39,313 nucleotides of DNA from a virus, in the UHGV virus genome UHGV-0159558; one strand, written 5' to 3'. Made by a program: the position numbers and the translations under genes. How positions within the stretch are numbered: position 1 is the stretch's first letter; every line of letters starts with the position of its first letter. Below are positions 1 through 39,313 of this stretch, piece by piece. The notes below the pieces were generated by a model, which did not search any database, had not been told where the DNA came from, and saw only the letters and a program-made list of their open reading frames with translations.

Positions 1-111
1 ATCTTCTTTGGGTGCTGGTTGTGACACCACAACACCTGTGCAACTGTACATTTTTTTGATTAAGTTGCACAAATCATTAAATGTTAAATCTTCTTTTTCT
101 CTTAGTGTCAT
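1..111 (-). CDS. hypothetical protein, N-terminal part only (gene continues past the left edge of the window)
   Basis: Minus-strand ATG at 111 with TAGGAGG 8 nt upstream; the frame stays open to position 1 (MTLREKEDLTFNDLCNLIKKMYSCTGVVVSQPAPKED...). Confidence 0.4.
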   Translation of the reverse strand, partial: MTLREKEDLTFNDLCNLIKKMYSCTGVVVSQPAPKED

Positions 112-122
112 CTTCGATCCTC

Positions 123-293
123 CTACAATGGGTAATCCATTAATTTTTTACTTGCTGACTTATATGTCAAACAAGTTTGGAAGTAAAATACTATTTTTCC
201 AGTTTCTTTGAAGCCGCATTCTTTAAGCTCTTTGCAACTTCCTTTTAACTCTTTTATAAACTCTTTTTTACTGTAAATTTTTGTTATTTTCAT
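123..293 (-). CDS. small hypothetical protein, 56 aa, below the ORF-track cutoff
   Basis: Minus-strand ATG at 293 follows GAGGGTGAGGAT. The ORF is MKITKIYSKKEFIKELKGSCKELKECGFKETGKIVFYFQTCLTYKSASKKLMDYPL and stops with TAG just before the RBS of the next gene. Confidence 0.4.
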   Translation of the reverse strand: MKITKIYSKKEFIKELKGSCKELKECGFKETGKIVFYFQTCLTYKSASKKLMDYPL

Positions 294-456
294 ATCCTCA
301 CCCTCTTTTTTAATTTCTTATAGCAATTCTAAAAGGTTTTAAAACTGTTATAAGAAATTAATTTTTAACGTTGTAAAAATTTAAAAAGTCACGTCTAGGA
401 TTTTCAACCTACTCTTTTTAGTGGAGCTTACCACCATCGCTGAGCCTTGCTGGTAT

Positions 457-498
457 TGTTTAAAGTCGCATGAAGAGGCATTTAATTGCGACTAGTTT
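457..498 (+). terminator. GC-rich hairpin (AGTCGCA...TGCGACT) followed by a T7 run; terminator-like or small structured RNA
   Basis: A 7-bp stem plus T-run, set in an unusually GC-rich 100-bp patch (395-500) within AT-rich DNA. No convincing plus-strand gene lies upstream. Confidence 0.25.
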
Positions 499-549
499 TT
501 TTAATTTCTTATTATTGCTCTCGATTTAATCAAGAGCAACCATAAAAAA

Positions 550-789
550 TTAATTAAAATCTACAGTTTCTAAAATTGTGAATATTTTTTCGATGTTTTG
601 GACATATTTTGTCACTAAAACATTTTCAAATTTTCCAAAGTTTTTATGAACAACTAGCTTATACTCTTTTTTATCTGAATAAATGCTGTAGTATCTAAAA
701 ATAATCGCTCCGTACTCTTCGTTAATTTTTAATGTGCAACTAGTATTTTTTAAAAGTTGTTCCATGATTTCGTTTTTATTAATTGTCAT
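550..789 (-). CDS. hypothetical protein (79 aa)
   Basis: ORF with an AGGAGG RBS (GATAGGAGGATTTAAAATG) on the minus strand. Confidence 0.5.
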   Translation of the reverse strand: MTINKNEIMEQLLKNTSCTLKINEEYGAIIFRYYSIYSDKKEYKLVVHKNFGKFENVLVTKYVQNIEKIFTILETVDFN

Positions 790-800
790 TTTAAATCCTC

Positions 801-1022
801 CTATCTTCTCTCTCTTATTTTTTCAACTGTTGCGAATATCACTTCCGCAATTGTTAAAGTAAAGCAACAAAATGCTAATAGCAAAGACGTTAATACAGCA
901 AAGTTGTCAACTACTGGAGCTGTTGCGTATAAATACGCACATACCAAGAATATTGCTGTACCTCCAAGGTTATAAAATACTTCTCTTAATCCATTTCCCC
1001 ACATTTCTTTTAAATTTTCCAT
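801..1022 (-). CDS. small membrane protein (73 aa, two predicted TM helices)
   Basis: AGGAGG RBS at correct spacing. Two hydrophobic stretches: GGTAIFLVCAYLYATAPVV and LTSLLLAFCCFTLTIAEVIFA. Confidence 0.5.
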   Translation of the reverse strand: MENLKEMWGNGLREVFYNLGGTAIFLVCAYLYATAPVVDNFAVLTSLLLAFCCFTLTIAEVIFATVEKIRERR

Positions 1023-1126
1023 TTTTAATCCTCCTAAGTTTTTAACTTACTTTATAAGATAAGTTATTATTTAAAAAAAATTGTTTTAAAAGCTTGTATT
1101 TGCTTTTCTTGATTCGATTATATTAT

Positions 1127-1164
1127 CTAGTAAGATAATTGTCAAGAAAAAATTATCTTACTAG
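1127..1164. promoter_or_regulatory. perfect 14-bp inverted repeat CTAGTAAGATAATT-N10-AATTATCTTACTAG; operator candidate in a divergent promoter region
   Basis: Seen directly. Sits between the minus-strand gene 801-1022 and the plus-strand HTH regulator gene at 1253, a typical position for a repressor operator. Confidence 0.55.
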
Positions 1165-1252
1165 GTAAGAAAAAACTTTAAAAATTGTTTTAAATGTAGT
1201 AAAATCAAGGCATAAAAGCGGTTAAAAAATTTTAAAAAAAGGAGTGAAGAAA

Positions 1253-1558
1253 ATGAGAACAGGAATTTTATTAAAAAAATTTTGTGATGAAAAAAACGTT
1301 AAACAAAAAGAATTAGCAGAAGTTGCGGAAGTATCAGAACCTTCGATTAGTAGAGCTATTTCAGGAATTATTTTTTTAAAAAAGAAAAATATGGAATCAA
1401 TAATAAAATATTTAAGACTTTCAAAAGATGAAGAGATGGAATTGTGGAAAGCGTGGACACTTGACAGAGGAGAGACCAAAGCGGCGGCGTACTTTGAAAA
1501 ATTGGACAAAGAAAATAAGAAATTAAAAAAAATATTATCAGCGATAAAAGAACTGTAA
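1253..1558 (+). CDS. XRE-family helix-turn-helix transcriptional regulator (repressor-like)
   Basis: HTH signature KQKELAEVAEVSEPSISRAISG. GGAG RBS 8 nt before ATG 1253 (the ORF track starts at GTG 1244). Confidence 0.6.
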   Translation: MRTGILLKKFCDEKNVKQKELAEVAEVSEPSISRAISGIIFLKKKNMESIIKYLRLSKDEEMELWKAWTLDRGETKAAAYFEKLDKENKKLKKILSAIKEL

Positions 1559-1570
1559 CGAGAGGTAAAA

Positions 1571-2284
1571 ATGGAACTAGGGTTATTATTATTAGGGTTA
1601 GCGGTTTTCTTAGTTACTCCAGCAGGGCAAATAATAGGAGGAGCTATATTATTACTGATAGTTCTTATTGTGAATATAATAAATTTCTTCAAATCTAAAA
1701 AAGAAAAAACAGAAACAAAGAAAAAAACAAATGAAAAAATAAAAATAAACTGGGAAGAATTGGAAGAAAAAAACATTCAAAGAGTAAAAGAAAAAAATAA
1801 AATGGTAAATACTTTGACAGATGAAAAGATACAAGAAATTGAAAATATAACAGAAGAAAAAGGAAAAATTGATAAAAAAGATGTTGAAGAGGTAACAGAA
1901 TATTTTTTTAAACATGCAATATATAAAAATTTCTGTATAGAATTAAAAGAATATATTTTAAAAAGGAAAATCGAAAGAAAAATTATAGATGACGAAGATG
2001 AGGACAAAAGTTTTTTTGACATCAATATCTTTTTTGACAATAGATGTGATGATGAAGCAAGAATAAAAAGGTTTTTAACTCAAAAAGGAATTTTAAAAAG
2101 TGTAGAAGAAATAAAGAGACGTGAAAAATATATTTTTTATACTACAGAAAATTTATATATAACACTAGAAATGATTTATATAGAAAATAAAAAAATGGAA
2201 AAAATAAAAATATTTTTAGAAGAAAATAACATTTCATTTGAAGAACTTTATTATAGCAAATTAAATAAAAAAATATATTTTTAA
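1571..2284 (+). CDS. membrane-anchored Lys/Glu-rich protein (two N-terminal TM helices); superinfection-exclusion candidate
   Basis: N-terminus LGLLLLGLAVFLVTPAGQIIGGAILLLIVLIVNIINFF followed by a long charged region. Lies immediately after the repressor-like gene. Confidence 0.45.
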   Translation: MELGLLLLGLAVFLVTPAGQIIGGAILLLIVLIVNIINFFKSKKEKTETKKKTNEKIKINWEELEEKNIQRVKEKNKMVNTLTDEKIQEIENITEEKGKIDKKDVEEVTEYFFKHAIYKNFCIELKEYILKRKIERKIIDDEDEDKSFFDINIFFDNRCDDEARIKRFLTQKGILKSVEEIKRREKYIFYTTENLYITLEMIYIENKKMEKIKIFLEENNISFEELYYSKLNKKIYF

Positions 2285-2310
2285 ACCCTTGGTAATTCAA
2301 GGGTTTTTTA
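2283..2310 (+). terminator. intrinsic terminator (AACCCTTG-GTAATT-CAAGGGTT + T-run)
   Basis: Perfect 8-bp stem followed by TTTTTT, directly after the stop of 1571-2284. Confidence 0.7.
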
Positions 2311-2339
2311 ATATTTGGAAAAATATTTTAAAAAAAGTG

Positions 2340-2397
2340 TTGACAAAAAACGGAACGTATAGTATAACATAATCAACAGAACAACACGGAACGTATA
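2340..2397 (+). promoter_or_regulatory. sigma70-like promoter (TTGACA-17-TATAAC) overlapped and followed by a direct repeat CGGAACGTATA (2351-2361 and 2387-2397)
   Basis: -35 TTGACA at 2340-2345, 17-nt spacer, -10 TATAAC at 2363-2368. An 11-bp direct repeat lies in the spacer and 36 bp downstream. Confidence 0.5.
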
Positions 2398-2499
2398 CAA
2401 GCACAAGAGAAGAAATTAAAATATTATTATACAGGTACTGTTGAGGCTAACAACTGCAAAAAGTCCAATTGAATATAAAAAAACTAGGAGGTAAATTTT

Positions 2500-2676
2500 A
2501 TGAAAAAAGTTGAAAAAATGGAGGCACTTTTAAGCAATTATCTAGATAGAGCGGTATGGCTAGTTAAAAAAAATGGTGGGTATATAGTGCAAGATATTGC
2601 AACTGGAAACTTCGAGGACAAATATTTTTTTAAAAACCTAGCAGAAGTCGAAGAGTTTACACAAATGGACAAATGA
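2500..2676 (+). CDS. small hypothetical protein (58 aa)
   Basis: AGGAGG RBS 8 nt upstream of ATG 2500. The TGA stop at 2674-2676 overlaps a downstream ATG (ATGA coupling). Confidence 0.5.
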   Translation: MKKVEKMEALLSNYLDRAVWLVKKNGGYIVQDIATGNFEDKYFFKNLAEVEEFTQMDK

Positions 2677-2838
2677 ACAAAAATAAATAAAGTTACCCTT
2701 TCAAAAAGCGGAAAGGGTAACACCACTGCAAAAATTTCAGTTCCTTTGCAGTGGTTGCAAGATTTGGGAGTTGATGAAAACAACAAAAATATTAAACTTA
2801 CCAAAAAAAGAGGTCAAATCATAATAGAAAAAGAATAA
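2673..2838 (+). pseudogene. AbrB/MazE/SpoVT-type swapped-hairpin DNA-binding domain ORF interrupted by a frameshift or stop in an A-rich tract
   Basis: Frame 2677-2835 encodes KVTLSKSGKGNTTAKISVPLQWLQDLGVDENNKNIKLTKKRGQIIIEKE, which fits the AbrB/MazE looped-hinge pattern h-x-h-P-x3-h-x2-LGh...I. It has no in-frame start. ATG 2673 is coupled to the upstream stop but reads MNKNK then TAA; a +1 shift in AAAAATAAATAAAG would fuse the two. Confidence 0.4.
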
Positions 2839-2876
2839 ACTATAAAATAATATTTTTATAGTACTTTCAACTTGCA

Positions 2877-2907
2877 GAGGATAAAAAAATTTATCCTCTT
2901 TTTTTAT
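2877..2907 (+). terminator. intrinsic terminator (GAGGATAAA-AAAA-TTTATCCTC + T9)
   Basis: 9-bp perfect stem and a T-run after the AbrB-like ORF. Confidence 0.7.
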
Positions 2908-3059
2908 TGTCTAATTCTAATAAAAATATCTATCATTTATAGACATAAAAAAATAAAAGTTGAAATAAAATAAAAAAAATGGTATTAATGAATTAAGTTG
3001 TTTTATAAAGCAAGAATTAACTTTTAAAACAATTTAACGGTTAAAAAAAGGGTGATATA

Positions 3060-3284
3060 GTGGATAAAATAGACAAATTAAATCAAAAAATTTGTAAAAA
3101 AATAAAAAAAGAAATGAAAAAGAAAAACATCACACAAAAAAACATGGCTGATAAAATAGGAACGACAGCCCCTTATTTTTGTAGGTGCTTAAAGTCCTTG
3201 GAAGAGGGCAAAAGCATATTGACAGAAACAATTTTTAAAATTGCTGGAGCTTTAGAAATAGAGCCGGCGGAATTATTCAAATAA
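3060..3284 (+). CDS. Cro/CI-type (XRE) helix-turn-helix DNA-binding protein
   Basis: HTH signature ITQKNMADKIGTTAPYFCRCLKS...KSILTETIFKIAGALEIEPAELF. GTG start with AAGGGTG RBS. Confidence 0.55.
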   Translation: MDKIDKLNQKICKKIKKEMKKKNITQKNMADKIGTTAPYFCRCLKSLEEGKSILTETIFKIAGALEIEPAELFK

Positions 3285-3348
3285 TAACGCCCAAGGGCTT
3301 TATTATATATATAATAATCTCTCCTAGGTTATTTATATTAATTTTTCA

Positions 3349-3594
3349 CCAGCATTGCTGGGATTCCTACCCAAAATATTTTATTATATTTTTTCCCCTC
3401 ACACGAGGGGAAACCCCAATAATACTATTTTTTAGTAGTATTATTTAATAATACAATATATTATTTTGTATTACTTTTAAGTAATATATTTTAATGTGTG
3501 TAATACTTTAGGTATTAACGTAAATGTTAATATATATTTTCATATTTTAAACCTCACTAGTTTCTTATTTTATACCCCAGTTTCAAAGCTGGGG
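3349..3594. promoter_or_regulatory. cluster of perfect hairpins in a 780-bp non-coding region; candidate rolling-circle double-strand origin for the downstream Rep_trans gene
   Basis: Hairpins seen: CCAGCA-T-TGCTGG (3349-3361); CCCCTC-ACAC-GAGGGG (3395-3410); AATAATACTA-N8-TAGTATTATT (3418-3445); CCCCAG-TTTCAAAG-CTGGGG (3575-3594). GC-rich stems in AT-rich DNA. Confidence 0.45.
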
Positions 3595-3652
3595 TAAAAA
3601 TAAAAACAGGTAATAAAAATGTTTTTTTGTACCTTGAAATTCTAAACATTTT

Positions 3653-3747
3653 CGGATTTTCAAGGGTCAAAAAAACAATAAAATTACAACGGATTTGAAA
3701 CAAATATTTTCAAGAGTCGTTATTTTTAAAGGATTTTCAAGATTTCC
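3653..3747. repeat. iteron-like direct repeats of ATTTTCAAG (3656, 3706, 3733), with an inverted copy at 3642-3650 and a related GGATTTGAAAC at 3691
   Basis: Seen directly: CGGATTTTCAAGGGTC, ATATTTTCAAGAGTCG and GGATTTTCAAGATTTCC within 100 bp. Confidence 0.5.
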
Positions 3748-3821
3748 AAAAAACGACACTTGTCAAGTAAATATATAAGGGTACAACATTACTTTCAAAA
3801 AGTCAATAGAATTTTATATAT

Positions 3822-3839
3822 AAATTACAACTGAATAGA
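3822..3839 (+). promoter_or_regulatory. 18-mer AAATTACAACTGAATAGA, repeated at 9902-9919, each directly 5' of an intrinsic terminator
   Basis: Exact 18-nt identity at two loci. Chance is unlikely, but base composition is skewed. Confidence 0.4.
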
Positions 3840-3849
3840 AATTAGCAGC

Positions 3850-3877
3850 ACAAGGAATTTATAAGCCTTGTTTTTTT
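3850..3877 (+). terminator. intrinsic terminator (ACAAGG-N10-CCTTGT + T7)
   Basis: 6-bp stem plus T-run. Confidence 0.5.
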
Positions 3878-3924
3878 ATAACAATTTTTCAGACAACTAA
3901 ATATAAAACTGTATTTCTTGTTAG

Positions 3925-3955
3925 TCACATAAATTAAAAACTTGTGTGACTGATT
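3925..3955. promoter_or_regulatory. inverted repeat AGTCACA-N15-TGTGACT upstream of the Rep_trans gene
   Basis: Seen directly; 7-bp arms. Confidence 0.3.
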
Positions 3956-4069
3956 GGAAACACACGTAAATGATAAAAACAAGGAGGGTTTAAAATCGTT
4001 GACAATGGCACATTTATATATACAAGTCGTGACATAGATATCACGCAGGCGGCAGCAAATGCGCAGGCA

Positions 4070-5077
4070 TTGACTGGAATGTCTGGAACTGTAGAAAACA
4101 ATAAACTTGTATTTAAAAACTTCAATGTAGATAAATATGAGTTTATCAACTTTATCTCAATTTCAGAATACCGCAGTAATTGCCGTGTCTGTGTAGCTTT
4201 TAGTTACTCCAGATACGAGAATGAAGACAACTACAAATTAGCAGAGCGTCAAAGAACAATAAACGACGTTCATGCGGCAGTAGTTAGAATCTTTAGAAGT
4301 ATAACAGGGCTAGCCTTAACCAGTAACGACCTTGAAGTTCTGGCACTTGACATATCTAATCAACTTGAAGTTGAGAACATAAGAAACTATTATAATGTTC
4401 TTAATCTCATATATAGAGCATATAAACAGATAAACCCTAACGGGCGTTTGTACTTTGATACAGATAAGGAGCAGAGGCTAGAGCTTGACGGGCTAGACTT
4501 TAGAGAAGCTGGAAAGAAAAGGCGAGAGGCGAACGCATATTTTAAGATTTATAGCAAGAGAAAAGAGATTGAAGACACCAAGGGAGCGGCAAAAGCAAGA
4601 GGAAAGCGGCAGGCGTTACGTGGTGAACTCACTTTAAAGGGTGCAATGTTAAAAAAATATGACTTGCACATCGTGGGAAATATTCAAAAACTAGCACTTG
4701 AAAGAGTTTTAAAATGCGTGCTGGGAGAGATAATCCTTGACGGAATCAATAAAGAGCTTGAATTTAATAGATCTAAGCTTTTGCAAGAATACAAGCTCGC
4801 AGGTAGTAAGAAGTTGCAGGAAGTAACTTTAATGAATCTTCAATACATCTTTGATATTGATATTCTTGATGATGTGCTTACTTGTGAGAATTTTAATATC
4901 TCACGTAGTACGCTAGGTTATCACAAGAAAAATATAAAAGAGCTTTTAAAAGCAACAGAAACTAAAAGCGAGATAAAAAGAGTATTTTCAAAGAACTTTG
5001 AGAGACTAGCAAAGTTATTAAAAAAGATAGTCAAGGTTGATGTAAAAGTGGAGAAAGGGGCGATAAAATGGCAATAA
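4070..5077 (+). CDS. Rep_trans-family rolling-circle replication initiator (pT181 RepC/RepD-like)
   Basis: Motif ANAYFKIYSKRKEIED...LRGELTLKGAMLKKY aligns with the pT181 RepC active-site region ARIYNKKQERKD...WRVEIELKRDMVDYW (catalytic Tyr). HTH-like C-terminus. Start is uncertain: TTG 4070 or ATG 4079, with no strong RBS. Confidence 0.6.
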   Translation: MTGMSGTVENNKLVFKNFNVDKYEFINFISISEYRSNCRVCVAFSYSRYENEDNYKLAERQRTINDVHAAVVRIFRSITGLALTSNDLEVLALDISNQLEVENIRNYYNVLNLIYRAYKQINPNGRLYFDTDKEQRLELDGLDFREAGKKRREANAYFKIYSKRKEIEDTKGAAKARGKRQALRGELTLKGAMLKKYDLHIVGNIQKLALERVLKCVLGEIILDGINKELEFNRSKLLQEYKLAGSKKLQEVTLMNLQYIFDIDILDDVLTCENFNISRSTLGYHKKNIKELLKATETKSEIKRVFSKNFERLAKLLKKIVKVDVKVEKGAIKWQ

Positions 5078-5589
5078 GTAAAAAGAAAAAGCAAGCATTT
5101 GCACAAGCTTTTATGATTTGCAAGAATGGAAGAGAAGCCCTCGAAGCTGCGGGAATTGACTTTGATATTAAAACTATGCAGTCACTTTTATTAGATAAAG
5201 AGCTAGCAGAGTACATAGATAATAACCTTGCAACTGTTCAATATATGCTAGGTAGAGACAAGAGCGGACATCTTGCAAAGCTAGAAAAACTATTCGACCA
5301 AGCGGCAGGGTATGAAGATTCTAAGATAGTAAACTTTGACAAAGTAGGGAGATACACCGAAAAAATAGGAAAGTTTACAGATTTCAAAGCGGCGGCGGCA
5401 CTATCAAAAAGAATTGGAGAGCTTCAAGATTGGGAGACAACAGGGGGAGACAATGAAATTATTGTTGACCTTAAAATCGGCGATAACCTGTTCAAATCCG
5501 ATGAAGAGGCTATTGAAAAAGCTAACAGTGATAGTGTGGCACGTGATGAAAGGGTGCTTAATCATTTAAAATCAGAGGGGGTGTTGTAA
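5068..5589 (+). CDS. terS: terminase small subunit (Terminase_2/P27-like)
   Basis: N-terminus KKQAFAQAFMICKNGREALEAAGIDF...MQSLLLDKELAEYI resembles the SPP1-type TerS HTH region (KQEKFV.EY..LNATQAAIRAGYS...). GGGG RBS. Lies upstream of the portal gene. Confidence 0.55.
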   Translation: MAISKKKKQAFAQAFMICKNGREALEAAGIDFDIKTMQSLLLDKELAEYIDNNLATVQYMLGRDKSGHLAKLEKLFDQAAGYEDSKIVNFDKVGRYTEKIGKFTDFKAAAALSKRIGELQDWETTGGDNEIIVDLKIGDNLFKSDEEAIEKANSDSVARDERVLNHLKSEGVL

Positions 5590-6072
5590 TTGCTTGAAAT
5601 GCTGACAAAAGATAAAAGAGAAAACTTTTATAAAATACTTGAAGATAAAATTAAATCTAACCCTGAGAGGTACAAGTTTTTCGCCGCTGGAGCTAAAAAG
5701 ATGAGAGATAATCCAGTTTTTAACAAGGTTGAGTTTTTATCAAAAGTAGGCAACGAAGTTATTGGAGAGGTTGGATATATACATGACATCATCAATGACA
5801 AGATTGTTAATATAGAATTAGCATGTTTTAAAGACAACAGCCCAACTTTTATTAAAGATTTGCTTTTATTCTTTGAACTTTTAGACAGTACGTATTTGAA
5901 TTTTGAACTTGAAATTATGATACATTCCCCAGCTTATAAATTAGCGTGTAGAGCTTTTGAAAAGTATGGTTTTAAATACATAGGTTTAAAACGTAGTTCG
6001 TTAAAACTCTTAAATGGTAAAAGATATGATGTTGCTATATGGGAAAAAAAGCAAAAGGAAGGTGATTTATAA
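5590..6072 (+). CDS. GNAT-family N-acetyltransferase-like protein
   Basis: GNAT-like motif arrangement: IGEVGYIHD...NIELACF...MIHSPAYKLACRAFEKYGFKYIGLKR...NGKRYDVAIWEK. True start may be ATG 5599. Confidence 0.45.
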   Translation: MLEMLTKDKRENFYKILEDKIKSNPERYKFFAAGAKKMRDNPVFNKVEFLSKVGNEVIGEVGYIHDIINDKIVNIELACFKDNSPTFIKDLLLFFELLDSTYLNFELEIMIHSPAYKLACRAFEKYGFKYIGLKRSSLKLLNGKRYDVAIWEKKQKEGDL

Positions 6073-6312
6073 ATGGGAAAAGACAACTTCTTCACAAATA
6101 CCTTTGATGCTGTTTGGGGTACTGATGTTTCAGGACAAAAAAAGAAAGCTAAGAGAAAAGAAAGAGAAATGCAAAAGCAAATTGAAGCACAGCAAAAAGA
6201 GCAGCAAAAAGAAAAAGAGAAGCAACAAAAAACAACCCAAAGCTTTTACGAGAGTATGAGACAGGGAAACCTTGGACTTTTAGCAGCTAAAGATAAGCAA
6301 ACAATAGGTTAA
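6073..6312 (+). CDS. small Lys/Gln-rich basic protein
   Basis: ORF in the packaging/head operon. Composition is KKKAKRKEREMQKQIEAQQKEQQKEKEKQQK. Confidence 0.4.
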   Translation: MGKDNFFTNTFDAVWGTDVSGQKKKAKRKEREMQKQIEAQQKEQQKEKEKQQKTTQSFYESMRQGNLGLLAAKDKQTIG

Positions 6313-6322
6313 GGGGGTATAA

Positions 6323-7873
6323 ATGCAAATAGATGGAAACTCACTAAACCTGTTAAAATGGAGATTTGACGAGGCTAAGCAGTGCAGAAATGATATTTTA
6401 CCGCTATATCAAAAAGCTTACGAGAATTTCACAGTTGAGGGAATGAAACTGAATAACATAGACTCAACAGGGGTTAAATATGCGTCAAAGCTAGCTAATA
6501 AGCTATCATCATATATTATGAACTCCAATTATATTTGGGCGTACATAGAGACCCCAAGATATGAAAAAATACCAAAAGAGGATAAAGTCCAATTTGACTA
6601 TATTACCGAGGTTGTATTCGACCACATTCAAAAAGAATCTAACTTTGAGTTAGAAAAAATCAAGCTTCTCAGAGATTACTTAATAGGTACAACAGCCTTT
6701 AAAGTGAGATATACAGGAGATGTTAAAAACCCTGTTTTAATTGAGCATTGTCCAATTCTAAGCGTTTATCTAGCTAAAAATAGAGCTGGAAGAACAGGAG
6801 ATGTATTTTACAAAAGGGAAAAAGTAAAAAAGCACGAGCTTATTGACTTGTTCGGAGAAGAGGTATTATCAAATGAATTTGTCGATAAACTTACAGAACA
6901 AGACCAGTTTGAGCTAATAGAGGCAACAATTTATGACTATTCTAAGAAATTGTTTATATATGCTGTGTCTTTGGATGAGAGTTTTAATCAGATAGTAAAG
7001 TACGAGGAAACGGATTACAATCCGTGGGTAGTTGCTAGATTTGAATCTATGAGTGACAGTCCGTATGGGATGGGACCTGACACAAAAGCAGTCTTGACGC
7101 TGGAAGAACTCCAAAAGATAAAAAAAAGAATATCTAAAATTGGAGAACACCAAGCGAACCCAAGTTATACGGCGTGGACGGCAGAACCTAAATATATAGC
7201 CCAGTCAAGACTAAATACTCCAGGTAAAATATCAATCCTGGGAACAAATAAAGGTCAAACTCAAATCGAACCTTTTAACAGGGGAGAGGGTACAGATATT
7301 AAATTCTTTGAGATGGAAGAGTACAAATCAACACTTGTTGACCTGTTCTATATAAACCTTATAGAAAATATATCTAGTGTGGACCAGTTAAAAAATGTTA
7401 CAGCAACCACAACACAAGCTCTTGTCACTGAATTATCAAGACAAATAGAGCCTACATATTCACTAATGCAAAAGGAAATGCTTGAACCAATAGTTATGAA
7501 AGTGTTCTATTGCTTAACAAAAGCGAACTACTTTGACCTTACTCAGATATCAATTTTAAAAGAAGACCCTAGAATTAAAATAAGATTCTACAATGCTTTA
7601 ACCATTGCTCAAGAGCAAGACGACCAGGAAAGAGCTAACATGTACTTCCAAACAATAGCGTCAGTGCTTGGTGGAATGGTTGCGGCTAATAACGTCAATG
7701 CAGTTGAATTTATAGACGCCGCCCAAAAGAGATTTAGAGTTAAAGCAAAAGAGTTTAAATCAGGGGAAGAAACTGAAAAACAAACTGAGCAAACTATAAA
7801 TCAAATGTCACAAGAGCAAGGGGATATTGCTATGCAAGCGCAAGTCGAAAATAAGGGAGTGATAGGACAATGA
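6323..7873 (+). CDS. portal (head-to-tail connector) protein
   Basis: 516 aa, with GGGGG RBS. Sits between terS and the scaffold/capsid genes. Acidic, helical C-terminus. Loose resemblance to podovirus connector proteins. Confidence 0.55.
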   Translation: MQIDGNSLNLLKWRFDEAKQCRNDILPLYQKAYENFTVEGMKLNNIDSTGVKYASKLANKLSSYIMNSNYIWAYIETPRYEKIPKEDKVQFDYITEVVFDHIQKESNFELEKIKLLRDYLIGTTAFKVRYTGDVKNPVLIEHCPILSVYLAKNRAGRTGDVFYKREKVKKHELIDLFGEEVLSNEFVDKLTEQDQFELIEATIYDYSKKLFIYAVSLDESFNQIVKYEETDYNPWVVARFESMSDSPYGMGPDTKAVLTLEELQKIKKRISKIGEHQANPSYTAWTAEPKYIAQSRLNTPGKISILGTNKGQTQIEPFNRGEGTDIKFFEMEEYKSTLVDLFYINLIENISSVDQLKNVTATTTQALVTELSRQIEPTYSLMQKEMLEPIVMKVFYCLTKANYFDLTQISILKEDPRIKIRFYNALTIAQEQDDQERANMYFQTIASVLGGMVAANNVNAVEFIDAAQKRFRVKAKEFKSGEETEKQTEQTINQMSQEQGDIAMQAQVENKGVIGQ

Positions 7874-8136
7874 CACTAAAAGAAGAGGACGAATATGTTG
7901 AATTATTAGAAAGATTTTCAGCTTTTCCAGAGCTTAAAAGACTAATAGATTTGCACACTCAAAAAAGATTAAATGATGCTTCTTGTTTAGAAGAACAACA
8001 AGGTAATGCAGACATCATTTATAGAGAAGTGGCAGGACTTCAAACTTTTAGACATTATATTTTTCAAGAGCCTGAACAATTCGAAAGCTGGAAAAATGCT
8101 ATTTTAAATTCAAGAAAACCTAAAAAGGAGGAATAA
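7870..8136 (+). CDS. hypothetical head-module protein (88 aa)
   Basis: ATGA overlap with the portal stop. Confidence 0.4.
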   Translation: MTLKEEDEYVELLERFSAFPELKRLIDLHTQKRLNDASCLEEQQGNADIIYREVAGLQTFRHYIFQEPEQFESWKNAILNSRKPKKEE

Positions 8137-8138
8137 AA

Positions 8139-8843
8139 ATGAAACTACAAGAACTTTTAAAACTTAAAGTTCTATATGATGTTGAAGGTGGAAACGGAGA
8201 TAGTGGAGCTGGTGGAGGAGCAGAGGCACCAAATATAGAAGTTCCTGAGTATATCCAAAGTTATGCAGATTCAATAGAGGACGCAGGACAAAAGGAATAT
8301 ATAAGCGGACTTTTAAAAGATGAAAAAGGTGTAAACTTCCTAAAAAGAATGATAAATGACCCTAATGCAGAGTATACAACTAAGGCGGAAGAGTTTAAAG
8401 CTATGAATCCAGCCGAGGTTGAGAGCTTTACAAAAGAGGCAAAAGCCGCAGGAATTCCTGAAAAGTACGCAAGAATTGCACTTGAAGGAAGAGCAAACTA
8501 TTTACAAGCTCAAAGAGATTTAATGAGTCCTGAACTTAAAGCACTTGATACTAATATTGATAATTTTATAAATTCAGCAACAGCAGAAGAGCAGCAAGTT
8601 TATGCTAGACTTGCAGAAAATGCAATAGGTAGAAAAATACTTGTTGAGAAAATAATGGGAGGAGCTGCTAATATTTCAATTGGTGGAGCTGGTGGAGGTT
8701 CTACACATATAGCAAGTTACGACCACAAATCATTTATTGACGCCTACAACGAGGCAAAAGATAGTAATGATAAAGAGGCACTAAAAAAATTAAAACAATT
8801 TGCAGACAACAGTGATGATACATTCTATAGAGATTTTTTATAA
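8139..8843 (+). CDS. capsid scaffolding protein
   Basis: Acidic, helical, Ala/Glu/Lys-rich 234-aa protein immediately upstream of the major capsid gene. AGGAGG RBS. Confidence 0.55.
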   Translation: MKLQELLKLKVLYDVEGGNGDSGAGGGAEAPNIEVPEYIQSYADSIEDAGQKEYISGLLKDEKGVNFLKRMINDPNAEYTTKAEEFKAMNPAEVESFTKEAKAAGIPEKYARIALEGRANYLQAQRDLMSPELKALDTNIDNFINSATAEEQQVYARLAENAIGRKILVEKIMGGAANISIGGAGGGSTHIASYDHKSFIDAYNEAKDSNDKEALKKLKQFADNSDDTFYRDFL

Positions 8844-8855
8844 CACAGGAGGAAA

Positions 8856-9890
8856 ATGAATACAAAAGAAAGATTACTTAAAGCCCCTCTTAACATTCAA
8901 CTTTTTGGAGCAACTAAAAACGTTGAATTAACAGAGGGAGAACAAGCCAAGTACGTAAACAATATTATGAGAGCTTTAGGGCAAACTAACAGTTTCCCTT
9001 TAAAGCAGTACATGGCAACATCAGCTTCAACAAATGCGGCTTATTCAGTTTTCTATGTAGCTGGAACTTTATCAGCTAGAGATAGAGAGGCAAACGCAGA
9101 CACTACAAACCAAAACTTCAAAGATGTAAAAGGGGTAGCAAACCAAAATCTTTTAACATCAATTAGAGTTGTACCAACTGAAATGGAAGTACCTTTATGG
9201 GTAGATGACAGAGACTTTGATAAATCACAACTTAATGAGCAATCAGCATTACAAACAATGCAAGTAGACGCTATTTATAGAGGTTGTGACGAAAGAATAT
9301 CACTACTATTAAAGGATATGTACCAAAATAAAAAGAGATCTGTTAAAAACTCAGCAGGGACAGCAGTTAATATAACAATACCTACAACAAACTTCTACGG
9401 AGATAAAGCAAAACTTTTCTCAGACCCAGATAACGTTAAGAAGTTTAGAAATATGATGAGAAAAGCTCAACACATGGCAAAGGCTAATAATCTTAAAATT
9501 GCAATAGTTTGCGGTGATGAGGGTAACGTTGAAATGGCAGATTGTGAGAAATTCTCAAATAAAGATTGGGTAAACGTTTCAGGAGAAACTACTGTTCAAT
9601 CAGGTTCAGCAATGCAAAGATTACTAGGTGGAAATGTAGAGGAGTTATGGACATTTGATGAAGTGTTCTATGAAAAAACTACTAAAGTAACTAATGGAGT
9701 TATAGCTGTTATCATAGAAAAGTCATTAGGTCAAGATAATAAAAAAGCTTCTATTAGACCAACTATTGAACACGTAGGATTTAAGAAAGCTTACTTCATG
9801 GATGTTGAGGTTGCTAATGCTACTGAACTTGTTAATCCAAATGGGGTATTTTTCTTTGAGTACGCTAAAACAGTATCTTCAATAGGATAG
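8856..9890 (+). CDS. major capsid protein
   Basis: 344 aa with N-terminal LNIQLFG (an NLQLF-like motif common at capsid N-termini). Follows the scaffold gene and is followed by a strong terminator. Confidence 0.6.
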   Translation: MNTKERLLKAPLNIQLFGATKNVELTEGEQAKYVNNIMRALGQTNSFPLKQYMATSASTNAAYSVFYVAGTLSARDREANADTTNQNFKDVKGVANQNLLTSIRVVPTEMEVPLWVDDRDFDKSQLNEQSALQTMQVDAIYRGCDERISLLLKDMYQNKKRSVKNSAGTAVNITIPTTNFYGDKAKLFSDPDNVKKFRNMMRKAQHMAKANNLKIAIVCGDEGNVEMADCEKFSNKDWVNVSGETTVQSGSAMQRLLGGNVEELWTFDEVFYEKTTKVTNGVIAVIIEKSLGQDNKKASIRPTIEHVGFKKAYFMDVEVANATELVNPNGVFFFEYAKTVSSIG

Positions 9891-9915
9891 AATACAATTT
9901 AAAATTACAACTGAA

Positions 9916-9945
9916 TAGAGGGAACAACATTCCCTCTATTTTTTT
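9916..9945 (+). terminator. intrinsic terminator after the capsid gene (TAGAGGGAA-CAACA-TTCCCTCTA + T-run)
   Basis: 9-bp perfect stem followed by T7-9. Confidence 0.75.
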
Positions 9946-9962
9946 AAAGGAGAAGGTTAAAA

Positions 9963-10190
9963 ATGAGAGCTAAAGACACATCAAAGTTAGTAAAAGAAAA
10001 GATAGTAATAATTAAATTAATGTTTATGGCAGGTTGTAAAGTGTCTGAAATAGAAGAAAAGACAGGACTTGTAAATTTAATGGATTTCACTAGAAGGCAC
10101 AATAAATATTTTAGAGATGTTAAATTCATAAAAAATAGAGAGGTGAAACAAAATGGGGCAACATCTAGAGAGAATGAAAATAGAGTTTAA
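9963..10190 (+). CDS. small protein with an HTH-like segment (75 aa)
   Basis: GGAG RBS. The segment MFMAGCKVSEIEEKTGLVNL resembles a short HTH. Confidence 0.35.
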   Translation: MRAKDTSKLVKEKIVIIKLMFMAGCKVSEIEEKTGLVNLMDFTRRHNKYFRDVKFIKNREVKQNGATSRENENRV

Positions 10191-10377
10191 AGAGTTAAAA
10201 GAAAGATATGATAAATTGGTAGATTTTTTAGGAACTCCAAAATTCAATACACTACACTTTGAACAAAAAAGCTTATTAAAGCAGCAAAAAGAAGTAATGA
10301 AAAAGTATGGTCAAATTCTAAAGAAAAGAATTAGACTTGATGAACAGATAGAAAGAGAAACTAATTATATACCGTAG
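10153..10377 (+). CDS. hypothetical helical protein (74 aa)
   Basis: GAGAGGTG RBS before ATG 10153. Confidence 0.4.
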   Translation: MGQHLERMKIEFKELKERYDKLVDFLGTPKFNTLHFEQKSLLKQQKEVMKKYGQILKKRIRLDEQIERETNYIP

Positions 10378-10386
10378 GAGTTAAAA

Positions 10387-10638
10387 ATGACTAGAGATAA
10401 AAGAGAAATTGATTTTTTAAATCTACAAGTAGGTGCAGTATTTAGATTAGGATTAAATAGACTTAAAGTTGTAGAAGAAAAAGCTGGGGGGGGAGATAAT
10501 CCTTGTGAAGAATGTTATATATTTAAAAGTGGATTTGAAGTTCCTTGTAATGAATTTGTCATTAACTCTATCATTCCAGAGTGTTGTGGCAGTTGTAGAA
10601 AAGATAAAAAAGATGTGTATTTTGAGGTGATAGATTGA
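10387..10638 (+). CDS. Cys-rich small protein (zinc-finger-like)
   Basis: CEECYIF...CNEF...CCGSC cluster. GGAG RBS. Confidence 0.4.
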   Translation: MTRDKREIDFLNLQVGAVFRLGLNRLKVVEEKAGGGDNPCEECYIFKSGFEVPCNEFVINSIIPECCGSCRKDKKDVYFEVID

Positions 10639-11180
10639 TGAACAAACCAACAAACTTTAATGATTTATTAGAGTTACAAAGAGTTTTAGATGAAAATATA
10701 GAAAAAAATAGAAGTAATGGATTTGCACCAAGAAAAAGAAACATATTAGATATTTTGTTAGCAATAGATGATGAGTTCCAAGAATGGCTAAGAGAGTTAC
10801 CATATGAGTGTAATTTCAAAACTTGGAAGCAGAAAGAATACTCAAGAGAAAAGGAACTTGAAGAACTTACAGACGTTTTATTCTTCTTTTTACAGTATTT
10901 TAATAGGTATTTCGTTGATATAAATAATTACAAAAATAATTATTGTAGAGATTTTTTTGAACGAAATTATTATGATGAAATAAACCAAGATTTAAATTCT
11001 TTAATTAGAGATTTTAAATATGATTTATGGGGTATAAGTGATTTAACAGCTTTCTATGATTATCTGAGAATAGTTCATAAAAGAGGATTTACAAAAGAAG
11101 ATTTACTTAATACTTACTGGAAGAAATGGCAAAAGAATATGACTAGAATTAATAAAGATTGGATATTGGAGGGAAAATAA
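10638..11180 (+). CDS. dimeric (all-alpha) dUTPase-like nucleotide pyrophosphohydrolase
   Basis: DLLELQRVLDENI...ILDILLAIDDEFQEWLRELP...KTWK...ELEELTDVLFFFL matches the conserved helix layout of dimeric dUTPase (dUTPase_2). GAGGTG RBS. The ATG overlaps the upstream TGA. Confidence 0.5.
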   Translation: MNKPTNFNDLLELQRVLDENIEKNRSNGFAPRKRNILDILLAIDDEFQEWLRELPYECNFKTWKQKEYSREKELEELTDVLFFFLQYFNRYFVDINNYKNNYCRDFFERNYYDEINQDLNSLIRDFKYDLWGISDLTAFYDYLRIVHKRGFTKEDLLNTYWKKWQKNMTRINKDWILEGK

Positions 11181-11282
11181 ATGACATCAGCAGGATTTGT
11201 ATTTATAGGAATAGTAGTTGGATTTTTTATAGGATTTATAGTAGGAACAATTAGAGAAAGAAAAGGTATGAATAAAAAATAG
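11181..11282 (+). CDS. 33-aa single-TM peptide
   Basis: GGAGGG RBS. Sequence is MTSAGFVFIGIVVGFFIGFIVGTIRERKGMNKK. Confidence 0.4.
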   Translation: MTSAGFVFIGIVVGFFIGFIVGTIRERKGMNKK

Positions 11283-11291
11283 AGGTGTGAT

Positions 11292-11612
11292 ATGGCAGAT
11301 TTTAACGGAATTAAGATATTAGAAATATTAGATAAAATATTTAGAAAGAAATATGATAAAAAGTCTATCCTTGAAAATGTAGGGTTAAGCTCAAGTGGTA
11401 GCAACTGCATTATAAACTATAAAGATGGAGACTTGGAGATTAGGGTTAAGGTATCACAAAAGACAGCCGTTAAGATGTATTTTGATAATGAAAAGGCTAA
11501 TGGAAACTTTAAAAACATTGATTATGCTAAGTTTGAGGAAAAATACAATGAGGGTATGGCTTTAGATGAAATAGAAGAAGAAATTAAAAAAGAACAGTTA
11601 CCACTTGAATAA
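11292..11612 (+). CDS. hypothetical protein (106 aa)
   Basis: GAGGTG RBS. Confidence 0.4.
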   Translation: MADFNGIKILEILDKIFRKKYDKKSILENVGLSSSGSNCIINYKDGDLEIRVKVSQKTAVKMYFDNEKANGNFKNIDYAKFEEKYNEGMALDEIEEEIKKEQLPLE

Positions 11613-11624
11613 AAGGAGATAAAA

Positions 11625-11879
11625 GTGCATATATACAAGAATGAAGATGGATACAGAGTGTTAGCTAAGCAATATAAGACAGGTAAAAAGAATAGTGTAA
11701 AAGATATACAGGAGCTTGTTGAAATTCCTGTATCATTTGTAAATACTACTCCACCAAGATTAAAGATAAACTATGAGACAGTTTATCCTAATGATTGGGT
11801 AGTAAAAGGGATAGGGCAAATTGAATTTGAGATTATTCCAGATAAAGAATTTAGAAAGAGATTTACAATACACAAATGA
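11625..11879 (+). CDS. hypothetical protein (84 aa), GTG start
   Basis: AAGGAG RBS before GTG 11625. Confidence 0.4.
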   Translation: MHIYKNEDGYRVLAKQYKTGKKNSVKDIQELVEIPVSFVNTTPPRLKINYETVYPNDWVVKGIGQIEFEIIPDKEFRKRFTIHK

Positions 11880-12049
11880 ATGAAGATGAAAAGATAAAAG
11901 CTCTTATATATTTTTTAAGAAAATCAAAGTCAGAGGGTAAGCACGTGAAAATGTCAAAGCTGATTGAAAAGTGTGAGAAAGAAAAAATTTCATATCCCAC
12001 ACTTTTCAGAGAGGTTTTGATACATAAATTAGAAGATGTTTTGGTGTGA
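11876..12049 (+). CDS. hypothetical protein (57 aa)
   Basis: ATGA overlap with the upstream stop. Sequence is MNEDEKIKALIYFLRKSKSEGKHVKMSKLIEKCEKEKISYPTLFREVLIHKLEDVLV. Confidence 0.35.
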   Translation: MNEDEKIKALIYFLRKSKSEGKHVKMSKLIEKCEKEKISYPTLFREVLIHKLEDVLV

Positions 12050-12105
12050 AAATGTAATTTTATTTTTGAAAAAATATTTTTATAATTTTTACACCAAAAA
12101 AACAT

Positions 12106-12182
12106 CGCGGACAAATTAGCTAAAAAATGTTAAAAAGTCCACCGTGGGCGGTACTTTTTTATGAAAATACCGCGGACAAATT
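12106..12182. repeat. direct repeat CGCGGACAAATT (12106-12117 and 12171-12182) flanking a weak hairpin plus T-run
   Basis: Seen directly. The GC-rich 12-mer occurs twice in an AT-rich spacer. Confidence 0.35.
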
Positions 12183-12266
12183 TTGAAGAAAAAATATGCG
12201 GTTTAAAAATTAACAAAAAATGAAAATTAAAAATTGAGTCCTTAATTTTAGAGGAGTTTCAAGGAA

Positions 12267-12336
12267 AAATTATTTAAAATAATTTAACTGCATATAATAC
12301 AGATTATCTACGTGGAAAATTATTCAAAATAATTTT
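12267..12336. promoter_or_regulatory. pair of near-identical palindromes (AAATTATTT-A-AAATAATTT at 12267-12285; AAAATTATT-CAA-AATAATTTT at 12316-12336) upstream of gene 12388; operator pair candidate
   Basis: Seen directly. 9-bp arms, with centres about 50 bp apart. Confidence 0.4.
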
Positions 12337-12387
12337 TTAAAGAAAAACGGTTAAAAGTGTAATTTTATTTTTTTAAAAGGAGTAGTT

Positions 12388-12603
12388 ATGAAAAAGAAAA
12401 AAAGTTTAAGAGAAATAATTGATGTAATAATTTTTAGATTGAAATATAGATTTTATTTTTTTCTTGCTAGATATAGAGTGATAAGTTTTAAGGAAGCAAA
12501 TATTAGAACTATTTCATCCTCTATTGATATGATGAAAACTATGCAGGAATTAGATGTAGTAGAAAAGCAAATAGAAATTTTAAAAGAAGTAGGTGTTTTG
12601 TAA
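12388..12603 (+). CDS. hypothetical protein (71 aa)
   Basis: AAGGAG RBS. Confidence 0.4.
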   Translation: MKKKKSLREIIDVIIFRLKYRFYFFLARYRVISFKEANIRTISSSIDMMKTMQELDVVEKQIEILKEVGVL

Positions 12604-13121
12604 TGCCTAGAATAGTAAGAGATAAGAGAATTGCTAGAATGATAATGTGCCTTTCTGTTATTCATGACAACGTTGCCCACCATATAAAAGTGTGGGGTGA
12701 TGAGATAAAACTCAATGATGGATGGTTAGCCCCATATAAAAAGGGGCTTATGACTAAGATGTATAACTCCATAGAAAAAATGCTGATGAACTATGATGAA
12801 AATCATGTTGTTCTTTCTAATGGAGCAAGGGAAAATTTACTGGATAAAATCTATGAGTTTCATGTGATACTTGCTAATAGAAAAGCTAAAGAGGGAGTTA
12901 AAAAGACATTTGATTTTGATATAGAGAAAAAATCTATGCCAAAGGGAATGTTAGATACATTCATAGCCTTTTCTTTAACTACAGAATATACAGAGGAGTA
13001 TTTTTCTAAGAGCCTTGAAATAGAAAATCTAACAGAGGATTTTAAAAAGTTTAAAAAATATCTAAAGCAATATCAAAAATTCTTTGAAGATGAAATGATA
13101 ATAACAGTAAGGGAGGGGTAA
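12603..13121 (+). CDS. hypothetical protein (172 aa)
   Basis: TAATG overlap with the upstream gene. Confidence 0.4.
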   Translation: MPRIVRDKRIARMIMCLSVIHDNVAHHIKVWGDEIKLNDGWLAPYKKGLMTKMYNSIEKMLMNYDENHVVLSNGARENLLDKIYEFHVILANRKAKEGVKKTFDFDIEKKSMPKGMLDTFIAFSLTTEYTEEYFSKSLEIENLTEDFKKFKKYLKQYQKFFEDEMIITVREG

Positions 13122-13123
13122 AA

Positions 13124-13528
13124 GTGAAAATAAAAGAAGTGGTAAGAAAAATACTAACATATTTAGGGTTTGTAAAAAAAGAACCTATACAACCAAAAGT
13201 ATTAACGGATGATGAAATAATTAGAAAGTATGGTTCTATTTATGAAAAGTGTGACGTAAGACTTAAAATGCAAATTGACGAGTTAAGAATTATAAATGAA
13301 AGAAAAAAACTACAGCCCGAAAGATGCTATTACTGTAAAAATTTTCAAAGATTTACTGGAGATAATAAAGTATCTGGAGAAGCTAATTTCTGTAATTTTC
13401 TTGAAGATGTAATTTTAGTTCCACGTAAATTTGTTTGTAATAAATTTGAAGCTAGTCAAGAATATTTAAAACAAGTTGAAATAGCAAAATTAAAAAGAAG
13501 TGTTGATTTTAGAGAGGTAGAAGAATGA
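13124..13528 (+). CDS. Cys4 zinc-ribbon protein, paralog 1 (longer, with N-terminal extension)
   Basis: GGGAGGGG RBS with GTG start. The C-terminal half CYYCKNF...FCNF...RKFVCNKFEAS...KLKRSVDFREVEE matches the downstream paralogs. Confidence 0.45.
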   Translation: MKIKEVVRKILTYLGFVKKEPIQPKVLTDDEIIRKYGSIYEKCDVRLKMQIDELRIINERKKLQPERCYYCKNFQRFTGDNKVSGEANFCNFLEDVILVPRKFVCNKFEASQEYLKQVEIAKLKRSVDFREVEE

Positions 13529-13701
13529 CAGTAGGAGAACTAATAAAAGAACTAGAGAACTATGACGAGGATATGGAAGTTGTAGCACGTGATAAAGCAG
13601 ATGAAATAAATTTAGCATTGCTTGATATAGTAGAAGTTAAGGAAAATTATTATCTAAAGAAAACATTAGAACTTGTTGTAGACATTGAGGAGAAAATATG
13701 A
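13525..13701 (+). CDS. hypothetical acidic protein (58 aa)
   Basis: ATGA overlaps on both ends. Sequence is MTVGELIKELENYDEDMEVVARDKADEINLALLDIVEVKENYYLKKTLELVVDIEEKI. Confidence 0.4.
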   Translation: MTVGELIKELENYDEDMEVVARDKADEINLALLDIVEVKENYYLKKTLELVVDIEEKI

Positions 13702-13925
13702 AAGATTTAGGAATTAGAGAGTGTTGTTACAATTGCAAAATATTAGAAACTGTAGCTACACATGGACCAACTAGAACTGTTTATTGCAAAAATATTCAAG
13801 ATATTATTGATTTTCCAGAAAGATTTATATGTGATAAATTTGAGCCTAGTGGAAAATTTTTAAATGATTATACTTTATCTAAATTAAAAAAAGAAGTCAA
13901 TTTTAGAGAGGTGAAAGATGATTAA
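13698..13925 (+). CDS. Cys4 zinc-ribbon protein, paralog 2
   Basis: CCYNCKILETVATHGPTRTVYCKN...ERFICDKFEPS...KLKKEVNFREVKDD. Confidence 0.45.
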   Translation: MKDLGIRECCYNCKILETVATHGPTRTVYCKNIQDIIDFPERFICDKFEPSGKFLNDYTLSKLKKEVNFREVKDD

Positions 13926-14172
13926 AAAACTCATAAACTGGTGGAGATATAAAAAAGCTCTTAATAAAGAATATTCTAAAATTAGTTTCAATTGTGAAAA
14001 TTGCAGTTATTTTTATTTTTGTAACAAAAATTGTAGCTTGCTTAAAAAAGATATTAAAAATCCAAGTTACTTTATTTGTAACAATTTTGAAGTTAGTCGA
14101 TATAAATTACATGACGCTCAAAGAATAGCACTTGAAAAAACATCTAATTTCAGAGAGGTGGAAGATGATTAA
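13918..14172 (+). CDS. Cys4 zinc-ribbon protein, paralog 3
   Basis: CENCSYFYFCNKNCS...SYFICNNFEVS...TSNFREVEDD. Confidence 0.45.
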   Translation: MIKKLINWWRYKKALNKEYSKISFNCENCSYFYFCNKNCSLLKKDIKNPSYFICNNFEVSRYKLHDAQRIALEKTSNFREVEDD

Positions 14173-14440
14173 AAAATATAAGAAAAAACCTATCGTAATT
14201 GAAGCTATTCAATTCATTGATACTGCTGAAAGAATTGAAGAAATTTTTAAGTTTATGAATAATGAAACTATGAGAGTTGATTATTCAGTAGATGATCACC
14301 CAGCTATTTTAATAGAAACTTTAGAAGGAACAATGAGAGCAGAAGAGAATGATTATATCATAAAAGGAGTAAATAGAGAGTTTTATCCATGCAAACCTGA
14401 AATATTTTTAAAAACTTATGAAGAGGTGGAAGATGAATAA
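14165..14440 (+). CDS. hypothetical protein (91 aa; the ORF track extends it to 14132)
   Basis: GAGAGGTGGAAG-ATG junction identical in form to the preceding paralog junctions. C-terminus is EEVEDE. Confidence 0.4.
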   Translation: MIKKYKKKPIVIEAIQFIDTAERIEEIFKFMNNETMRVDYSVDDHPAILIETLEGTMRAEENDYIIKGVNREFYPCKPEIFLKTYEEVEDE

Positions 14441-14939
14441 AGACAAAATAATAAAAATGGCTTTCCTCGAATTAGGATTTCCCTATGCTGATGAGGACTT
14501 ACAAGAGGACGTCAACTTTGAAACGGCGTCCTTTTATTTTAATGATATAGTTCTAAAGATACAAAACGATACTAGATTTAACTTCAATTTAGCTAAAGAA
14601 AGATTAAAGTTACTAGATAGACAAAGATATACAGATAGATACGAGTACGCTAAACCTACTGGATTTTTAAAGAATCTTACTCCAGGAATAGCAGAGTTTG
14701 GAGATGTCCTTTTAAGTGATGAAGCAGAGGTTGAGTGTACATATAAAAAGAAACTCGATCTTGAAGACATTCCAGACACATACGAAAGACTTACAGCTTT
14801 ATGGCTTGCTACTGCTATTTGTAGTTCGGTTGGTAAAGCAAAAGCAATAACTAGACTTGCTTCTCTTATGCAACTTGAAGAGGAGAAACTAACATTTGAT
14901 AATGGACTAATGGGATTTGATTTGGAGGATTTGAACTAA
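14433..14939 (+). CDS. virion structural protein candidate (168 aa)
   Basis: GAGGTGG RBS before ATG 14433. It is the first gene of the large-protein structural block. Confidence 0.35.
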   Translation: MNKDKIIKMAFLELGFPYADEDLQEDVNFETASFYFNDIVLKIQNDTRFNFNLAKERLKLLDRQRYTDRYEYAKPTGFLKNLTPGIAEFGDVLLSDEAEVECTYKKKLDLEDIPDTYERLTALWLATAICSSVGKAKAITRLASLMQLEEEKLTFDNGLMGFDLEDLN

Positions 14940-16750
14940 TGTTTGAGGGTAAATTAAGATTTAGTCTTGGGGAAATTTCCCCAGGACTAAGGTATAGAGT
15001 AGAAACTGAAATACCAGCTAAAGGACTTGCATATCTCAAAAATGGTCTTACATCTGATAGTGCAGGGTTAATTAATTTTCCAAGCTTTGAAAAAATAAAT
15101 ACTATATCAGTTGCTAGCGAACTTAGAACTATTGAGGGTTTTAAACTCTTTAAATACAAAATCAACAAGAAAGATACCTCACTTAGTGGGTATCTATTCT
15201 TATATACAAACAAAAAAGTATTGGTATTAAGAATGGATAATTTTCAAGTAGTTAAAGAAATTCCTACAACTTATACTCCAGAAGAAATAAAAAAACTTAG
15301 TATTACACAATTTGAGAACTCTGTTATAAGTTGTGTAGCTAATAAAGAGCCTGTAATGGTAAGAGTAGATGAAGCTACACCAGAGTTTACAGTAGTTGAA
15401 TATTGGAAAAGTATAACAAATCCACCTGTAAAAGCAGTAGAAAGTGAGTATCAATATACAGATACTGACAAGCTTGTGTTTACTTGGTATCAAGATGGTT
15501 CTAAGATTATCTTTGAAAGCACTCTTTCTAATCCTGTATATAAGCCTAGTTTCTTAGAAAACTTTGAAAAAGGTACTATTTCATATATGGGTGGAGAGTT
15601 CAGAATATCTAAGATTGAAAATACTAGTGGAAAGCAGAAAATAACTACATCTCAAGTAACAGCCCCTGGAGGGAATATAGAAATTCCAGATAAAAGCGTA
15701 GAACTTGAAAAGAAAAAAATCAATATCCTGGATATAGTTTTTTCAGAAAATCTATTTAGAAAAGGTTATCCAGCAGTTGTTACAGAGTATAAAGGAAGAG
15801 TTATATTTGGTAACGTTGCAGGGAATCCAAGTTGTGTCGTATCATCTCGTGTCTTTGACTCTCTTAACTTTAGACAGTCTACAGAGGATAACGACGGATT
15901 TACCACTTTCCTTGCAGGTAATGAGGTTAATACAGTAGTTGACTTTATATCGTATAAATCTCTAATAGCAGTTACTGACAAGGGGTTTTTCTCAACTCAA
16001 CTTAACACAGGTCTTACTCCTAAGACATCAGAGTTCTATGACCAAAAACTATCACGTCCTAAAGGATTAGGGTATTGGACAGAATCTGACGACGCTATCT
16101 ATTATGTAGACACATCTAATAGAATATTTCAAATACAAGATGTAGGGGCAGATAGTGCTTATAAGACTATGGAAGTATCAACATATAGCAATCACTTATT
16201 TGACAATGTAGAAGATATCTATTTCTTTAAGCATAAGAAAAATAACCTTATAGGAGTAGATTGTGGAGAAGAGGCAAGAGCATTAAGTTATAAATTTGAA
16301 GAGGATATTATATGTTGGACAAGATGTAATAAGCTACAGGGGATTAACGAGTATGTCAATGTTGATGATAAATTATATATCTTCAATGCTACTGGAAGTG
16401 AAATTAACATATACACTTATTCAGATACCAATGTAGAGCCTTTAGAGTTTAAATTAGCTGAAACTTCTTTAAGTCAAAAGGTGCGTACAGATGTTCCAGA
16501 GTTCTTTAAAAGAACTACCATAGGACAAGTTAAGATGGTCGTTATAGGCGATTATGATTTAGAAGTCAATGGTAAAAGAAAAGAACATGCCTTAAAACTA
16601 GAGGACGTTCCATCAGATAAAGTTCATTTTGTAACTATACCTAATACAGGTAAAAAGGAACTTTATATAAAACAGATGAATAACAACCCTATTGAAATAG
16701 TTGGTATATTTGCTGAAATTAGAGATTTTGAACAACAGGAGGACGAGTAA
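14939..16750 (+). CDS. large virion structural protein (603 aa; tail or tubular protein candidate)
   Basis: GGAGGA RBS. Ser/Thr/Asn-rich, beta-rich composition. Position is after the capsid-side genes. Confidence 0.4.
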   Translation: MFEGKLRFSLGEISPGLRYRVETEIPAKGLAYLKNGLTSDSAGLINFPSFEKINTISVASELRTIEGFKLFKYKINKKDTSLSGYLFLYTNKKVLVLRMDNFQVVKEIPTTYTPEEIKKLSITQFENSVISCVANKEPVMVRVDEATPEFTVVEYWKSITNPPVKAVESEYQYTDTDKLVFTWYQDGSKIIFESTLSNPVYKPSFLENFEKGTISYMGGEFRISKIENTSGKQKITTSQVTAPGGNIEIPDKSVELEKKKINILDIVFSENLFRKGYPAVVTEYKGRVIFGNVAGNPSCVVSSRVFDSLNFRQSTEDNDGFTTFLAGNEVNTVVDFISYKSLIAVTDKGFFSTQLNTGLTPKTSEFYDQKLSRPKGLGYWTESDDAIYYVDTSNRIFQIQDVGADSAYKTMEVSTYSNHLFDNVEDIYFFKHKKNNLIGVDCGEEARALSYKFEEDIICWTRCNKLQGINEYVNVDDKLYIFNATGSEINIYTYSDTNVEPLEFKLAETSLSQKVRTDVPEFFKRTTIGQVKMVVIGDYDLEVNGKRKEHALKLEDVPSDKVHFVTIPNTGKKELYIKQMNNNPIEIVGIFAEIRDFEQQEDE

Positions 16751-16751
16751 T

Positions 16752-17351
16752 ATGAGTTTTATGTTAGCTGCAATGCTACTCTCACAAGGAGTAAATATTA
16801 TAGGTAGTCTTAATAGTGCCAAGCAAGCAAAACTTGAGGGAGGAGTTCAAAAAAAGGCTGCTGAATTAAATGCTGAAACCCAAAGAACAACAGTAATAGA
16901 ACAGTATACAGATATATTTTCTAAGCAAACATCGGAGCTAGCCTCACAGTCTGCTATATTTGCTAATGCTGGAATAGATAAAGCAGGGTCACTCTTTAGA
17001 CAAGGTATGAGAGCACATGAAAGAAACTTCCTAGATAGTAAAGCTGATATGGAAAGTGATATGAGAAATATAGATCTCAACTTGAAGTCTCAAAAATATA
17101 ATATAGATTCTCAAGTTAGAGCTAAGAAAAACGAGGCTTACTCTAATGTGGTTAGTGGACTTATGAATATGGCTACTACATATATGGGGTATAGTATAAA
17201 TAAAGGAACAGACCTTAACAGTATTAGTGGTGGTAGAAGTGCTGCACAAGCTGGAAGTTCTTCAACTGTATTAGGCGGAAAAGCTATTAACACTTCATTG
17301 AATTTAGATATTTTTGGTAATAAACCTAAATATCCAGGATTAGGGTGGTAG
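16752..17351 (+). CDS. virion protein (199 aa; internal protein candidate)
   Basis: GGAGGA RBS before ATG 16752 (the ORF track starts at 16701). Helical and Gln/Ser-rich. Confidence 0.4.
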   Translation: MSFMLAAMLLSQGVNIIGSLNSAKQAKLEGGVQKKAAELNAETQRTTVIEQYTDIFSKQTSELASQSAIFANAGIDKAGSLFRQGMRAHERNFLDSKADMESDMRNIDLNLKSQKYNIDSQVRAKKNEAYSNVVSGLMNMATTYMGYSINKGTDLNSISGGRSAAQAGSSSTVLGGKAINTSLNLDIFGNKPKYPGLGW

Positions 17352-17354
17352 AAA

Positions 17355-19454
17355 ATGAATAATAACCAAGGAATTATAATAGATCCTACTAAATCAAATA
17401 AGATGATACAATCCCCGCAAGTAAGTGCACCTAGTGTAAGTGACAGTAGTATGTCACTAGGCATAACTAAAGCAGTATCTAATGGAATTATGGACTTAGG
17501 AATGGCATATCAAAAGTTAAAAGATTTTCAGTCAAAATCATTTGGGCTTACAGCGGAAGCGAGTATAGATGATGATATATCTAATTTCATGTTAGAAATG
17601 CAAACTAACAAGGATATATACAAGACAGGAGATGGAATAAATAACTTAAAGGCTAAAATAGAGGAGAAAATAGCTACATATAGAAAGACTTCATTAGAAC
17701 AAGGGTATGATATGGAATATGCTGACGCATTTGAAGCACGTTTTAGACAAAAATTACAAATGGCTGAAAATAATTTTTTAGTAAAAAACTATGAATACCA
17801 AGAAAAGGTGACCCTAGACAACTATATTCACTCTCAAGAAATGGCTCAACAAAATAATGAGAGATATATGGCGTTAGGAGATTATAGTTCTGCACTAGCT
17901 GGTACACAGCAAGTTATAAATAATATGATTAGTGCTGGGAATGCAGGTATTATAGATATGGCAAAAGTTGCTACAGGAATTAAAGGTGTATGGAAAGGTA
18001 ACTTTAATGCCTTTGGACTAAGCTTAATTAATAAACCAAATGCACAAGCTTTATTAGATAAATATTCTAAGATGACTGCTGGAGAGTTCTTTGAAGAGTT
18101 TAAAAATTTCAACACCAAAATCAATGGTGAAGATTTTATGATTGGTGCTGATGAGTATGAAGAATTTAAGAGCGGGATAAACCAAGCTCAAGCAGAATTT
18201 AATAGAAGAGGGAAAGCTGAAAAACAAATGAGTTTGATAGAGCAACAAAAACTATTAACAAGATGTAAAACAGAGCCTTTTTTAGTTTATGCTGAACAAA
18301 ATAATCTTCCAGCTAATTACAAATGGGGAGAAAAGGATTTTGTAGGAGTTAGTAATATTTACTATGGAACTAATTTCTCTACATTACAAGAGTTTTATAA
18401 AGCTGGGCTAGAGCCTATATATCAATCTAAAGGAATGGCAGACCTAAGTACTTTATATGATGACCCAAATGCTAGAATGGAAGTTATAATGAGTAATAAA
18501 AATGCTATGAGAAATCAATTTGTAGGCGGAATGAGTGAAGATATACAAAATGATTATTTAGATAACACTGATAAGGATAATGGGCTTGGAAGTTTATCAA
18601 CTAACGCTTATTATAACGATGTTGAATTTTATTCAATTATGAATGATACTTATAGCCCAAATAACAGAATAGCTGCTAATACCTTTAATAAAGAAGTTGT
18701 GGACACAAGTGTTATAAATCTAAATCAATATCAAGATGATGAGCTGGATAGTATAAATCTTGTATCAGGTGGAAAATATGAAATAAAAACAGTACTAGAC
18801 CCTGAAACTGGAGAATATAAAGATGTTAGAGTTAAGAGTAATGCACATGGACCAGCTCCAGATATAGGAGCTAAATACAATTCCCTTATAGCTAATGCTA
18901 GAAAAGGAGATAAACAAGCTTTGAGAGCTACTGACGACATTTTAAAGTTTAGATCTACAAAAATTAAAGCTAAATTAATAGAAGATACAGGAGGAGTTAT
19001 TACAAAGGATTTAGCAGATGAGGCAGGATTGGAAGATAAATATGTAGGGTTGCCAATAGCAGCTCAAAGTAAAAATATCCAACAACAACTTTATGATGCC
19101 TTTACACGTGAAAATAAGGATTTTATGGAGCAACTAGATAGTGAAACGAAAGTTGTTATAGATGGAATGACTAAAGATTTTACACCTGTAGACCTAGGAA
19201 CTAAAGGTGTTATATTTGTGGGTAAAGATATCACACCTGTTCAAACTTCAAATTCAATAAATCAATTTTTAGCTACTAACAAATCTTATGTATTTTCAAC
19301 AGATGGAAAAGGAGAAGTAAAAAAATTAGAGGTTGCACCATCTTTAATAAATGTTACTAATAAGCTTGGAAGTAATAAAGTGTTTTTAACTTATGGTAAT
19401 CAACCTTTAAGAGATGAACAAGGAAAAATTCAATATATAGAGGTGGATAAATGA
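17355..19454 (+). CDS. large virion or internal protein (699 aa)
   Basis: GGGTGG RBS. Translationally coupled to neighbouring genes. Confidence 0.4.
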   Translation: MNNNQGIIIDPTKSNKMIQSPQVSAPSVSDSSMSLGITKAVSNGIMDLGMAYQKLKDFQSKSFGLTAEASIDDDISNFMLEMQTNKDIYKTGDGINNLKAKIEEKIATYRKTSLEQGYDMEYADAFEARFRQKLQMAENNFLVKNYEYQEKVTLDNYIHSQEMAQQNNERYMALGDYSSALAGTQQVINNMISAGNAGIIDMAKVATGIKGVWKGNFNAFGLSLINKPNAQALLDKYSKMTAGEFFEEFKNFNTKINGEDFMIGADEYEEFKSGINQAQAEFNRRGKAEKQMSLIEQQKLLTRCKTEPFLVYAEQNNLPANYKWGEKDFVGVSNIYYGTNFSTLQEFYKAGLEPIYQSKGMADLSTLYDDPNARMEVIMSNKNAMRNQFVGGMSEDIQNDYLDNTDKDNGLGSLSTNAYYNDVEFYSIMNDTYSPNNRIAANTFNKEVVDTSVINLNQYQDDELDSINLVSGGKYEIKTVLDPETGEYKDVRVKSNAHGPAPDIGAKYNSLIANARKGDKQALRATDDILKFRSTKIKAKLIEDTGGVITKDLADEAGLEDKYVGLPIAAQSKNIQQQLYDAFTRENKDFMEQLDSETKVVIDGMTKDFTPVDLGTKGVIFVGKDITPVQTSNSINQFLATNKSYVFSTDGKGEVKKLEVAPSLINVTNKLGSNKVFLTYGNQPLRDEQGKIQYIEVDK

Positions 19455-22400
19455 TAGAAACTGTTAGAATAGGAGAAAACGCAATAGAATCAGACCTAGC
19501 TACAGGATATAAAATAGATACTAACTATTACAATCAGCATAAAGAGGAGATTGATAGATTTTCTTCAAGAATGGGTAAAACTTCATATGATATACCACAA
19601 TTAGAAATAGTTGGAGATATTTTTAGCGGTGCAAAAAACACCGCTAAATCTGTATATTATTCTTGGTTAGGGGCAGCATATAAAGCGGCAACAGGAGAAA
19701 CTCAACCAATAGACTTTATAAGAAAAGCAGAGGAAAATCATATTAAATATAAAAACCTTACTGATGATATTAGAGAAGAATATAGAAGAAAAATTGAAAT
19801 TGAACCTAATGCCACTCAAAGATTTACAGCTAGTATGGCAGCCGAAAGTTTAAGAGTAGTAACAGATTTAAGACAACTACCAGCACTTGTTGGAACAAGT
19901 TTATTTTCGCCAGTAGTTGCTGGATATATCGGAGCTACTACAACAATAGGGAAAATAGGAACTGCTATGGCTTTAAATGGATTTGAAAATCTAGTAGAAG
20001 ATAATGTTGACACATATTTCACTGATGGAAGATTTCAAACTTTGGAAGAAAATATATATTCCTTTGGTGGTGGAGCTGGTGGAGCTTTGATTTTCCAAGG
20101 ACTAGGTTATGGAGTTAAAGCTGGAATAAATGCCGCTAGTAAAAAATTAGATAATATGGCAAATAGAAAGGTTACTAGAGAACTAGCTCTTAATATTTTT
20201 AAAGACGCTTCTAAAAAAATAGACGCAGAATCGGCTATAAATAAGGGTGATACAACTGTTAGAGATTACAATAACATTACTAAGACAGTTGATAATCTAA
20301 AAGAGATAAATGATATTAAAGGAACTGCTGGCTCTGAACAAGCGGTTATTGATAAGCATTTATATGTTAATGAGGTTAGTAGTGCAGAAGCTAAAAATAG
20401 ATCTGGAATAATTATGCAAAAAGTTATTTCAGACCCTGAAATAGATTTTATAAAAAACAGTACTGATTTTACTAATTACATCTCTAAAGATGAGAAAGGT
20501 TTTGTAGCCCTTATAAAAGCAGTGAGAGATAAAGGTATGCTTACTGAAAAAGAAGTAGAAGCCTTTGATTATTTCTTAGATATGTTTGATTCTAAAAAAA
20601 TAACTGATATAAGATTTGATACACAAGGTGCAGTAGATGAGATAAATAGCAATATTAATTCTATAATTAATAGCTACAATCCTATATTCGAAGATGAAAG
20701 AACACAACTATTTAGAGTTGATGAAGAAACTTTTATAAACAACAGAACTAAGATTAAGCATAATTACAAAGATTTTCCAAAAGGCACATTAATTACAAGA
20801 CTTGAAAAAGAGGGGATAATTCCTTCAGGAGCAAAGGTTAATTTTGTAAGGGGCAATATTGATAAAATACCTTATACTGTTAAAAGCAATTTAAACGCTG
20901 ACGGAAACCCTGTATATATTAAAAAGAAATGGTTAAAAGGTGATGAGCGTATTCAATTTGAATATGAATTAAATGGCAAAAAATACTATGGAGAACTAAC
21001 TTTAACAAAAGACAACGGATATTTAGGTAATATTTATGAGCTAGATACTAAAGCACCGAAAGGAACTAAGGAAAATATTACCCCTAAAAAACCAGTTAAA
21101 AACATAGTAGATGATATGAACGGAACTCCAGAGCCTATAAAGCCAACTACAGAAGCAGACCTTGTGTCAATGGTTAGTAAATCTCTTGGACTTGATAAAA
21201 AATATAATTCTAAATTAGGACTAGAAGATAGTGTTTTAAAAATCCAAAAAAGAGTTGGAGAAATAGTTAGAAAGAAATATAATGTTAATTCCATTGAAGA
21301 TATGATAAACAGTTATCAAATTGGGTATGATATAGATTTTTCATATAAAGGTAAAAAAACTATGGATTCTCTAGGAGAAACAAGAATTATAAATAAAGAT
21401 GGTAGAAGAGTTGTTGAAGTGTATTTAAGTGATAAAATTAATGATTTAGATACAGAACTAGGAGTAATGAGGCACGAAATACAACACATTATTGACTTAT
21501 ACCAAAATCCAGACTTTAAAAGCAAAGCATTTTCATATATAGATGGAATGGAAGATTCAACTATTGAAGAGGTGCTAAATAAAGTTGGTAGTGGACATTT
21601 TGCTGGATTTGATGATACATATTTTGAAATATCATATATTTTAAGAAATCAAATGGATAACCTTGTAAGAGACGGAAAGATAGATGATGAAGTTGCAGAG
21701 ATATTAAAACTTGAAATTCCTAAAAACGCAGATTCTCTCGACGCTAAAGTTACGGAAAGTATAGTTAAAGGGGCTATGGCAGAAAATGACCCAGCAGTTG
21801 CAATAGCAAAACTTAGAAAAGAATTAAGTACTTACACTAAATGGAAAAAAGATTTGCACGACATTTTCTTCAATGCTAGTACAACAGCAGAGGCTACTAC
21901 AAATGTAGGAGAATGGCTAGAAACTAATCTATTTATACCATTTGAAAAAGTAGACCAACAAATGAAAGGTATGATTCTTGGACTTATGGAGATAGAGGAT
22001 AAAATGGGTAGTATTCTTAGTCCTAAAGAGTTATGTGATACGTTTGATAAAGGAGGACTTGCAAGGTATTTGTTTAGATGGGATAGCAAATTACCAGATA
22101 ATCTTAAATACTTAGAACCTAAGCTACTTGAAACTAAAAAAGAGTTTTATAAGATTATGAAAGATTTAACACAAGGCAGTGAATTAACTCCAGAGGATAT
22201 AGTTAATAACTTTATGTTCGACCAAGGACTTAGTGTAGAAAAATATTTACAAAAAGAAGAACTTGTTAAATTTTTAGATGAGAATAAAAACCTTGATTTA
22301 GGTAAATTAATTAGAGGTAAAATGTCATTTGATGATGTAACAGGAATAGAGATTCCAGAAAGATTAAGAAATATAAGAGATAGATTTGCAGAGGAAAATT

Positions 22401-24343
22401 TAGAATTTTTTAGGTCTGCACCAGAAGTTTTAGAAGCTAAACTTAAAAGCAAAAAGAAAATGAGTAAATCTGAAATACTAAAAGAACTTGAAAGAGCTAG
22501 AAATTGTATGTCTAAAGAAGATAAAATAAATCTTGTAAAAAAATATAAGCTAGATGAAATAGACGGAGTGAGCAACTATATAGAAAAAAGTAATTTTTAT
22601 GCAGATGTAGAACCTAATAAAATAGCTGAAAATATTTTAGAAACCAAGAAAAGAAATGCTAAATATATGTATAGTATGGACTTAATGAGTAAAAGAGGAG
22701 ATATTAAATATAATCATTATCTAGGAACTCACCTAAATAGATTTGGTAGATTCGAGAGGTATTTGAATGAGGATATGCTAATCTCTAAAGATTCTCTAAG
22801 AAAGCTTGTAGATAAAAATAGTACTGGCGATAGAAATGCTATCCATAAATTTATAAATGAAATTTCAGCAGCTAAAGCTATGCAAGAGGTACTACCAAAC
22901 GGAGGATATAATACAGTTAAACATATCTTAGATAGACTGCAAGAGTTTGGAGCTAATGCAGATTTCCAAACTTATGCTAGAGATATAGAGGGTAAAATGA
23001 AAGAGAGAATAGGTATGCGTCTAGGAGTTGTTACTAAACCGCCTAAACAATTCTTAGATAAAGCTGTTATTAATCTATTAAGCCTTAGTAACAAGGTGAG
23101 TTTAACTGGGCTTAAAGCTTTTAAAGATTTTGTATTTGAAGCACCAACAATAGCTAGAGCTTCTACAATGCTTTATGGTAGAAGTGGAATAGTTGATACT
23201 ATAAAGCAATTTATGAAAGCGGCACAAGTCTTACATTTAAGTAAAGAAATGTATGATAAGGTTGATAAAGCTATGGGTAAAAGATTTGAAAATTCTGTTC
23301 CTATAAAATTCATAAGTTCTGTAATGGATAGTGCAGATGATTATGTAGGGTTAAGACATGAAAGGATAATGAAATATGGAAGTAAAGCTGAAAAAGCTAT
23401 GAGTTCAGTAGATAATGGACTTAATAAATTAAATCTTTATGGAGAAACTCAAAAGATAATGAAACTAGCCTCTTTCTTTATAGCTTCCGAAACTCTAAGA
23501 GATATAGGAAAATATGCTGACATAGATGACTTATTTAAGCATAACACTAACTATATGAAAAGATTATTTGATAATGTAGGAATAAATGATTTAGATTATC
23601 ACTTTATAAAAAAATTAGATACTATCCAAAGTTTTAGAGAAGGTATCTTTTCAGAAGTTGATGTTTTTGATATGATAACTAAAACTGATATGGAAAAGAA
23701 ACTCGGTAGAGTGCTTGCTGATGAAGAATTTGAACTAATGAAAAAGAGTGTAAGTGACAAAATAGTTAAATTATATGATAAGATAGCTACCGATGTATCA
23801 CCAACAGAGGCTAATCCGTCGATGAGAGCAGCAATAGAAAATATTAGAAACCCTGTCCACAGAAACTTTATGCGTCTTATGGGTAACTTCAAAACTTCTA
23901 TCAATGAACAATGGCGTAGATTAGGAAGAGATTTTTATTTATCCAATATGAATGATGGTAAATTTGATTGGGGTAACAAAATATGGCAAAAAAGATTATT
24001 TAAACATTTAGCAGCACTTCCTGTCTTTTATGGAGGGATTGCACTAATTAGTGACCCAGAGTTTTATGCTGACCCTGTAGCTACAATAAATGATAAAGTA
24101 GATGAACTTATAGATAATCCAGGATCTAATTTTTGGAATTTAGTTGATACTCAAATAAATACATGGGCATTAGTAAATGGAGCTGCAGCTGTAAGGCGTC
24201 CAATTACTATATCTCAAAATCTTTTAAAAGGAGATATTGACAAGGCATTTGTTAATATGATGAAACTAGGTATAGGAACTTCAAACTTTAACCTAGCAAC
24301 AGGAGCATATGAAAAATTCCAAGATATAGAAGATGAATTTTAG
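19451..24343 (+). CDS. giant internal virion or ejection protein (1630 aa) with an HExxH zinc-metallopeptidase motif
   Basis: GAGGTGGA RBS and ATGA overlap. Carries MRHEIQHIID (HExxH) near the middle and a glycine-rich GGGAGGALIFQGLGYG segment near the N-terminus. The size matches podovirus core proteins. Confidence 0.45.
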   Translation: MIETVRIGENAIESDLATGYKIDTNYYNQHKEEIDRFSSRMGKTSYDIPQLEIVGDIFSGAKNTAKSVYYSWLGAAYKAATGETQPIDFIRKAEENHIKYKNLTDDIREEYRRKIEIEPNATQRFTASMAAESLRVVTDLRQLPALVGTSLFSPVVAGYIGATTTIGKIGTAMALNGFENLVEDNVDTYFTDGRFQTLEENIYSFGGGAGGALIFQGLGYGVKAGINAASKKLDNMANRKVTRELALNIFKDASKKIDAESAINKGDTTVRDYNNITKTVDNLKEINDIKGTAGSEQAVIDKHLYVNEVSSAEAKNRSGIIMQKVISDPEIDFIKNSTDFTNYISKDEKGFVALIKAVRDKGMLTEKEVEAFDYFLDMFDSKKITDIRFDTQGAVDEINSNINSIINSYNPIFEDERTQLFRVDEETFINNRTKIKHNYKDFPKGTLITRLEKEGIIPSGAKVNFVRGNIDKIPYTVKSNLNADGNPVYIKKKWLKGDERIQFEYELNGKKYYGELTLTKDNGYLGNIYELDTKAPKGTKENITPKKPVKNIVDDMNGTPEPIKPTTEADLVSMVSKSLGLDKKYNSKLGLEDSVLKIQKRVGEIVRKKYNVNSIEDMINSYQIGYDIDFSYKGKKTMDSLGETRIINKDGRRVVEVYLSDKINDLDTELGVMRHEIQHIIDLYQNPDFKSKAFSYIDGMEDSTIEEVLNKVGSGHFAGFDDTYFEISYILRNQMDNLVRDGKIDDEVAEILKLEIPKNADSLDAKVTESIVKGAMAENDPAVAIAKLRKELSTYTKWKKDLHDIFFNASTTAEATTNVGEWLETNLFIPFEKVDQQMKGMILGLMEIEDKMGSILSPKELCDTFDKGGLARYLFRWDSKLPDNLKYLEPKLLETKKEFYKIMKDLTQGSELTPEDIVNNFMFDQGLSVEKYLQKEELVKFLDENKNLDLGKLIRGKMSFDDVTGIEIPERLRNIRDRFAEENLEFFRSAPEVLEAKLKSKKKMSKSEILKELERARNCMSKEDKINLVKKYKLDEIDGVSNYIEKSNFYADVEPNKIAENILETKKRNAKYMYSMDLMSKRGDIKYNHYLGTHLNRFGRFERYLNEDMLISKDSLRKLVDKNSTGDRNAIHKFINEISAAKAMQEVLPNGGYNTVKHILDRLQEFGANADFQTYARDIEGKMKERIGMRLGVVTKPPKQFLDKAVINLLSLSNKVSLTGLKAFKDFVFEAPTIARASTMLYGRSGIVDTIKQFMKAAQVLHLSKEMYDKVDKAMGKRFENSVPIKFISSVMDSADDYVGLRHERIMKYGSKAEKAMSSVDNGLNKLNLYGETQKIMKLASFFIASETLRDIGKYADIDDLFKHNTNYMKRLFDNVGINDLDYHFIKKLDTIQSFREGIFSEVDVFDMITKTDMEKKLGRVLADEEFELMKKSVSDKIVKLYDKIATDVSPTEANPSMRAAIENIRNPVHRNFMRLMGNFKTSINEQWRRLGRDFYLSNMNDGKFDWGNKIWQKRLFKHLAALPVFYGGIALISDPEFYADPVATINDKVDELIDNPGSNFWNLVDTQINTWALVNGAAAVRRPITISQNLLKGDIDKAFVNMMKLGIGTSNFNLATGAYEKFQDIEDEF

Positions 24344-24350
24344 AAAAAAA

Positions 24351-24368
24351 TTTCGAGAGCTCTCGAAA
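24351..24368. promoter_or_regulatory. perfect 18-bp palindrome TTTCGAGAGCTCTCGAAA (copy 1 of a dispersed motif; candidate parS or operator)
   Basis: Seen directly. A second perfect copy is at 33761-33778; near-copies are at 38438-38455, 38864-38877 and 37549-37570. Confidence 0.5.
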
Positions 24369-24372
24369 AAAT

Positions 24373-24401
24373 TTGAAACTTCTAAGTAATAATGTTAATA
24401 T
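24373..24401 (+). promoter_or_regulatory. promoter-like element TTGAAA-17-TAATAT, part of the 24-mer AAAAATTTGAAACTTCTAAGTAAT that recurs at 36043
   Basis: -35 and -10 hexamers with a 17-nt spacer. The whole element is repeated with one mismatch 11.7 kb downstream. Confidence 0.45.
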
Positions 24402-24415
24402 AACCATAAGAAATA

Positions 24416-24490
24416 CAGGCAACTTAATAGGTTGCCTTTTTCCATTTTTATAAAATCCGAGAAAGCGACCTAGAGAGGTCGCTTTTTTAT
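24416..24490 (+). terminator. two tandem intrinsic terminators (AGGCAAC-TTAATAG-GTTGCCT + T5; AGCGACC-TAGAGAG-GTCGCT + T6)
   Basis: Two perfect-stem hairpins each followed by a T-run, between the promoter-like element and the terL gene. Confidence 0.65.
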
Positions 24491-24506
24491 TTAGTTAATA
24501 AAATAA

Positions 24507-26084
24507 ATGGAGGTGGTAAAGTTGGGGTTTGGATTATCTACTAGACAGGAACGTAGAAAAGTAACTGTATCCTATGAAAAGGTTATAAAGAAAATGCACC
24601 TAGGACAACAAGAAATGGTTCGTGAAGTCCTAAAAGGTGAGAAAAAATATTTCGCTCTTATGGCTCACCGTAGATATGGGAAAGACTTCTTAGCGTTAAT
24701 AGTCCTTATTCTATGTGCTGTTAAATATCCTGGAAACTACTATATCTTTGCACCATATTTTAGACAGGCTAAAGAGATTGTAGTTGACGGAAAAACGCTT
24801 GACGGAGTACCTATGATTGAAAATCTATTCCCTAGAGTGCTGCTAAAAAATCCGAAATCTCAATTCATAGTAAATAGGTCTGACTGGTCTATCACTCTTT
24901 ACAACAATTCAAAGATATTCATTCGTGGAGCAGACAACCCTAATAGTAACGTAGGGGTTGGAGCTAGAGGAATAATCTACACCGAGGCTGCTCTAATGAA
25001 ACCAGGATTCTACCAATATATGAAACCAGCTATCGACGCAGTAATTAATAAAACTGGTTTCGGAGTAGTAATCTTTATTTCTACTCCAAGGGGTAAAGAT
25101 AACTGGTTCACAAGACTATTTGTAGACTACTTTAAAAAGTTTGATAAACACCCAGAAATTAAAAAACTTTGGTATGTGGATATTCAAAGAGCAAGTGAAT
25201 CTAAAGCTTGGAATGGTAACCCTGTAATGAATATTGTAGAAAGAGAGAAACAAAAGGCTGAAATGTTACCAGAGATTTATGCACAAGAATATGAATGTGC
25301 ATTAAACACAAGTTGTATGGGAGCTTATTATACGGACCAAATAGCACAAGCTATAAAGGATAAAAGAATTGGTAGGTTTGGAAAATATGAAGAGACTTAC
25401 GATGAGTATGCAAATACTAAGCTTGAATATATGGGATACTATTTCAAACATGCCCCTTTATATGTATCTTGGGATATAGGAAAACGTGACCACACAGTTA
25501 TATGGTTTTTTCAAATAAACCCAAGTAATGGCAATATAAGGTTTATCCATCACTACAGAAATAAAGGCGTTGGAGCAGACCATTTTTGTGAGTATATTAA
25601 AAACTATGTAAAAGGTAAATACTTTGGTAGTGAACCTATAATGATATTACCTCACGATGGAGATGTAGAAGAATGGACATCAACCTCAAAAAGAAGTGAC
25701 TACATTAGAGAGTTCTTCTTTAGCGATGTAAGAGTACTATCAAAAACAGACTTAGCAGGAGCTAATATGGCTACCCTTATGGCACAGATAAACAAGATTA
25801 GATTCTTGTTTACAAGAGTAGAGATTGATTCCGAGGAGTGCAACATAGGGCTAGATAAACTTAGAAGCTATATTAAAAAGTATGATAAGAACAAACAGGA
25901 ATATGTAGATATTCCAGACCATGACGCTAATGATAAAGCCTCGGATGACGCAGATTCATTCAGAACAGCTATGATTTACTATGATTTGTATTTAAAAATT
26001 CAACCAGGATTTGAAAAATTTGAAAATACTGTATTTGATACAGGAGGAGCTATAACTTATGAAGATGAAGATTATTTCTTTTAA
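24507..26084 (+). CDS. terL: terminase large subunit
   Basis: Walker-A-like MAHRRYGKDF. An IIYTEAALM segment. RNaseH-like nuclease Asp motifs WDIGKRDH, ILPHDGDVEEW and DHDANDKASDD. ISTPRGKDNWF segment. Possible TTG start at 24522 after GGAGGTGG. Confidence 0.7.
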   Translation: MEVVKLGFGLSTRQERRKVTVSYEKVIKKMHLGQQEMVREVLKGEKKYFALMAHRRYGKDFLALIVLILCAVKYPGNYYIFAPYFRQAKEIVVDGKTLDGVPMIENLFPRVLLKNPKSQFIVNRSDWSITLYNNSKIFIRGADNPNSNVGVGARGIIYTEAALMKPGFYQYMKPAIDAVINKTGFGVVIFISTPRGKDNWFTRLFVDYFKKFDKHPEIKKLWYVDIQRASESKAWNGNPVMNIVEREKQKAEMLPEIYAQEYECALNTSCMGAYYTDQIAQAIKDKRIGRFGKYEETYDEYANTKLEYMGYYFKHAPLYVSWDIGKRDHTVIWFFQINPSNGNIRFIHHYRNKGVGADHFCEYIKNYVKGKYFGSEPIMILPHDGDVEEWTSTSKRSDYIREFFFSDVRVLSKTDLAGANMATLMAQINKIRFLFTRVEIDSEECNIGLDKLRSYIKKYDKNKQEYVDIPDHDANDKASDDADSFRTAMIYYDLYLKIQPGFEKFENTVFDTGGAITYEDEDYFF

Positions 26085-26102
26085 AGGAGGGAGCAAAGGA
26101 AG

Positions 26103-27494
26103 ATGTTAGAGTTTAAAAAAGAATATTTTCAAACAGAAACAAATAGACACCTATACCCTACAACTCTTGACCTCTCGAAAGCAGAAGTCTATGGGTGCAA
26201 GGATAGAGAAGCGTATATGTATAAGATACCTAATGATAGATATGCAAGCAATGCTGGTAATATAGACTTTTCTCTATATCCTAACGGGGTATGGAGTGAC
26301 TATACAGGGATAAAAATAGTTGAAAGATTACCGTTTTTTCAACCTAGTATCAATTTTAATAAGCTAGGAGATATAACACCTACTAACCTTAATAAACTTA
26401 AAGATGAAATTAAAAAACATATAGTTGATATTGAAACTGCTATTATGGAAAATTATATATTTATAGACACTAAAAATGCTGGACAAAACAATTTACCATA
26501 TTTACCAGATGATTGTGTATGGTTTAGAAATGGAATTACTGGAAATATAGAAGCACTGCCAGTGGGAGAACTATATGATAAATATAAAAGTATGATAGAT
26601 AAAGTCTATAACGATGTGTATAAATTATTATTAAAAGATAAAGAAGCTATGTCACAGGAACTTAAAGAACTGTTAGCCGAAGCTATGAAGCAATTAGAAA
26701 ATTTTAAAGTAGAAGCACAAGAACAGTTTAGAGAAGAATTAAAAAAAATAGAAAATAAAACCAAAATAGAGATAGAATCTTATGTCATAGATGATATAAA
26801 ACCTGGCATAAATTCTTTTGCAGAAGAAAAAAAAGAAGAACTCCAACAATTTATAGATGAAAACAAAGCTAATCTTAAAGGGAACAAGGGAGATAAAGGG
26901 GACAAAGGAGACCCAGGACCTAAAGGAGATTCTATAAAAGGAGATAAAGGAGATATAGGACCTCGTGGGGAAAAAGGGGATATAGGACCTGTTGGTCCTC
27001 GTGGTGAACCAGGACCTACTGGTCCTCGTGGAGAATTTGTAAAAGGAGATAAGGGTGAAAAGGGGGATACAGGAGATACAGGACCTCGTGGGGAAAAGGG
27101 AGACCCAGGACCTACTGGTCCTCGTGGGGATTCTATAAAAGGTGAAAAGGGGGATAAAGGTAATACAGGTCCTGCTGGAGAAAAAGGTGACACAGGAGCT
27201 AGTATAAGTAAAATTACAAGCACTGGAAGTACAGAAGCTGGAAACAATTATTCAGTGCAAACAGATAACGGAGTAATAATAGGAGCTTTCACAGCACCAA
27301 GAGGTCCTAAAGGGATTGATGGGGCTAAAGGTGAAAAGGGAGACAAAGGAGATACAGGAGCAATAGTTACAGCTCAAGGTCAATTCGCTTTTCATGTAGA
27401 TAATAAAGGACATCTTATTTTAACTCACGAAGAGGATACAGCACCTAATTTCTCATTAAGCGAAGACGGGCATTTAATCTACACAATAAATTAA
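26103..27494 (+). CDS. collagen-like tail fibre protein (Gly-X-Y repeats)
   Basis: Long G-X-Y runs (GDKGDKGDPGPKGD, GPRGEKGDIGPVGPRGEPGPTGPRGE). GC-rich codons produce a stop-free shadow ORF on the opposite strand. Confidence 0.65.
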   Translation: MLEFKKEYFQTETNRHLYPTTLDLSKAEVYGCKDREAYMYKIPNDRYASNAGNIDFSLYPNGVWSDYTGIKIVERLPFFQPSINFNKLGDITPTNLNKLKDEIKKHIVDIETAIMENYIFIDTKNAGQNNLPYLPDDCVWFRNGITGNIEALPVGELYDKYKSMIDKVYNDVYKLLLKDKEAMSQELKELLAEAMKQLENFKVEAQEQFREELKKIENKTKIEIESYVIDDIKPGINSFAEEKKEELQQFIDENKANLKGNKGDKGDKGDPGPKGDSIKGDKGDIGPRGEKGDIGPVGPRGEPGPTGPRGEFVKGDKGEKGDTGDTGPRGEKGDPGPTGPRGDSIKGEKGDKGNTGPAGEKGDTGASISKITSTGSTEAGNNYSVQTDNGVIIGAFTAPRGPKGIDGAKGEKGDKGDTGAIVTAQGQFAFHVDNKGHLILTHEEDTAPNFSLSEDGHLIYTIN

Positions 27495-27506
27495 AGGAGG
27501 TAACAA

Positions 27507-29843
27507 ATGGCAACAATAGATTTAGGACTTGTAAGAGGTAAAGATGGTCTTAATGTAAAAGAATTGAGATTAAAAGAATCAACAGACACTCAAAACGTAT
27601 ATGAGGTTGTTTTAAGTGATGATAGTGTAGCAGGGCAAGTTACAGTACCAGCAGGGAAACAAGGACCTCAAGGGATTCAAGGGGTTAAAGGTGAAACAGG
27701 AGCTCGTGGAGCTAATGGAGCTGATGGAGCTCAAGGGGTTGGAATTTCTAAAATTGCATTTAAAAATGAAAATCTTGATGGTAGCTTTATATACGCAGTT
27801 ACTCTTACAAATAATCAAACATATGAAATAACGTGTCCAATAGGTCCTAAAGGGGATAGAGGAGATACAGGTAGTGCTGGGGCTAAAGGTGAAGCAGGAG
27901 CTCAAGGGGTTGGAATTTCTAGGATAGCATACAAAAATACAAATCAGGATGGTAGTTATGTATATACAGTTTCTCTTACTAACGGAACATCACACGAAAT
28001 AACATGTCCAATAGGTCCTAAAGGTAGCACTGGTGGTGCTGGTCCACAAGGTCCTAAAGGGGACGCTGGAGTTCAGGGGGTTCAAGGGGTTGGAATTACT
28101 AATGTCAGATACAAACAAACGTCAAGTAATGGAAGCTATATCTATACAATAGTTTTATCAAATGGAAACACATATGATATTACATGTCCAATAGGTCCTA
28201 AAGGGGATAAAGGAGACGATGGAGATACTAGTAGTATAACTTTAACATGGAGTGCTATACAAAATAAACCAACAACATTCCCATCAACTTGGAGTGAAAT
28301 AACAGGAAAACCTAGTTCGTTCCCTCCATCAGCTCATAATCAAGATTGGGGCACAATAACTGGTATACCTGGCACATTTACACCATCGCCTCATAAACAT
28401 TCTAAAATAGATATAACAGATTTTCCAGAAATTCCAAAACCTATATCTGCACTTCCAATAGGAACTATAATTCCTTATGTAGGAGGTTCGATACCACTTG
28501 GATTTTTGCTATGTGATGGTAGAGAGATAAAACAATTTGATTATCCATTATTATATAATTTACTTCCAACAGGTTGGAGTATAAACGAAGCTGGATTTAG
28601 ACGTATGGCTAAAATGGAAATTCCAGCAATGCAAAGTGCAAGTCAAAATGGATTCACTGTAACAGAAAGTAGCAAATGGCAAGATTCGGAAGCAGGTTGG
28701 AAAATATTTAATAGAAAATATTTTGATTATTTTTCAACAGCCGATGGTAATGCTAGTGGTTATGTAGAAATAAGTTATCCTGAAAAAAGAGCAGTTAGCA
28801 AAATAATTTTTAAAGCTAGAGATAGAGAAGCTAATTCAAAATGGAAAAGAGTTGCTTTTTATGGTGATGATAAAAAACTTTGGGAAGAAAGTTTTGTTTC
28901 AACTTCTCCTCAAACTAATAAAGTTTTTGAAAGAGAACTACCTTTTAATGAGACTATTGAAGAATACAATAGGTTTAAAATAGAAATAGAAGGAGAAAAT
29001 ACAGAGGTTATTTCGCTTTCAGAACTAGAAATATATACTGTTAATCTAAAAGACATTCCTATATCATCAAATCTACAAACTAAAAAGTATCTTCCAGATT
29101 TAAGAGGTAAGTTTTTAAAAGGAAATACAAGTGATAGAAAATTACTAAGTTTCGAATATCAAGGCGTAGGCAAGCACAAACATAAAGAGATTCTTAATGG
29201 TTGGGAAAATATTGATTCTTTAAATGCTGAGTTTATAGACTTGAAACCTTTAGTTACTGGGTTGACGTCTGAGAAAGATGAAAACGTTGGTTATGGCGAT
29301 AATGCAACTGTGTTAAGAACAGGAGATGAACTGGCAACAGGTGATGAAAACGTTCCTAACAATATTTCTGTTAACTACATAATTAAAGCTTTAAATGTAG
29401 ATGATGAAGTACCTCCAAGTTCTGTTTTAACAGAGATTAATAATAAAATAGAAAACAATAAAACAGATATTGAAGAATTAAGAGAAAACATAAATGTTTT
29501 AGACGGCAATACAAACTATGAAACAGTAGAGTTATTCTCTTCGCAAGTTGCTATACCAGATAAAATCACTTTAAATGAAAGTATAAAGAATTTTAGACAA
29601 ATTGAAATTTGGACTTGTTTTAATGAAAGAAATTACAAAGTGTCGCATTTATTAAATACAGATACTATAACTTATAGTGATTCCGAAACAAGTGCAACTC
29701 AAAACTCTATGAATAGATATTTTTTTGAAACCTTTGGAAATAGATATACTTTTGCTATTTTCAAAACAAATGGTACAGATGTATTAGTAGCTAATTATGA
29801 AACTGCTTGTATAACTAAAATAATAGGAATTGGAAGAAAATAA
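27507..29843 (+). CDS. tail fibre or receptor-binding protein with collagen-like segments and a triplicated 57-aa module
   Basis: G-X-Y runs interleaved with three copies of GVGIS[KR]IA[FY]KN...G[ST][FY][IV]Y[AT]V[TS]LTN...[EH]ITCPIGPKG. Long beta-rich C-terminal domain. Confidence 0.6.
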   Translation: MATIDLGLVRGKDGLNVKELRLKESTDTQNVYEVVLSDDSVAGQVTVPAGKQGPQGIQGVKGETGARGANGADGAQGVGISKIAFKNENLDGSFIYAVTLTNNQTYEITCPIGPKGDRGDTGSAGAKGEAGAQGVGISRIAYKNTNQDGSYVYTVSLTNGTSHEITCPIGPKGSTGGAGPQGPKGDAGVQGVQGVGITNVRYKQTSSNGSYIYTIVLSNGNTYDITCPIGPKGDKGDDGDTSSITLTWSAIQNKPTTFPSTWSEITGKPSSFPPSAHNQDWGTITGIPGTFTPSPHKHSKIDITDFPEIPKPISALPIGTIIPYVGGSIPLGFLLCDGREIKQFDYPLLYNLLPTGWSINEAGFRRMAKMEIPAMQSASQNGFTVTESSKWQDSEAGWKIFNRKYFDYFSTADGNASGYVEISYPEKRAVSKIIFKARDREANSKWKRVAFYGDDKKLWEESFVSTSPQTNKVFERELPFNETIEEYNRFKIEIEGENTEVISLSELEIYTVNLKDIPISSNLQTKKYLPDLRGKFLKGNTSDRKLLSFEYQGVGKHKHKEILNGWENIDSLNAEFIDLKPLVTGLTSEKDENVGYGDNATVLRTGDELATGDENVPNNISVNYIIKALNVDDEVPPSSVLTEINNKIENNKTDIEELRENINVLDGNTNYETVELFSSQVAIPDKITLNESIKNFRQIEIWTCFNERNYKVSHLLNTDTITYSDSETSATQNSMNRYFFETFGNRYTFAIFKTNGTDVLVANYETACITKIIGIGRK
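27735..28205 (+). repeat. three tandem ~171-bp coding repeats inside the tail-fibre gene
   Basis: Repeat starts at nt 27735, 27906 and 28086, derived from the protein repeat positions. Confidence 0.55.
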
Positions 29844-29845
29844 AA

Positions 29846-30289
29846 ATGGAGGAAATTATGAAAACATCAGATAAAGGTATTGAGTTCATTATCAAAGAAG
29901 AGGGAGAAGTCCTACACGCTTATAGATGTCAAGCTGGAGTGTGGACAATAGGAGTAGGGCACACTGGAGGAGTTACACCAGATATGAAAATAACCAAAGA
30001 ACAGTCAAGACAACTTTTAAAAGCTGACTTATGTAGATTTGAAAAGGCAGTTAATGAAACTATTAAACACGAACTTCTTCAGCATCAATTTGATGCACTC
30101 GTAAGCTTTAGTTTTAATGTAGGAACTCAAGCTTTTATAAACTCAACGCTAGCTAAAAAAATAAATGCTAACGCACCATATAATGAAATTAGAGAACAGT
30201 TCCTAAGATGGAATAAAGCTGGAGGAAGAGTTCTTGCAGGACTTACAAGTAGAAGAAAAAGAGAAGCGAAACTATATTATGGAGAGTGA
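29846..30289 (+). CDS. phage lysozyme (GH24 muramidase endolysin)
   Basis: GIEFIIKEEGEVLHAYRCQAGVWTIGVGHT...QFDALVSFSFNVG...FLRWNKAGGRVLAGLTSRRKREAKL closely matches the T4/lambda-type lysozyme signature (E-x8-D/C-x5-T catalytic region, FLRWNKAGG). True start is probably ATG 29858 after GGAGGA. Confidence 0.85.
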   Translation: MEEIMKTSDKGIEFIIKEEGEVLHAYRCQAGVWTIGVGHTGGVTPDMKITKEQSRQLLKADLCRFEKAVNETIKHELLQHQFDALVSFSFNVGTQAFINSTLAKKINANAPYNEIREQFLRWNKAGGRVLAGLTSRRKREAKLYYGE

Positions 30290-30293
30290 TTAA

Positions 30294-30464
30294 ATGAATG
30301 TTGTTATATCATTCTTAAAGTACTTTATATGCAAATGGTTTGGAACTGTAGCAGTTGAAAAAATAGTAATTATATTACTGGGGGAACTTGTTAAAAGAAC
30401 AGATAGTAAAGTAGATGATGAACTCTATGAAGCTATATTCAAAAAAACACATGGTGATGTATAG
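30294..30464 (+). CDS. small hydrophobic protein (56 aa), holin-like candidate
   Basis: Immediately downstream of the lysozyme gene. MNVVISFLKYFICKWFGTVAVEKIVIILLGELV has one hydrophobic helix. Confidence 0.35.
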   Translation: MNVVISFLKYFICKWFGTVAVEKIVIILLGELVKRTDSKVDDELYEAIFKKTHGDV

Positions 30465-30781
30465 TGCTACAAGACTTAGATTTGATAGTTACAGTTCTTG
30501 CAACATTATTTTCTGTAATAGCTACTTTTACAGCAGGGATTTTCACATATCACAAGTTTATTATAAGGACTATTGAGAATGTTAGAAAAGAAATGTATAA
30601 AGAGATCTCAAAATTAAAAGAAGATTCTGACGAAAGAGACAAGGAGATAAAAGAAAGTTTAAAGGATTTGAAGTCTGAACTCGGTAAAAGAGATGAGGAG
30701 CTAAAGTCTACAATTAAAGAAATGAAAGACGACCTAAAAGATGACTTGAATTTTTTAAGGGATAAATTTTTGTCTAATTAA
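30464..30781 (+). CDS. N-terminal TM helix plus coiled-coil protein (i-spanin-like or holin-associated)
   Basis: GTG start overlapping the upstream TAG. LIVTVLATLFSVIATFTAGIFTY is a TM helix. The remainder is a charged heptad-like coiled coil (EISKLKEDSDERDKEIKESLKDLKSELGKRDEELKSTIKEMKDDLKDDL). Confidence 0.4.
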   Translation: MLQDLDLIVTVLATLFSVIATFTAGIFTYHKFIIRTIENVRKEMYKEISKLKEDSDERDKEIKESLKDLKSELGKRDEELKSTIKEMKDDLKDDLNFLRDKFLSN

Positions 30782-30908
30782 AGAAAATGTGATATACTAA
30801 AAATGTTATTGCATAAATCAGAATTAAAGAAACGTACCAACAAAATAAAATAACAGTTTAAAACAACATGGGAGGAGCACATATAATAAAATTTTTGGGA
30901 GGAAATTA

Positions 30909-31064
30909 ATGAGTAGAAAAGATGTTACGAAAATATGCTTTAACACTAGCAAAAACATGGAGAGAAAAATTATCAAACTAGTTGAAAATGGGGATTTTAA
31001 TGAGACTAAATCTTCTATCATCAACAAGATATTAAAGAAATATTTTGAAGAGAAAAAAGTTTAA
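30909..31064 (+). CDS. ribbon-helix-helix (Arc/MetJ/CopG-like) small DNA-binding protein
   Basis: GGGAGGA RBS. KDVTKICFNTSKNMERKIIKLVENGDFNETKSSIINKILKKYF fits a beta-strand followed by two helices. Confidence 0.4.
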   Translation: MSRKDVTKICFNTSKNMERKIIKLVENGDFNETKSSIINKILKKYFEEKKV

Positions 31065-31080
31065 AAACAGTTAAAAACAG

Positions 31081-31112
31081 CACGCCTACTAAATTTGGTA
31101 GGCGTGTTTTTG
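31081..31112 (+). terminator. intrinsic terminator (CACGCCTAC-TAAATTTG-GTAGGCGTG + T5)
   Basis: 9-bp perfect stem plus T-run. Confidence 0.7.
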
Positions 31113-31200
31113 TATTATAAAATATTATTTAATTTTATTTTAAAGCATGAATTTCTTATAAGTTATACAATGAATATATCACTTATAAGGAGGTAATATT

Positions 31201-31785
31201 ATGGCAGAAGAATATGCAAGTAAAGGTGTAGCAGGTACTGGACTAGGTCTTGGAATAGCTGGTACAGCTTTAGGAATCTTAAATGGTTCTAATAATGGTA
31301 ATGGACTACTAGGAGGACTATTTGGAGGAAACTGTAACAATACCAATACTTTAGCTGGACTTGGAGCAGTAGCGGAACTTGGCAAAAAAGACGCAGAGAT
31401 AGCACAACTTAAAGCTGAAAAGTATGCAGATGGAGTAGGTATCAATACATTCAAAGAAGTACTTGGAATGTTTGAGAAAAAAGATGAAAAGTATGCTACT
31501 CTATTTGAAAATCTAAATAAAGAAGCGGTTGACAACAGAGTTAGACTAGCTCAACTTGGTTGTGAAATAGACAAAGTTAAGACTAACTTAGAGGGAGCTA
31601 TTGCTCTTGAAGCTGAAAGAAGAGCAGCAGGAGACCAAAACTTATATTGTTATGTAAATGCAACATTTGTTCCTGGAAAACTTGTAATGCCTTTAGATTC
31701 ATTATGTCCTGGTGCAATGCCTAGATATAATGCTTGGGAAGCTCCAACAGCAACTCAAACAACACCAGCTCCAGCAACTAAATAA
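31201..31785 (+). CDS. glycine-zipper membrane protein with coiled coil and Cys-containing, Pro/Thr-rich C-terminus (moron; exclusion or toxin-like candidate)
   Basis: AAGGAGG RBS. N-terminus GVAGTGLGLGIAGTALGILNGSNNGNGLLGGLFGG (GxxxG repeats). Locally GC-richer codon usage. Own terminator. Confidence 0.45.
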   Translation: MAEEYASKGVAGTGLGLGIAGTALGILNGSNNGNGLLGGLFGGNCNNTNTLAGLGAVAELGKKDAEIAQLKAEKYADGVGINTFKEVLGMFEKKDEKYATLFENLNKEAVDNRVRLAQLGCEIDKVKTNLEGAIALEAERRAAGDQNLYCYVNATFVPGKLVMPLDSLCPGAMPRYNAWEAPTATQTTPAPATK

Positions 31786-31791
31786 AAATAA

Positions 31792-31817
31792 ATAGGATAG
31801 CTAAGCTATCCTATTTT
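31792..31817 (+). terminator. hairpin ATAGGATAGC-TAA-GCTATCCTAT + TTT
   Basis: 10-bp perfect stem with a short T-run. Confidence 0.5.
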
Positions 31818-31831
31818 CATAAGGAGGACCA

Positions 31832-32152
31832 ATGAAACTAGCTGATATAGAACTAGGAATACTTAAATATATAAAACAAGAGGTAGCCTCTAAAGCTACA
31901 GGGATTAAAAAGTTTTTGATATATTCAGGGGTAGCTTTAGGAGCTGAAAAAGGAGAAAGAATGCTACAAGAATATCTTCCAACACTTCAAAACATGGGTC
32001 TAGTATCACCTGATGGAGATATAGATATTGATTCTTTATACAATGCTATGAAGATAGGAATAAAAGAAAGTGGGGATTTTATTTTTGGTGGTTTTAAATT
32101 TAATGAACAAGATGTAGACAAGTTATTTCAGTACATAAGAGGAGGAATGTAA
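31832..32152 (+). CDS. hypothetical protein (106 aa)
   Basis: AAGGAGG RBS. Confidence 0.4.
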   Translation: MKLADIELGILKYIKQEVASKATGIKKFLIYSGVALGAEKGERMLQEYLPTLQNMGLVSPDGDIDIDSLYNAMKIGIKESGDFIFGGFKFNEQDVDKLFQYIRGGM

Positions 32153-32153
32153 A

Positions 32154-32480
32154 ATGAAACACAAATTAAAAAGGCTTATATGGACAATAGAAGACCATAT
32201 AAAAGACAGTGGATATGATTTGAAAAACGCTAAAAGAGAAAAAGAAGAACAAGACACAGACATGGAAAACTTTTATATTCAATCTGCTAAGCAACGTCTT
32301 GATTGGGCAAATAAGGGCTTGGACAGATACGGTAATATAATAAGAGACTATGAGGCTAGAGAACGTCAAAATGGACATGATAGAGCCGTCATAGAAGAAA
32401 AAGCAATGGCATGGCGTTGCGTATATGAGATATTAGAAGAAAGAGTAAAACATTTAACCAAAGAAATCTCAGAGATGTAA
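32154..32480 (+). CDS. hypothetical protein (108 aa)
   Basis: AGGAGG RBS. Coupled to the upstream gene. Confidence 0.4.
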   Translation: MKHKLKRLIWTIEDHIKDSGYDLKNAKREKEEQDTDMENFYIQSAKQRLDWANKGLDRYGNIIRDYEARERQNGHDRAVIEEKAMAWRCVYEILEERVKHLTKEISEM

Positions 32481-32483
32481 AAC

Positions 32484-32509
32484 AAAAAGGGGCTTAATTG
32501 CCCCTTTTT
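32484..32509. terminator. bidirectional terminator (A5-GGGGC-TTAATT-GCCCC-T5) between convergent genes
   Basis: GC stem flanked by an A-run and a T-run. Confidence 0.7.
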
Positions 32510-32525
32510 CGCTCTACGTAAGCTT

Positions 32526-33197
32526 TTAAAGCTTCTTTACTAGGTCCGCCATCTCTTCTCTTAGTAGTTTTATAGCCGTTTCATGCTTGTAGATCTCATC
32601 ATTAATTTCCATTATCCTGTCTTGGATACTCTTTTCACTTTTAACATTTATCGTTTTGCTGGCGTCGGCAACTACCATTTTGTTGGCATCGGTAAAATGG
32701 TTACGAGCCTCTTTAATTCCTTTACCTGTTCTTACTTCTCCATCTAATACTTTAAACACTAATGCTGGAGGTGTAGCTTTATTAATAACCTCTTTTACCT
32801 CTACATCAGAAAGGGATTGTACCCTATCTTTATAGCTTGGATTCTCCAGATACAACCTATATCTACCCCTTAGTAAATACACTTGGTCCTTGTTGTACCC
32901 AAGCGTTGTGTACCACTCTGTAAAAGTTTCCTCAAGGTTATTTTTAGCAAATATCTCCCTTGCTTTTTCCAAAGTTCCCCCTAATGTTAGGGCAATTTCT
33001 CCAATTCTTTTTCTTTGATATAGAAGTTCTTTCTCATAAGTTATCAAAGAGTTCTTATCATCCGTATCTATCACGAGCCTATTATAGTCAAAATAAAGCT
33101 CCTCGGCTATTACTTGACTTATTGTATTACTTTCTTGTGAAAGGGCAGGAACGACCCTTTCACGACGTCTAAGAGCTTTGTTAAATTTACTTGCCAT
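32526..33197 (-). CDS. partition partner protein (ParB-like centromere-binding protein candidate)
   Basis: Immediately downstream of parA and overlapping it by 11 nt. Basic N-terminal tail MASKFNKALRRRERV. GGGAGA RBS. No canonical ParB GERRxRA motif recognised. Confidence 0.4.
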   Translation of the reverse strand: MASKFNKALRRRERVVPALSQESNTISQVIAEELYFDYNRLVIDTDDKNSLITYEKELLYQRKRIGEIALTLGGTLEKAREIFAKNNLEETFTEWYTTLGYNKDQVYLLRGRYRLYLENPSYKDRVQSLSDVEVKEVINKATPPALVFKVLDGEVRTGKGIKEARNHFTDANKMVVADASKTINVKSEKSIQDRIMEINDEIYKHETAIKLLREEMADLVKKL

Positions 33198-33921
33198 ATC
33201 TCAATATCTCCCTTGTTAAATTTTCAAAGTCAGTTGCACCATTTGACCTTGGTGAGTATTCAAATATAAACTGACCGCACATCTCCGCTTCTTTAAGTTT
33301 TATATTCTCTCTTATAAAACTTACTAACATATCATCACGATAATCAATCAAGAGCTCCCCAATACCCTCTAAAAACTTTTTGTCGTTGGGTACACGACTA
33401 AGATACCCTTTATGTATTAGATTAGGTTTTAGAGTACTTTTATGGCTTCCTATAAAAGACTCTAAAATATCGAATCCATCTAAGCTAAACGAGTGAGGCT
33501 CTATTGGTGTTAAAACTATATCACTTGCATTAATTGCATTAGTCTCAGGCTTTTTCATATCAGGACGGCAGTCAATAATCACAAAATCATAGTCGTTAAT
33601 CACTAAAAGCTGCTCTTTAATCACAAAATCAGATGTGATACTAACTTTTAAATCATCATCTAGGTTTCTCATTCTTAGATCTCCGGGTATCAAATCTAGG
33701 TTATCTGTTATCTTGACTATATTCCCTTTAAAATCCCTCTTCATAATAGCGTCATAAATATTTCGAGAGCTCTCGAAATTTAATGATGTACTAAGGTTTC
33801 TTTGAAAGTCTAAGTCTATAAGTAAAACCTTTTTATCTCTTTGTAACATTCCAGCTACTTCTCTAGCTCCTGTTGTCTTTCCTGTTCCACCCTTTTCAAC
33901 CATAAAACTAATTATTTTCAT
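33187..33921 (-). CDS. parA: ParA/Soj-family partition ATPase
   Basis: Deviant Walker A: VEKGGTGKTT. Also LLIDLDFQRNLS and VIIDCRPD motifs. GGGGG RBS. Confidence 0.8.
   Translation of the reverse strand: MKIISFMVEKGGTGKTTGAREVAGMLQRDKKVLLIDLDFQRNLSTSLNFESSRNIYDAIMKRDFKGNIVKITDNLDLIPGDLRMRNLDDDLKVSITSDFVIKEQLLVINDYDFVIIDCRPDMKKPETNAINASDIVLTPIEPHSFSLDGFDILESFIGSHKSTLKPNLIHKGYLSRVPNDKKFLEGIGELLIDYRDDMLVSFIRENIKLKEAEMCGQFIFEYSPRSNGATDFENLTREILRYGK
33760..33779. promoter_or_regulatory. 20-bp palindrome ATTTCGAGAGCTCTCGAAAT inside parA (copy 2 of the dispersed motif)
   Basis: Seen directly. Identical 18-bp core to 24351-24368. Confidence 0.5.
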
Positions 33922-34435
33922 TTTCTACCCCCTGTATTAAAGTAAGTATATTAAGAAATTGTTTTTCAAAATGCTCTACAATCTCTTTTCTCTCTTTATC
34001 ATCAAAGCAAATATCAGGTATTTTACTAAGTTTTTCACTAGCTTTATAATACCAGTCTAAGTACTCTTTATAATACTTGCTGGCGTTTTCAAGCTTTAAC
34101 TCCTCTTGAATTTCAACATCTCTTTTTTGGAGTTTGTATATTAATTCTTGTCCACACTCAGGCAAAATATATTTTATCGGTTCTTCTCTTTTTTCTTGCA
34201 TAAGAAACCAATATTTATTTTTAAATTTTTCCATTAATCTTTCTTTTTCGTGAGGTTCAAAATATATATCTGGAATTGCTTTTAATTTTTTTAAAGCATA
34301 ATGATACCAGTCAAGCTGTTTTTCTAACTCTACATTGTCTTTTAATCTTGTTCCTGATAATTTCTCATGCTCTTCTTTTAGTAATTCCAATCTTTTTTTG
34401 TAGTTTATTTTCATTACTCCACCCCTTTTAAACAA
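33908..34435 (-). CDS. hypothetical protein with an internal tandem duplication (175 aa)
   Basis: Two ~40-aa repeats: QLDWYHYALKKLKAIPDIYFEPHEKERLMEKFKNKYW and YLDWYYKASEKLSKIPDICFDDKERKEIVEHFEKQF. GGGGTGGAG RBS. Confidence 0.45.
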   Translation of the reverse strand: MFKRGGVMKINYKKRLELLKEEHEKLSGTRLKDNVELEKQLDWYHYALKKLKAIPDIYFEPHEKERLMEKFKNKYWFLMQEKREEPIKYILPECGQELIYKLQKRDVEIQEELKLENASKYYKEYLDWYYKASEKLSKIPDICFDDKERKEIVEHFEKQFLNILTLIQGVENENN

Positions 34436-35331
34436 GCTCTTATAAAATTAATATACATAGTTTTATTATTTCTTTTCATAGTTTCAATAAAGCCTTTATC
34501 CATTCCATCAGATATTAATTTTTCAAGTCCTTTTTCTTCTTCCTCTGGTGTAAGGTCTTCAGGTTCTACAATTTTTATATCTTCAATTTCTTCTTTCTTT
34601 ACTTCTTTTTTAGGCTTTTTCTTTGGCTCTTCTTTTATTATTTCAGGTTCTTTTATATCCCAATGTAATATGACTTTATCAACTTCTTTTCCTGCTCTTT
34701 TTCTCTCCAGTTCTAAGTTTATTATATTAGTTTTTTCAAATTCTTTTTTAGTCACCCCTATAACCTTAGCTTCGACATCTGCCCATCTATATGATTCAGG
34801 AACATTTAATAAGTGCCTGAAAAACTCTCCTGAATATTCTTTCTTTTTTAGCCCTTTATAGCTCATCACAATTTGATATATTTTTTTAGCATATTTACCC
34901 TTTAGACTTGCAAATTCTAAAAGCTCATGTTGGGTAAAATTTCCAGTAAGATTAAAAAACAAATGAATATATTTCTTTTTAAGAACAAAAATAATCTTTT
35001 TATTATCTTTGCTGAAACATAGCTTATCAAATATATGTTCACAAACATTATACTCATCTTCCTCAAAGTAAATTTTAGTATCATAAATTTTCTCTAGTGA
35101 TTCTGTTAATCTCTTCATAGAAACATTACCTTGAAGTAATTTTTTTATAGCTTGTGAGGATAATTCTAATTCTAAATCTTTATCTACTGCCACATTCATG
35201 TGGTCGGTAACTTTTTTTCTTGCTGAGTAAGCTAAAGTTAATACTAAATCCATTTCATAAGCTGAATAATTATTCATAGAAGTAGCAAAATCTTTACTAT
35301 ACTCTACTATTGCATTTGATTCTTTTTCCAT
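34414..35331 (-). CDS. Rep_3-family theta-replication initiator (RepB-like)
   Basis: NNYSAYEMDLVLTLAYSARKK matches the Rep_3 N-terminal signature (N.L..A.Y.LSL.E.RL.L.L). The true start is ATG 35331 with a GGGG RBS. Iterons lie 270 bp upstream. Lys/Glu-rich C-terminus. Confidence 0.6.
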   Translation of the reverse strand: MEKESNAIVEYSKDFATSMNNYSAYEMDLVLTLAYSARKKVTDHMNVAVDKDLELELSSQAIKKLLQGNVSMKRLTESLEKIYDTKIYFEEDEYNVCEHIFDKLCFSKDNKKIIFVLKKKYIHLFFNLTGNFTQHELLEFASLKGKYAKKIYQIVMSYKGLKKKEYSGEFFRHLLNVPESYRWADVEAKVIGVTKKEFEKTNIINLELERKRAGKEVDKVILHWDIKEPEIIKEEPKKKPKKEVKKEEIEDIKIVEPEDLTPEEEEKGLEKLISDGMDKGFIETMKRNNKTMYINFIRACLKGVE

Positions 35332-35363
35332 TCTAACCCCTTTCTTTAAAATTGTAATCATAG

Positions 35364-35389
35364 TGTGAAAAAAATAATAAATTTTCACG
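35364..35389. promoter_or_regulatory. inverted repeat GTGAAAA-N12-TTTTCAC in the rep promoter region (autoregulation operator candidate)
   Basis: Seen directly. Related TTTTCACAC(TT) partial iterons are at 35447 and 35561. Confidence 0.35.
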
Positions 35390-35602
35390 CTTAATTAAAT
35401 ATACAATATTTTTTAAATAAAATCTACCCAAAAATTAGGTTTTTTTCACACTTTAAAGTACGACATTTTGTAACAAATGTTGGAATATAAATTTTAATTA
35501 TAAATAAGTAATAACCACATTTTATATTCAATGAGTGAAAAAAGCAACAATTTTTCACATTACATTATAAACATCTTTAATACTTTAGAAGTAAAAACAG
35601 TT

Positions 35603-35728
35603 CTGACAAAACGTCACACTTTGCTGACAAAACTTCACACTTCACTGACAAAACTTCACACTTCACTGACAAAACTTCACACTTTGCTGACAAAACGTCA
35701 CGGAAAACTGACAAAACTTCACTTTTAT
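35603..35728. repeat. iteron array: six contiguous 21-bp direct repeats (consensus CTGACAAAACTTCACACTTCA); origin of theta replication
   Basis: Units start at 35603, 35624, 35645, 35666, 35687 and 35708. The central copies are perfect; the outer ones degenerate. Head-to-tail with no spacers, so not a CRISPR array. Confidence 0.8.
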
Positions 35729-35894
35729 GTCGCTAAAGTCCTTGATTTTAGGGAAGTCTTGAGCCTCTTAAACTATATAAACTTATAAACTTATAAATAG
35801 GTAAAATTTTTTCACTTTATTTTTTAAATAATGTGACAAAATGGTACCCTATCACTTGAACTTCCCATCAAAATTTAATTTTTACATATTAAGT

Positions 35895-36026
35895 TTGACA
35901 CAATTTAATATGTATGGTATTATTAAAGTAGCTTTAAAGCCGTTTTATCCTCACAAGATAAAACAAACCCAAAAACCAAACTGTAATCAGAAAGCCTATC
36001 ACCCAATAGGCTTTCTTCTTTTTTTG
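35895..36026 (+). ncRNA. candidate small RNA: TTGACA-17-TATTAT promoter, ~95-nt transcript with two hairpins ending in an intrinsic terminator
   Basis: -35 at 35895-35900 and -10 at 35918-35923. Hairpin GTTTTATC-CTCACAA-GATAAAAC (35943-35965). Terminator GAAAGCCTAT-CACCCA-ATAGGCTTTC + T-run (35990-36026). No coding ORF with an RBS. Confidence 0.4.
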
Positions 36027-36042
36027 CTCTGCGTAAGTTTTA

Positions 36043-36065
36043 AAAAATTTGAAACTTCTAGGTAA
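36043..36065 (+). promoter_or_regulatory. second copy of the promoter-like 24-mer (AAAAATTTGAAACTTCTAGGTAAT)
   Basis: 23 of 24 positions identical to 24366-24391. Confidence 0.4.
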
Positions 36066-36220
36066 TTGTTATACTATTAATTAGAACCTGATTTTTTTAA
36101 TTTAATTTATTCATTACTACTACTTTGATTTTTAAACCCCTAATAAGATATTATCTGTATCTATAAAAATCATTAGGAGGTTAAAAGTAGTAAAAAGTTT
36201 TTAACCGTTATTTACAAAAC

Positions 36221-36269
36221 AAACCCCCACGCTTTTCCGTATTCCTTTAGTGTGGGGGTTTTGTTATTT
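36221..36269. terminator. hairpin AAACCCCCAC-N21-GTGGGGGTTT with T-rich flanks (terminator for minus-strand gene 36268-36822 and/or plus-strand transcripts)
   Basis: 10-bp perfect stem. T-rich on both sides. Confidence 0.5.
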
Positions 36270-36822
36270 ATGGTAACATCTTTTCTCTATCTTTCCAAAA
36301 TCCGACCCTATGTTTTTTAAAAGTAAACTTCAAAACAGCGTTTGTATGCTCTTCACGAGTAAGATTTTTAAATTTAACATCATCTACATAAACACTAAGT
36401 TTACTCATTTCATCATCAGAATATAGATGGTCTATTATTTCTAAAGATCTGTACCAACCTTTTTTTACTTTCATTCTTCCAGCAGTTCTGACCTCACAAG
36501 AAAATTCAGGACCATCAACACGAAACTTTCTACTACTTCCAACGTCGGACCAACCAATGGTTATTTCTGTGTTAGCTTGAATGTCTTTTATCTTATCTTC
36601 AAGCATTATTCTTGCTAGTTTTTCCTTATCCATAAAATCAGTAAGTTTAATTTTAGGGTATTTGTAAAGTCTTTTTCTCCATCCACCTCTTGGACTTTGG
36701 ATTGTTCTTTCTCTAGTGGTATAAAAATATTCTATTGCTCTTTGTCCATCTGTTACTTCATTTTCAGGGCTAATCCCTGCAAAATCTAAAAATAATAAAA
36801 AATCTTCTAATCTTTCAGCCAT
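36268..36822 (-). CDS. hypothetical protein (184 aa)
   Basis: AGGAGG RBS (TAAGGAGGAAGAAAATG). Confidence 0.45.
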   Translation of the reverse strand: MAERLEDFLLFLDFAGISPENEVTDGQRAIEYFYTTRERTIQSPRGGWRKRLYKYPKIKLTDFMDKEKLARIMLEDKIKDIQANTEITIGWSDVGSSRKFRVDGPEFSCEVRTAGRMKVKKGWYRSLEIIDHLYSDDEMSKLSVYVDDVKFKNLTREEHTNAVLKFTFKKHRVGFWKDREKMLP

Positions 36823-36905
36823 TTTCTTCCTCCTTATTCCTGAAGCAAGTGCCCCAGGAACTTATTTATTATATTTTAAATCATACTTTTACTGTTTTCA
36901 ATAAA

Positions 36906-37526
36906 TTAACTTACTTTTTTACTATTCCATAATATTTGTCTAAGATTTTTAAGTTCTGACATAGTTGCAGTATCAGGGTCAATTTCTGTATCTTTACAAG
37001 CTTTTAATATCTCTTCATTTGAATGTTTAGACTTTAAAACATCAATAAATATTTTTCTGTCTTTAGGTGTAGGCATATCATCAGCTTTTAATTTATCTTC
37101 TGCCTCTTTCATTAGTTGCTCTGGTGATTTGAATTGTTCTAAATCTTCACCAGTGTATAGGCTTAGACCTATACCGAAAAGGGCTATATTTTTAACTAGA
37201 CAACGCATTATACTATCACTTATTTGTCTAGTGTTAGGCTCTGCGACTGCATTGTGGCGGTTATCCATTACAGGAAGAAACATTTTTTTAGTTTCTCCGA
37301 ACATTGTTACTGTAGTTTTTACCATGTGACAAGTTCCACGACTAAATAATGGGAATCCGTCGGCGTCTTCCAATACTTCAAATGTAAAGTTTGGGTCTTG
37401 CTCCATAGCTAACTTGTAGGCGTTAGCCCAGCTTATATAATTTAACCCTTTATAATCCTTTTCCACTTTACCGCTAAGGTCTAGCATATACATGCTATCA
37501 AACATTTCTTTTTTCATATTTTCCAC
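36906..37526 (-). CDS. single-strand annealing protein (Erf/Rad52-like recombinase)
   Basis: LNYISWANAYKLAMEQDPNFTFEV and the QISDSIMRCLVKNIALFGIGLSLY segment resemble the Erf/Rad52-type SSAP core (...SYA.K..L..LFGIG). GAGGTGG RBS. Confidence 0.45.
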   Translation of the reverse strand: MENMKKEMFDSMYMLDLSGKVEKDYKGLNYISWANAYKLAMEQDPNFTFEVLEDADGFPLFSRGTCHMVKTTVTMFGETKKMFLPVMDNRHNAVAEPNTRQISDSIMRCLVKNIALFGIGLSLYTGEDLEQFKSPEQLMKEAEDKLKADDMPTPKDRKIFIDVLKSKHSNEEILKACKDTEIDPDTATMSELKNLRQILWNSKKVS

Positions 37527-37548
37527 CTCTTTTTTTAGTTTTTATATC

Positions 37549-37570
37549 AGCTCTCGAAAGGTCAAGAGCT
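37549..37570. promoter_or_regulatory. imperfect palindrome AGCTCTCGAAAGGTCAAGAGCT carrying a half-site of the dispersed TTTCGAGAGCTCTCGAAA motif
   Basis: Seen directly. Confidence 0.3.
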
Positions 37571-37580
37571 ATTATCAAAA

Positions 37581-37742
37581 CTAAAAATATCTTTTATGTA
37601 CTATTGGTTCATCTCCGAATAGGTCATCGGTGTAACTTTTCTTTTTACTACTCTTTGAGAATGTGAAGTAATCAAAAACGCAAAGTTTCCATTTTGTTTT
37701 TGTAGTGTGTTTTTCTTTTCTTGGTCTGTTAAATGCTTTCAT
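37581..37742 (-). CDS. small basic protein (53 aa)
   Basis: GGGGG RBS (TTAAGGGGGTAAATTATG). Sequence is MKAFNRPRKEKHTTKTKWKLCVFDYFTFSKSSKKKSYTDDLFGDEPIVHKRYF. Confidence 0.4.
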   Translation of the reverse strand: MKAFNRPRKEKHTTKTKWKLCVFDYFTFSKSSKKKSYTDDLFGDEPIVHKRYF

Positions 37743-37753
37743 AATTTACCCCC

Positions 37754-38020
37754 TTAAAACAAAACATTTTTTGATTCTTTTAAAAAATGTTCGCAATCTT
37801 TAAAAAAATAACTCAATTCATCAGTAAATACAGTTATCCCTTTTATGTAAAATATAGTGTTATTATCTATATAACAAGTTTCAAATTTTACATTCTTGGC
37901 AACATCTAAAACGGTTAAGGCTTCATACACAATAATCATTTTTAAAGCGTCATCTGTAAATTCAAGTTTTTTGTCTTGTTGTAATAAATAATATTTGTCA
38001 TTCTCTCTTATAATCTTCAT
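37754..38020 (-). CDS. hypothetical protein (88 aa)
   Basis: GGAGGT RBS. Confidence 0.45.
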   Translation of the reverse strand: MKIIRENDKYYLLQQDKKLEFTDDALKMIIVYEALTVLDVAKNVKFETCYIDNNTIFYIKGITVFTDELSYFFKDCEHFLKESKNVLF

Positions 38021-38081
38021 TTCTCTACCTCCATTTTAATTTTTATAGTGGGGCTGGAAGTGTCCAGCCCTGCTATCAAAA

Positions 38082-38273
38082 CTAAAAACCTTGGAAGTTT
38101 AAAAGCTTTTCTACTTTGAAAAATACTTCAAATTTATCATCTTTTTTTAAACTGAAACTGTGTTTTATTTCTCCGCTCTTGTTAGTATAAATTGACATTT
38201 CAAAATCTTTTATCTTGTTATCTCTTTTTAAAATTTCTAACTTCTCCAATGCTTTTATTAATTCTTTTTCCAT
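38082..38273 (-). CDS. hypothetical protein (63 aa)
   Basis: AGGAGGTGG RBS. Confidence 0.45.
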   Translation of the reverse strand: MEKELIKALEKLEILKRDNKIKDFEMSIYTNKSGEIKHSFSLKKDDKFEVFFKVEKLLNFQGF

Positions 38274-38340
38274 GTTCCACCTCCTATGTGTCTATAAAAT
38301 TTAATCTTCAATCCTAATACTCTTTTAAACCATGCCACAT

Positions 38341-38628
38341 CTACCAACTCCCAATCCCTGCGGCGTGTCTATCCCTTCTGTAAGTATCTTCTAAATCTTT
38401 GGAATAATTAACACCCTCGTCAATATCATCTTGCAAATTTTCGAGAACTCTCGAAATTGCTTTTTCGAGCGTCTCGGCTCTGTAACTTCTTACAGGTGTA
38501 TCAATTTCTATTTTTCCATCTTTGGTGATCTCTATTGTTACATGATCATCGCAAACAACAGTATCGAAATTGTTTTCTTTTAATATTTCTTGGATTTTTC
38601 CTAATCCTTTTAACATTTTATCTAACAT
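38341..38628 (-). CDS. hypothetical protein (95 aa)
   Basis: GGAGGGG RBS. Confidence 0.45.
   Translation of the reverse strand: MLDKMLKGLGKIQEILKENNFDTVVCDDHVTIEITKDGKIEIDTPVRSYRAETLEKAISRVLENLQDDIDEGVNYSKDLEDTYRRDRHAAGIGSW
38438..38455. promoter_or_regulatory. near-perfect copy (TTTCGAGAACTCTCGAAA) of the dispersed 18-bp palindrome, inside gene 38341-38628
   Basis: 17 of 18 positions match the perfect copies. Confidence 0.4.
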
Positions 38629-38831
38629 CCTAACCCCTCCAATTCTTTATTTAATGCCTCAAGGTCGTTGATAGCTTCTAAAAGAATATCCTCTAGGCTA
38701 TCCCCTGTATATTCCCAGTCGGAAAAGTTTATACAAACATCTCCATTGTAAGAATATACATTAATCCTTTCAGCTACTCCGCAACTACTTGCAAGAGTTA
38801 AAGCTTTTTTTAATAAATCATCTATTTTCAT
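38622..38831 (-). CDS. hypothetical protein (69 aa; internal start of ORF-track entry 38622-38939)
   Basis: GGGGGA RBS precedes ATG 38831. The longer ORF would overlap the next gene. Confidence 0.4.
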   Translation of the reverse strand: MKIDDLLKKALTLASSCGVAERINVYSYNGDVCINFSDWEYTGDSLEDILLEAINDLEALNKELEGLGC

Positions 38832-38863
38832 ATAGATTCCCCCTTTTAATTTTTTGTGGAAGC

Positions 38864-38877
38864 TCTCGAACGTTCGA
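38864..38877. promoter_or_regulatory. 14-bp palindrome CTCGAACGTTCGAG, related to the dispersed motif (GAGCTCTCGAA half-site)
   Basis: Seen directly. Confidence 0.35.
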
Positions 38878-38893
38878 GGGCAACCATAAAAAA

Positions 38894-39040
38894 TTAAGCT
38901 CTGAACCATTTGAATTGATATAATTTTGAATATGTCCAATCTTCCAAGCTCTCTATTTTGTCACCTGCTTTTTTAAATCCAAGGTAGTATAAAGAATCTT
39001 CTACCACCCAAAATATTTTTAAAATTATTTTTCTTAACAT
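38894..39040 (-). CDS. small hypothetical protein (48 aa)
   Basis: GGGGG RBS (AAAGGGGGTCAAATATG). Start overlaps the upstream stop (ATGTTAA). Confidence 0.35.
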   Translation of the reverse strand: MLRKIILKIFWVVEDSLYYLGFKKAGDKIESLEDWTYSKLYQFKWFRA

Positions 39041-39159
39041 ATTTGACCCCCTTTAAATTTTTTTACCATTTCCCAGATATCATTGACGGTTGTTGTTGCT
39101 GGGTCAATCCCAAGTTCTGCCATTCTTTTTGTGATTATTATTAGTTCTGTTAATCTCAT
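39034..39159 (-). CDS. small hypothetical protein (41 aa)
   Basis: GGGGG RBS (AAAGGGGGCTAATTATG). Sequence is MRLTELIIITKRMAELGIDPATTTVNDIWEMVKKFKGGQIC. Confidence 0.35.
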   Translation of the reverse strand: MRLTELIIITKRMAELGIDPATTTVNDIWEMVKKFKGGQIC

Positions 39160-39172
39160 AATTAGCCCCCTT

Positions 39173-39313
39173 TTATAAAATCCCTGCTTTTTTTAGAACT
39201 TTATAATCTTTTTGAAGTTCTGAATAACAATTTTCTATACATCTAAGTAAGTCAGGGTGTGTATAACCTATCATTTTTCTTGTTCCGTCAGGGTATTTAA
39301 GTTCTACCCTGTA
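39173..39313 (-). CDS. hypothetical protein, C-terminal part (gene starts beyond the right edge of the window)
   Basis: Open minus-strand frame to the window edge, ending ...YRVELKYPDGTRKMIGYTHPDLLRCIENCYSELQKDYKVLKKAGIL with TAA at 39173-39175. Confidence 0.35.
   Translation of the reverse strand, partial: YRVELKYPDGTRKMIGYTHPDLLRCIENCYSELQKDYKVLKKAGIL

Follow-up and report, generated by a model that had tools for sequence, protein, structure and literature searches.

Why do several genes of one small protein family in a phage end in nearly the same codons, and why do these codons lie exactly where the next gene begins? The question is raised by UHGV virus genome UHGV-0159558, analysed here as a window of 39,313 nt. 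It represents a podovirus-like phage-plasmid of ~39 kb whose genes include Rep3, ParA and Sak together with a T7-type portal and internal-virion genes. The best match of the portal gene is a Fusobacterium phage at 23% identity, and the Rep3 matches are mixed (Firmicutes and others) at 28%. Neither megablast of 10 kb of the window nor tblastn of the 75-aa protein matched any of 50,697 GenBank phages, no host or prophage was found in two GTDB genome scans (with the Cys4 family profile and with the TPR-Cys4 fusion), and Rfam and tRNA scans of the window gave no matches.

The genes in question belong to a plastic block of small accessory genes that sits between the capsid and tail genes and is packed head to tail (Table 1). 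The favoured reading, with a probability of roughly 0.7, is that rare orphan Cys4 genes carry the RBS and start of the next gene at their 3' ends and are exchanged as cassettes through short flanking repeats.

Table 1. Genes and junctions of the variable segment, its anchors and the Sak gene (positions in the window)
Feature	Position	Strand	Remarks
172-aa gene (phrog_24613)	12603..13121	+	Conserved anchor on the left of the variable segment; every relative has it ahead of the cassette slot
Junction J0, AGGGAGGGGTAAAAGTG	13108..13129	+	Supplies the SD and GTG start of slot 1; the C-type architecture has its left boundary here
Cys4 paralogue 1, 134 aa	13124..13528	+	65-aa N-terminal extension, Cys4 core, C-terminal helix; ends VDFREVEE-stop
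Junction J1, TTTAGAGAGGTAGAAGAATGA	13508..13530	+	Encodes F-R-E-V-E-E-stop; SD and ATG (13525) of the 58-aa gene; 4-nt overlap
Acidic 58-aa gene (phrog_5861, E 2.6e-8)	13525..13701	+	No relation to the Cys4 paralogues; interrupts their series
Cys4 paralogue 2, 75 aa	13698..13925	+	Ends NFREVKDD-stop
Junction J2, with AGAGAGGTGAAAGATGATTAA	13888..13929	+	Forms a 42-nt repeat with J3 at 83% identity; contains the 75-aa gene's stop and the SD and ATG (13918) of the 84-aa gene; 8-nt overlap
Cys4 paralogue 3, 84 aa	13918..14172	+	Ends NFREVEDD-stop; missing in B- and F-type relatives
Junction J3, AGAGAGGTGGAAGATGATTAA	14135..14176	+	Stop of the 84-aa gene; SD and ATG (14165) of the 91-aa gene
91-aa gene (phrog_419, E 1.5e-33)	14165..14440	+	No relation to the Cys4 paralogues; ends EEVEDE-stop
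Junction J4, GAAGAGGTGGAAGATGAATAA	14417..14440	+	Stop of the 91-aa gene; SD and ATG (14433) of the tail gene; 15 nt match J3 exactly
168-aa tail gene (phrog_394)	14433..14939	+	Conserved right anchor of the variable segment
Sak-family single-strand annealing protein	36906..37526	-	PF06378, E 3e-31

The Cys4 family

The 134-, 75- and 84-aa genes are paralogous, with pairwise BLASTP E values of 3e-14, 4e-9 and 8e-9 and 35–43% identity. The first-pass annotation had described three consecutive paralogues; the paralogy holds, but the genes are not consecutive, the 58-aa gene separating the first from the second. Four Cys and a C-terminal [ND]FREV are invariant in all three, and each of these genes encodes the Cys4 core, then an amphipathic helix, then the [ND]-F-R-E motif. 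The Cys spacing of the family is C-x2-C-x(10-19)-C-x14-C with one CxxC only, and the four Cys and one Ile are invariant across all five paralogue types and the TPR fusions. Nucleotide identity among the window copies is only 45–60% in the core and 80–100% in the NFREV codons.

About 12 clusters among 5.8 billion proteins make up the family, which occurs in two phage lineages and in a TPR-fused version adjoining an archaeal-type RpoK gene; the Cys4 proteins are a new, very rare orphan family. Two candidate members were discarded, namely a 648-aa repeat protein (P0008) in which the Cys pattern is absent and whose match was treated as spurious, and the Cys-rich 83-aa gene at 10387-10638 of the window, which ends FEVID-stop and reached an hhalign probability of only 1.2%.

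Scans of the family against Pfam, NCBIfam, PHROGs and PADLOC returned noise or TPR matches from the fused members. No PHROG match was better than E 0.017, PADLOC gave no meaningful match of the phage members to known defence or anti-defence families, and sequence profile searches of the PDB found TPR matches or noise only. Two AF2 runs reached pLDDT values of 52.6 and 61.7, too low for informative Foldseek comparison, and searches of PDB and BFVD with these models gave nothing below E = 2; at this low confidence, beta-hairpins are predicted around the Cys. The signature of a classical zinc ribbon, two CxxC (or CPxC) knuckles with each on a beta-hairpin, is not present: the family has a single invariant CxxC with the other two Cys 14 residues apart. 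The Cys4 core presumably binds metal.

Three family members match the TIGR04085 SPASM model below threshold (best E 0.0023), the 84-aa window copy scoring 16.6 bits against a cut-off of 27. In addition, a weak match to radical-SAM phrog_1802 (E 0.028) was obtained, and the 84-aa window copy carries C-x2-C-x6-C-x3-C. These signals point to an alternative in which the four Cys hold an iron-sulfur cluster in a SPASM/twitch-like manner, not zinc, with the proteins serving as accessory modules of a redox or radical-SAM kind. Such a role is nevertheless very unlikely, considering that the third Cys of the motif is not conserved across the family: the extra Cys, C35, occurs in only some 84-aa members (the window copy, P0002 and P0003) and is missing from P0006, P0007, P0010, P0011, P0012 and all other paralogue types. 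The SPASM motif (CX2CX5CX3C and a further Cys) is likewise not matched by the invariant C-x2-C...C-x14-C, the family score cut-off is not reached, and no radical-SAM partner gene was detected among the scanned ORFs of the window. The best guess for the role of the Cys4 protein is a small metal-stabilised binding module acting on a host or phage macromolecule.

Dual coding at the junctions

A search for TTYAGAGAGGTRGAAGATGA with at most 3 mismatches gave four matches in the window (13508, 13902, 14149 and 14417) against none expected from 100 shuffles, and a repeat finder independently recovered the junction repeats D2–D4 along with a 70-nt core repeat, D1. The first-pass annotation had also counted four junctions; three of its positions (13905, 14148 and 14415) were off by 1–3 nt, and the fourth junction closes the unrelated 91-aa gene, not a paralogue. 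Each junction contains the last codons of the upstream gene, a GAGGT[GA] SD, a spacer of 5–6 nt and an ATG overlapping the stop, with an overlap of 4 nt at J1 and 8 nt at J2–J4. The gene starts are backed by homologue and profile alignments beginning at residues 1–6.

The E-V-[EK]-D-[DE]-stop tail is the next gene's SD (GAGGTG), spacer and overlapping ATG, translated in the upstream frame. This double service had been proposed in the annotation and is directly readable in the sequence. Codon choice agrees with it, as GAG and GTG make up only 31% of Glu and 11% of Val codons across the genome, yet the junctions retain them (GAG at 4/4, GTG at 3/4). The F-R-E part of the tail, in turn, is conserved at the protein level. 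One homologue (P0007 of contig L020) ends DFRELNK-stop; a terminator hairpin comes next, no gene abuts it, and FRE has been retained and GAGGTG lost; the 79-aa type, a fifth paralogue type found in L026, ends NTKEVK-stop and has retained AAGAGGTGAAATAATGA and lost FRE. The protein and RBS layers of the tail are therefore separable.

How much of the junction is more than a ribosome-binding site was judged from other RBS contexts. GAGGT[GA] precedes 14 of the 53 genes in the window genome, so that the GAGGTG core is an ordinary RBS there, and unrelated genes also end FEVID-stop and IEVDK-stop because the same SD is read as C-terminal codons. The refuting case named in the annotation, junction likeness due to RBS constraints alone, thus holds in part: it covers the core, and the flanking F-R codons and the GATGAwTAA overlap are specific to these junctions; the 8-nt overlap is found in this genome at J2–J4 only. 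Between J2 and J3 the likeness includes a 15-nt exact run that reaches the first codons of the next gene (MIKK in both), and stretches of exact identity at the junctions measure only 7–15 nt.

Translationally coupled genes are marked by a start codon that overlaps (ATGA and similar) or abuts the upstream stop, and by an SD that lies 5–9 nt away within the preceding ORF. Throughout the junctions the start overlaps the upstream stop and the SD lies inside the upstream ORF at 5–6 nt, suggesting that the genes of the block are translationally coupled.

Architectures and exchange among relatives

Comparison with contigs that are 94–100% identical in the flanks revealed that the segment between the two anchor genes takes five architectures, which contain 1, 2 or 3 Cys4 copies. 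Named by protein lengths in aa, these are the A-type 134-58-75-84-91 (1318 nt; ~12 contigs), the B-type 134-58-75 (803 nt; 5 contigs), the C-type 84-91 (524 nt; L039, and L012 in part), the D-type 83-57-76 (650 nt; L013) and the F-type 79-58-75-91 (915 nt; L026). A sixth architecture in L028 was rejected as nothing but a scaffold gap of Ns. Whole genes are accordingly present, absent or replaced among otherwise near-identical genomes, the 91-aa gene being missing in B- and D-type relatives and retained in the F-type without the 84-aa gene. Roughly 80 public contigs contain the 91-aa gene.

All presence/absence boundaries between architectures fall inside the junction motif, which supports the exchange at a conserved boundary that the annotation had suggested. 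The 75-aa genes of the F- and A-types differ by a single base, the crossover lies in the 9-nt AGAGAGGTG between J2 and J3, and the outcome is a clean 247-nt indel in which the 84-aa gene is lost, exactly the unit between the two 42-nt repeats. The B-type boundary lies within AAGATGA, and that of the C-type at the SD/start of slot 1, where the 84-aa gene begins with GTG in L012 and L039. In L013, J1 again serves as the link to the 58-aa gene, here from an 83-aa paralogue, and J4 is a mosaic boundary with 73% identity on its left and 97% on its right. Between the A- and B-types, 12 substitutions fall in the final ~50 nt of the 75-aa gene and only 1 in the 574 nt before them; considering this foreign 3' patch in the B-type gene, a simple deletion does not explain how A and B differ.

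The adjacency of the genes on one strand, their bracketing by repeats and an F-type consistent with deletion from the A-type would all fit local tandem duplication followed by divergence, with fewer-copy relatives as simple deletion derivatives, and the annotation had likewise envisaged repeated duplication in situ. That history is most improbable in view of the low core identity among the copies, the foreign patch in the B-type gene and the three paralogue types (134, 83/84 and 79 aa) that occupy slot 1 in otherwise similar genomes. Moreover, positions 13916-14220 of the window share 84% nucleotide identity with 9999-10303 of L001, an otherwise unrelated 49-kb phage, in whose lineage the 84-aa type stands alone after dUTPase. 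The 84-aa copy was therefore acquired horizontally and not duplicated in place, and the low core identity together with this match indicates that the array was assembled by acquisition and exchange.

For the exchange of cassettes through flanking repeats, the following steps are proposed. Each family gene brings, at its 3' end, the SD (GAGGTG), spacer and ATG of whichever gene follows. The 5' RBS-start region of the family (AGAGGTAGAAGATGTTTAAAAA in L020) resembles its own 3' end, so that near-identical stretches of 17–42 nt bracket each cassette. Entire cassettes could then be added, removed or swapped by recombination or slippage between these repeats, leaving the upstream stop codon and the downstream RBS undisturbed. 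Such exchange would yield relatives with 1, 2 or 3 copies and differing paralogue types in one slot.

The underlying mechanism would be annealing by Sak, slippage, or illegitimate joining with subsequent selection, and Sak is a candidate for catalysing exchange at short homologies. Sequences that are short and diverged can be recombined by phage Rad52-like SSAPs (PMC3945230, PMC5499656). The minimal pairing segment of Redbeta is 23–27 bp (PMC3945230), and since exact junction identity of 7–15 nt falls below it, SSAP-driven homologous exchange at the motif is not demonstrated. An integron-like or site-specific cassette array, which calls for a dedicated tyrosine or serine recombinase and structured recombination sites, was rejected, the junction being plain SD/start sequence and no integrase or recombinase domain being found in 38 scanned window ORFs (among them most, but not all, of the larger ones). 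The variants may be spread by ordinary homologous recombination in the genes on either side.

Elsewhere in the plastic block, too, indels have their breakpoints at the SD/start sites of unrelated genes, and that of the unrelated 83-aa gene (10387-10638) breaks in an SD, so the breakpoint pattern may reflect selection for intact genes and not a property of the Cys4 junction motif. Along the lines of a Hendrix-type model, the junction likeness would be a by-product of RBS/start constraints in a tight operon and of protein-level FRE conservation, with random illegitimate recombination, selection keeping the joins at gene boundaries, and a motif that is not recombinogenic. The frequent GAGGT[GA], the FEVID and IEVDK endings and the shortness of the exact matches speak for it. 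This account is nonetheless rather doubtful, because the 42-nt likeness of J2 and J3 with its exact run into the MIKK codons exceeds RBS needs, the F-type indel is the exact unit between these repeats, and the 8-nt overlap is confined to J2–J4.

Exchange through the flanking repeats is thus preferred. A bolder form of it, which is unlikely, would make the Cys4 family a self-contained 'plug-in' cassette, whose 3' end is selected as a portable stop-plus-RBS-plus-start adaptor mirroring its own 5' RBS, the motif being maintained for its recombination and adaptor function beyond RBS and protein constraints. If so, any member could insert into or leave a coupled operon scar-free, and metal-binding host-targeting (possibly anti-defence) proteins could turn over rapidly between unrelated phage lineages.

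Comparison with known systems

The Cys4 proteins resemble the zinc ribbons, treble clefs and other small Cys4 zinc-binding domains found in phage accessory proteins in their small size, four invariant Cys with one CxxC, and low-confidence beta-hairpins around the Cys. They differ in lacking the second CxxC knuckle and any Pfam, NCBIfam or PDB zinc-finger match, and their fold is not confidently predicted. The function of this orphan family could merit testing.

With translational-coupling systems, the junctions share the 4-nt (ATGA) or 8-nt (ATGAwTAA) overlap, the GAGGTG 5–6 nt before the ATG within the upstream CDS and the SD-biased codons. The mechanism is no different; the one unusual feature is that four boundaries in a row use the same junction, which moves along with the cassette.

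The modular theory of phage genomes is reportedly due to Susskind and Botstein, and short conserved 'boundary/linker' sequences have been reported in lambdoid phages. In common with such gene-boundary mosaicism, whole-gene cassettes are present, absent or swapped here among close relatives, the boundaries lie at gene junctions with short shared sequence, and the element encodes a Sak-family SSAP. De Paepe et al. 2014 (PMC3945230) described relaxed recombination by Rad52-like SSAPs; compared with Redbeta, the exact homology here is shorter than the measured pairing segments. What sets this locus apart from known phage mosaicism is that the boundary is itself dual-coding, serving as C-terminal codons and as the next SD/start, and that the genes carrying it all belong to a single paralogous family, so that the array can expand and contract.

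The locus is a case of ordinary gene-boundary mosaicism, with probable translational coupling, that involves a new orphan family. As a natural series, it documents such mosaicism in five architectures on one backbone, with the crossover of one indel mapped to 9 nt within a stop/RBS/start junction that is dual-coding, and it shows how translationally coupled accessory genes can come and go without breaking the operon. Current understanding is not overturned by the Cys4 cassette locus, which provides a clean example of ordinary phage mosaicism.

Cys4 paralogues and their dual-coding junction

The small genes at 12603-14939 form an uninterrupted run on one strand, as seen in the ORF listing and in a reading of 12800-14800. 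The first-pass annotation took three of them to be consecutive Cys4 paralogues; the 134-, 75- and 84-aa products proved to be true paralogues (pairwise BLASTP E = 3e-14, 4e-9 and 8e-9; identity 35-43%), but the acidic 58-aa gene separates the first from the second. The pattern TTYAGAGAGGTRGAAGATGA, with up to three mismatches, has four matches in the window, at 13508, 13902, 14149 and 14417, where none is expected in shuffled sequence, and a repeat finder independently yielded the same junction repeats together with a 70-nt core repeat. The fourfold repetition noted earlier therefore holds as a count, although the fourth copy ends the unrelated 91-aa gene. The observation is real and beyond chance.

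Genes of the Cys4 run and landmark genes of the window
Feature	Position	Strand	Remarks	Source
172-aa gene	12603-13121	+		ORF listing
134-aa gene	13124-13528	+	Cys4 paralogue, ends VDFREVEE*	ORF listing, BLASTP
58-aa gene	13525-13701	+	acidic, phrog_5861	ORF listing, PHROG
75-aa gene	13698-13925	+	Cys4 paralogue, ends VNFREVKDD*	ORF listing, BLASTP
84-aa gene	13918-14172	+	Cys4 paralogue, ends SNFREVEDD*	ORF listing, BLASTP
91-aa gene	14165-14440	+	unrelated to Cys4 genes, phrog_419, ends EEVEDE*	ORF listing, PHROG
168-aa tail gene	14433-14939	+		ORF listing
T7-type portal	6323-7873	+		
gp14-like protein	16701-17351	+		
Terminase	24507-26084	+		
Collagen-repeat fibres	26103-29843	+		
Lysozyme	29846-30289	+		
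ParA	33187-33921	-	plasmid-type	
Rep3 initiator	34414-35388	-	plasmid-type	
Sak single-strand annealing protein (SSAP)	36906-37526	-		

The proposal that the junction encodes both the C-terminal residues of one gene and the ribosome-binding site (RBS) and ATG of the next was borne out. At each junction GAGGT[GA] lies 5-6 nt before an ATG that runs into the upstream stop, the overlap being 4 nt at J1, after the 134-aa gene (ATGA), and 8 nt at J2-J4, after the 75-, 84- and 91-aa genes (ATGAwTAA); these downstream starts match homologue N-termini and PHROG profile alignments. The comparison with other RBS contexts that the first-pass annotation had named as a check came out partly in favour of plain RBS constraint, and it divided the motif. 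GAGGT[GA] precedes 14 of the 53 window genes, and the same cause gives unrelated genes the ends ...YFEVID* (10638) and ...YIEVDK* (19454), so E-V is imposed by the RBS, consistent with the junction use of GAG and GTG, which genome-wide supply 31% of Glu and 11% of Val codons, respectively. F-R-E, in contrast, is a family motif at the protein level, as indicated by two natural controls: P0007, a family protein from contig L020 whose gene is followed by a terminator-like hairpin instead of an abutting gene, ends DFRELNK*, retaining F-R-E where GAGGTG is gone, and the 79-aa type from L026 ends NTKEVK* from AAGAGGTGAAATAATGA, where the Shine-Dalgarno (SD) sequence is present and F-R-E gone. Judged from the nucleotide sequence, the V, E/K, D, D/E and stop after F-R-E are what the upstream frame makes of the signal that initiates the next gene. 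Between paralogues the five NFREV codons show 80-100% nt identity, most third positions included, against 45-60% in the cores, and the native 5' RBS-start of the 84-aa gene type (AGAGGTAGAAGATGTTTAAAAA in L020) resembles the family 3' junction. The 75-aa gene of a type A relative (L027 5534-5761) ends NFREMKDD, with Met for the Val of the E-V pair; the change this implies, from the GTG of the window to ATG, would weaken the GAGGTG SD.

The Cys4 protein family

The Cys4 family is new, very rare and orphan. Searched with a profile, 5.8 billion proteins yielded 3 and then 11 clusters, and exhaustive HMM scanning of 1.84 billion representatives gave 8 matches, one of them spurious. The members, every one from a metagenome assembly, comprise 134-aa, 75/76-aa, 81-84-aa and 79-aa types and two TPR-fused proteins, P0009 and P0013, which share the Cys4 core only. 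Invariant throughout are C-x2-C-x(10-19)-C-x14-C and one Ile, and no relationship was found in Pfam, PHROG, PADLOC, NCBIfam or PDB. The anti-defence role first suggested as a possibility is not supported. The earlier label "zinc ribbon" is not established, as the pattern has a single CxxC knuckle. AF2 models suggest that β-hairpins surround the Cys residues and that the C-terminal part forms a helix, at such low confidence (pLDDT 52.6 and 61.7) that fold searches were uninformative. A SPASM match was sub-threshold and depended on a Cys not conserved across members. The TPR fusions (L016 404-856 and 2193-2483, also L017-L019; AT-rich contigs) carry neither the C-terminal helix nor FREV; their neighbour is a gene for an archaeal-type RpoK/Rpb6, which places the core domain outside phages as well. 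The Cys-rich 83-aa protein at 10387-10638 (C-x2-C ... C ... CC-x2-C), whose coding sequence ends YFEVID* across the TTG at which dUTPase_2 starts, was rejected as a member (hhalign probability 1.2%).

Genomic setting and plasticity zone

The ~39.3-kb element looks like a phage-plasmid by gene content, with Rep3, ParA and Sak in a minus-strand block (32526-37526) and phage genes in a plus-strand block (4070-32480); no integrase was found among the window ORFs scanned, nor any tRNA or Rfam element in the window scans. The Cys4 genes lie in an accessory small-gene block (9963-14432) between capsid and tail genes. A 338-nt non-coding gap (12049-12388) upstream of them contains a terminator-like hairpin (12137-12149) and closely precedes a densely packed gene run that takes in the Cys4 cluster and the tail genes. 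The 74-aa product at 10153-10377 matches PF21825 (crAss001_48 related; E 1.5e-19; "Sequestin" in contig annotations), and its gene overlaps the preceding 75-aa ORF by 38 nt.

The same phage occurs in many public contigs of ~39 kb, one of which (L040) is 100% identical over 9801-13200. A 73,813-bp contig of this phage (L025/L034; ENA ERZ27282659 k141_7269), has nearly twice the genome length; a concatemer, an assembly join and a larger replicon are possible explanations, and the contig may give a clue to the host. In comparison with relatives (among them L007, L008, L026, L028, L029, L038 and L039), plasticity extends over the entire capsid-to-tail block. L026 and L038 lack the 83-aa gene, the break lying within an SD; L007, L028, L029 and L038 carry, after dUTPase, an inserted 79-aa gene with a hydrophobic N-terminus suggestive of a signal peptide; a DUF6275 gene occurs in L008, L009 and L039; and L023 and L027 have the 172-aa gene in two pieces (57 + 113 aa). 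The ORF of a 33-aa hydrophobic peptide (MTSAGFVFIGIVVGFFIGFIVGTIRERKGMNKK; 11181-11282), also at an indel boundary among relatives, shares 92-94% nt identity with L001 16120-16193, from an otherwise unrelated 49-kb phage lineage.

Cassette exchange at the junction

Between two conserved anchors, the 172-aa gene end and the 168-aa tail gene start, five architectures were found: A (134-58-75-84-91; 1318 nt; the window and about a dozen contigs), B (134-58-75; 803 nt; L007-L011), C (84-91; 524 nt; L039, L012 partial), D (83-57-76; 650 nt; L013) and F (79-58-75-91; 915 nt; L026). Cys4 copy number is thus one, two or three, and three paralogue types occupy the first place after the 172-aa gene (slot 1). 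Exchange at a conserved boundary, as first suggested, is upheld, every boundary between architectures falling within the junction motif. In F the 75-aa gene is one base different from that in A, and the 84-aa cassette, exactly 247 nt, is lost from between 42-nt repeats that are 83% identical, with the crossover in the 9-nt AGAGAGGTG common to J2 and J3. The B-A boundary lies within AAGATGA and the C-A boundary at the SD/GTG of slot 1; in L013 (D), an identical junction links an 83-aa paralogue to the same 58-aa gene, and J4 is the exact point at which identity rises from 73% to 97%.

Local in-situ tandem duplication, the other route initially proposed, is disfavoured because the copies have diverged and the 84-aa copy is foreign: it has 84% nt identity to a single-copy gene of the unrelated 49-kb lineage, flanked there by dUTPase and PspA/TerD-like genes. 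The best-supported reading is that gene-boundary mosaicism of the ordinary phage kind has acted on cassettes coupled in translation, whose ends would be alike because each unites the family's own C-terminal motif with the SD and start that are standard for this genome. The motif might actively promote recombination, through Sak annealing or replication slippage; alternatively, it may do no more than mark the sole positions at which random joints survive selection. Bearing on this question, exact identities at the junctions are shorter, at 7-15 nt, than the pairing segment of 23-27 bp that has been reported for Redβ (PMC3945230), and an unrelated indel in the same accessory block also breaks at an SD. 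The B-type 75-aa gene ends in a diverged 50-nt patch with 12 substitutions, where the 574 nt before it have 1, which points to possible spread via ordinary homologous recombination in flanking genes. Exchange and coupling of this sort are already known, and compared with such phenomena the locus is a well-resolved instance with nothing new in kind; what is new is the protein family.

Follow-up and report, generated by a model that had tools for sequence, protein, structure and literature searches.

The Q protein of phage lambda and AlpA of Pseudomonas aeruginosa recognise an element that lies between the -35 and the -10 and is common to their few target promoters, each of which is followed by one or two intrinsic terminators before lysis genes (PMC7969949). 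Here we describe a locus of this general architecture in a viral genome of 39,313 nucleotides (UHGV-0159558; the window is this whole stretch of DNA), in which a predicted promoter runs directly into two terminators placed ahead of terL. The element is best described as a family-specific, covariation-supported tandem-terminator leader before terL, carried by uncharacterised phage-plasmids of Fusobacteriaceae.

The window has a GC content of about 31%. Its plus strand encodes, in this order, a terS-like ORF (5068), a portal or adaptor gene (6323), the major capsid gene (8856), a 1630-aa tail protein (19451-24343), terL, two collagen-like tail fibres, an endolysin and holin-like ORFs. The minus strand carries ParA (33187-33921) with a downstream partner ORF, a Rep3-type initiator (34414-35388) and an early operon, one gene of which encodes a Sak annealing protein; seven 21-bp iterons (CTGACAAAACTTCACACTTCA, 35582-35743) lie upstream of the initiator gene. 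Since structural and lysis genes on one strand are combined with ParA, the Rep3-type initiator and iterons on the other, the window is a phage-plasmid. Because the early operon seems to run on across the ends of the window, we take the genome to be probably circular and assume so below. The names attached to the TerL relatives are Fusobacterium varium, Fusobacteriaceae and Cetobacterium, and their contigs, of 35-40 kb, have the same gene order. No close or near-identical DNA match to the window was present in the phage and plasmid collections searched, and a search of the literature on Fusobacterium phage-plasmids gave nothing relevant.

Several other features of the genome deserve mention. 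A perfect consensus promoter (TTGACA-17-TATAAT, 1117-1145, minus strand) points leftward and is divergent from a gene for an XRE-type HTH protein (1244-1558); the immunity switch probably lies here, and with it the beginning of the early operon. At 2677-2840, directly after the stop of ORF 2500-2676, a reading frame resembling AbrB/SpoVT (…ISVPLQWLQDLGVDE…) was recognised, by eye only; it lacks a canonical start codon. Three small paralogous ORFs are arranged in tandem at 13124-14172, in the region that separates head from tail genes. Each encodes a four-cysteine motif and a conserved ...FREVE(D)D C-terminus, and another Cys-rich ORF is found at 10387-10638; none of them gave a family match, and these small proteins may be zinc-ribbon proteins. 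Finally, a palindromic element of about 55 nt, in which AT-rich arms (TTTTAGTTTTTATA...TATCAAAACTAAAA) flank a GC-rich inner hairpin, is present in four copies between or within early genes (309-363, 37533-37587, 38034-38088 and 38845-38899).

The region that separates the tail gene from terL, and the operon that follows, contain these features:

24351-24368, no strand: 18-bp perfect dyad TTTCGAGAGCTCTCGAAA, candidate operator or centromere-like site
24366-24390, plus strand: first copy of a 25-mer, with an A-tract, the -35 TTGAAA (24373-24378) and most of the spacer
24393-24401, plus strand: extended -10 TGtTAATAT of the terL-operon promoter, from a promoter scan
24417-24448, plus strand: terminator T1, hairpin AGGCAACTT/AGGTTGCCT (24417-24437), then TTTTTCCATTTTT
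24459-24494, plus strand: terminator T2, 13-bp hairpin (24459-24488), then a T-run
24511-26084, plus strand: terL, with ribosome site GGAGGTG (24511-24517) and TTG start at 24522
terL operon, plus strand: terL as first gene, tail fibres 26103-29843, endolysin 29846-30289, holin-like ORFs to 30781

The 25-mer (AAAAAATTTGAAACTTCTA[A/G]GTAAT) is found at 24366-24390 and 36042-36066 and nowhere else in the window, with 0 occurrences expected by chance. Its two plus-strand occurrences (AAAAAATTTGAAACTTCTARGTAAT) differ by one A/G, and shuffling gave matches in 0 of 100 sequences, even when three mismatches were allowed. The initial annotation, made from the letters of the window, was thus right in reporting a near-identical repeat at two sites. 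It had also placed a TTGAAA-17-TAATAT promoter in both copies, which is correct for copy 1, where TTGAAA is followed by a 17-nt spacer (CTTCTAAGTAAT) and TGtTAATAT, and wrong for copy 2, which has a 15-nt spacer and TGtTATACT; the -10 lies outside the repeat, and weaker similarity between the copies extends to about the start site if gaps are allowed. The copy-1 promoter has the features of a sigma-70 extended -10 promoter, namely a TGnTATAAT-like -10 with an optional -35 and a fixed position in the relatives, and transcription from it would start near 24408. Read from the sequence, the part common to both promoters covers the -35 and the spacer. Lambda Q and P. aeruginosa AlpA contact their target promoters at exactly this place, between the -35 and the -10 (PMC7969949), and the 25-mer is a candidate recognition element. 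No -10-like sigma-dependent pause element was evident in the first transcribed bases of the window and its relatives: among the hexamers of the conserved start region, T(A/T)AAGAAAT, none combines an A at position 2 with a T at position 6, and the region makes a better A-tract partner for the T1 U-run.

The 18-bp dyad adjoins this promoter, with its centre about 48 bp upstream of the predicted start. Three copies of it are present in the window, against 0 expected (24351-24368; 33761-33778, inside parA; and 38439-38456, inside an early ORF), and its half-site GCTCTCGAA has 19 matches against 3.6 expected, a roughly five-fold excess; 38862-38881, 37550 and 517 are further positions listed with the dyad or its half-site. 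The relatives have different dyads, of the form TTTCG-N7-8-CGAAA, at or near their terL promoters. Such dispersed dyads could be centromere or operator sites tying partition or repression to the late promoter, as is reported for N15. Two other candidate operators were discarded: ATTACTTnnAAGTAAT, which overlaps the 25-mer, has 12 matches against 13 expected and is explained by chance, and the enrichment of CTTCTARGTAAT is weak.

Fifteen nucleotides after copy 1 come T1 and then T2, both flagged by a terminator scan. Relative to shuffled sequence, T1 alone folds with -12.3 kcal/mol (z -4.8) and the two together with -30.4 kcal/mol (z -5.9). The T1 hairpin is directly followed by TTTTT, and both elements combine the GC-rich hairpin, the U-run and the conserved structure that characterise intrinsic (Rho-independent) terminators. 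The ribosome site of terL is located only about 20 nt after T2, so no promoter fits there, and transcription of terL, the fibres and the lysis genes must therefore cross T1 and T2. These assignments agree with the initial annotation, which had described two strong terminators about 15 nt beyond copy 1 and directly upstream of terL, the tail fibres and the lysis genes: terL belongs to PHROG 2 (E 8e-28; its TTG start is kept in relatives), the fibres are collagen-like and the endolysin is recognised with E 4e-58. The genes behind the terminators are limited to terL, the fibres and the lysis genes; those for head and tail are upstream.

Relatives of the window were gathered through TerL, whose identity within the family is 55-86%. 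The promoter-T1-T2-terL layout is present in at least 10 lineages of this phage-plasmid family, in every relative with a TerL identity of at least 55% except L005 (the genomes with the unit include L004, L006, L007, L011-16, L018-26, L056, L057, L061 and L062). They share the order -10, about 15 nt, hairpin 1 with its U-run, linker, hairpin 2 with its U-run, ribosome site and terL, and the unit is found once per genome, always just upstream of the terL ribosome site. The promoter sequences vary among lineages; in 9 of 11, TGnTAnnnT, which has a background rate of 0.0023 per nt, ends 15-16 nt before hairpin 1, and the remaining two have TATAAT at that position. Both hairpins are recovered by RNAalifold. 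In a model-based alignment, 97.8% of the cells pair, versus 23-58% with the partner columns slid; as the alignment was fitted to the model, which favours structure, we take these slid controls as decisive. Compensatory changes on both sides affect 9 of the 16 pairs (3 of 8 in helix 1, which is 96% paired, and 6 of 8 in helix 2, which is 99% paired), and the covariation score was reached by 0 of 500 shuffles. The covariance model gives one plus-strand match per genome, always at terL, with none at copy 2 and none in the distant TerL relatives (L058, 49%; L059, 44%; L060, 37%; and L008). As far as sequence comparison can tell, this conservation across the family shows that the promoter-T1-T2 unit is a functional unit.

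The same intergenic site has other occupants in some relatives. Between the tail gene and the terL leader of L014 (9540-9830; also in L011-L016, L022 and L023) there are a dedicated terminator and small units, the latter being two tandem, partly duplicated promoter-hairpin-terminator units that contain GAACGAAAGACTTA.TATGTTCA. The site between the tail gene and terL thus seems to accumulate small RNA-like units.

Our leading reading is that a promoter-proximal double terminator gates the packaging and lysis operon, and that regulated antitermination opens this gate. The 25-mer, with its A-tract, -35 and spacer, would make up the upstream half of an extended -10 promoter, of the host's sigma-70 type, that was duplicated in this lineage, and copy 1 would be the dedicated promoter of the operon encoding terL, the tail fibres, the endolysin and the holin. 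Polymerase leaving from about 24408 would enter the tandem terminators within 10 nt and, if these act in vivo as predicted, the default product would be a 35-85-nt RNA only and the packaging and lysis operon would be silent, which would matter for a prophage kept as a plasmid. Expression of the operon would need a termination-resistant RNA polymerase. The likeliest route to it would be a phage factor that recognises the promoter through the shared -35 and spacer, possibly together with the adjacent 18-bp dyad, and then accompanies the polymerase in the manner of lambda Q and P. aeruginosa AlpA. The architecture is Q/AlpA-like; the mechanism of antitermination is inferred by analogy.

The candidate factor was sought among the ORFs of the window. 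Neither PHROG (about 50 ORFs), Pfam (20 ORFs) nor NCBIfam returned a Q-, N- or AlpA-like protein or any other known antiterminator, including the AlpA family proper (PF05930), although a very divergent Q could escape sequence methods. Two ORFs were followed up, and neither has a sequence match to a solved structure. ORF 4079-5077 encodes a 332-aa family-specific protein that heads the structural operon (fold pLDDT 87); it was rejected as antiterminator, its best PDB match being, weakly, the rolling-circle initiator RepD/RepDE (E 2.7e-3, TM about 0.3). It is preceded by a hairpin-rich non-coding region of about 800 nt (3290-4070), and, going by the modelled fold, the two may form a lytic rolling-circle origin and its initiator, besides the Rep3 theta origin. 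ORF 36268-36822 occupies a Q-like position as the last early gene, and it was rejected since it has only three homologues and is therefore not a core gene of the family. With no factor found and both candidates unfit, we put regulated antitermination at slightly less than an even chance. The lambda pR'-tR'/Q arrangement proposed by the initial annotation therefore stands in part. The architecture, conserved with covariation, supports a gate on the expression of terL and the lysis genes; in contrast, the Q-like or other antiterminator that was to be looked for among the ORFs did not appear, not all late genes are gated, and the duplication, taken there as part of the switch, is lineage-specific and not a feature of the family.

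Static attenuation or insulation is possible, though rather improbable. T1 and T2 would then be the ordinary end terminators of the head-tail operon of about 20 kb and would also throttle the local promoter; a fixed, small read-through would feed terL, the fibres and the lysis genes, set their stoichiometry and delay lysis, with no dedicated antiterminator. Indeed, no other strong plus-strand terminator is found between about 2900 and 31079, in the window the two come straight after the gene for the 1630-aa tail protein, and the outcome of the antiterminator search is what this explanation expects. It is also favoured by L005, which manages without terminators: this genome keeps the promoter and part of the T1 sequence, and its leader has been remodelled into a hairpin that lacks a U-run and is non-terminating. 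Retention of the promoter without a terminating leader indicates, for its part, that the promoter serves terL. L057, to which L005 is most closely related, does have the terminators. However, two strong terminators in tandem (with stems of 9 bp and 13 bp) would allow very little read-through for essential genes, and pure insulation would put the promoter downstream of the terminators, whereas the order of promoter and then terminators is conserved in all lineages. In addition, the L011/L014 lineage ends its tail gene with a separate terminator and still keeps the promoter-T1-T2 unit right in front of terL, which argues that T1 and T2 gate the local promoter and do not merely end the tail operon.

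The second copy of the 25-mer lies between the iteron origin and the end of the early operon, in the following setting:

35895-36025, plus strand: sRNA-A, an sRNA-like unit just upstream of copy 2, with a terminator (35989-36016) and T-run
36042-36066, plus strand: 25-mer copy 2, with the -35 TTGAAA at 36049-36054
36067-36075, plus strand: extended -10 TGtTATACT of copy 2, read from the sequence
36082-36268, plus strand: sRNA-B, a predicted non-coding RNA of about 185 nt, with a terminator at about 36218-36265

Under the regulated-antitermination reading, copy 2 would be a second target of the same promoter specificity, producing by default a non-coding RNA beside the plasmid origin. Transcription would start near 36082, and no ORF is found in the roughly 185 nt that follow. 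The orphan AGGAGG and the terminator noticed there initially are both present: the predicted RNA has an unstructured AU-rich 5' end, a central stem that joins the AGGAGG to ACCCCU by pairing, and a terminator that also serves, tail-to-tail, the last early gene of the minus strand (fold energy -41.3 kcal/mol, z -3.6). The neighbouring sRNA-A unit has the best promoter of the region (TTGACA-17-TGgTATTAT, 35895-35923; 11 of 12 positions plus the TG) and a predicted transcript of about 95 nt with a C-rich single-stranded stretch (fold z -6.7). Both units are near-identical in L002 and L018 and were not found in the other relatives. The iterons of L002 differ (TTGACAAGACTTCCC...), although the flanking sRNA region is the same as that of the window. 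In L018, the terminator loop of sRNA-A is exactly inverted, from CACCCA to TGGGTG, and the final terminator of sRNA-B has been replaced. When further relatives of the copy-2 RNA, the 25-mer or T1 were sought in IMG/VR, only the same contigs were returned, and a ParA-based search yielded nothing.

It is also conceivable, and in our estimation unlikely, that the short RNAs are themselves the real products and act in trans on such things as immunity, copy number or host genes. Copy 1 would then give a two-hairpin RNA of 35-85 nt sharing the terminator of the tail operon, of the 3'-UTR type, and copy 2 the longer sRNA. The initial annotation had offered a short RNA from each copy as its alternative; it is the default prediction for both copies and the better reading for copy 2. 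Both units consist of a promoter, a structured RNA and a terminator, with no ORF; another sRNA-like unit adjoins copy 2; the L014 lineage has its extra promoter-hairpin-terminator units at the corresponding place; and the linker UUUUUCCAUUU is conserved in several lineages. Against this, the copy-2 RNA is confined to near-identical relatives, and the transcription of terL would be left unexplained. No target was found either: pairing of the copy-2 RNA or sRNA-A with the terL leader was rejected, the duplex energies being no better than with shuffled sequence, and a genome-wide search for RNA-RNA targets of the two gave no outliers except self-antisense. Nor did Rfam 15 contain a family matching at the gathering or E-value threshold, the best being csRNA (26 bits versus a 57-bit cut-off). 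A type I toxin antisense to sRNA-A, a hydrophobic ORF of 22 aa at 35934-36002, was also considered; its GTG start falls in the terminator loop that is inverted in L018, so this ORF is probably an effect of base composition.

The duplication itself is restricted to the lineage of the window (the window and L018). No second copy of the terL promoter was found in other lineages within about 10 kb on either side of terL, from which it follows that the shared element is not needed for the conserved gate. In the L011 lineage, a similar promoter, TTGAAC-TTTCTAG...TGTTATAAT, stands upstream of terL at the head of a small hairpin-terminator unit, so this type of promoter appears to move within the family. 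When L026 is compared with the window at 24200-24345, a different tail gene 3' end is joined to an identical dyad, promoter, leader and terL, so that a boundary of mosaic recombination falls at the tail gene's stop codon. That the 25-mers are just the scar of a recombination event, or come from a promoter picked up at a mosaic junction, with no shared regulation, is suggested by this restricted distribution, the L026 junction and the promoter shuffling to which L011 points, and is nevertheless very unlikely, given that the identity spans exactly the functional -35 and spacer and ends before the -10, that both copies keep an extended -10, and that L018 retains both copies though the adjoining terminators have diverged.

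Regulated antitermination also has a bolder version, which we regard as doubtful and put below the short-RNA explanation. It proposes an antiterminator encoded by the family, unrelated in sequence to those known, that would load at the promoter through the -35 and spacer and act on two targets. At copy 1 the new factor would switch on the operon of terL and the lysis genes, and at copy 2 it would turn the sRNA promoter into the origin of a long late transcript, antisense through the early operon; this transcript would shut that operon off and, if the genome is circular as assumed, read on into the head-tail operon. A coupling of the gate to plasmid partition or repression would come from the dispersed 18-bp dyads, of which one lies inside parA. 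To our knowledge, almost no regulation has been characterised in the phages of Fusobacteriaceae; if a dedicated factor opens the gate, it would represent a new class of promoter-loaded antiterminator in these phages, and the gate would explain how the lysis cassette stays silent in a prophage kept as a plasmid. A marker for finding such elements is at hand in the conserved 90-nt leader (model R1), which could also act as a reporter when phage ORFs are screened for read-through activity.

How does this locus relate to the systems described so far? (i) As in the put RNA of HK022, a cis-acting antitermination RNA, two stem-loops come directly after a promoter. However, the hairpins described here carry U-runs, which makes each of them a terminator, unlike put; their loops are variable and they have no Rfam match. 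(ii) The phage-plasmids P1 (c4), P4 (CI) and N15 (CA) reportedly use small regulatory RNAs, and they share with the window the phage-plasmid setting and the presence of short promoter-terminator RNA units near control or replication regions; they differ in that there is neither sequence nor Rfam similarity, nor an identified complementary target. (iii) The lambda pR'-QBE-tR' region with Q has a promoter and an intrinsic terminator before lysis and late genes, a short terminated RNA as default product and a recognition sequence between the -35 and the -10, for all of which there is a counterpart or a candidate here. In contrast to lambda, no Q homologue or evident sigma-dependent pause element accompanies the locus, there are two terminators, which start at about +10 and not at about +190, the gate has nothing but terL, the fibres and the lysis genes behind it, with the head and tail genes upstream, and the host is Fusobacteriaceae-like. 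(iv) From AlpA, acting at PalpB and PPA0807 of P. aeruginosa (PMC7969949, PMC9371919), the locus is set apart by the failure to detect an AlpA-family protein, by a motif of unrelated sequence, and by a second target that is a non-coding RNA unit and not an operon. Even so, a spacer motif common to the target promoters and intrinsic terminators downstream of it are present here, at the level of architecture only, and, by analogy, AlpA would be the closest parallel that we can offer: two target promoters with a shared motif, each followed by one or two terminators, and lysis genes beyond them (PMC7969949).

Follow-up and report, generated by a model that had tools for sequence, protein, structure and literature searches.

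A probable phage-plasmid: a Rep_3 iteron replicon and ParA-type partition genes in a circular podovirus-like genome

In the virus genome UHGV-0159558, analysed here over its whole length of 39,313 nucleotides (the window), minus-strand genes suggestive of plasmid maintenance lie beside genes for virion assembly, packaging and lysis, raising the question of how such an element would persist in its host. The original prediction was of a phage-plasmid, and our analysis supports this reading through HMM matches, a closed circle, the lack of any recombinase family and comparative evidence. All the elements it named were recovered at their given positions or close by. We consider it likely, judging from sequence, that this is a complete circular temperate podovirus-like phage that would persist as a low-copy plasmid without integration, in a host probably belonging to the Fusobacteriaceae.

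Two independent metagenome contigs, an ENA contig (L001; 39,368 bp, 100% identical) and an 8.5-kb contig from a separate sample (L003; 99.8% identity), run uninterrupted across the junction between positions 39313 and 1, so that the window is a closed circle of exactly 39,313 bp, as anticipated for a circular element of about 40 kb. Because these contigs pass through the junction and an 83-aa gene bridges it, the small minus-strand genes at 1-1022 are a continuation of the same block, as had been suspected. A circular assembly is equally expected from a linear virion genome with terminal redundancy or circular permutation. In a Pfam scan of the 59 ORFs, no integrase, resolvase, transposase or protelomerase family was detected at E<=0.001, in line with the earlier claim that the window has no integrase; since the window closes on itself, nothing lies beyond its ends that could supply an integrase or an att site. 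Phage polymerase, helicase and primase families were likewise not detected among the genome's ORFs, and neither a multimer-resolution system nor a toxin-antitoxin pair was found in the genome.

The predicted Rep_3-type initiator was confirmed by matches to both Pfam domains, Rep3_N (9e-15; 55.7 bits, cut-off 22.4) and Rep3_C (2e-8; 34.9 bits, cut-off 21.1), and its gene most likely starts at the ATG at 35331, which is preceded by an AAAGGGG ribosome-binding site, and not at the GTG at 35388. The six 21-bp iterons that had been noted lie ahead of the gene (Table 1), and their 14-nt core TGACAAAACTTCAC, with up to two mismatches allowed, is confined to these six sites in the whole 39-kb genome, forming the putative Rep-binding core of a plasmid origin. 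An inverted half-iteron lies over the rep promoter, where it is a probable operator for Rep autorepression, and an equivalent palindrome occurs immediately upstream of rep in one relative (L011). A second palindrome of the same form lies inside a 144-bp segment (35458-35601) that is missing from relatives L011-L013. On the opposite side of the iterons from rep, in a region that aligns with relatives, an A+T-rich stretch is a candidate DNA-unwinding element; no convincing DnaA box was found.

Table 1. Features of the window discussed in the text.
Feature	Position	Strand	Evidence or context
83-aa gene	111..1 + 39313..39173	-	bridges window junction
HTH_3 (Cro/CI-type) regulator	1253..1558	+	Pfam HTH_3 1.9e-5; divergent from minus-strand early operon
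Rep_trans-like protein, 332 aa	4079..5077	+	similar to rolling-circle proteins pT181 RepC/RepD
18-bp palindrome, copy 2	24351..24368		gap between genes for 1630-aa internal virion protein and large terminase
G+C-rich hairpin, perfect palindrome	32484..32509		terminator scan; between convergent late (+) and par (-) genes
ParA partner, 223 aa	32526..33197	-	11-nt overlap with end of parA
ParA ATPase, 244 aa	33187..33921	-	Pfam AAA_31 8e-36, CbiA 5e-10, MipZ
18-bp perfect palindrome TTTCGAGAGCTCTCGAAA, copy 1	33761..33778		inside parA
orf168, 168-aa coiled-coil protein	33908..34414	-	ORF/gene calls; between rep and parA
Rep_3 initiator, 305 aa, WH1 + WH2 domains	34414..35331	-	Pfam Rep3_N and Rep3_C over cut-offs
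Palindrome GTGAAAA-N10-TTTTCAC (inverted half-iteron)	35365..35388		over rep promoter
Second GTGAAAA-N10-TTTTCAC palindrome	35535..35558		inside 144-bp segment
Six direct 21-bp iterons, unit CTGACAAAACTTCACACTTCA	35603..35728		TRF period 21, 5.7 copies, score 163
A+T-rich stretch	35729..35835		TAAACTTA x3.5; 40-nt windows of 90% A+T
Candidate small RNA, ~98 nt	35895..36026	+	near-consensus promoter TTGACA-17-TATTAT with TG, two hairpins, terminator
Hairpin + T-run	36221..36261	-	inverted repeat I17; after last early gene
Sak-type (Rad52-like) single-strand annealing protein	36906..37517	-	Pfam SSAP_Sak 3e-31; PHROG 659, 8492
18-bp palindrome, copy 3 (TTTCGAGAACTCTCGAAA)	38439..38456		within 95-aa early gene

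Downstream of the iterons the genes follow in the order rep, orf168, parA and partner. The product of orf168, which has an apparent internal duplication and no Pfam or PHROG match, is translationally coupled to rep and parA; the gene is present in the close clade and missing from L008, L017 and L019. Hairpins at either end delimit this region: one is the probable terminator closing the rep-par operon, and the other would probably insulate the origin and the rep-par operon from the early operon. Between the iterons and the latter hairpin lies a candidate small RNA (fold z-score -6.6; no Rfam match) that is 95.7-100% identical in relatives, including those in which the iterons and Rep have been replaced. 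The annealing protein, originally described as Erf/Rad52-like and as part of the plasmid-maintenance block, proved to be Rad52-like (SSAP_Sak), and the Erf family gave no match. It belongs to an early recombination module and not to plasmid maintenance, being separated from rep-par by a terminator, and it is swapped for YqaJ and RecT in L008 and L017.

The ATPase matches PHROG 164, 'ParA-like partition protein' (5e-50), and together with its Pfam match and the gene overlap this bears out the proposed pair of ParA and an overlapping partner. A deviant Walker A motif, KGGTGKT, is legible in its sequence, and no N-terminal HTH domain was detected, making it a ParA of the small type. The partner begins with a basic peptide, continues into a helical core predicted to bind DNA and ends in a coiled coil; it lacks the ParB N-terminal (CTPase) domain. 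Its fold resembles the DNA-binding domains of KorB, ParB and SopB, that of KorB being the best match; at the level of sequence, the PDB gave no match to either KorB or ParB. Remote sequence similarity was detected to UPF0137, which we take to be the Chlamydia pGP6-D family; on the Chlamydia plasmid, Pgp5 is the expected ParA and Pgp6 the expected ParB (PMC11895440). We regard the partner as a putative ParB-like centromere-binding adaptor. A homologous ParA-partner pair is borne by p6, a circular 48-kb plasmid of a cultured Cetobacterium somerae strain, and the same cassette is present in an unrelated myovirus-type element and therefore acts as a portable module.

The best candidate for a centromere (parS) or operator is an 18-bp palindrome that is conserved in L008 and L011-L015. 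The window contains three exact copies of it, where 0.23 would be expected even with <=3 mismatches allowed. Its core TCGAGAGCTCTCGA is found with the ParA-partner pair here, in L008 and on plasmid p6, where it lies in the gene for the partner homolog. These candidate sites are dispersed and partly intragenic, whereas in most small-ParA systems the sites are clustered.

The virion, packaging and lysis genes expected beside the block are present. With its T7-type portal (Head-tail_con 2e-35) the virion module is podovirus-like, and the recognised late genes further include those for capsid, tail proteins, internal virion proteins, large terminase and collagen-like fibres, along with an endolysin (Phage_lysozyme 3e-45). 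One short HTH_3 match marks a candidate prophage repressor, and a 15-bp inverted repeat is visible in the sequence between it and the divergent early operon (1023-1243). The largest non-structural protein without an assignment resembles a replication nickase (Rep_trans-like) and not a recombinase; this candidate second initiator suggests separate plasmid and lytic origins.

The layout SSAP, iterons, Rep_3, ParA and partner recurs at about ten related loci, including L008 (a contig of NCBI genome assembly GCA_964316895.1), L011-L015 and L017, and Rep_3-ParA-partner with iterons forms a conserved cassette in a family of phage genomes of 36-40 kb, on which most of the 39 Rep homologs are found. 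None of the contigs tallied by length for the proteins looked up in this family is longer than 50 kb. In close relatives, all of them metagenome contigs, Rep is 50-62% identical where identity reaches 91-100% for ParA, the partner, the lysin and other proteins. Arrays of 5-9 repeats occupy the same place, and Rep variants differ in iteron sequence, L015 and L014 having repeats of their own. Rep and its iterons are the hypervariable part of a near-identical backbone, as expected if plasmid incompatibility matters. No DNA similarity was found to any record in phage and plasmid reference collections, and tblastn of Rep and the partner against phages gave no match. By portal, the nearest cultured relative is the integrase-bearing Fusobacterium phage FNU4 (22.7% identity), and distant homologs point to a host that probably belongs to the Fusobacteriaceae.

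Combining these features, we chart a model for the element. Its own plasmid origin and partition system and the lack of an integrase indicate that it most likely persists as a low-copy plasmid. Rep_3 monomers would bind the six iterons, open the adjoining A+T-rich stretch and recruit the host replisome for theta replication, while Rep dimers on the inverted half-iteron would repress the rep promoter, and 'handcuffing' of iterons would limit copy number and cause incompatibility. ParA, with its ParB-like helix-turn-helix partner on the 18-bp palindromes, would segregate the copies at cell division, and the HTH_3 repressor would silence early and late genes. Upon induction, the Rep_trans-like second initiator may launch rolling-circle replication that feeds packaging.

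A different account would make this a virulent phage, or one carried only transiently, with Rep_3 and its iterons as the sole lytic origin and no heritable plasmid prophage; ParA and its partner would then serve to place or shield phage DNA during its replication, or would act against the host. With no phage polymerase or helicase detected, Rep_3 could be the main initiator, some of the metagenomic relatives are listed as viral contigs, and any terminally redundant phage genome assembles as a circle. Phages regarded as virulent can also carry partition genes, for example the SPO1-like 'BigBertha' community (PMC7969092). We nevertheless judge this account, including the role it gives to ParA, to be unlikely: the ParA-partner pair and palindrome are shared with a real plasmid, strong diversification of Rep and iterons in a conserved backbone is hard to explain without incompatibility of co-resident replicons, and a terminator-insulated rep-par operon with an autorepression-type operator follows low-copy logic. 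Also against it are the Cro/CI-type regulators in divergent arrangement, the variable accessory genes of relatives at fixed hot spots, and the availability of a second candidate initiator for lytic replication.

Less probable still is an integrating prophage that either has an integrase diverged beyond recognition or borrows host Xer recombinases, the circular contigs being excised or virion forms. Very divergent recombinases can escape profile searches, several proteins of 170-240 aa have no family assignment, and FNU4 has an integrase; yet the closed genome has no recombinase family at E<=0.001, contigs above 50 kb are absent from the tallies for the window's ParA and for P0007, P0008, P0015, P0017 and P0034, the 20-kb stretches around Rep homologs hold phage genes only, and an iteron replicon with a partition system would be superfluous for an integrating phage. 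We give equally little credence to a plasmid bearing the remnant of a defective phage or a particle cluster of the gene-transfer-agent kind. Neither a small terminase nor a holin was identified among the genome's genes, and many structural matches are weak (1.5e-7 for the capsid, 2e-4 in Pfam for the large terminase), but the late region is whole and colinear and, outside the tail-fibre region, most of it is 86-97% identical in nucleotide sequence between samples. Long open reading frames are maintained (one of 1630 aa), an endolysin gene is present, and tail-fibre genes are exchanged between relatives, as in actively infecting phages.

The preferred reading, a low-copy phage-plasmid, places the window beside P1, N15, SSU5 and the groups of Pfeifer et al. 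2021 (PMC7969092), which likewise combine a temperate genome with a plasmid replicase and partition genes and lack an integrase. That survey found few podoviral phage-plasmids, and Fusobacteria are absent from its main text (PMC7969092). As in phage-plasmids in general, phage genes are conserved and plasmid genes variable; the window differs in having no DNA similarity to reference records and a podovirus-like virion. The earlier label 'P1/N15-like' holds for lifestyle, as a supported reading, and fails for homology, none being detected to P1 or N15.

P1 has an iteron-controlled low-copy origin (oriR/RepA) whose initiator is autoregulated, partition genes of the ParA type (ParA-ParB-parS) and a separate lytic replicon (oriL), and the window appears to mirror all three, in Rep_3 with iterons, ParA with its partner, and the Rep_trans-like candidate. 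However, P1 is a 94-kb myovirus whose ParA is large, with an N-terminal DNA-binding domain, whose ParB is canonical and which has Cre/lox dimer resolution, whereas the podovirus-like window of 39.3 kb has a small ParA, a partner without the ParB N-terminal domain and no detected resolvase. N15 and the other linear plasmid prophages would share with the window the extrachromosomal prophage state, along with SopAB/ParAB-type partition, and their dispersed centromere sites have a counterpart in the scattered candidate sites here; in contrast to N15, with its primase-helicase RepA, the window has a Rep_3 initiator and no detected protelomerase family.

In some Cluster A mycobacteriophages parABS replaces the integration cassette (PMC7969092), so that relatives bear either integrase or partition genes, as do FNU4 and the window's family, respectively; a recent swap relative to FNU4 is not established because portal identity is only 22.7%. 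The window differs in carrying a plasmid-type initiator with iterons. To our knowledge, Cluster A parABS phages have no such dedicated initiator and iterons.

With Rep_3 iteron plasmids (pPS10, R6K, F RepE, Acinetobacter) the window shares a WH1+WH2 initiator, tandem 21-22-bp iterons beside the gene and a promoter overlaid by an inverted half-iteron; it differs in that its Rep is <30% identical to any plasmid Rep in PLSDB, no clear DnaA box is present and the replicon forms part of a phage genome. The pairing of a small ParA with an HTH partner recalls IncC-KorB of IncP (RK2) and Pgp5-Pgp6 of Chlamydia, the best fold match being the KorB DNA-binding domain and the remote similarity that to UPF0137/pGP6-D, although the putative DNA-binding partner differs from KorB/ParB in its missing N-terminal domain and in sequence. 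KorB operators are dispersed around their replicon, as are the palindromic sites of the window. The type of element, a phage-plasmid, is already known; the family is new.

A look-up of the exact ParA protein led to two informative contigs, L001 (ENA, 39,368 bp) and the independent L003 (8.5 kb, from another sample), which cross the 39313/1 junction of the window without a break at 100% and 99.8% identity, respectively. An 83-aa minus-strand gene straddles this junction and the neighbourhood across it is kept in more distant relatives, and the 55 bp by which L001 is longer would be consistent with a k-mer overlap between the two ends of an assembled circle. The genome (39,313 bp, ~31% G+C) is thus closed, as the original prediction had suspected in proposing a circular element of about 40 kb whose minus-strand genes at 1-1022 continue the plasmid-maintenance block, and nothing lies "just outside" the window. 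Scanning all 59 plausible ORFs against Pfam revealed no integrase, resolvase, transposase or protelomerase family at E≤0.001, in line with the predicted lack of a recognisable integrase. The same scan matched Head-tail_con (T7-type portal, 2e-35), T7_gp14, Phage_lysozyme (3e-45), collagen repeats, dUTPase_2 and two HTH_3 regulators, in addition to the ParA, Rep_3 and Sak families. The virion, packaging and lysis genes that had been anticipated are likewise present, since the late region matches PHROG and Pfam families for capsid, tail and internal virion proteins (one 1630 aa long) as well as for an endolysin, fibres and the large terminase. These scans showed neither a tape measure nor a sheath family, so the virion is probably podovirus-like; neither a small terminase nor a holin was identified in them, and searches of the entire window yielded no Rfam family and no tRNA.

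The late module varies most among relatives at 26103-29843 (+), where two tail-fibre genes carry long stretches of collagen-like Gly-X-Y repeats and a tandem duplication of 171 bp (27726-28082). In the pooled scan, crAss001_48 (1.5e-19) was matched by one of the 59 ORFs, which is not among the twenty proteins given a Pfam scan of their own. The candidate repressor gene is immediately followed by the gene for a 237-aa protein (1571-2284, +) with an apparent N-terminal membrane segment, judged by eye, and a weak PADLOC match to LeoBC (2.7e-7); the prophage may express it for superinfection exclusion or defence. At 2500-2838 (+), a 58-aa ORF stops at a TGA (2674-2676), beyond which the frame is open for 53 further codons with no ATG, GTG or TTG start; the downstream peptide, KISVPLQWLQDLGV, appears AbrB-like to our eye. 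Both the arrangement and the peptide are conserved in three relatives (L005, L011 and L012), and the second part of the frame aligns in L013 with a 66-aa gene called on its own, making stop-codon readthrough or a non-canonical start possible.

Both Pfam domains of the Rep_3 initiator exceed their curated cut-offs (Rep3_N (WH1), 55.7 bits vs 22.4; Rep3_C (WH2), 34.9 bits vs 21.1), and its start can be placed at 35331 from gene calls on identical contigs and an AAAGGGG ribosome-binding site. The non-coding region upstream of rep spans 880 bp and contains six 21-bp direct repeats, the iterons, whose 14-nt core has no further occurrence in the genome, even with up to two mismatches allowed. ParA carries a deviant Walker A motif (KGGTGKT) read in the sequence, and the gene of its 223-aa partner shares 11 nt with the end of parA. 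All of these elements had been named in the original prediction, namely a Rep_3-type initiator with six 21-bp iterons and a ParA ATPase with an overlapping gene, and each was recovered by the domain searches or located in the sequence. Its "Erf/Rad52-like" annealing protein kept the Rad52-like half of the label through a match to Pfam SSAP_Sak only, and lost the other, as Pfam Erf gave no match.

Coordinates of the features discussed (window positions, except where a relative is named)
Feature	Position	Strand	Evidence or remark
Plus-strand block	~1244 to 32480	+	
Minus-strand block	32526 to window end, continuing at 1-1022	-	
332-aa protein	4079-5077	+	candidate second initiator
Non-coding region upstream of 332-aa gene	3285-4069		785 bp
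18-bp palindrome, copy	24351		next to terminase gene
18-bp palindrome, copy	33761		inside parA
18-bp palindrome, copy	38439		inside early gene
Operon-closing hairpin, G+C-rich	32509-32484		shared with convergent late genes
Partner	32526-33197	-	
ParA ATPase	33187-33921	-	Pfam AAA_31 8e-36; PHROG 164 "ParA-like partition protein" 5e-50
orf168	33908-34414	-	
Rep_3 initiator	ORF 34414-35388	-	Rep3_N 9e-15, Rep3_C 2e-8
Second GTGAAAA-N10-TTTTCAC palindrome	35388-35365		over rep promoter region
144-bp segment	35601-35458		between iterons and rep promoter; carries GTGAAAA-N10-TTTTCAC palindrome
Iterons, six of 21 bp	35603-35728		
A+T-rich stretch	35835-35729		far side of iterons from rep; contains TAAACTTA repeats
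Conserved non-coding segment	near-consensus promoter 35895-35923; terminator 35989-36016	opposite	
Candidate small RNA	35895-36026	+	predicted transcript 35929-36026
Probable early-operon terminator	36261-36221	-	hairpin and T-run after last early gene
Sak-type annealing protein	36906-37526	-	Pfam SSAP_Sak 3e-31
Accessory segments	L012 12816-14114; L014 12934-13659; L015 12903-13151; L017 12276-12910		
Further accessory segments	L012 3445-3933; L014 2989-3537; L015 3856-4362		

The genes rep, orf168, parA and partner follow one another in this order, each stop codon overlapping or adjoining the next start codon, and the terminators on both sides make the rep-par region a self-contained transcription unit. 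The ori-rep-par cassette (~3.8 kb, 32484-36261) is a candidate backbone for a stable low-copy vector. Of the two GTGAAAA-N10-TTTTCAC palindromes, the one over the rep promoter region has an equivalent at the same position upstream of rep in the relative L011, and the GTGAA with which the iteron ends recurs in the GTGAAAA arms. In the classical Rep_3 plasmids pPS10, F and R6K, Rep dimers repress their own gene through such an inverted arrangement, and the palindrome at the rep promoter, an apparent inverted partial iteron, is a candidate autorepression site of this type. A+T-rich stretches flank the iterons on both sides. The one at 35460-35530 was rejected as the unwinding element because it lies inside the 144-bp segment, in place of which L011-L013 have ~17 nt, leaving the conserved A+T-rich stretch across the iterons as the better candidate. 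No convincing DnaA box was found in the origin region, where all matches carried one mismatch and three of six fell on the half-iteron motif TTTTTCACA.

Two further elements of this region were observed. On the strand opposite to rep, a candidate small RNA of ~98 nt with two hairpins (fold z-score -6.6) extends from a near-consensus promoter to an intrinsic terminator; relatives share this segment at 95.7-100% identity, even where the adjacent iterons and Rep are replaced, no Rfam family matches it, and its variation is too low for a covariation test. The 168-aa coiled-coil ORF orf168, for which no family was found, shows an apparent internal duplication (two copies of WY..A..KL..IPDI.F) and is kept in the close clade and missing from L008, L017 and L019.

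The partner matched no Pfam family, and its profile retrieved coiled-coil noise only in a PDB sequence search; neither search detected the canonical N-terminal domain of ParB (ParB/Srx, CTP-binding), so any likeness to ParB would be confined to the DNA-binding fold. In its AlphaFold model (mean pLDDT 79, from an alignment of 25 homologs), a helical core (residues 45-177) is preceded by a basic, disordered N-terminus and followed by a coiled coil at the C-terminus. Fold-match scores were moderate and of a size also obtained for unrelated helical proteins, and we therefore place the weight on the recurrence of ParB-type domains among the matches, from which the partner is predicted to be a DNA-binding adaptor encoded directly downstream of parA. 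An exhaustive profile search returned 243 cluster representatives, and 18% (11/60) of distant family members matched Pfam UPF0137, which we take to be the family of Chlamydia plasmid pGP6-D. The ParA and ParB of the Chlamydia plasmid are expected to be Pgp5 and Pgp6, respectively (PMC11895440). The partner is moreover 46% identical (E 5e-49) to a gene that overlaps the end of the ParA gene on p6, a 48-kb circular plasmid of a cultured Cetobacterium somerae strain that encodes RepB, MobA/L and toxin-antitoxin genes and has no annotated phage genes. The prediction would provide a testable function for a UPF0137/pGP6-D-linked protein family so far without an assigned one.

The putative site of the partner has the sequence form TTTCGAGAGCTCTCGAAA. 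Among palindromes whose arms measure 7 nt or more, a single one is repeated in the window, an 18-bp element, TTTCGAGA(G/A)CTCTCGAAA, present in three exact copies, compared with 0.23 matches expected even when up to three mismatches are allowed. L011-L015 also have the copies in parA and the early gene, and the terminase-adjacent copy was seen in L014; L008 (67% DNA identity) has two copies, in parA and the partner gene. Its 14-nt core, TCGAGAGCTCTCGA, occurs once on p6, within the partner homolog, and the palindrome is lacking in myovirus-type elements whose partner is 40% identical. As it is tied to the ParA-partner pair across the phage family and a plasmid, this palindrome is the best candidate for a centromere or operator.

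Homologs of Rep (n=39, 36-92% identity) reside on contigs of which the longest cluster at 36-40 kb, and the ~20-kb stretches around them contained phage genes only and no recombinase family. The contig-length tallies for the window ParA and five family proteins (P0007, P0008, P0015, P0017 and P0034) included no contigs above 50 kb; P0007, one Rep variant, was indexed in 46 blocks of the collection, with 0 above 50 kb, and the family seems common in metagenomes. All of the approximately 10 loci fetched (L008, L011-L015, L017 and some shorter) share one order, in which small early genes are followed by an annealing protein (Sak, or YqaJ and RecT), a 0.6-0.95 kb gap with 5-9 repeats of 21-22 bp, Rep_3, an optional orf168, ParA, the partner, sometimes 1-2 accessory genes, and convergent lysis and late genes. 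Comparing the window with L011, L012, L014 and L015, we found that ParA (95-98%), the partner (91-99%) and lysin, orf108, orf173 and the 332-aa protein (95-100%) are nearly identical, with Rep merely 50-62% identical. L015 and L014 have repeat sequences of their own, ACTACGACACAATGTAAC and TACTTACAAAAAGGGGG respectively, that differ from those of the window, but L011-13, L008 and L017 keep a GTGAAGTTTTGTCA-like iteron core, in L011-13 and L008 despite Rep identities of 62% and 45%, such that iterons and Rep correspond only partially. With this partial match, divergence of Rep and iterons within a conserved backbone would be the product expected from selection for compatibility of co-resident plasmids, and the family offers a clean natural system in which to examine whether phage diversification is shaped by plasmid incompatibility.

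Accessory genes vary among the relatives at two fixed hot spots, one directly downstream of the partner gene and the other within the large non-coding region that precedes the 332-aa gene. A lipoprotein is encoded by one of these genes, and Pfam and PADLOC assigned them no confident function or defence family.

The Rep_3-ParA-partner cassette also occurs in distinct elements of 43-49 kb with myovirus genes (Baseplate_J, sheath initiator), and its presence in both podovirus-like and myovirus-type elements indicates a portable module. Four loci of this size (L019-L022) combine the cassette with a second initiator, RepA_N, and carry a resolvase and a tyrosine recombinase beside Gp10_C tail-fibre segments that are rearranged, suggesting that the host-range region may be invertible.

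The 332-aa protein is conserved in all relatives and falls into a PHROG of unknown function. Its model (pLDDT 89.5, pTM 0.86) placed 4cwc and 4cwe at the top of the Foldseek ranking (E 5e-3, with low TM-scores), and hhalign aligned invariant motifs of the family, YFKIYSKRKE and LRGELTLKG, with FIRIYNKKQE and LWRVEIELKR of pT181 RepC (E 0.005); of these two RepC motifs, the first contains the catalytic tyrosine of RepC. The protein had no match to Pfam Rep_trans (PF02486), 10% (3/30) of its homologs matched Phage_CRI weakly (E 0.06), and its profile retrieved coiled-coil noise only in a PDB sequence search. On balance we favour a Rep_trans-like rolling-circle initiator of the pT181 RepC/RepD type, and it may serve as a separate initiator of lytic replication. 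A hidden integrase, which was also considered for this protein, was set aside as the fold search points to a rolling-circle initiator instead. If the assignment is right, the upstream non-coding region, with several hairpins and ATTTTCAAG repeats, would be the natural place for the nick site, and the genome would contain both a plasmid and a lytic origin, as does P1 with oriR and oriL.

Several hints, all of them indirect, indicate that the host probably belongs to the Fusobacteriaceae. A Cetobacterium MAG fragment bears a Rep homolog, p6 encodes a partner homolog, and a partner homolog of the myovirus-type family is labelled Fusobacterium mortiferum. By portal, the nearest cultured phage is Fusobacterium phage FNU4 (22.7% identity), which carries an integrase, and plasmids of Fusobacterium varium and Leptotrichia are among the best plasmid matches of Rep, at <30% identity. 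A Rep alignment scan of GTDB species genomes returned only a Cetobacterium MAG contig of 1.6 kb and a doubtful match in Runella, so isolate genomes gave neither a host nor an integrated copy.

By a working definition, a phage-plasmid combines phage core functions with a plasmid replicase and partition genes and needs no integrase (PMC7969092). The window encodes structure, packaging and lysis genes together with plasmid replication and partition genes, in a complete replicon with neither chromosomal flanks nor an integrase, and we consider it likely that the element is a phage-plasmid, its plasmid state being predicted from gene content and comparative patterns. The chief rival is a phage, virulent or in a carrier state, whose lytic replication relies on Rep_3, and some phages regarded as virulent indeed have partition genes as well (PMC7969092); set against it is the ParA-partner pair, homologous to that of p6. 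Building on the phage-plasmid reading, we tentatively propose a fuller picture that, taken jointly, is rather unlikely to hold in every part: an undescribed podovirus-like phage-plasmid family, probably of gut Fusobacteriaceae, with a Rep_3/iteron theta plasmid origin exchanged or diversified into incompatibility groups, a divergent Rep_trans-like rolling-circle nickase for lytic replication, a KorB-like, UPF0137/pGP6-D-related adaptor on dispersed 18-bp palindromes that is maybe a global regulator, and a conserved origin small RNA.

Phage-plasmids are an established class, and the original prediction had described the lifestyle of this one as P1/N15-like. The phage-plasmid part of that description agrees with the gene content, but the element is a member of neither group: the window has no homology to P1 genes, its portal is of the T7 type and its virion type differs, and it has no homology to N15 and no protelomerase family (Pfam, E≤0.001). 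Megablast of 32000-39313 against phage and plasmid collections gave no match, nor did tblastn searches of phages with Rep or with the partner; in IMG/VR, the Rep scan found nothing and the portal scan two close relatives only. We found no description of this family in the literature on Fusobacterium phage-plasmids, and a 2021 survey lists few phage-plasmids of podoviral type, with Fusobacteria not mentioned in its main text (PMC7969092). If true, the family would extend the phage-plasmid class known from P1 and N15 to the Fusobacteriaceae, a medically relevant group.

Follow-up and report, generated by a model that had tools for sequence, protein, structure and literature searches.

The window analysed here is the whole 39,313-nucleotide stretch of the virus genome UHGV-0159558. 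It contains a rep gene, transcribed from the minus strand as the first gene of an operon, and a tandem array of 21-bp repeats upstream of it. This replicon is located in a phage genome, a circumstance that had gone unnoticed in the original prediction, and we compared it with related loci (34 loci fetched, about 30 related contigs compared; designated by L numbers below). A large protein database contains 34 clusters of this Rep, at 92-37% identity. The features of the replicon are as follows.

32526-34414, minus strand: remainder of the operon (168-aa orf, 33908-34414; ParA, 33187-33921; 223-aa protein, 32526-33197)
34414-35331, minus strand: rep, 305 aa (identified by Pfam, PDB profile match, AlphaFold and Foldseek)
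35362-35390: IR-1, inverted repeat GTGTGAAAAAAA-n-TTTTCACGC, between the putative -10 element and the rep start codon
35398-35426, minus strand: putative rep promoter, -35 TAGATT (35426-35421), 17-nt spacer, TG-TATATT -10 (35403-35398)
35440-35452: lone half-site TTTTTTTCACACT (GTGTGAAAAAAA in rep orientation)
35534-35559: IR-2, AGTGAAAAA-n8-TTTTTCACA, second copy of the IR-1-type inverted repeat, adjoining the array
35603-35728, minus strand: iteron array of six 21-bp units, nnnn(G)TGTGA(A/C)GTTTTGTCAG in rep orientation
35729-35764: spacer between iterons and AT-rich repeats, 36 bp in the window, about 42 nt on average in relatives
35765-35800: AT-rich short repeats, TAAACTTA x3.5 on the plus strand, AGTTTATA in module orientation

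Results

Rep protein and operon

The gene neighbouring the array had been identified as Rep_3 from the sequence, and both constituent Pfam domains score above their cut-offs: Rep3_N/WH1 (PF01051; 7.8e-15, 55.9 bits, cut-off 22.4) and Rep3_C/WH2 (PF21205; 1.7e-08, 35 bits, cut-off 21.1). A search of the PDB with the Rep-family profile matched RepE (1REP, E=5e-5) over WH2. The AlphaFold model (mean pLDDT 76) contains two winged-helix domains and has a RepE-like fold; its best Foldseek matches in the PDB are RepE54-iteron complexes (target TM 0.72-0.76), and the R6K pi-iteron complex (2nra) and RepE with iteron dsDNA and DUE ssDNA (8aan) were also retrieved. WH1 spans approximately residues 13-126 and WH2 residues 134-226, followed by a K/E-rich disordered linker (230-256) and a C-terminal three-helix domain (262-301). 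Linker and helical domain together make up residues 230-305 (encoded by 34414-34620); the domain is conserved, has no counterpart in RepE and pi, and could serve for contacts with proteins of the host replisome. The predicted start of rep at 35331 is supported: the ATG is preceded by the ribosome-binding site AAAGGGG, and homologues of 305 aa begin at the same methionine.

Downstream of rep, overlapping genes on the minus strand encode the 168-aa product, ParA (AAA_31, 8e-36) and the 223-aa protein, in this order, and the synteny is maintained in all relatives. The 223-aa protein, which has no Pfam or NCBIfam match and belongs to PHROG families of unknown function only, is a putative centromere-binding protein. 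No Pfam, PHROG or NCBIfam match was obtained for the 168-aa orf (33908-34414). This orf is optional, being cleanly missing from L002, L005, L011 and L029 with neighbours otherwise identical; a gene termed OrfX adjoins rep in Acinetobacter Rep_3 plasmids too (PMC13141974). A weak threefold 21-bp repeat (TRF, 74% matches) within parA (33570-33631, minus strand) may be due to chance.

Anatomy of the iteron array

Six head-to-tail 21-bp units with perfect central and degenerate outer copies had been predicted at 35603-35728, and TRF and an in-register repeat search agree on this array. TRF reports 35603-35722 with period 21, 5.7 copies, 86% matches, a score of 163 and the consensus CTGACAAAACTTCACACTTCA; in the repeat search, units start in register at 35603, 35624, 35645, 35666, 35687 and 35708. 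Units 2 and 3 are exactly the predicted 21-mer, unit 4 differs from it in the last 2 nt only and unit 1 at T11G and the last 2 nt, and units 5 and 6 match it over the first 15 nt and have lost the 3' end. All six exact matches to the 14-nt core TGACAAAAYKTCAC in the 39.3 kb fall inside the array. With up to two mismatches allowed there are 8 matches, compared with 1.56 expected (0 of 100 shuffles reached 8), and the window contains no second cluster of the iteron motif. Each iteron consists of a lineage-specific half, GTGTGA(A/C), and a half common to the family, GTTTTGTCAG. The array lies upstream of rep, 272 bp from its ATG. Direct repeats of 17-22 bp beside rep, in a phase of approximately two helical turns, are characteristic of iteron-type theta replicons with a Rep_3 initiator.

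Contigs that encode a Rep identical to that of the window have 3, 5 or 6 iterons in constant 21-bp phase with the core GTGA-N-GT-Y-TTGTCA; the differences in copy number may be real variation or assembly collapse. Many short-read contigs stop 165-400 bp upstream of rep, within the array (those ending inside it are L003, L004, L006, L012, L015, L019, L020 and L031-L033). Contigs with the same Rep differ in iteron number (3, 5, 6 or 8), which could reflect breakage or collapse of the assembly at the repeats or be genuine.

Putative promoter and candidate operators

Partial iteron copies and one GTGAAAA/TTTTCAC inverted repeat had been described between the array and rep. These elements are present, but there are two inverted repeats rather than one. 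The sequences AGTGTGAAAAAAA (35362-35374) and TTTTTTTCACACT (35440-35452) form a perfect 13-nt inverted pair, and the inverted repeat GTGAAAAAAA...TTTTCACGC covers 35362-35390 (IR-1). In IR-2, each arm is the variable half of the iteron followed by an A-run; its counterpart in L001, L002 and L020 is AGGGAAA...TTTCCCT, and the L001 counterpart of the lone half-site at 35440-35452 is GAGGGAAAAAAA. Both inverted repeats have TTCAC(AC) in common with the iteron. From the array towards rep the order is thus IR-2, lone half-site, promoter-like element and IR-1, the last just downstream of the -10. Judged from their sequence and placement, IR-1 is a candidate autorepression operator and IR-2 a candidate Rep-dimer site beside the array. 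We infer the rep promoter from conservation: the window shares GGGTAGATTT and TGTATA(T/G)T with L001, L005 and L007. A scan with the consensus promoter recovered no convincing rep promoter, because the -35 element of the putative one is weak.

AT-rich repeats and the putative origin module

The putative origin extends past the array as first reported, since the AT-rich AGTTTATA repeats at 35765-35800 (TRF call, 35769-35797) belong to the same conserved module. The 40-mers at 35760-35819 are among the least stable 2-4% of the window, and 35765-35800 is a candidate DNA-unwinding element. Equally low duplex stability is found in AT-rich DNA between the array and rep (35380-35439 and 35480-35519), so this placement is provisional. 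Aligned in module orientation, 13 loci have three to four (A)GTTTATA repeats, a spacer of about 42 nt that is partly conserved (GGCTCAAGACTTC...AAATCAAGG), and then the iterons, variable half first; the distance and polarity of the AT-rich motif relative to the iterons are constant in all 13. Three lineages (L010, L011 and L013) have the entire module in the opposite orientation with respect to rep, its internal polarity being preserved. Inversion as a block with polarity kept is expected of a self-contained origin rather than of part of a promoter. DnaA boxes, which occur in the origins of many but not all Rep_3 iteron replicons, form no cluster near the array; their window-wide counts are at chance level, and the sole DnaA-like site nearby is the one-mismatch TTATCCTCA at 35945-35953. 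GC skew tracks gene orientation, with turning points close to 32-33 kb and 1 kb, and provides no origin mark.

Iteron clusters outside the origin exist in the iteron plasmids P1 and F, and the array could by analogy be a locus that binds Rep for copy control or incompatibility, comparable to P1 incA or F incC, with initiation elsewhere, for example in the AT-rich non-coding region 3290-4070. We consider this highly improbable. The least stable DNA of the window is indeed at 3417-3486 and not beside the array, and the unwinding element is assigned from sequence only; however, the array is the only one of its motif in the window, it is always linked to the conserved AT-rich repeats with fixed polarity and distance, and the succession of AT-rich region, iterons, operator and rep is that of F ori2.

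The region 3290-4070 itself comprises approximately 800 bp of non-coding DNA with a 36-bp AT-rich repeat (x1.9), flanked by a small HTH-like gene (3060-3284) on one side and the first late genes on the other. Possible roles are gene regulation, packaging or, as a second origin, lytic replication.

Iterons and operators covary with Rep WH2

Every relative examined (Rep identity 35-92%) has an array of 2-8 copies of a 21/22-bp repeat approximately 100-400 bp upstream of rep. Read in the orientation of rep, each unit consists of a lineage-specific half followed by the family-wide half (G/A)TTTTGT(C/A)A. Representative iterons, with the identity of the respective Rep to that of the window, are listed below.

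Window, L007-9, L023/24; Rep identity 100%, 62%, 44%; iteron GTGTGAAGTTTTGTCAG
L001-4; Rep identity 92%; iteron AGGGAAGTCTTGTCAA
L005; Rep identity 76%; iteron GTGTGACGTTTTGTCAA
L011; Rep identity 54%; iteron GGTACCATTTTGTCAA
L014; Rep identity 50%; iteron TAGTACGACAnnnTGTAACA
L018; Rep identity 47%; iteron ACCACGAAGTTTTGTCAG
L017; Rep identity 35%; iteron ATGACGGTGTTTTGTAACA

Over approximately 4.5 kb, the DNA of the window and L002 is 95-100% identical apart from two separate patches, one covering the iterons and operators (35350-35720, 65-73% identical) and the other coding for WH2 (34657-34856, 72-83% identical); the WH1-coding DNA between them is 95-98% identical. At the protein level, 19 of the 23 substitutions that distinguish the Rep of the window from that of L001 (92% identical) are in WH2 residues 171-224 (Fisher p=1.3e-12), where they map to helix 183-198 and the beta-hairpin wing 203-226 of the AlphaFold model. 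Between the window and L001/L002, the iteron changes from GTGTGAAGTTTTGTCAG to AGGGAAGTCTTGTCAA, its variable half from GTGTGAA to AGGGAA, and all half-sites outside the array change from TGTGAA to AGGGAA with zero cross-occurrence. TGTGAA is found outside the array only together with TGTGA-type iterons (three times in the window, twice in L005, twice in L007/8 and once in L023), and AGGGAA only together with AGGGAA iterons (five times in L001/2 and four times in L020). IR-1 likewise covaries with the iteron type in L001, L002, L004, L005, L007 and L020. AGGGAA operators were predicted for L020, a contig that breaks inside the array, from its L001-type WH2, and were then found. No clear operator with their own iteron half was seen in L018 and L010.

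Direct repeats are often located upstream of parA in type Ib partition loci. The array lies upstream of an operon in which ParA and a small downstream gene are combined with rep, and it might accordingly be viewed as the partition centromere (parS) of the 223-aa protein, a reading to which we attach very little credence. The 223-aa protein of the window is 100% identical to that of L002, 99% to that of L008 and 98% to those of L011 and L014 (ParA, 94-98%), yet the repeats of these relatives with near-identical partition proteins are unrelated in the variable half, namely AGGGAAGTCTTGTCAA, GGTACCATTTTGTCAA (inverted) and TAGTACGACATTTTGTAACA. Because the repeats vary with Rep WH2 while the 223-aa protein stays nearly constant, the centromere reading is contradicted and we rejected it. 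These comparisons support the conclusion that the repeat sequence follows Rep WH2 and not the partition protein. The iteron-type oriV and autoregulation layout proposed for the region upstream of rep is thus supported by covariation of WH2 with repeats and half-sites, and not by layout alone.

That the array plays no part in replication, being a chance or degenerating tandem duplication or a repeat within the coding sequence of an 85-aa ORF (35531-35788), is scarcely credible: whole-array frames occur in L001, L002, L017 and L018 as well as in the window, but arrays with a conserved core persist in every lineage (Rep identity 35-92%) and co-evolve with Rep, and no ORF spans the array in L007 and L008, which have the same iteron, or in L026 and L028, which have exactly the same Rep. 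We therefore rejected a coding function for 35531-35788; as had been suggested, this ORF, with its LTKLHTS repeats, is just the array translated.

The replicon is part of a phage genome

Phage and associated genes of the window are listed below.

6323-7873, plus strand: portal
8856-9890: major head protein
24507-26084: large terminase (weak match)
26103-29843, plus strand: collagen-repeat fibres with tail-collar domain
29846-30289: lysozyme
36906-37526: Sak single-strand annealing protein

Phage structural and lysis genes thus occur together with Rep_3 and ParA on one replicon, and a scan of 27 ORFs revealed no integrase; based on this combination, the element is probably a phage-plasmid. No tRNA genes were detected in the window. 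Besides Gly-X-Y repeats of the collagen type and the tail-collar domain, the two fibre genes (26103-29843) include a tandem duplication of 171 bp (27726-28082).

The longest contigs of the relatives are 20-50 kb, none exceeding 50 kb (12 of 12 contig look-ups), and the position of rep varies widely among contigs of 38-39.7 kb, which indicates circular permutation. The ends of the window have no terminal overlap. These contig statistics are compatible with an extrachromosomal state and support it without proving it. The only organism names attached to relatives are those of Cetobacterium sp. MAGs, and the host is possibly Cetobacterium.

At the nucleotide level, 34300-36100 matched none of 50,697 phage and 72,556 plasmid records. 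In tblastn searches, Rep matched nothing in the phage collection and only plasmids at less than 30% identity. Single-protein scans of IMG/VR and GTDB genomes with Rep returned no relative, and from profile scans we obtained two IMG/VR contigs and two short fragments of Cetobacterium MAGs, and nothing else. Identity of the portal to the 50,697 reference phages does not exceed 24%; the best coverage among its matches was obtained with Fusobacterium phage FNU4, the others being small podophages of Vibrio and Pelagibacter. The phage backbone thus appears to be uncatalogued. Literature searches retrieved neither a description of this element nor one of any Rep_3 phage-plasmid from Cetobacterium or Fusobacterium. 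No Rfam family reached the gathering score in the window, and nothing credible was seen in 35300-36300.

Orphan iteron-like sites and a candidate small RNA

Two single-copy sites in the window resemble the iterons of sibling lineages: TGACAAAATGGTACCCT (35834-35850) is of the L011 type, and AGTACGACATTTTGTAACA (35457-35475), which is inverted, of the L014 type. Orphan sites matching sibling-lineage iterons are also present upstream in L001, L005, L010, L011, L013, L014, L020 and L023. L020 has a window-type orphan site at the same position, approximately 130 nt upstream of rep, and upstream of their own origin, which is inverted, both L011 and L013 have kept a window-type iteron along with the corresponding operator inverted repeat. 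Such sites could be scars of origin or cassette replacement, or functional cross-reactive sites.

A candidate small RNA is located at 35895-36026 on the plus strand. It has a near-consensus promoter (TTGACA-17-TATTAT with TG, 11/12; 35895-35923) and an intrinsic terminator (35989-36016) followed by a T-run, and the predicted transcript of about 98 nt (35929-36026) would fold into two hairpins (z=-6.6). It would be transcribed away from the AT-rich origin repeats, approximately 100 bp off. The segment 35858-36056 is 100% identical in L001, L002, L007 and L008, while the adjoining origin diverges. The candidate has no Rfam match; control of copy number and activation of the origin are possible functions. 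An overlying ORF of 74 aa (35841-36065) is probably not coding.

Discussion

Considering the anatomy of the array, the modelled fold of Rep and the way in which WH2 covaries with iterons and operators, we conclude that this array very probably forms the core, bound by Rep, of a plasmid-type (theta) origin of replication in a phage-plasmid of approximately 39 kb. For DNA binding, the division of labour between monomers and dimers, the site of melting and handcuffing, we rely on the RepE/RepA/pi paradigm. By analogy with these initiators, Rep monomers would bind the six iterons, and the spacing of 21 bp, or two helical turns, would place all of them on one face of the DNA. WH2 would read the GTGTGA(A/C) half of the iteron and WH1 probably the TTTTGTCAG half. 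The assignment of WH2 to GTGTGA has independent support, as RepE WH2 contacts GTG/GtCA of TGTGAC in the F iteron (PMC4980987). The Rep-iteron complex may then melt the adjoining AT-rich AGTTTATA repeats at 35765-35800, where the host helicase would be loaded.

In IR-1 and IR-2, the WH2 half-site is present without the other half of the iteron and is followed by an A-run. As predicted from the same paradigm, Rep dimers would bind through WH2 only to the inverted repeats in the promoter (35362-35390) and beside the array (35534-35559), and this binding would repress the rep-orf-parA-parB operon. RepA likewise occupies an operator inverted repeat as dimers and iterons as monomers (PMC4857107). 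There is no second iteron cluster in the window, so copy number is presumably limited by autorepression and handcuffing of arrays. Lytic replication of the phage may use a different origin.

Among the closest known systems is F, in which an AT-rich region and direct iterons are followed by an operator and rep. Both replicons share these elements, including an inverted-repeat operator with about 8 bp in common with the iteron, and the window Rep, as modelled, superposes on RepE54 bound to iteron DNA. The differences are also clear: protein identity is approximately 15%, the window Rep has an extra C-terminal helical domain, and the F iterons are 19 bp in length as opposed to 21 bp. Moreover, the replicon described here is located in a phage genome and has neither a DnaA-box cluster nor an incC-like second array. 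P1 is a temperate phage-plasmid with RepA, 19-bp iterons (incC/incA) and ParAB. It resembles the present element in its iteron-dependent initiator, iterons upstream of rep, ParA-type partition and maintenance of a phage as a plasmid. However, P1 has the incA control array, DnaA boxes and a 94-kb myovirus genome, as opposed to one array, no DnaA boxes and a genome of approximately 39 kb. The half-site GTGTGA of iteron and operator resembles the TGTGAC contacted by RepE WH2 (PMC4980987). In pPS10 RepA and R6K pi, monomers initiate at iterons and dimers repress at the operator (PMC4857107), a behaviour that we predict by analogy for the window Rep, and the pi-iteron complex (2nra) is among its top fold matches. 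Nevertheless, pPS10 and R6K are small plasmids of Proteobacteria, and the relationship to them is visible at the profile and fold level only. The closest plasmid Reps in tblastn searches (27-29% identity) are from Bifidobacterium, Staphylococcus, Enterococcus and Fusobacterium varium. Rep_3 plasmids of Firmicutes, Bifidobacterium, Fusobacterium and Acinetobacter differ from the element in having Reps below 30% identity, and no PLSDB plasmid shows DNA similarity to it.

One can further envisage that a split cassette, consisting of WH2 with the iterons and operators, is swapped or co-mutated between lineages, and that the orphan sites serve as decoys or sensors for the Rep of co-infecting relatives. 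We regard this scenario as rather unlikely. If it were true, a change of the split cassette on a near-identical phage backbone would create new incompatibility groups, and the orphan sites would titrate or sense a rival Rep as a weapon between competing phage-plasmids.

The mechanism proposed for the origin is classical and textbook; because phage-plasmids with iteron replicons and ParA are known (P1), only the element, a member of an uncatalogued phage family, is new. Added interest comes from an unusually clean natural specificity switch, an invertible origin module and orphan sibling-type sites in every member. The interval 34414-35830 is a defined candidate minimal replicon for an uncultured phage-plasmid family of approximately 39 kb, whose possible hosts, Fusobacteriaceae of animal guts including Cetobacterium, are bacteria for which genetic tools are scarce. 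Finally, the near-isogenic variants point to helix 183-198 and wing 203-226 as the readers of GTGTGA versus AGGGAA in a Rep_3 initiator, and they illustrate how incompatibility groups can arise inside one phage lineage.

What the first reader, a model, noticed from the sequence alone, without database searches (positions are those of the whole stretch)
35895..36026. Candidate ~95-nt small RNA between the iteron origin and the recombination block
There is a near-consensus promoter (TTGACA, 17 nt, TATTAT) and then a transcript with two perfect hairpins, the second a canonical terminator. No plausible coding ORF is present; the ORF-track entry 35841-36065 has no RBS. Its position next to the rep promoter and iterons suggests a copy-number control or antisense RNA, as in many plasmids.
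Basis: inference. Interest (0 to 1): 0.55.

Follow-up and report, generated by a model that had tools for sequence, protein, structure and literature searches.

The report
Optional small-RNA gene beside plasmid origin
A roughly 95-nt non-coding RNA gene with its own strong promoter and terminator sits beside the replication origin of a complete 39-kb, probably Fusobacterium, phage-plasmid; it looks real and is conserved, but it is an optional insert found next to three different origin types, so it is more likely a trans-acting regulatory RNA than the plasmid's copy-number controller.

Summary
On the + strand there is TTGACA (35895), a 17-nt spacer, TGgTATTAT (35915-35923), a perfect 8-bp hairpin (35942-35964, loop CUCACAA), a 24-nt A/C-rich single strand, and an 11-bp terminator hairpin with U7 (35989-36025). 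The fold has z = -6.6. No Rfam family matches, and no coding frame survives in relatives.

The copy-number interpretation is not supported. The RNA lies about 600 nt from the rep start, beyond the iterons, and is transcribed away from rep. The same RNA (three substitutions, one loop inversion and one T-run indel across six haplotypes) sits beside three iteron types, with Rep proteins 52-100% identical. Relatives with the same iteron type lack the whole ~170-nt cassette (35856-36025); their flanks are joined directly.

It therefore fits the description of a phage "moron": an insert with its own promoter and terminator, here encoding an sRNA. The RNA body varies about three times less than its flanks.

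Best reading (about 0.45): a trans-acting, kissing-loop base-pairing RNA expressed from the plasmid-prophage, target unknown. No target inside the element reached significance.

Rivals are a Sib/Ibs-like antitoxin (a 22-aa hydrophobic ORF lies antisense), a guard against early-operon read-through, origin activation by transcription, and no expression. Covariation could not be tested. This is a new member of a known kind, of moderate interest.

The parts
35856..36025 (+). The whole sRNA cassette: a present/absent insert relative to cassette-less relatives
   Evidence: In L021, L022 and L274-L280 the flanks (box ...GGTACCYTAT and GCTCTRCGTAAG...) are joined with only about 6 A between them. L036 also gave no cassette match. 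The other relatives carry this ~170-nt block at 94-100% identity.
35870..35884 (+). A/T tract AAAATTTAATTTTTA at -60 to -46, an UP-element-like sequence (inference)
   Evidence: Read directly from the sequence. Invariant in five haplotypes and changed at its last two bases in L028.
35883..35914 (.). Imperfect palindrome TACATATTAAgtt TGACAc aatTTAATATGTA centred on the -35: a possible operator, weakly supported
   Evidence: Unique in the window (1 match, 0.04 expected). In L028 the outer arms change asymmetrically while the inner arms become a perfect palindrome.
35895..35923 (+). Promoter: -35 TTGACA, 17-nt spacer, extended -10 TGgTATTAT
   Evidence: 11/12 with TG. (with TG: 1 found, 0.08 expected). 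The hexamers and TG are invariant in six haplotypes.
35930..36025 (+). Predicted ~95-nt transcript
   Evidence: The start is inferred from the position of the -10 and the end from the U-tract. Fold z = -6.6. No experimental ends are available.
35931..35940 (+). 3-bp 5' mini-stem GCU/AGC
   Evidence: The two substitutions in L028 (C35932U, C35940U) turn C-G and G-C pairs into U-G and G-U pairs; both are one-sided changes.
35942..35964 (+). Hairpin 1: 8 perfect pairs and the 7-nt loop CUCACAA (35950-35956), which starts with a YUNR (CUCA) U-turn motif and holds an anti-SD-like CUC
   Evidence: Invariant in all six haplotypes. The YUNR reading rests on established knowledge of antisense-RNA recognition loops.
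35965..35988 (+). Unpaired A/C-rich linker AAACCCAAAAACCAAACUGUAAUC, a candidate seed region
   Evidence: Unpaired in both the MFE and centroid structures. One substitution among the haplotypes (C35981G in L027).
35989..36025 (+). Intrinsic terminator: 11-bp stem, 6-nt loop, UCUUUUUUU
   Evidence: The stem is invariant. The loop is replaced by its reverse complement in the L006 type. The T-run is 6 instead of 7 in the L014 type. On the minus strand no U-tract follows directly, so it works in one direction only.
35934..36002 (-). Antisense 22-codon ORF, GTG start, MIGFLITVWFLGLFYLVRIKRL (belongs to the rival reading only)
   Evidence: No SD and no minus-strand promoter. The GTG sits in the terminator loop and is lost in the L006-type inversion. 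No toxin family hit.
35834..35852 (.). Left flank of the slot: box TGACAAAATGGTACCCTAT (iteron-like)
   Evidence: The same box is the tandem iteron in L020 and is present in one or two copies beside every origin type.
36026..36270 (+). Right flank of the slot: a second, core small transcription unit (promoter TTGAAA-17-TACTAT at 36049-36077, three hairpins, terminator shared with the 184-aa gene)
   Evidence: (z = -4.1). About 80% identical in relatives that lack the cassette. The terminator shows compensatory changes.

Best explanation
The region is an independent gene for a ~95-nt non-coding RNA. It is carried on a ~170-nt optional cassette inserted between the origin-proximal box and a conserved neighbouring unit of a circular ~39-kb phage-plasmid. 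In phage terms it is a 'moron' whose cargo is an sRNA rather than a protein.

Proposed mechanism (inferred):
- A very strong sigma-70-type promoter (consensus -35, 17-nt spacer, extended -10, upstream A/T tract) makes the RNA abundantly while the element is carried as a plasmid-prophage.
- The terminator hairpin and the 5' mini-stem stabilise the RNA.
- The 7-nt U-turn loop of hairpin 1 (CUCACAA) and the unpaired A/C-rich linker are the parts that meet a target RNA.
- The RNA acts in trans by short base pairing on a phage or host mRNA, most simply by covering a ribosome-binding site.
- It does not set the copy number of the replicon.

Shown here: the anatomy, the absence of a coding frame, the cassette presence/absence pattern, the independence from replicon type, and the stronger conservation of the RNA body than of its flanks.

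Inferred: expression, action in trans, and base pairing as the mode of action. The target is unknown.
For: - Anatomy and fold statistics.
- No Rfam family and no tRNA or tmRNA.
- No conserved frame.
- Cassette absent, with flanks joined, in L021, L022 and L274-L280; L036 also gave no cassette match. It is present at 94-100% identity in backbones whose Sak is 60-99% identical and, where rep or the iterons were recovered, whose Rep family is 52-100% identical.
- Three iteron types lie next to the same RNA.
- Variable alignment columns: 16 of 69 upstream, 4 of 35 in the promoter outside the hexamers, about 10 of 76 downstream. In the 95-nt RNA there are only three substitutions, one loop inversion and one T-run indel, with none in hairpin 1.
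- Every change in the RNA is neutral for the structure.
- The loop starts with YUNR, the motif typical of natural antisense RNA recognition loops (established knowledge).
- Candidate targets exist. One is a shared early-gene RBS module, GAGGGUGAGGAUAUG (window ORF 293..123 on the minus strand, and several relatives), which pairs over 9 nt with UAUCCUCAC, from the SD through the A of AUG. The other is a 10-nt site centred on the loop in the convergent 184/186-aa gene (36492-36501).
Against: - There are no expression data.
- There is no covariation: 22 pairs, 0 compensatory, because only six near-identical haplotypes exist.
- No target is statistically supported. The best whole-window duplex is -35.5 kcal/mol, against -31.0 +/- 2.3 for the best duplex of each of 31 shuffled sRNAs (most extreme -36.3). 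The best TIR duplex has p = 0.15. The number of 10-mer complements matches expectation.
- The RBS module is absent from the early operons of cassette-bearing L014, L018, L006 and L027, and present in cassette-less L036.
- The site in the 184-aa gene is absent from the 173-aa and 140-aa neighbour classes.
- The low variation in the RNA body could reflect a recent recombinational spread of the block rather than selection.
- The perfect 8-bp stem is unusual for kissing-loop antisense RNAs, which usually carry bulges.
Confidence: 0.45

Rival explanations
1. Antitoxin of a type I toxin-antitoxin (addiction) module with full overlap, like Sib/Ibs. The minus strand opposite the RNA would encode a 22-aa hydrophobic peptide with a basic tail (MIGFLITVWFLGLFYLVRIKRL, 36002..35934). 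The abundant sRNA would pair with that mRNA and block it, so cells that lose the phage-plasmid would be killed.
For: - The ORF exists and has a toxin-like composition.
- The only two substitutions inside it are conservative (V8L in L027) or synonymous (CGG to CGA in L028).
- The same intergenic slot in relative L020 carries two clear toxin-like modules, each with a promoter, a long 5' UTR, a strong SD and a 29-aa hydrophobic peptide ending in KK. One of them hits Ldr_toxin PF13940 at E = 8.5e-5, which is below the family cut-off.
- A strong constitutive promoter and a YUNR loop are typical of such antitoxins.
Against: - No minus-strand promoter between 36003 and 36270, and no SD before the GTG.
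- The GTG lies in the loop of the terminator hairpin and is destroyed by the loop inversion in the widespread L006-type lineage, seen in at least two studies.
- The hydrophobic composition follows automatically from reading the complement of an A/C-rich linker.
- No toxin family hit.
- No minus-strand terminator follows the ORF.
Confidence: 0.12
2. A cis-antisense guard, comparable to lambda oop. Transcripts of the minus-strand early operon that escape the terminator at 36265-36205 would run through this region into the iterons and rep. The sRNA is perfectly complementary to such read-through RNA. It would trigger cleavage of that RNA, or collide with the polymerase, and so keep origin and rep expression separate from lytic transcription.
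For: - The RNA is convergent with the early operon and lies between that operon's end and the origin.
- The window is a closed circle with one early promoter feeding this operon.
- The terminator hairpin of the sRNA has no U-tract on the minus strand, so read-through RNA would not stop there.
Against: - A GC-rich terminator with a U-rich tail already ends the early operon 180 nt before the sRNA.
- Relatives without the cassette manage with the same layout.
- The RNA does not overlap any coding sequence, unlike oop with cII.
- Nothing in the data shows that read-through occurs.
Confidence: 0.12
3. Replicon copy-number or incompatibility RNA. The RNA would pair with the rep mRNA or otherwise limit initiation at the iteron origin.
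For: - It lies close to the iterons and the AT-rich region.
- It has the hairpin-plus-YUNR-loop architecture and the strong promoter seen in countertranscripts.
- A 13-nt identity, TTATCCTCACAAG, occurs inside rep (35151-35163).
Against: - The RNA does not overlap rep or its leader and is transcribed away from them.
- The 13-mer in rep is in the same sense as the rep mRNA, so the two RNAs cannot pair there. It is also absent from the L014 rep.
- The cassette occurs with three iteron types and is missing from relatives that share iteron type C.
- Rep3/iteron replicons are known to be controlled by Rep autoregulation and iteron handcuffing (established knowledge).
Confidence: 0.06
4. The act of transcription matters and the RNA is a by-product. 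A strong promoter firing away from the AT-rich unwinding region, 70-120 bp behind it, would feed negative supercoils into the origin and help it open, as gidA transcription does at oriC and pR transcription does at lambda ori.
For: - The position and orientation relative to the AT-rich repeats (35775-35830) and the box.
- The very strong promoter and the very short transcript.
- The cassette is dispensable, which fits a modulator.
Against: The transcribed body is the best conserved part: no change in hairpin 1 and one in the linker, while the promoter surroundings vary. That is the opposite of what is expected if only promoter activity counted.
Confidence: 0.07
5. No function. The promoter match is a chance one in front of an orphan hairpin, or it is a decaying remnant, and it is conserved only because the block spread recently.
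For: - Matches of at least 11/12 occur at the chance rate in this AT-rich DNA.
- There are only six near-identical haplotypes and no covariation.
- An IS3-like element has inserted into the terminator in L003 and L005, so loss of the RNA is tolerated.
Against: - The promoter with its TG is rare by chance (0.08 expected).
- The promoter, TG, both hairpins and the U-tract are intact in all six haplotypes, on backbones that differ by up to 40% in Sak and 48% in Rep.
- The flanks vary about three times more than the RNA.
Confidence: 0.1

Closest known systems
Prophage- and island-borne trans-acting sRNAs carried as moron-like inserts, for example DicF of the Qin prophage and IsrK of Gifsy-1 (PMC4825925). 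The moron concept is from Hendrix and colleagues (own knowledge).
   Same: It is a small non-coding gene with its own promoter and intrinsic terminator, inserted between sequences that are adjacent in related phages. Its distribution is patchy. It is expected to be expressed from the resident prophage and to act by short base pairing.
   Different: No sequence or Rfam relation to any of them. The host is probably Fusobacterium, which lacks Hfq, ProQ and CsrA (PMC11039985). It sits on an extrachromosomal phage-plasmid directly beside the origin. Expression and target are unknown.
Plasmid copy-control countertranscripts (RNAI of ColE1, CopA of R1, RNAIII of pIP501, ctRNAs of the pMV158 family)
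   Same: Size of about 60-110 nt, a strong constitutive promoter, a 5' stem-loop with a YUNR loop, a single-stranded spacer, a terminator hairpin, and a position near the replication region.
   Different: It is not encoded opposite the rep leader or a primer. It is separable from the replicon and does not co-vary with it. The replicon is of the Rep3/iteron type, which does not use such RNAs.
Sib/Ibs and other type I toxin-antitoxin loci (par of pAD1, Ldr/Rdl)
   Same: An abundant sRNA lies fully opposite a very short hydrophobic ORF, on a plasmid-like element. Relative L020 carries type-I-toxin-like modules in the same slot.
   Different: The putative toxin has no promoter, no SD and no terminator. 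Its start is lost in one common lineage. No family model matches it.
Lambda oop RNA, and the P1 c4 and P4 CI immunity RNAs
   Same: These are short phage RNAs near the replication or immunity genes, convergent with or acting on an early operon. P1 is also a phage-plasmid.
   Different: oop overlaps the 3' end of cII, whereas this RNA overlaps no gene. c4 and CI are processed from the leader of the operon they control and have defined complementary sites there, whereas this RNA has its own promoter and no significant complementary site.

Membership tests
Plasmid copy-control countertranscript | Encoded on the strand opposite the rep mRNA leader (or the replication primer), so that it is fully complementary to its target | tested here: not met
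   The rep start is at 35334 on the minus strand. The RNA spans 35930-36025 on the plus strand, beyond the iterons. No minus-strand promoter lies to its right within the intergenic region.
Plasmid copy-control countertranscript | Inherited together with the replicon and specific for it (an incompatibility determinant) | tested here: not met
   The same RNA is found with iteron types A, B and C, and with Rep proteins 52-100% identical. It is absent from L021 and L274-L280, whose origins and flanks are intact; L036 also gave no cassette match.
Plasmid copy-control countertranscript | Stem-loop with a 5-8-nt recognition loop carrying YUNR, and a strong constitutive promoter | tested here: met
   Loop CUCACAA with CUCA at its 5' side, and a promoter matching 11/12 with TG. 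This feature is shared with many other antisense RNAs and is not specific.
Plasmid copy-control countertranscript | Loss of the RNA raises copy number | not testable with these tools
   This needs qPCR of a promoter mutant.
Type I toxin-antitoxin (Sib/Ibs-like) | A short hydrophobic ORF overlapped by the sRNA | tested here: met
   A 22-aa ORF at 36002..35934 on the minus strand. The composition is partly forced by the A/C-rich sense strand.
Type I toxin-antitoxin (Sib/Ibs-like) | The toxin mRNA has its own promoter, an SD and a terminator | tested here: not met
   No promoter-like site on the minus strand at 36003-36270, no GGAG-type SD before the GTG, and no U-tract terminator after 35934.
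Type I toxin-antitoxin (Sib/Ibs-like) | The toxin ORF is kept intact among relatives | tested here: inconclusive
   One conservative and one synonymous change, but the start codon is removed by the loop inversion in the L006 type.
Type I toxin-antitoxin (Sib/Ibs-like) | The peptide matches a known toxin family | tested here: not met
   No Pfam or NCBIfam hit at E up to 10.
Phage moron | Extra DNA between sequences that are adjacent in related phages | tested here: met
   Window 35856-36025 against about 6 nt in L021, L022 and L274-L280, with both flanks aligned.
Phage moron | Flanked by its own promoter and factor-independent terminator | tested here: met
   These are sequence predictions only.
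Phage moron | Expressed from the repressed prophage | not testable with these tools
   No transcriptome is available. The promoter does not carry the TAGTAAGATAAT repeats seen at the early promoter near 1145.
Any Rfam family | Score at or above the family's gathering threshold | tested here: not met
   No match at gathering thresholds in the whole window. The best weak match over the RNA is Phe_leader at 17.4 bits against a threshold of 55.
RNA anti-CRISPR (solitary repeat unit) | Hairpin 1 resembles the repeat of a CRISPR array | tested here: not met
   The genome scan with GTTTTATC-N7-GATAAAAC returned only single palindromic sites, with no arrays and none in Fusobacterium.
Lambda oop-type cis-antisense RNA | Overlaps the 3' end of the convergent gene | tested here: not met
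   The stop of the 184-aa gene is at 36268, which is 243 nt from the end of the sRNA. A terminator and a second transcription unit lie between them.

The most novel reading that the evidence does not exclude
The cassette is a horizontally exchanged 'sRNA moron' that moves between diverged Fusobacterium phage-plasmid backbones by recombination through conserved flanks. It gives its carrier a trans-acting riboregulator in a host that has no Hfq, ProQ or CsrA. The RNA would either reprogram a host mRNA (lysogenic conversion by RNA) or act as a free-standing antidote or anti-addiction RNA against type I toxins of competing elements that use the same slot.
Probability: 0.2. Interest if true: 0.6.

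Novelty: new member of a known kind. Interest (0 to 1): 0.35.

Why it matters
If the RNA is expressed, it would be a compact, self-contained riboregulator from an uncultured family of Fusobacterium-type phage-plasmids. sRNA biology in these bacteria works without the usual chaperones (PMC11039985).

Natural relatives with and without the cassette, on the same origin type, would serve as a ready-made comparison for finding out what the RNA does.

The work also shows that the gap between the early operon and the origin is a slot where small accessory modules accumulate: this sRNA, type-I-toxin-like cassettes and an IS element. That is useful for annotating phage-plasmids.

The analysis also guards against a common error: an sRNA next to iterons is not by default a copy-number controller.

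Tried and rejected
- **Rfam:** gathering thresholds on the whole window and E up to 10 on 35300-36400 gave nothing beyond chance terminator-like matches.
- **tRNA/tmRNA:** none found.
- **DNA similarity to GenBank phages and PLSDB plasmids:** no match.
- **Rep-based locus search in IMG/VR:** none found.
- **Cassette variants wanted for covariation:**
  - Exact-pattern scans of IMG/VR, the JGI/ENA metagenomes and GTDB genomes gave only L001, L223, L235 and L258. Most of the 111 metagenome matches were chance.
  - The result is six haplotypes and no compensatory pair.
- **CRISPR-repeat or Racr idea:** no arrays found.
- **Target search inside the element:**
  - A sliding duplex search found a 53-nt imperfect duplex with the 184-aa mRNA at -35.5 kcal/mol. 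This is within the shuffle range and is not conserved in the 173-aa and 140-aa neighbour classes.
  - The 13-mer shared with rep is in the same sense as the rep mRNA.
  - The 11-mer in the early-operon terminator is not conserved.
  - The TIR-wide duplex scan gave p = 0.15.
  - There is no complementarity to the L020 toxin mRNAs.
- **Operator idea:** the palindrome at the -35 occurs nowhere else in the window and is only partly kept in L028.
- **Function of the 184-aa neighbour:** no hit in Pfam, PHROGs, NCBIfam or PADLOC. The AlphaFold model had pLDDT 39.9 and was not searched further.
- **Attenuator or leader idea:** rejected, because no plus-strand ORF follows the terminator and no alternative pairing with the terminator arm exists.
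Full report
**Observation**

On the plus strand there is TTGACA at 35895-35900, a 17-nt spacer and TATTAT at 35918-35923 (11 of 12 matches). An extended -10 TG at 35915-35916 precedes the hexamer, and an A/T tract lies at -60 to -46.

Taking 35930 as the start, the RNA folds as follows:
- a 3-bp 5' mini-stem
- a perfect 8-bp hairpin at 35942-35964 with the 7-nt loop CUCACAA
- a 24-nt unpaired A/C-rich linker at 35965-35988
- an 11-bp terminator hairpin at 35989-36016, followed by UCUUUUUUU

The energy is -21.8 kcal/mol against -7.1 +/- 2.2 for shuffles (z = -6.6). The terminator works in one direction only, because on the minus strand no U-tract follows it directly.

A promoter match of at least 11/12 is not rare by itself in this AT-rich DNA: two were found and 2.25 are expected. 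With the TG it is rare: one found and 0.08 expected. It also sits 60 nt upstream of one of about a dozen strong terminators in the window.

**Not coding, and not a known RNA**

Rfam gives nothing at gathering thresholds, and only chance-level matches appear at E up to 10. There is no tRNA or tmRNA.

The ORF 35841-36065 has no SD. Its ATG is AAG in the L001 and L014 haplotypes and in L008, L016 and L018. A 1-nt indel in the T-run and a 2-nt indel near 36042 break the frame. The internal ATG at 35910 lies in the promoter spacer, upstream of the predicted start site.

**Context**

The window is a complete circular element of 39,313 bp. A minus-strand ORF reads across the junction between its end and its start.

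The element carries these parts:
- Virion genes lie on the plus strand.
- The replication and partition block is on the minus strand: a Rep3-family initiator (34414-35334, Pfam Rep3_N and Rep3_C), a 175-aa ORF, ParA and a ParB-like protein.
- Six 21-bp iterons lie at 35603-35725, next to an AT-rich repeat region.
- A minus-strand early operon starts at a perfect consensus promoter near 1145. It runs through a Sak single-strand annealing protein (36906-37526) and a 184-aa protein of unknown function (36268-36822), and ends at a GC-rich terminator at 36265-36205.

The host is probably Fusobacterium. Sak homologues at 63-66% identity are named from F. necrophorum, F. polymorphum and Fusobacterium sp.. 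The portal protein's best phage match is a Fusobacterium phage. G+C is about 30%.

**Relatives**

GenBank phages and PLSDB plasmids hold no DNA match. Pattern scans and exact-protein look-ups recovered a family of roughly 37-39-kb metagenomic contigs. They share the order repressor, early operon, Sak, variable gene, long intergenic region, iterons, Rep3, ParA.

The RNA region occurs in six haplotypes only. Two results from these relatives decide the interpretation.

First, the same RNA sits beside three different origins:
- iteron type A, CTGACAAAACKTCACAC (window, L015, L006)
- iteron type B, CTGACAAGACTTCCCTTTTCC (L014, L001)
- iteron type C, GTTACAAAGTGTCGTAGTGTTT (L016, L027, L028)

The Rep proteins of these families are 90% identical (window against L014) and 52% identical (window against the type-C Rep seen in L021). 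The Sak proteins of the carriers range from 60 to 99% identity.

Second, relatives with type-C iterons (L021, L022) lack the whole block. So do L274-L280, which have the same layout at the slot, and L036 gave no cassette match either. In the aligned cases, window 35856-36025 is replaced by about six A residues. The left flank (box TGACAAAAWGGTACCYTAT) and the right flank (GCTCTRCGTAAG..., about 80% identical for 190 nt) are retained and joined.

The unit is therefore a discrete, optional cassette of about 170 nt with its own promoter and terminator. That is the definition of a phage moron, here with an sRNA as cargo.

**Against copy-number control**

- The RNA does not overlap rep or its leader.
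- It lies on the far side of the iterons and points away from them.
- No minus-strand promoter to its right within the intergenic region could send a rep transcript through it.
- It is separable from the replicon and does not vary with it.
- The 13-nt identity with rep (35151-35163) is in the same sense as the rep mRNA, so those two RNAs cannot pair. It is also missing from the L014 rep.
- Rep3/iteron replicons are controlled by Rep autoregulation and handcuffing (established knowledge).

**Is the RNA itself under constraint?**

Among the six haplotypes, variable alignment columns number as follows:
- 16 of 69 upstream
- 4 of 35 in the promoter region, all outside the hexamers and the TG
- about 10 of 76 downstream

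In the 95-nt RNA there are only five events:
- two C-to-U changes in the 5' mini-stem, which turn a G-C and a C-G pair into G-U and U-G
- one change in the unpaired linker
- replacement of the terminator loop by its reverse complement (L006 type)
- one T fewer in the U-tract

Hairpin 1 is invariant. The RNA body thus varies about three times less than its flanks, and every change is neutral for the structure. This argues that the RNA sequence matters and not only the act of transcription.

The sample is small, however, and recombinational spread of the block could mimic selection. No compensatory pair exists, so covariation cannot be tested.

**Mechanism**

The architecture is that of a classical base-pairing RNA: a strong promoter, a 5' stem-loop whose 7-nt loop begins with YUNR (CUCA), an unpaired spacer and a terminator hairpin. 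I therefore commit to a trans-acting antisense RNA made from the resident plasmid-prophage.

I searched for its target inside the element and found only leads:
- A ribosome-binding module, TTAAAAAAGAGGGTGAGGATATG, is shared by several different early genes (window ORF 293..123; also in L008, L015-L017, L029-L031, L036 and L223). It pairs over 9 nt with UAUCCUCAC, from the SD through the A of AUG. It is missing from the early operons of cassette-bearing L014, L018, L006 and L027, and it is present in cassette-less L036.
- A 10-nt site centred on the loop lies in the convergent 184/186-aa gene (36492-36501), with a 53-nt imperfect duplex of -35.5 kcal/mol. It is absent from the 173-aa and 140-aa neighbour classes.
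- Neither lead exceeds shuffled controls. The best duplexes of 31 shuffled sRNAs averaged -31.0 +/- 2.3 kcal/mol, the most extreme being -36.3. The TIR scan gave p = 0.15.

The target may well be a host mRNA, which I could not test.

**Rivals**

*Type I toxin-antitoxin.* A 22-codon hydrophobic ORF with a basic tail lies exactly antisense (36002..35934). The same slot in L020 holds two toxin-like modules, one with a sub-threshold Ldr_toxin hit. However:
- The window ORF has no promoter, SD or terminator.
- Its GTG sits in the terminator loop and is lost in the L006 lineage.
- Its composition follows from the A/C-rich sense strand.
- No family model matches it.

*Guard against read-through from the early operon (oop-like).* The geometry allows this, but an efficient-looking terminator lies in between, and cassette-less relatives have the same layout.

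*Origin activation by divergent transcription.* This fits the position but not the conservation pattern.

*Chance or decay.* This fits the lack of covariation and the IS3-like insertion into the terminator in L003 and L005. It does not fit the intact promoter, hairpins and U-tract on backbones that have diverged by up to 40-48% in neighbouring proteins.

*A solitary CRISPR-repeat-like decoy.* I looked for this and found no support.

**Comparison with known systems**

The RNA works most like a prophage-borne trans sRNA carried as a moron. It shares architecture with plasmid countertranscripts and with type I antitoxins, but it fails their defining tests (see the membership table). It belongs to no Rfam family.

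I rate it a new member of a known kind. It is of moderate interest because fusobacteria lack Hfq, ProQ and CsrA (PMC11039985), and because natural relatives with and without the cassette would allow a direct experimental comparison.

Noticed in passing
window 36026-36270 (+): A second small transcription unit lies directly downstream. It has a promoter TTGAAA-17-TACTAT (36049-36077) and an RNA of about 185 nt with three hairpins, including CCCCUAAU...AUUAGGAGG and GGUUAAAAG...UUUUUAACC. It ends at the terminator shared with the 184-aa gene. It contains AGGAGG but no start codon. Unlike the sRNA cassette, it is present at about 80% identity in every relative examined here (the L003 and L021 groups, L274-L280), and its terminator shows compensatory changes.
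   Followed up: partly
window 24366-24492 (+): The promoter block of that second unit (AAAAATTTGAAACTTCTARGTAAT...) recurs here at 79% identity over 47 nt. It is followed by two strong hairpin terminators (24417-24437 and 24459-24488; fold z = -7.2) just before the gene at 24507. This may be another short RNA or a regulated leader using the same promoter type.
   Followed up: partly
L020 4780-6270 (minus strand of the locus, the same sense as the sRNA): In this relative the 2.2-kb gap between Sak and Rep carries two type-I-toxin-like modules. Each has a promoter, a ~120-nt 5' UTR, a strong SD and a 29-aa hydrophobic peptide ending in KK (MNIYIGSVTFEGSLIILVIAILIVLHGKK and MEFLLELLLQVVSSILASIICNWINKRKK). 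The second hits Ldr_toxin PF13940 at E = 8.5e-5, below the family cut-off. The slot therefore collects small accessory modules.
   Followed up: partly
L003 about 5088-5229 and L005 about 4719-4750: In these two loci, homology to the window restarts exactly inside the 3' arm of the sRNA terminator (GCTTTCTTCTTTTTTTG). L004 matches only further downstream (window 36167-36229). In L003, the sequence read, the DNA before that point ends an ORF reading ...NRSPIEYRKFKEKNVDN*, followed by ...TTGACAGGGTGCAGATCACA. This looks like the end of an IS3-family element inserted into the terminator.
   Followed up: no
window 36000-36005; L006-L012 and L223: The terminator loop CACCCA is replaced by its exact reverse complement TGGGTG in one lineage seen in at least two studies. 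This is a hairpin-loop flip, probably by template switching. It keeps the stem and removes the GTG of the antisense ORF.
   Followed up: partly
window 35834-35852; L020 6560-6660; L021, L027 and others: The box TGACAAAAWGGTACCYTAT is present in one or two copies beside every origin type. In L020 it is the tandem iteron itself (four direct copies plus one inverted copy). It is either a remnant of exchanged Rep/iteron modules or the site of a second conserved DNA-binding protein.
   Followed up: partly
window 291-315 (-); L008, L015-L017, L029-L031, L036, L223: An identical ribosome-binding module, TTAAAAAAGAGGGTGAGGATATG, precedes unrelated early genes of 56, 67 and 147 aa in different relatives. 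It looks like a shared junction sequence for gene shuffling in the early operon.
   Followed up: partly
window 1100-1260: A perfect consensus promoter (TTGACA-17-TATAAT, minus strand, 1145-1117) is flanked by the inverted repeats TAGTAAGATAAT and ATTATCTTACTA. A 104-aa ORF at 1244-1558 diverges from it; relatives carry an HTH_3 repressor gene at the equivalent position. This is the likely lysis-lysogeny switch. Its repeats differ from the palindrome at the sRNA promoter.
   Followed up: no
window 2840-4000: A 1.2-kb stretch of about 25% G+C has no ORF longer than 75 aa. It contains many short GC-rich hairpins (for example ccctcacacgagggg and accccagtttcaaagctggggt) upstream of the first virion genes. 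It may be a packaging site or hold more small RNAs.
   Followed up: no
window 1 and 39313: A minus-strand ORF (MTLREKED...KKAGIL) reads without interruption from the start of the window into its end. The window is therefore a complete circular genome cut at an arbitrary point.
   Followed up: yes
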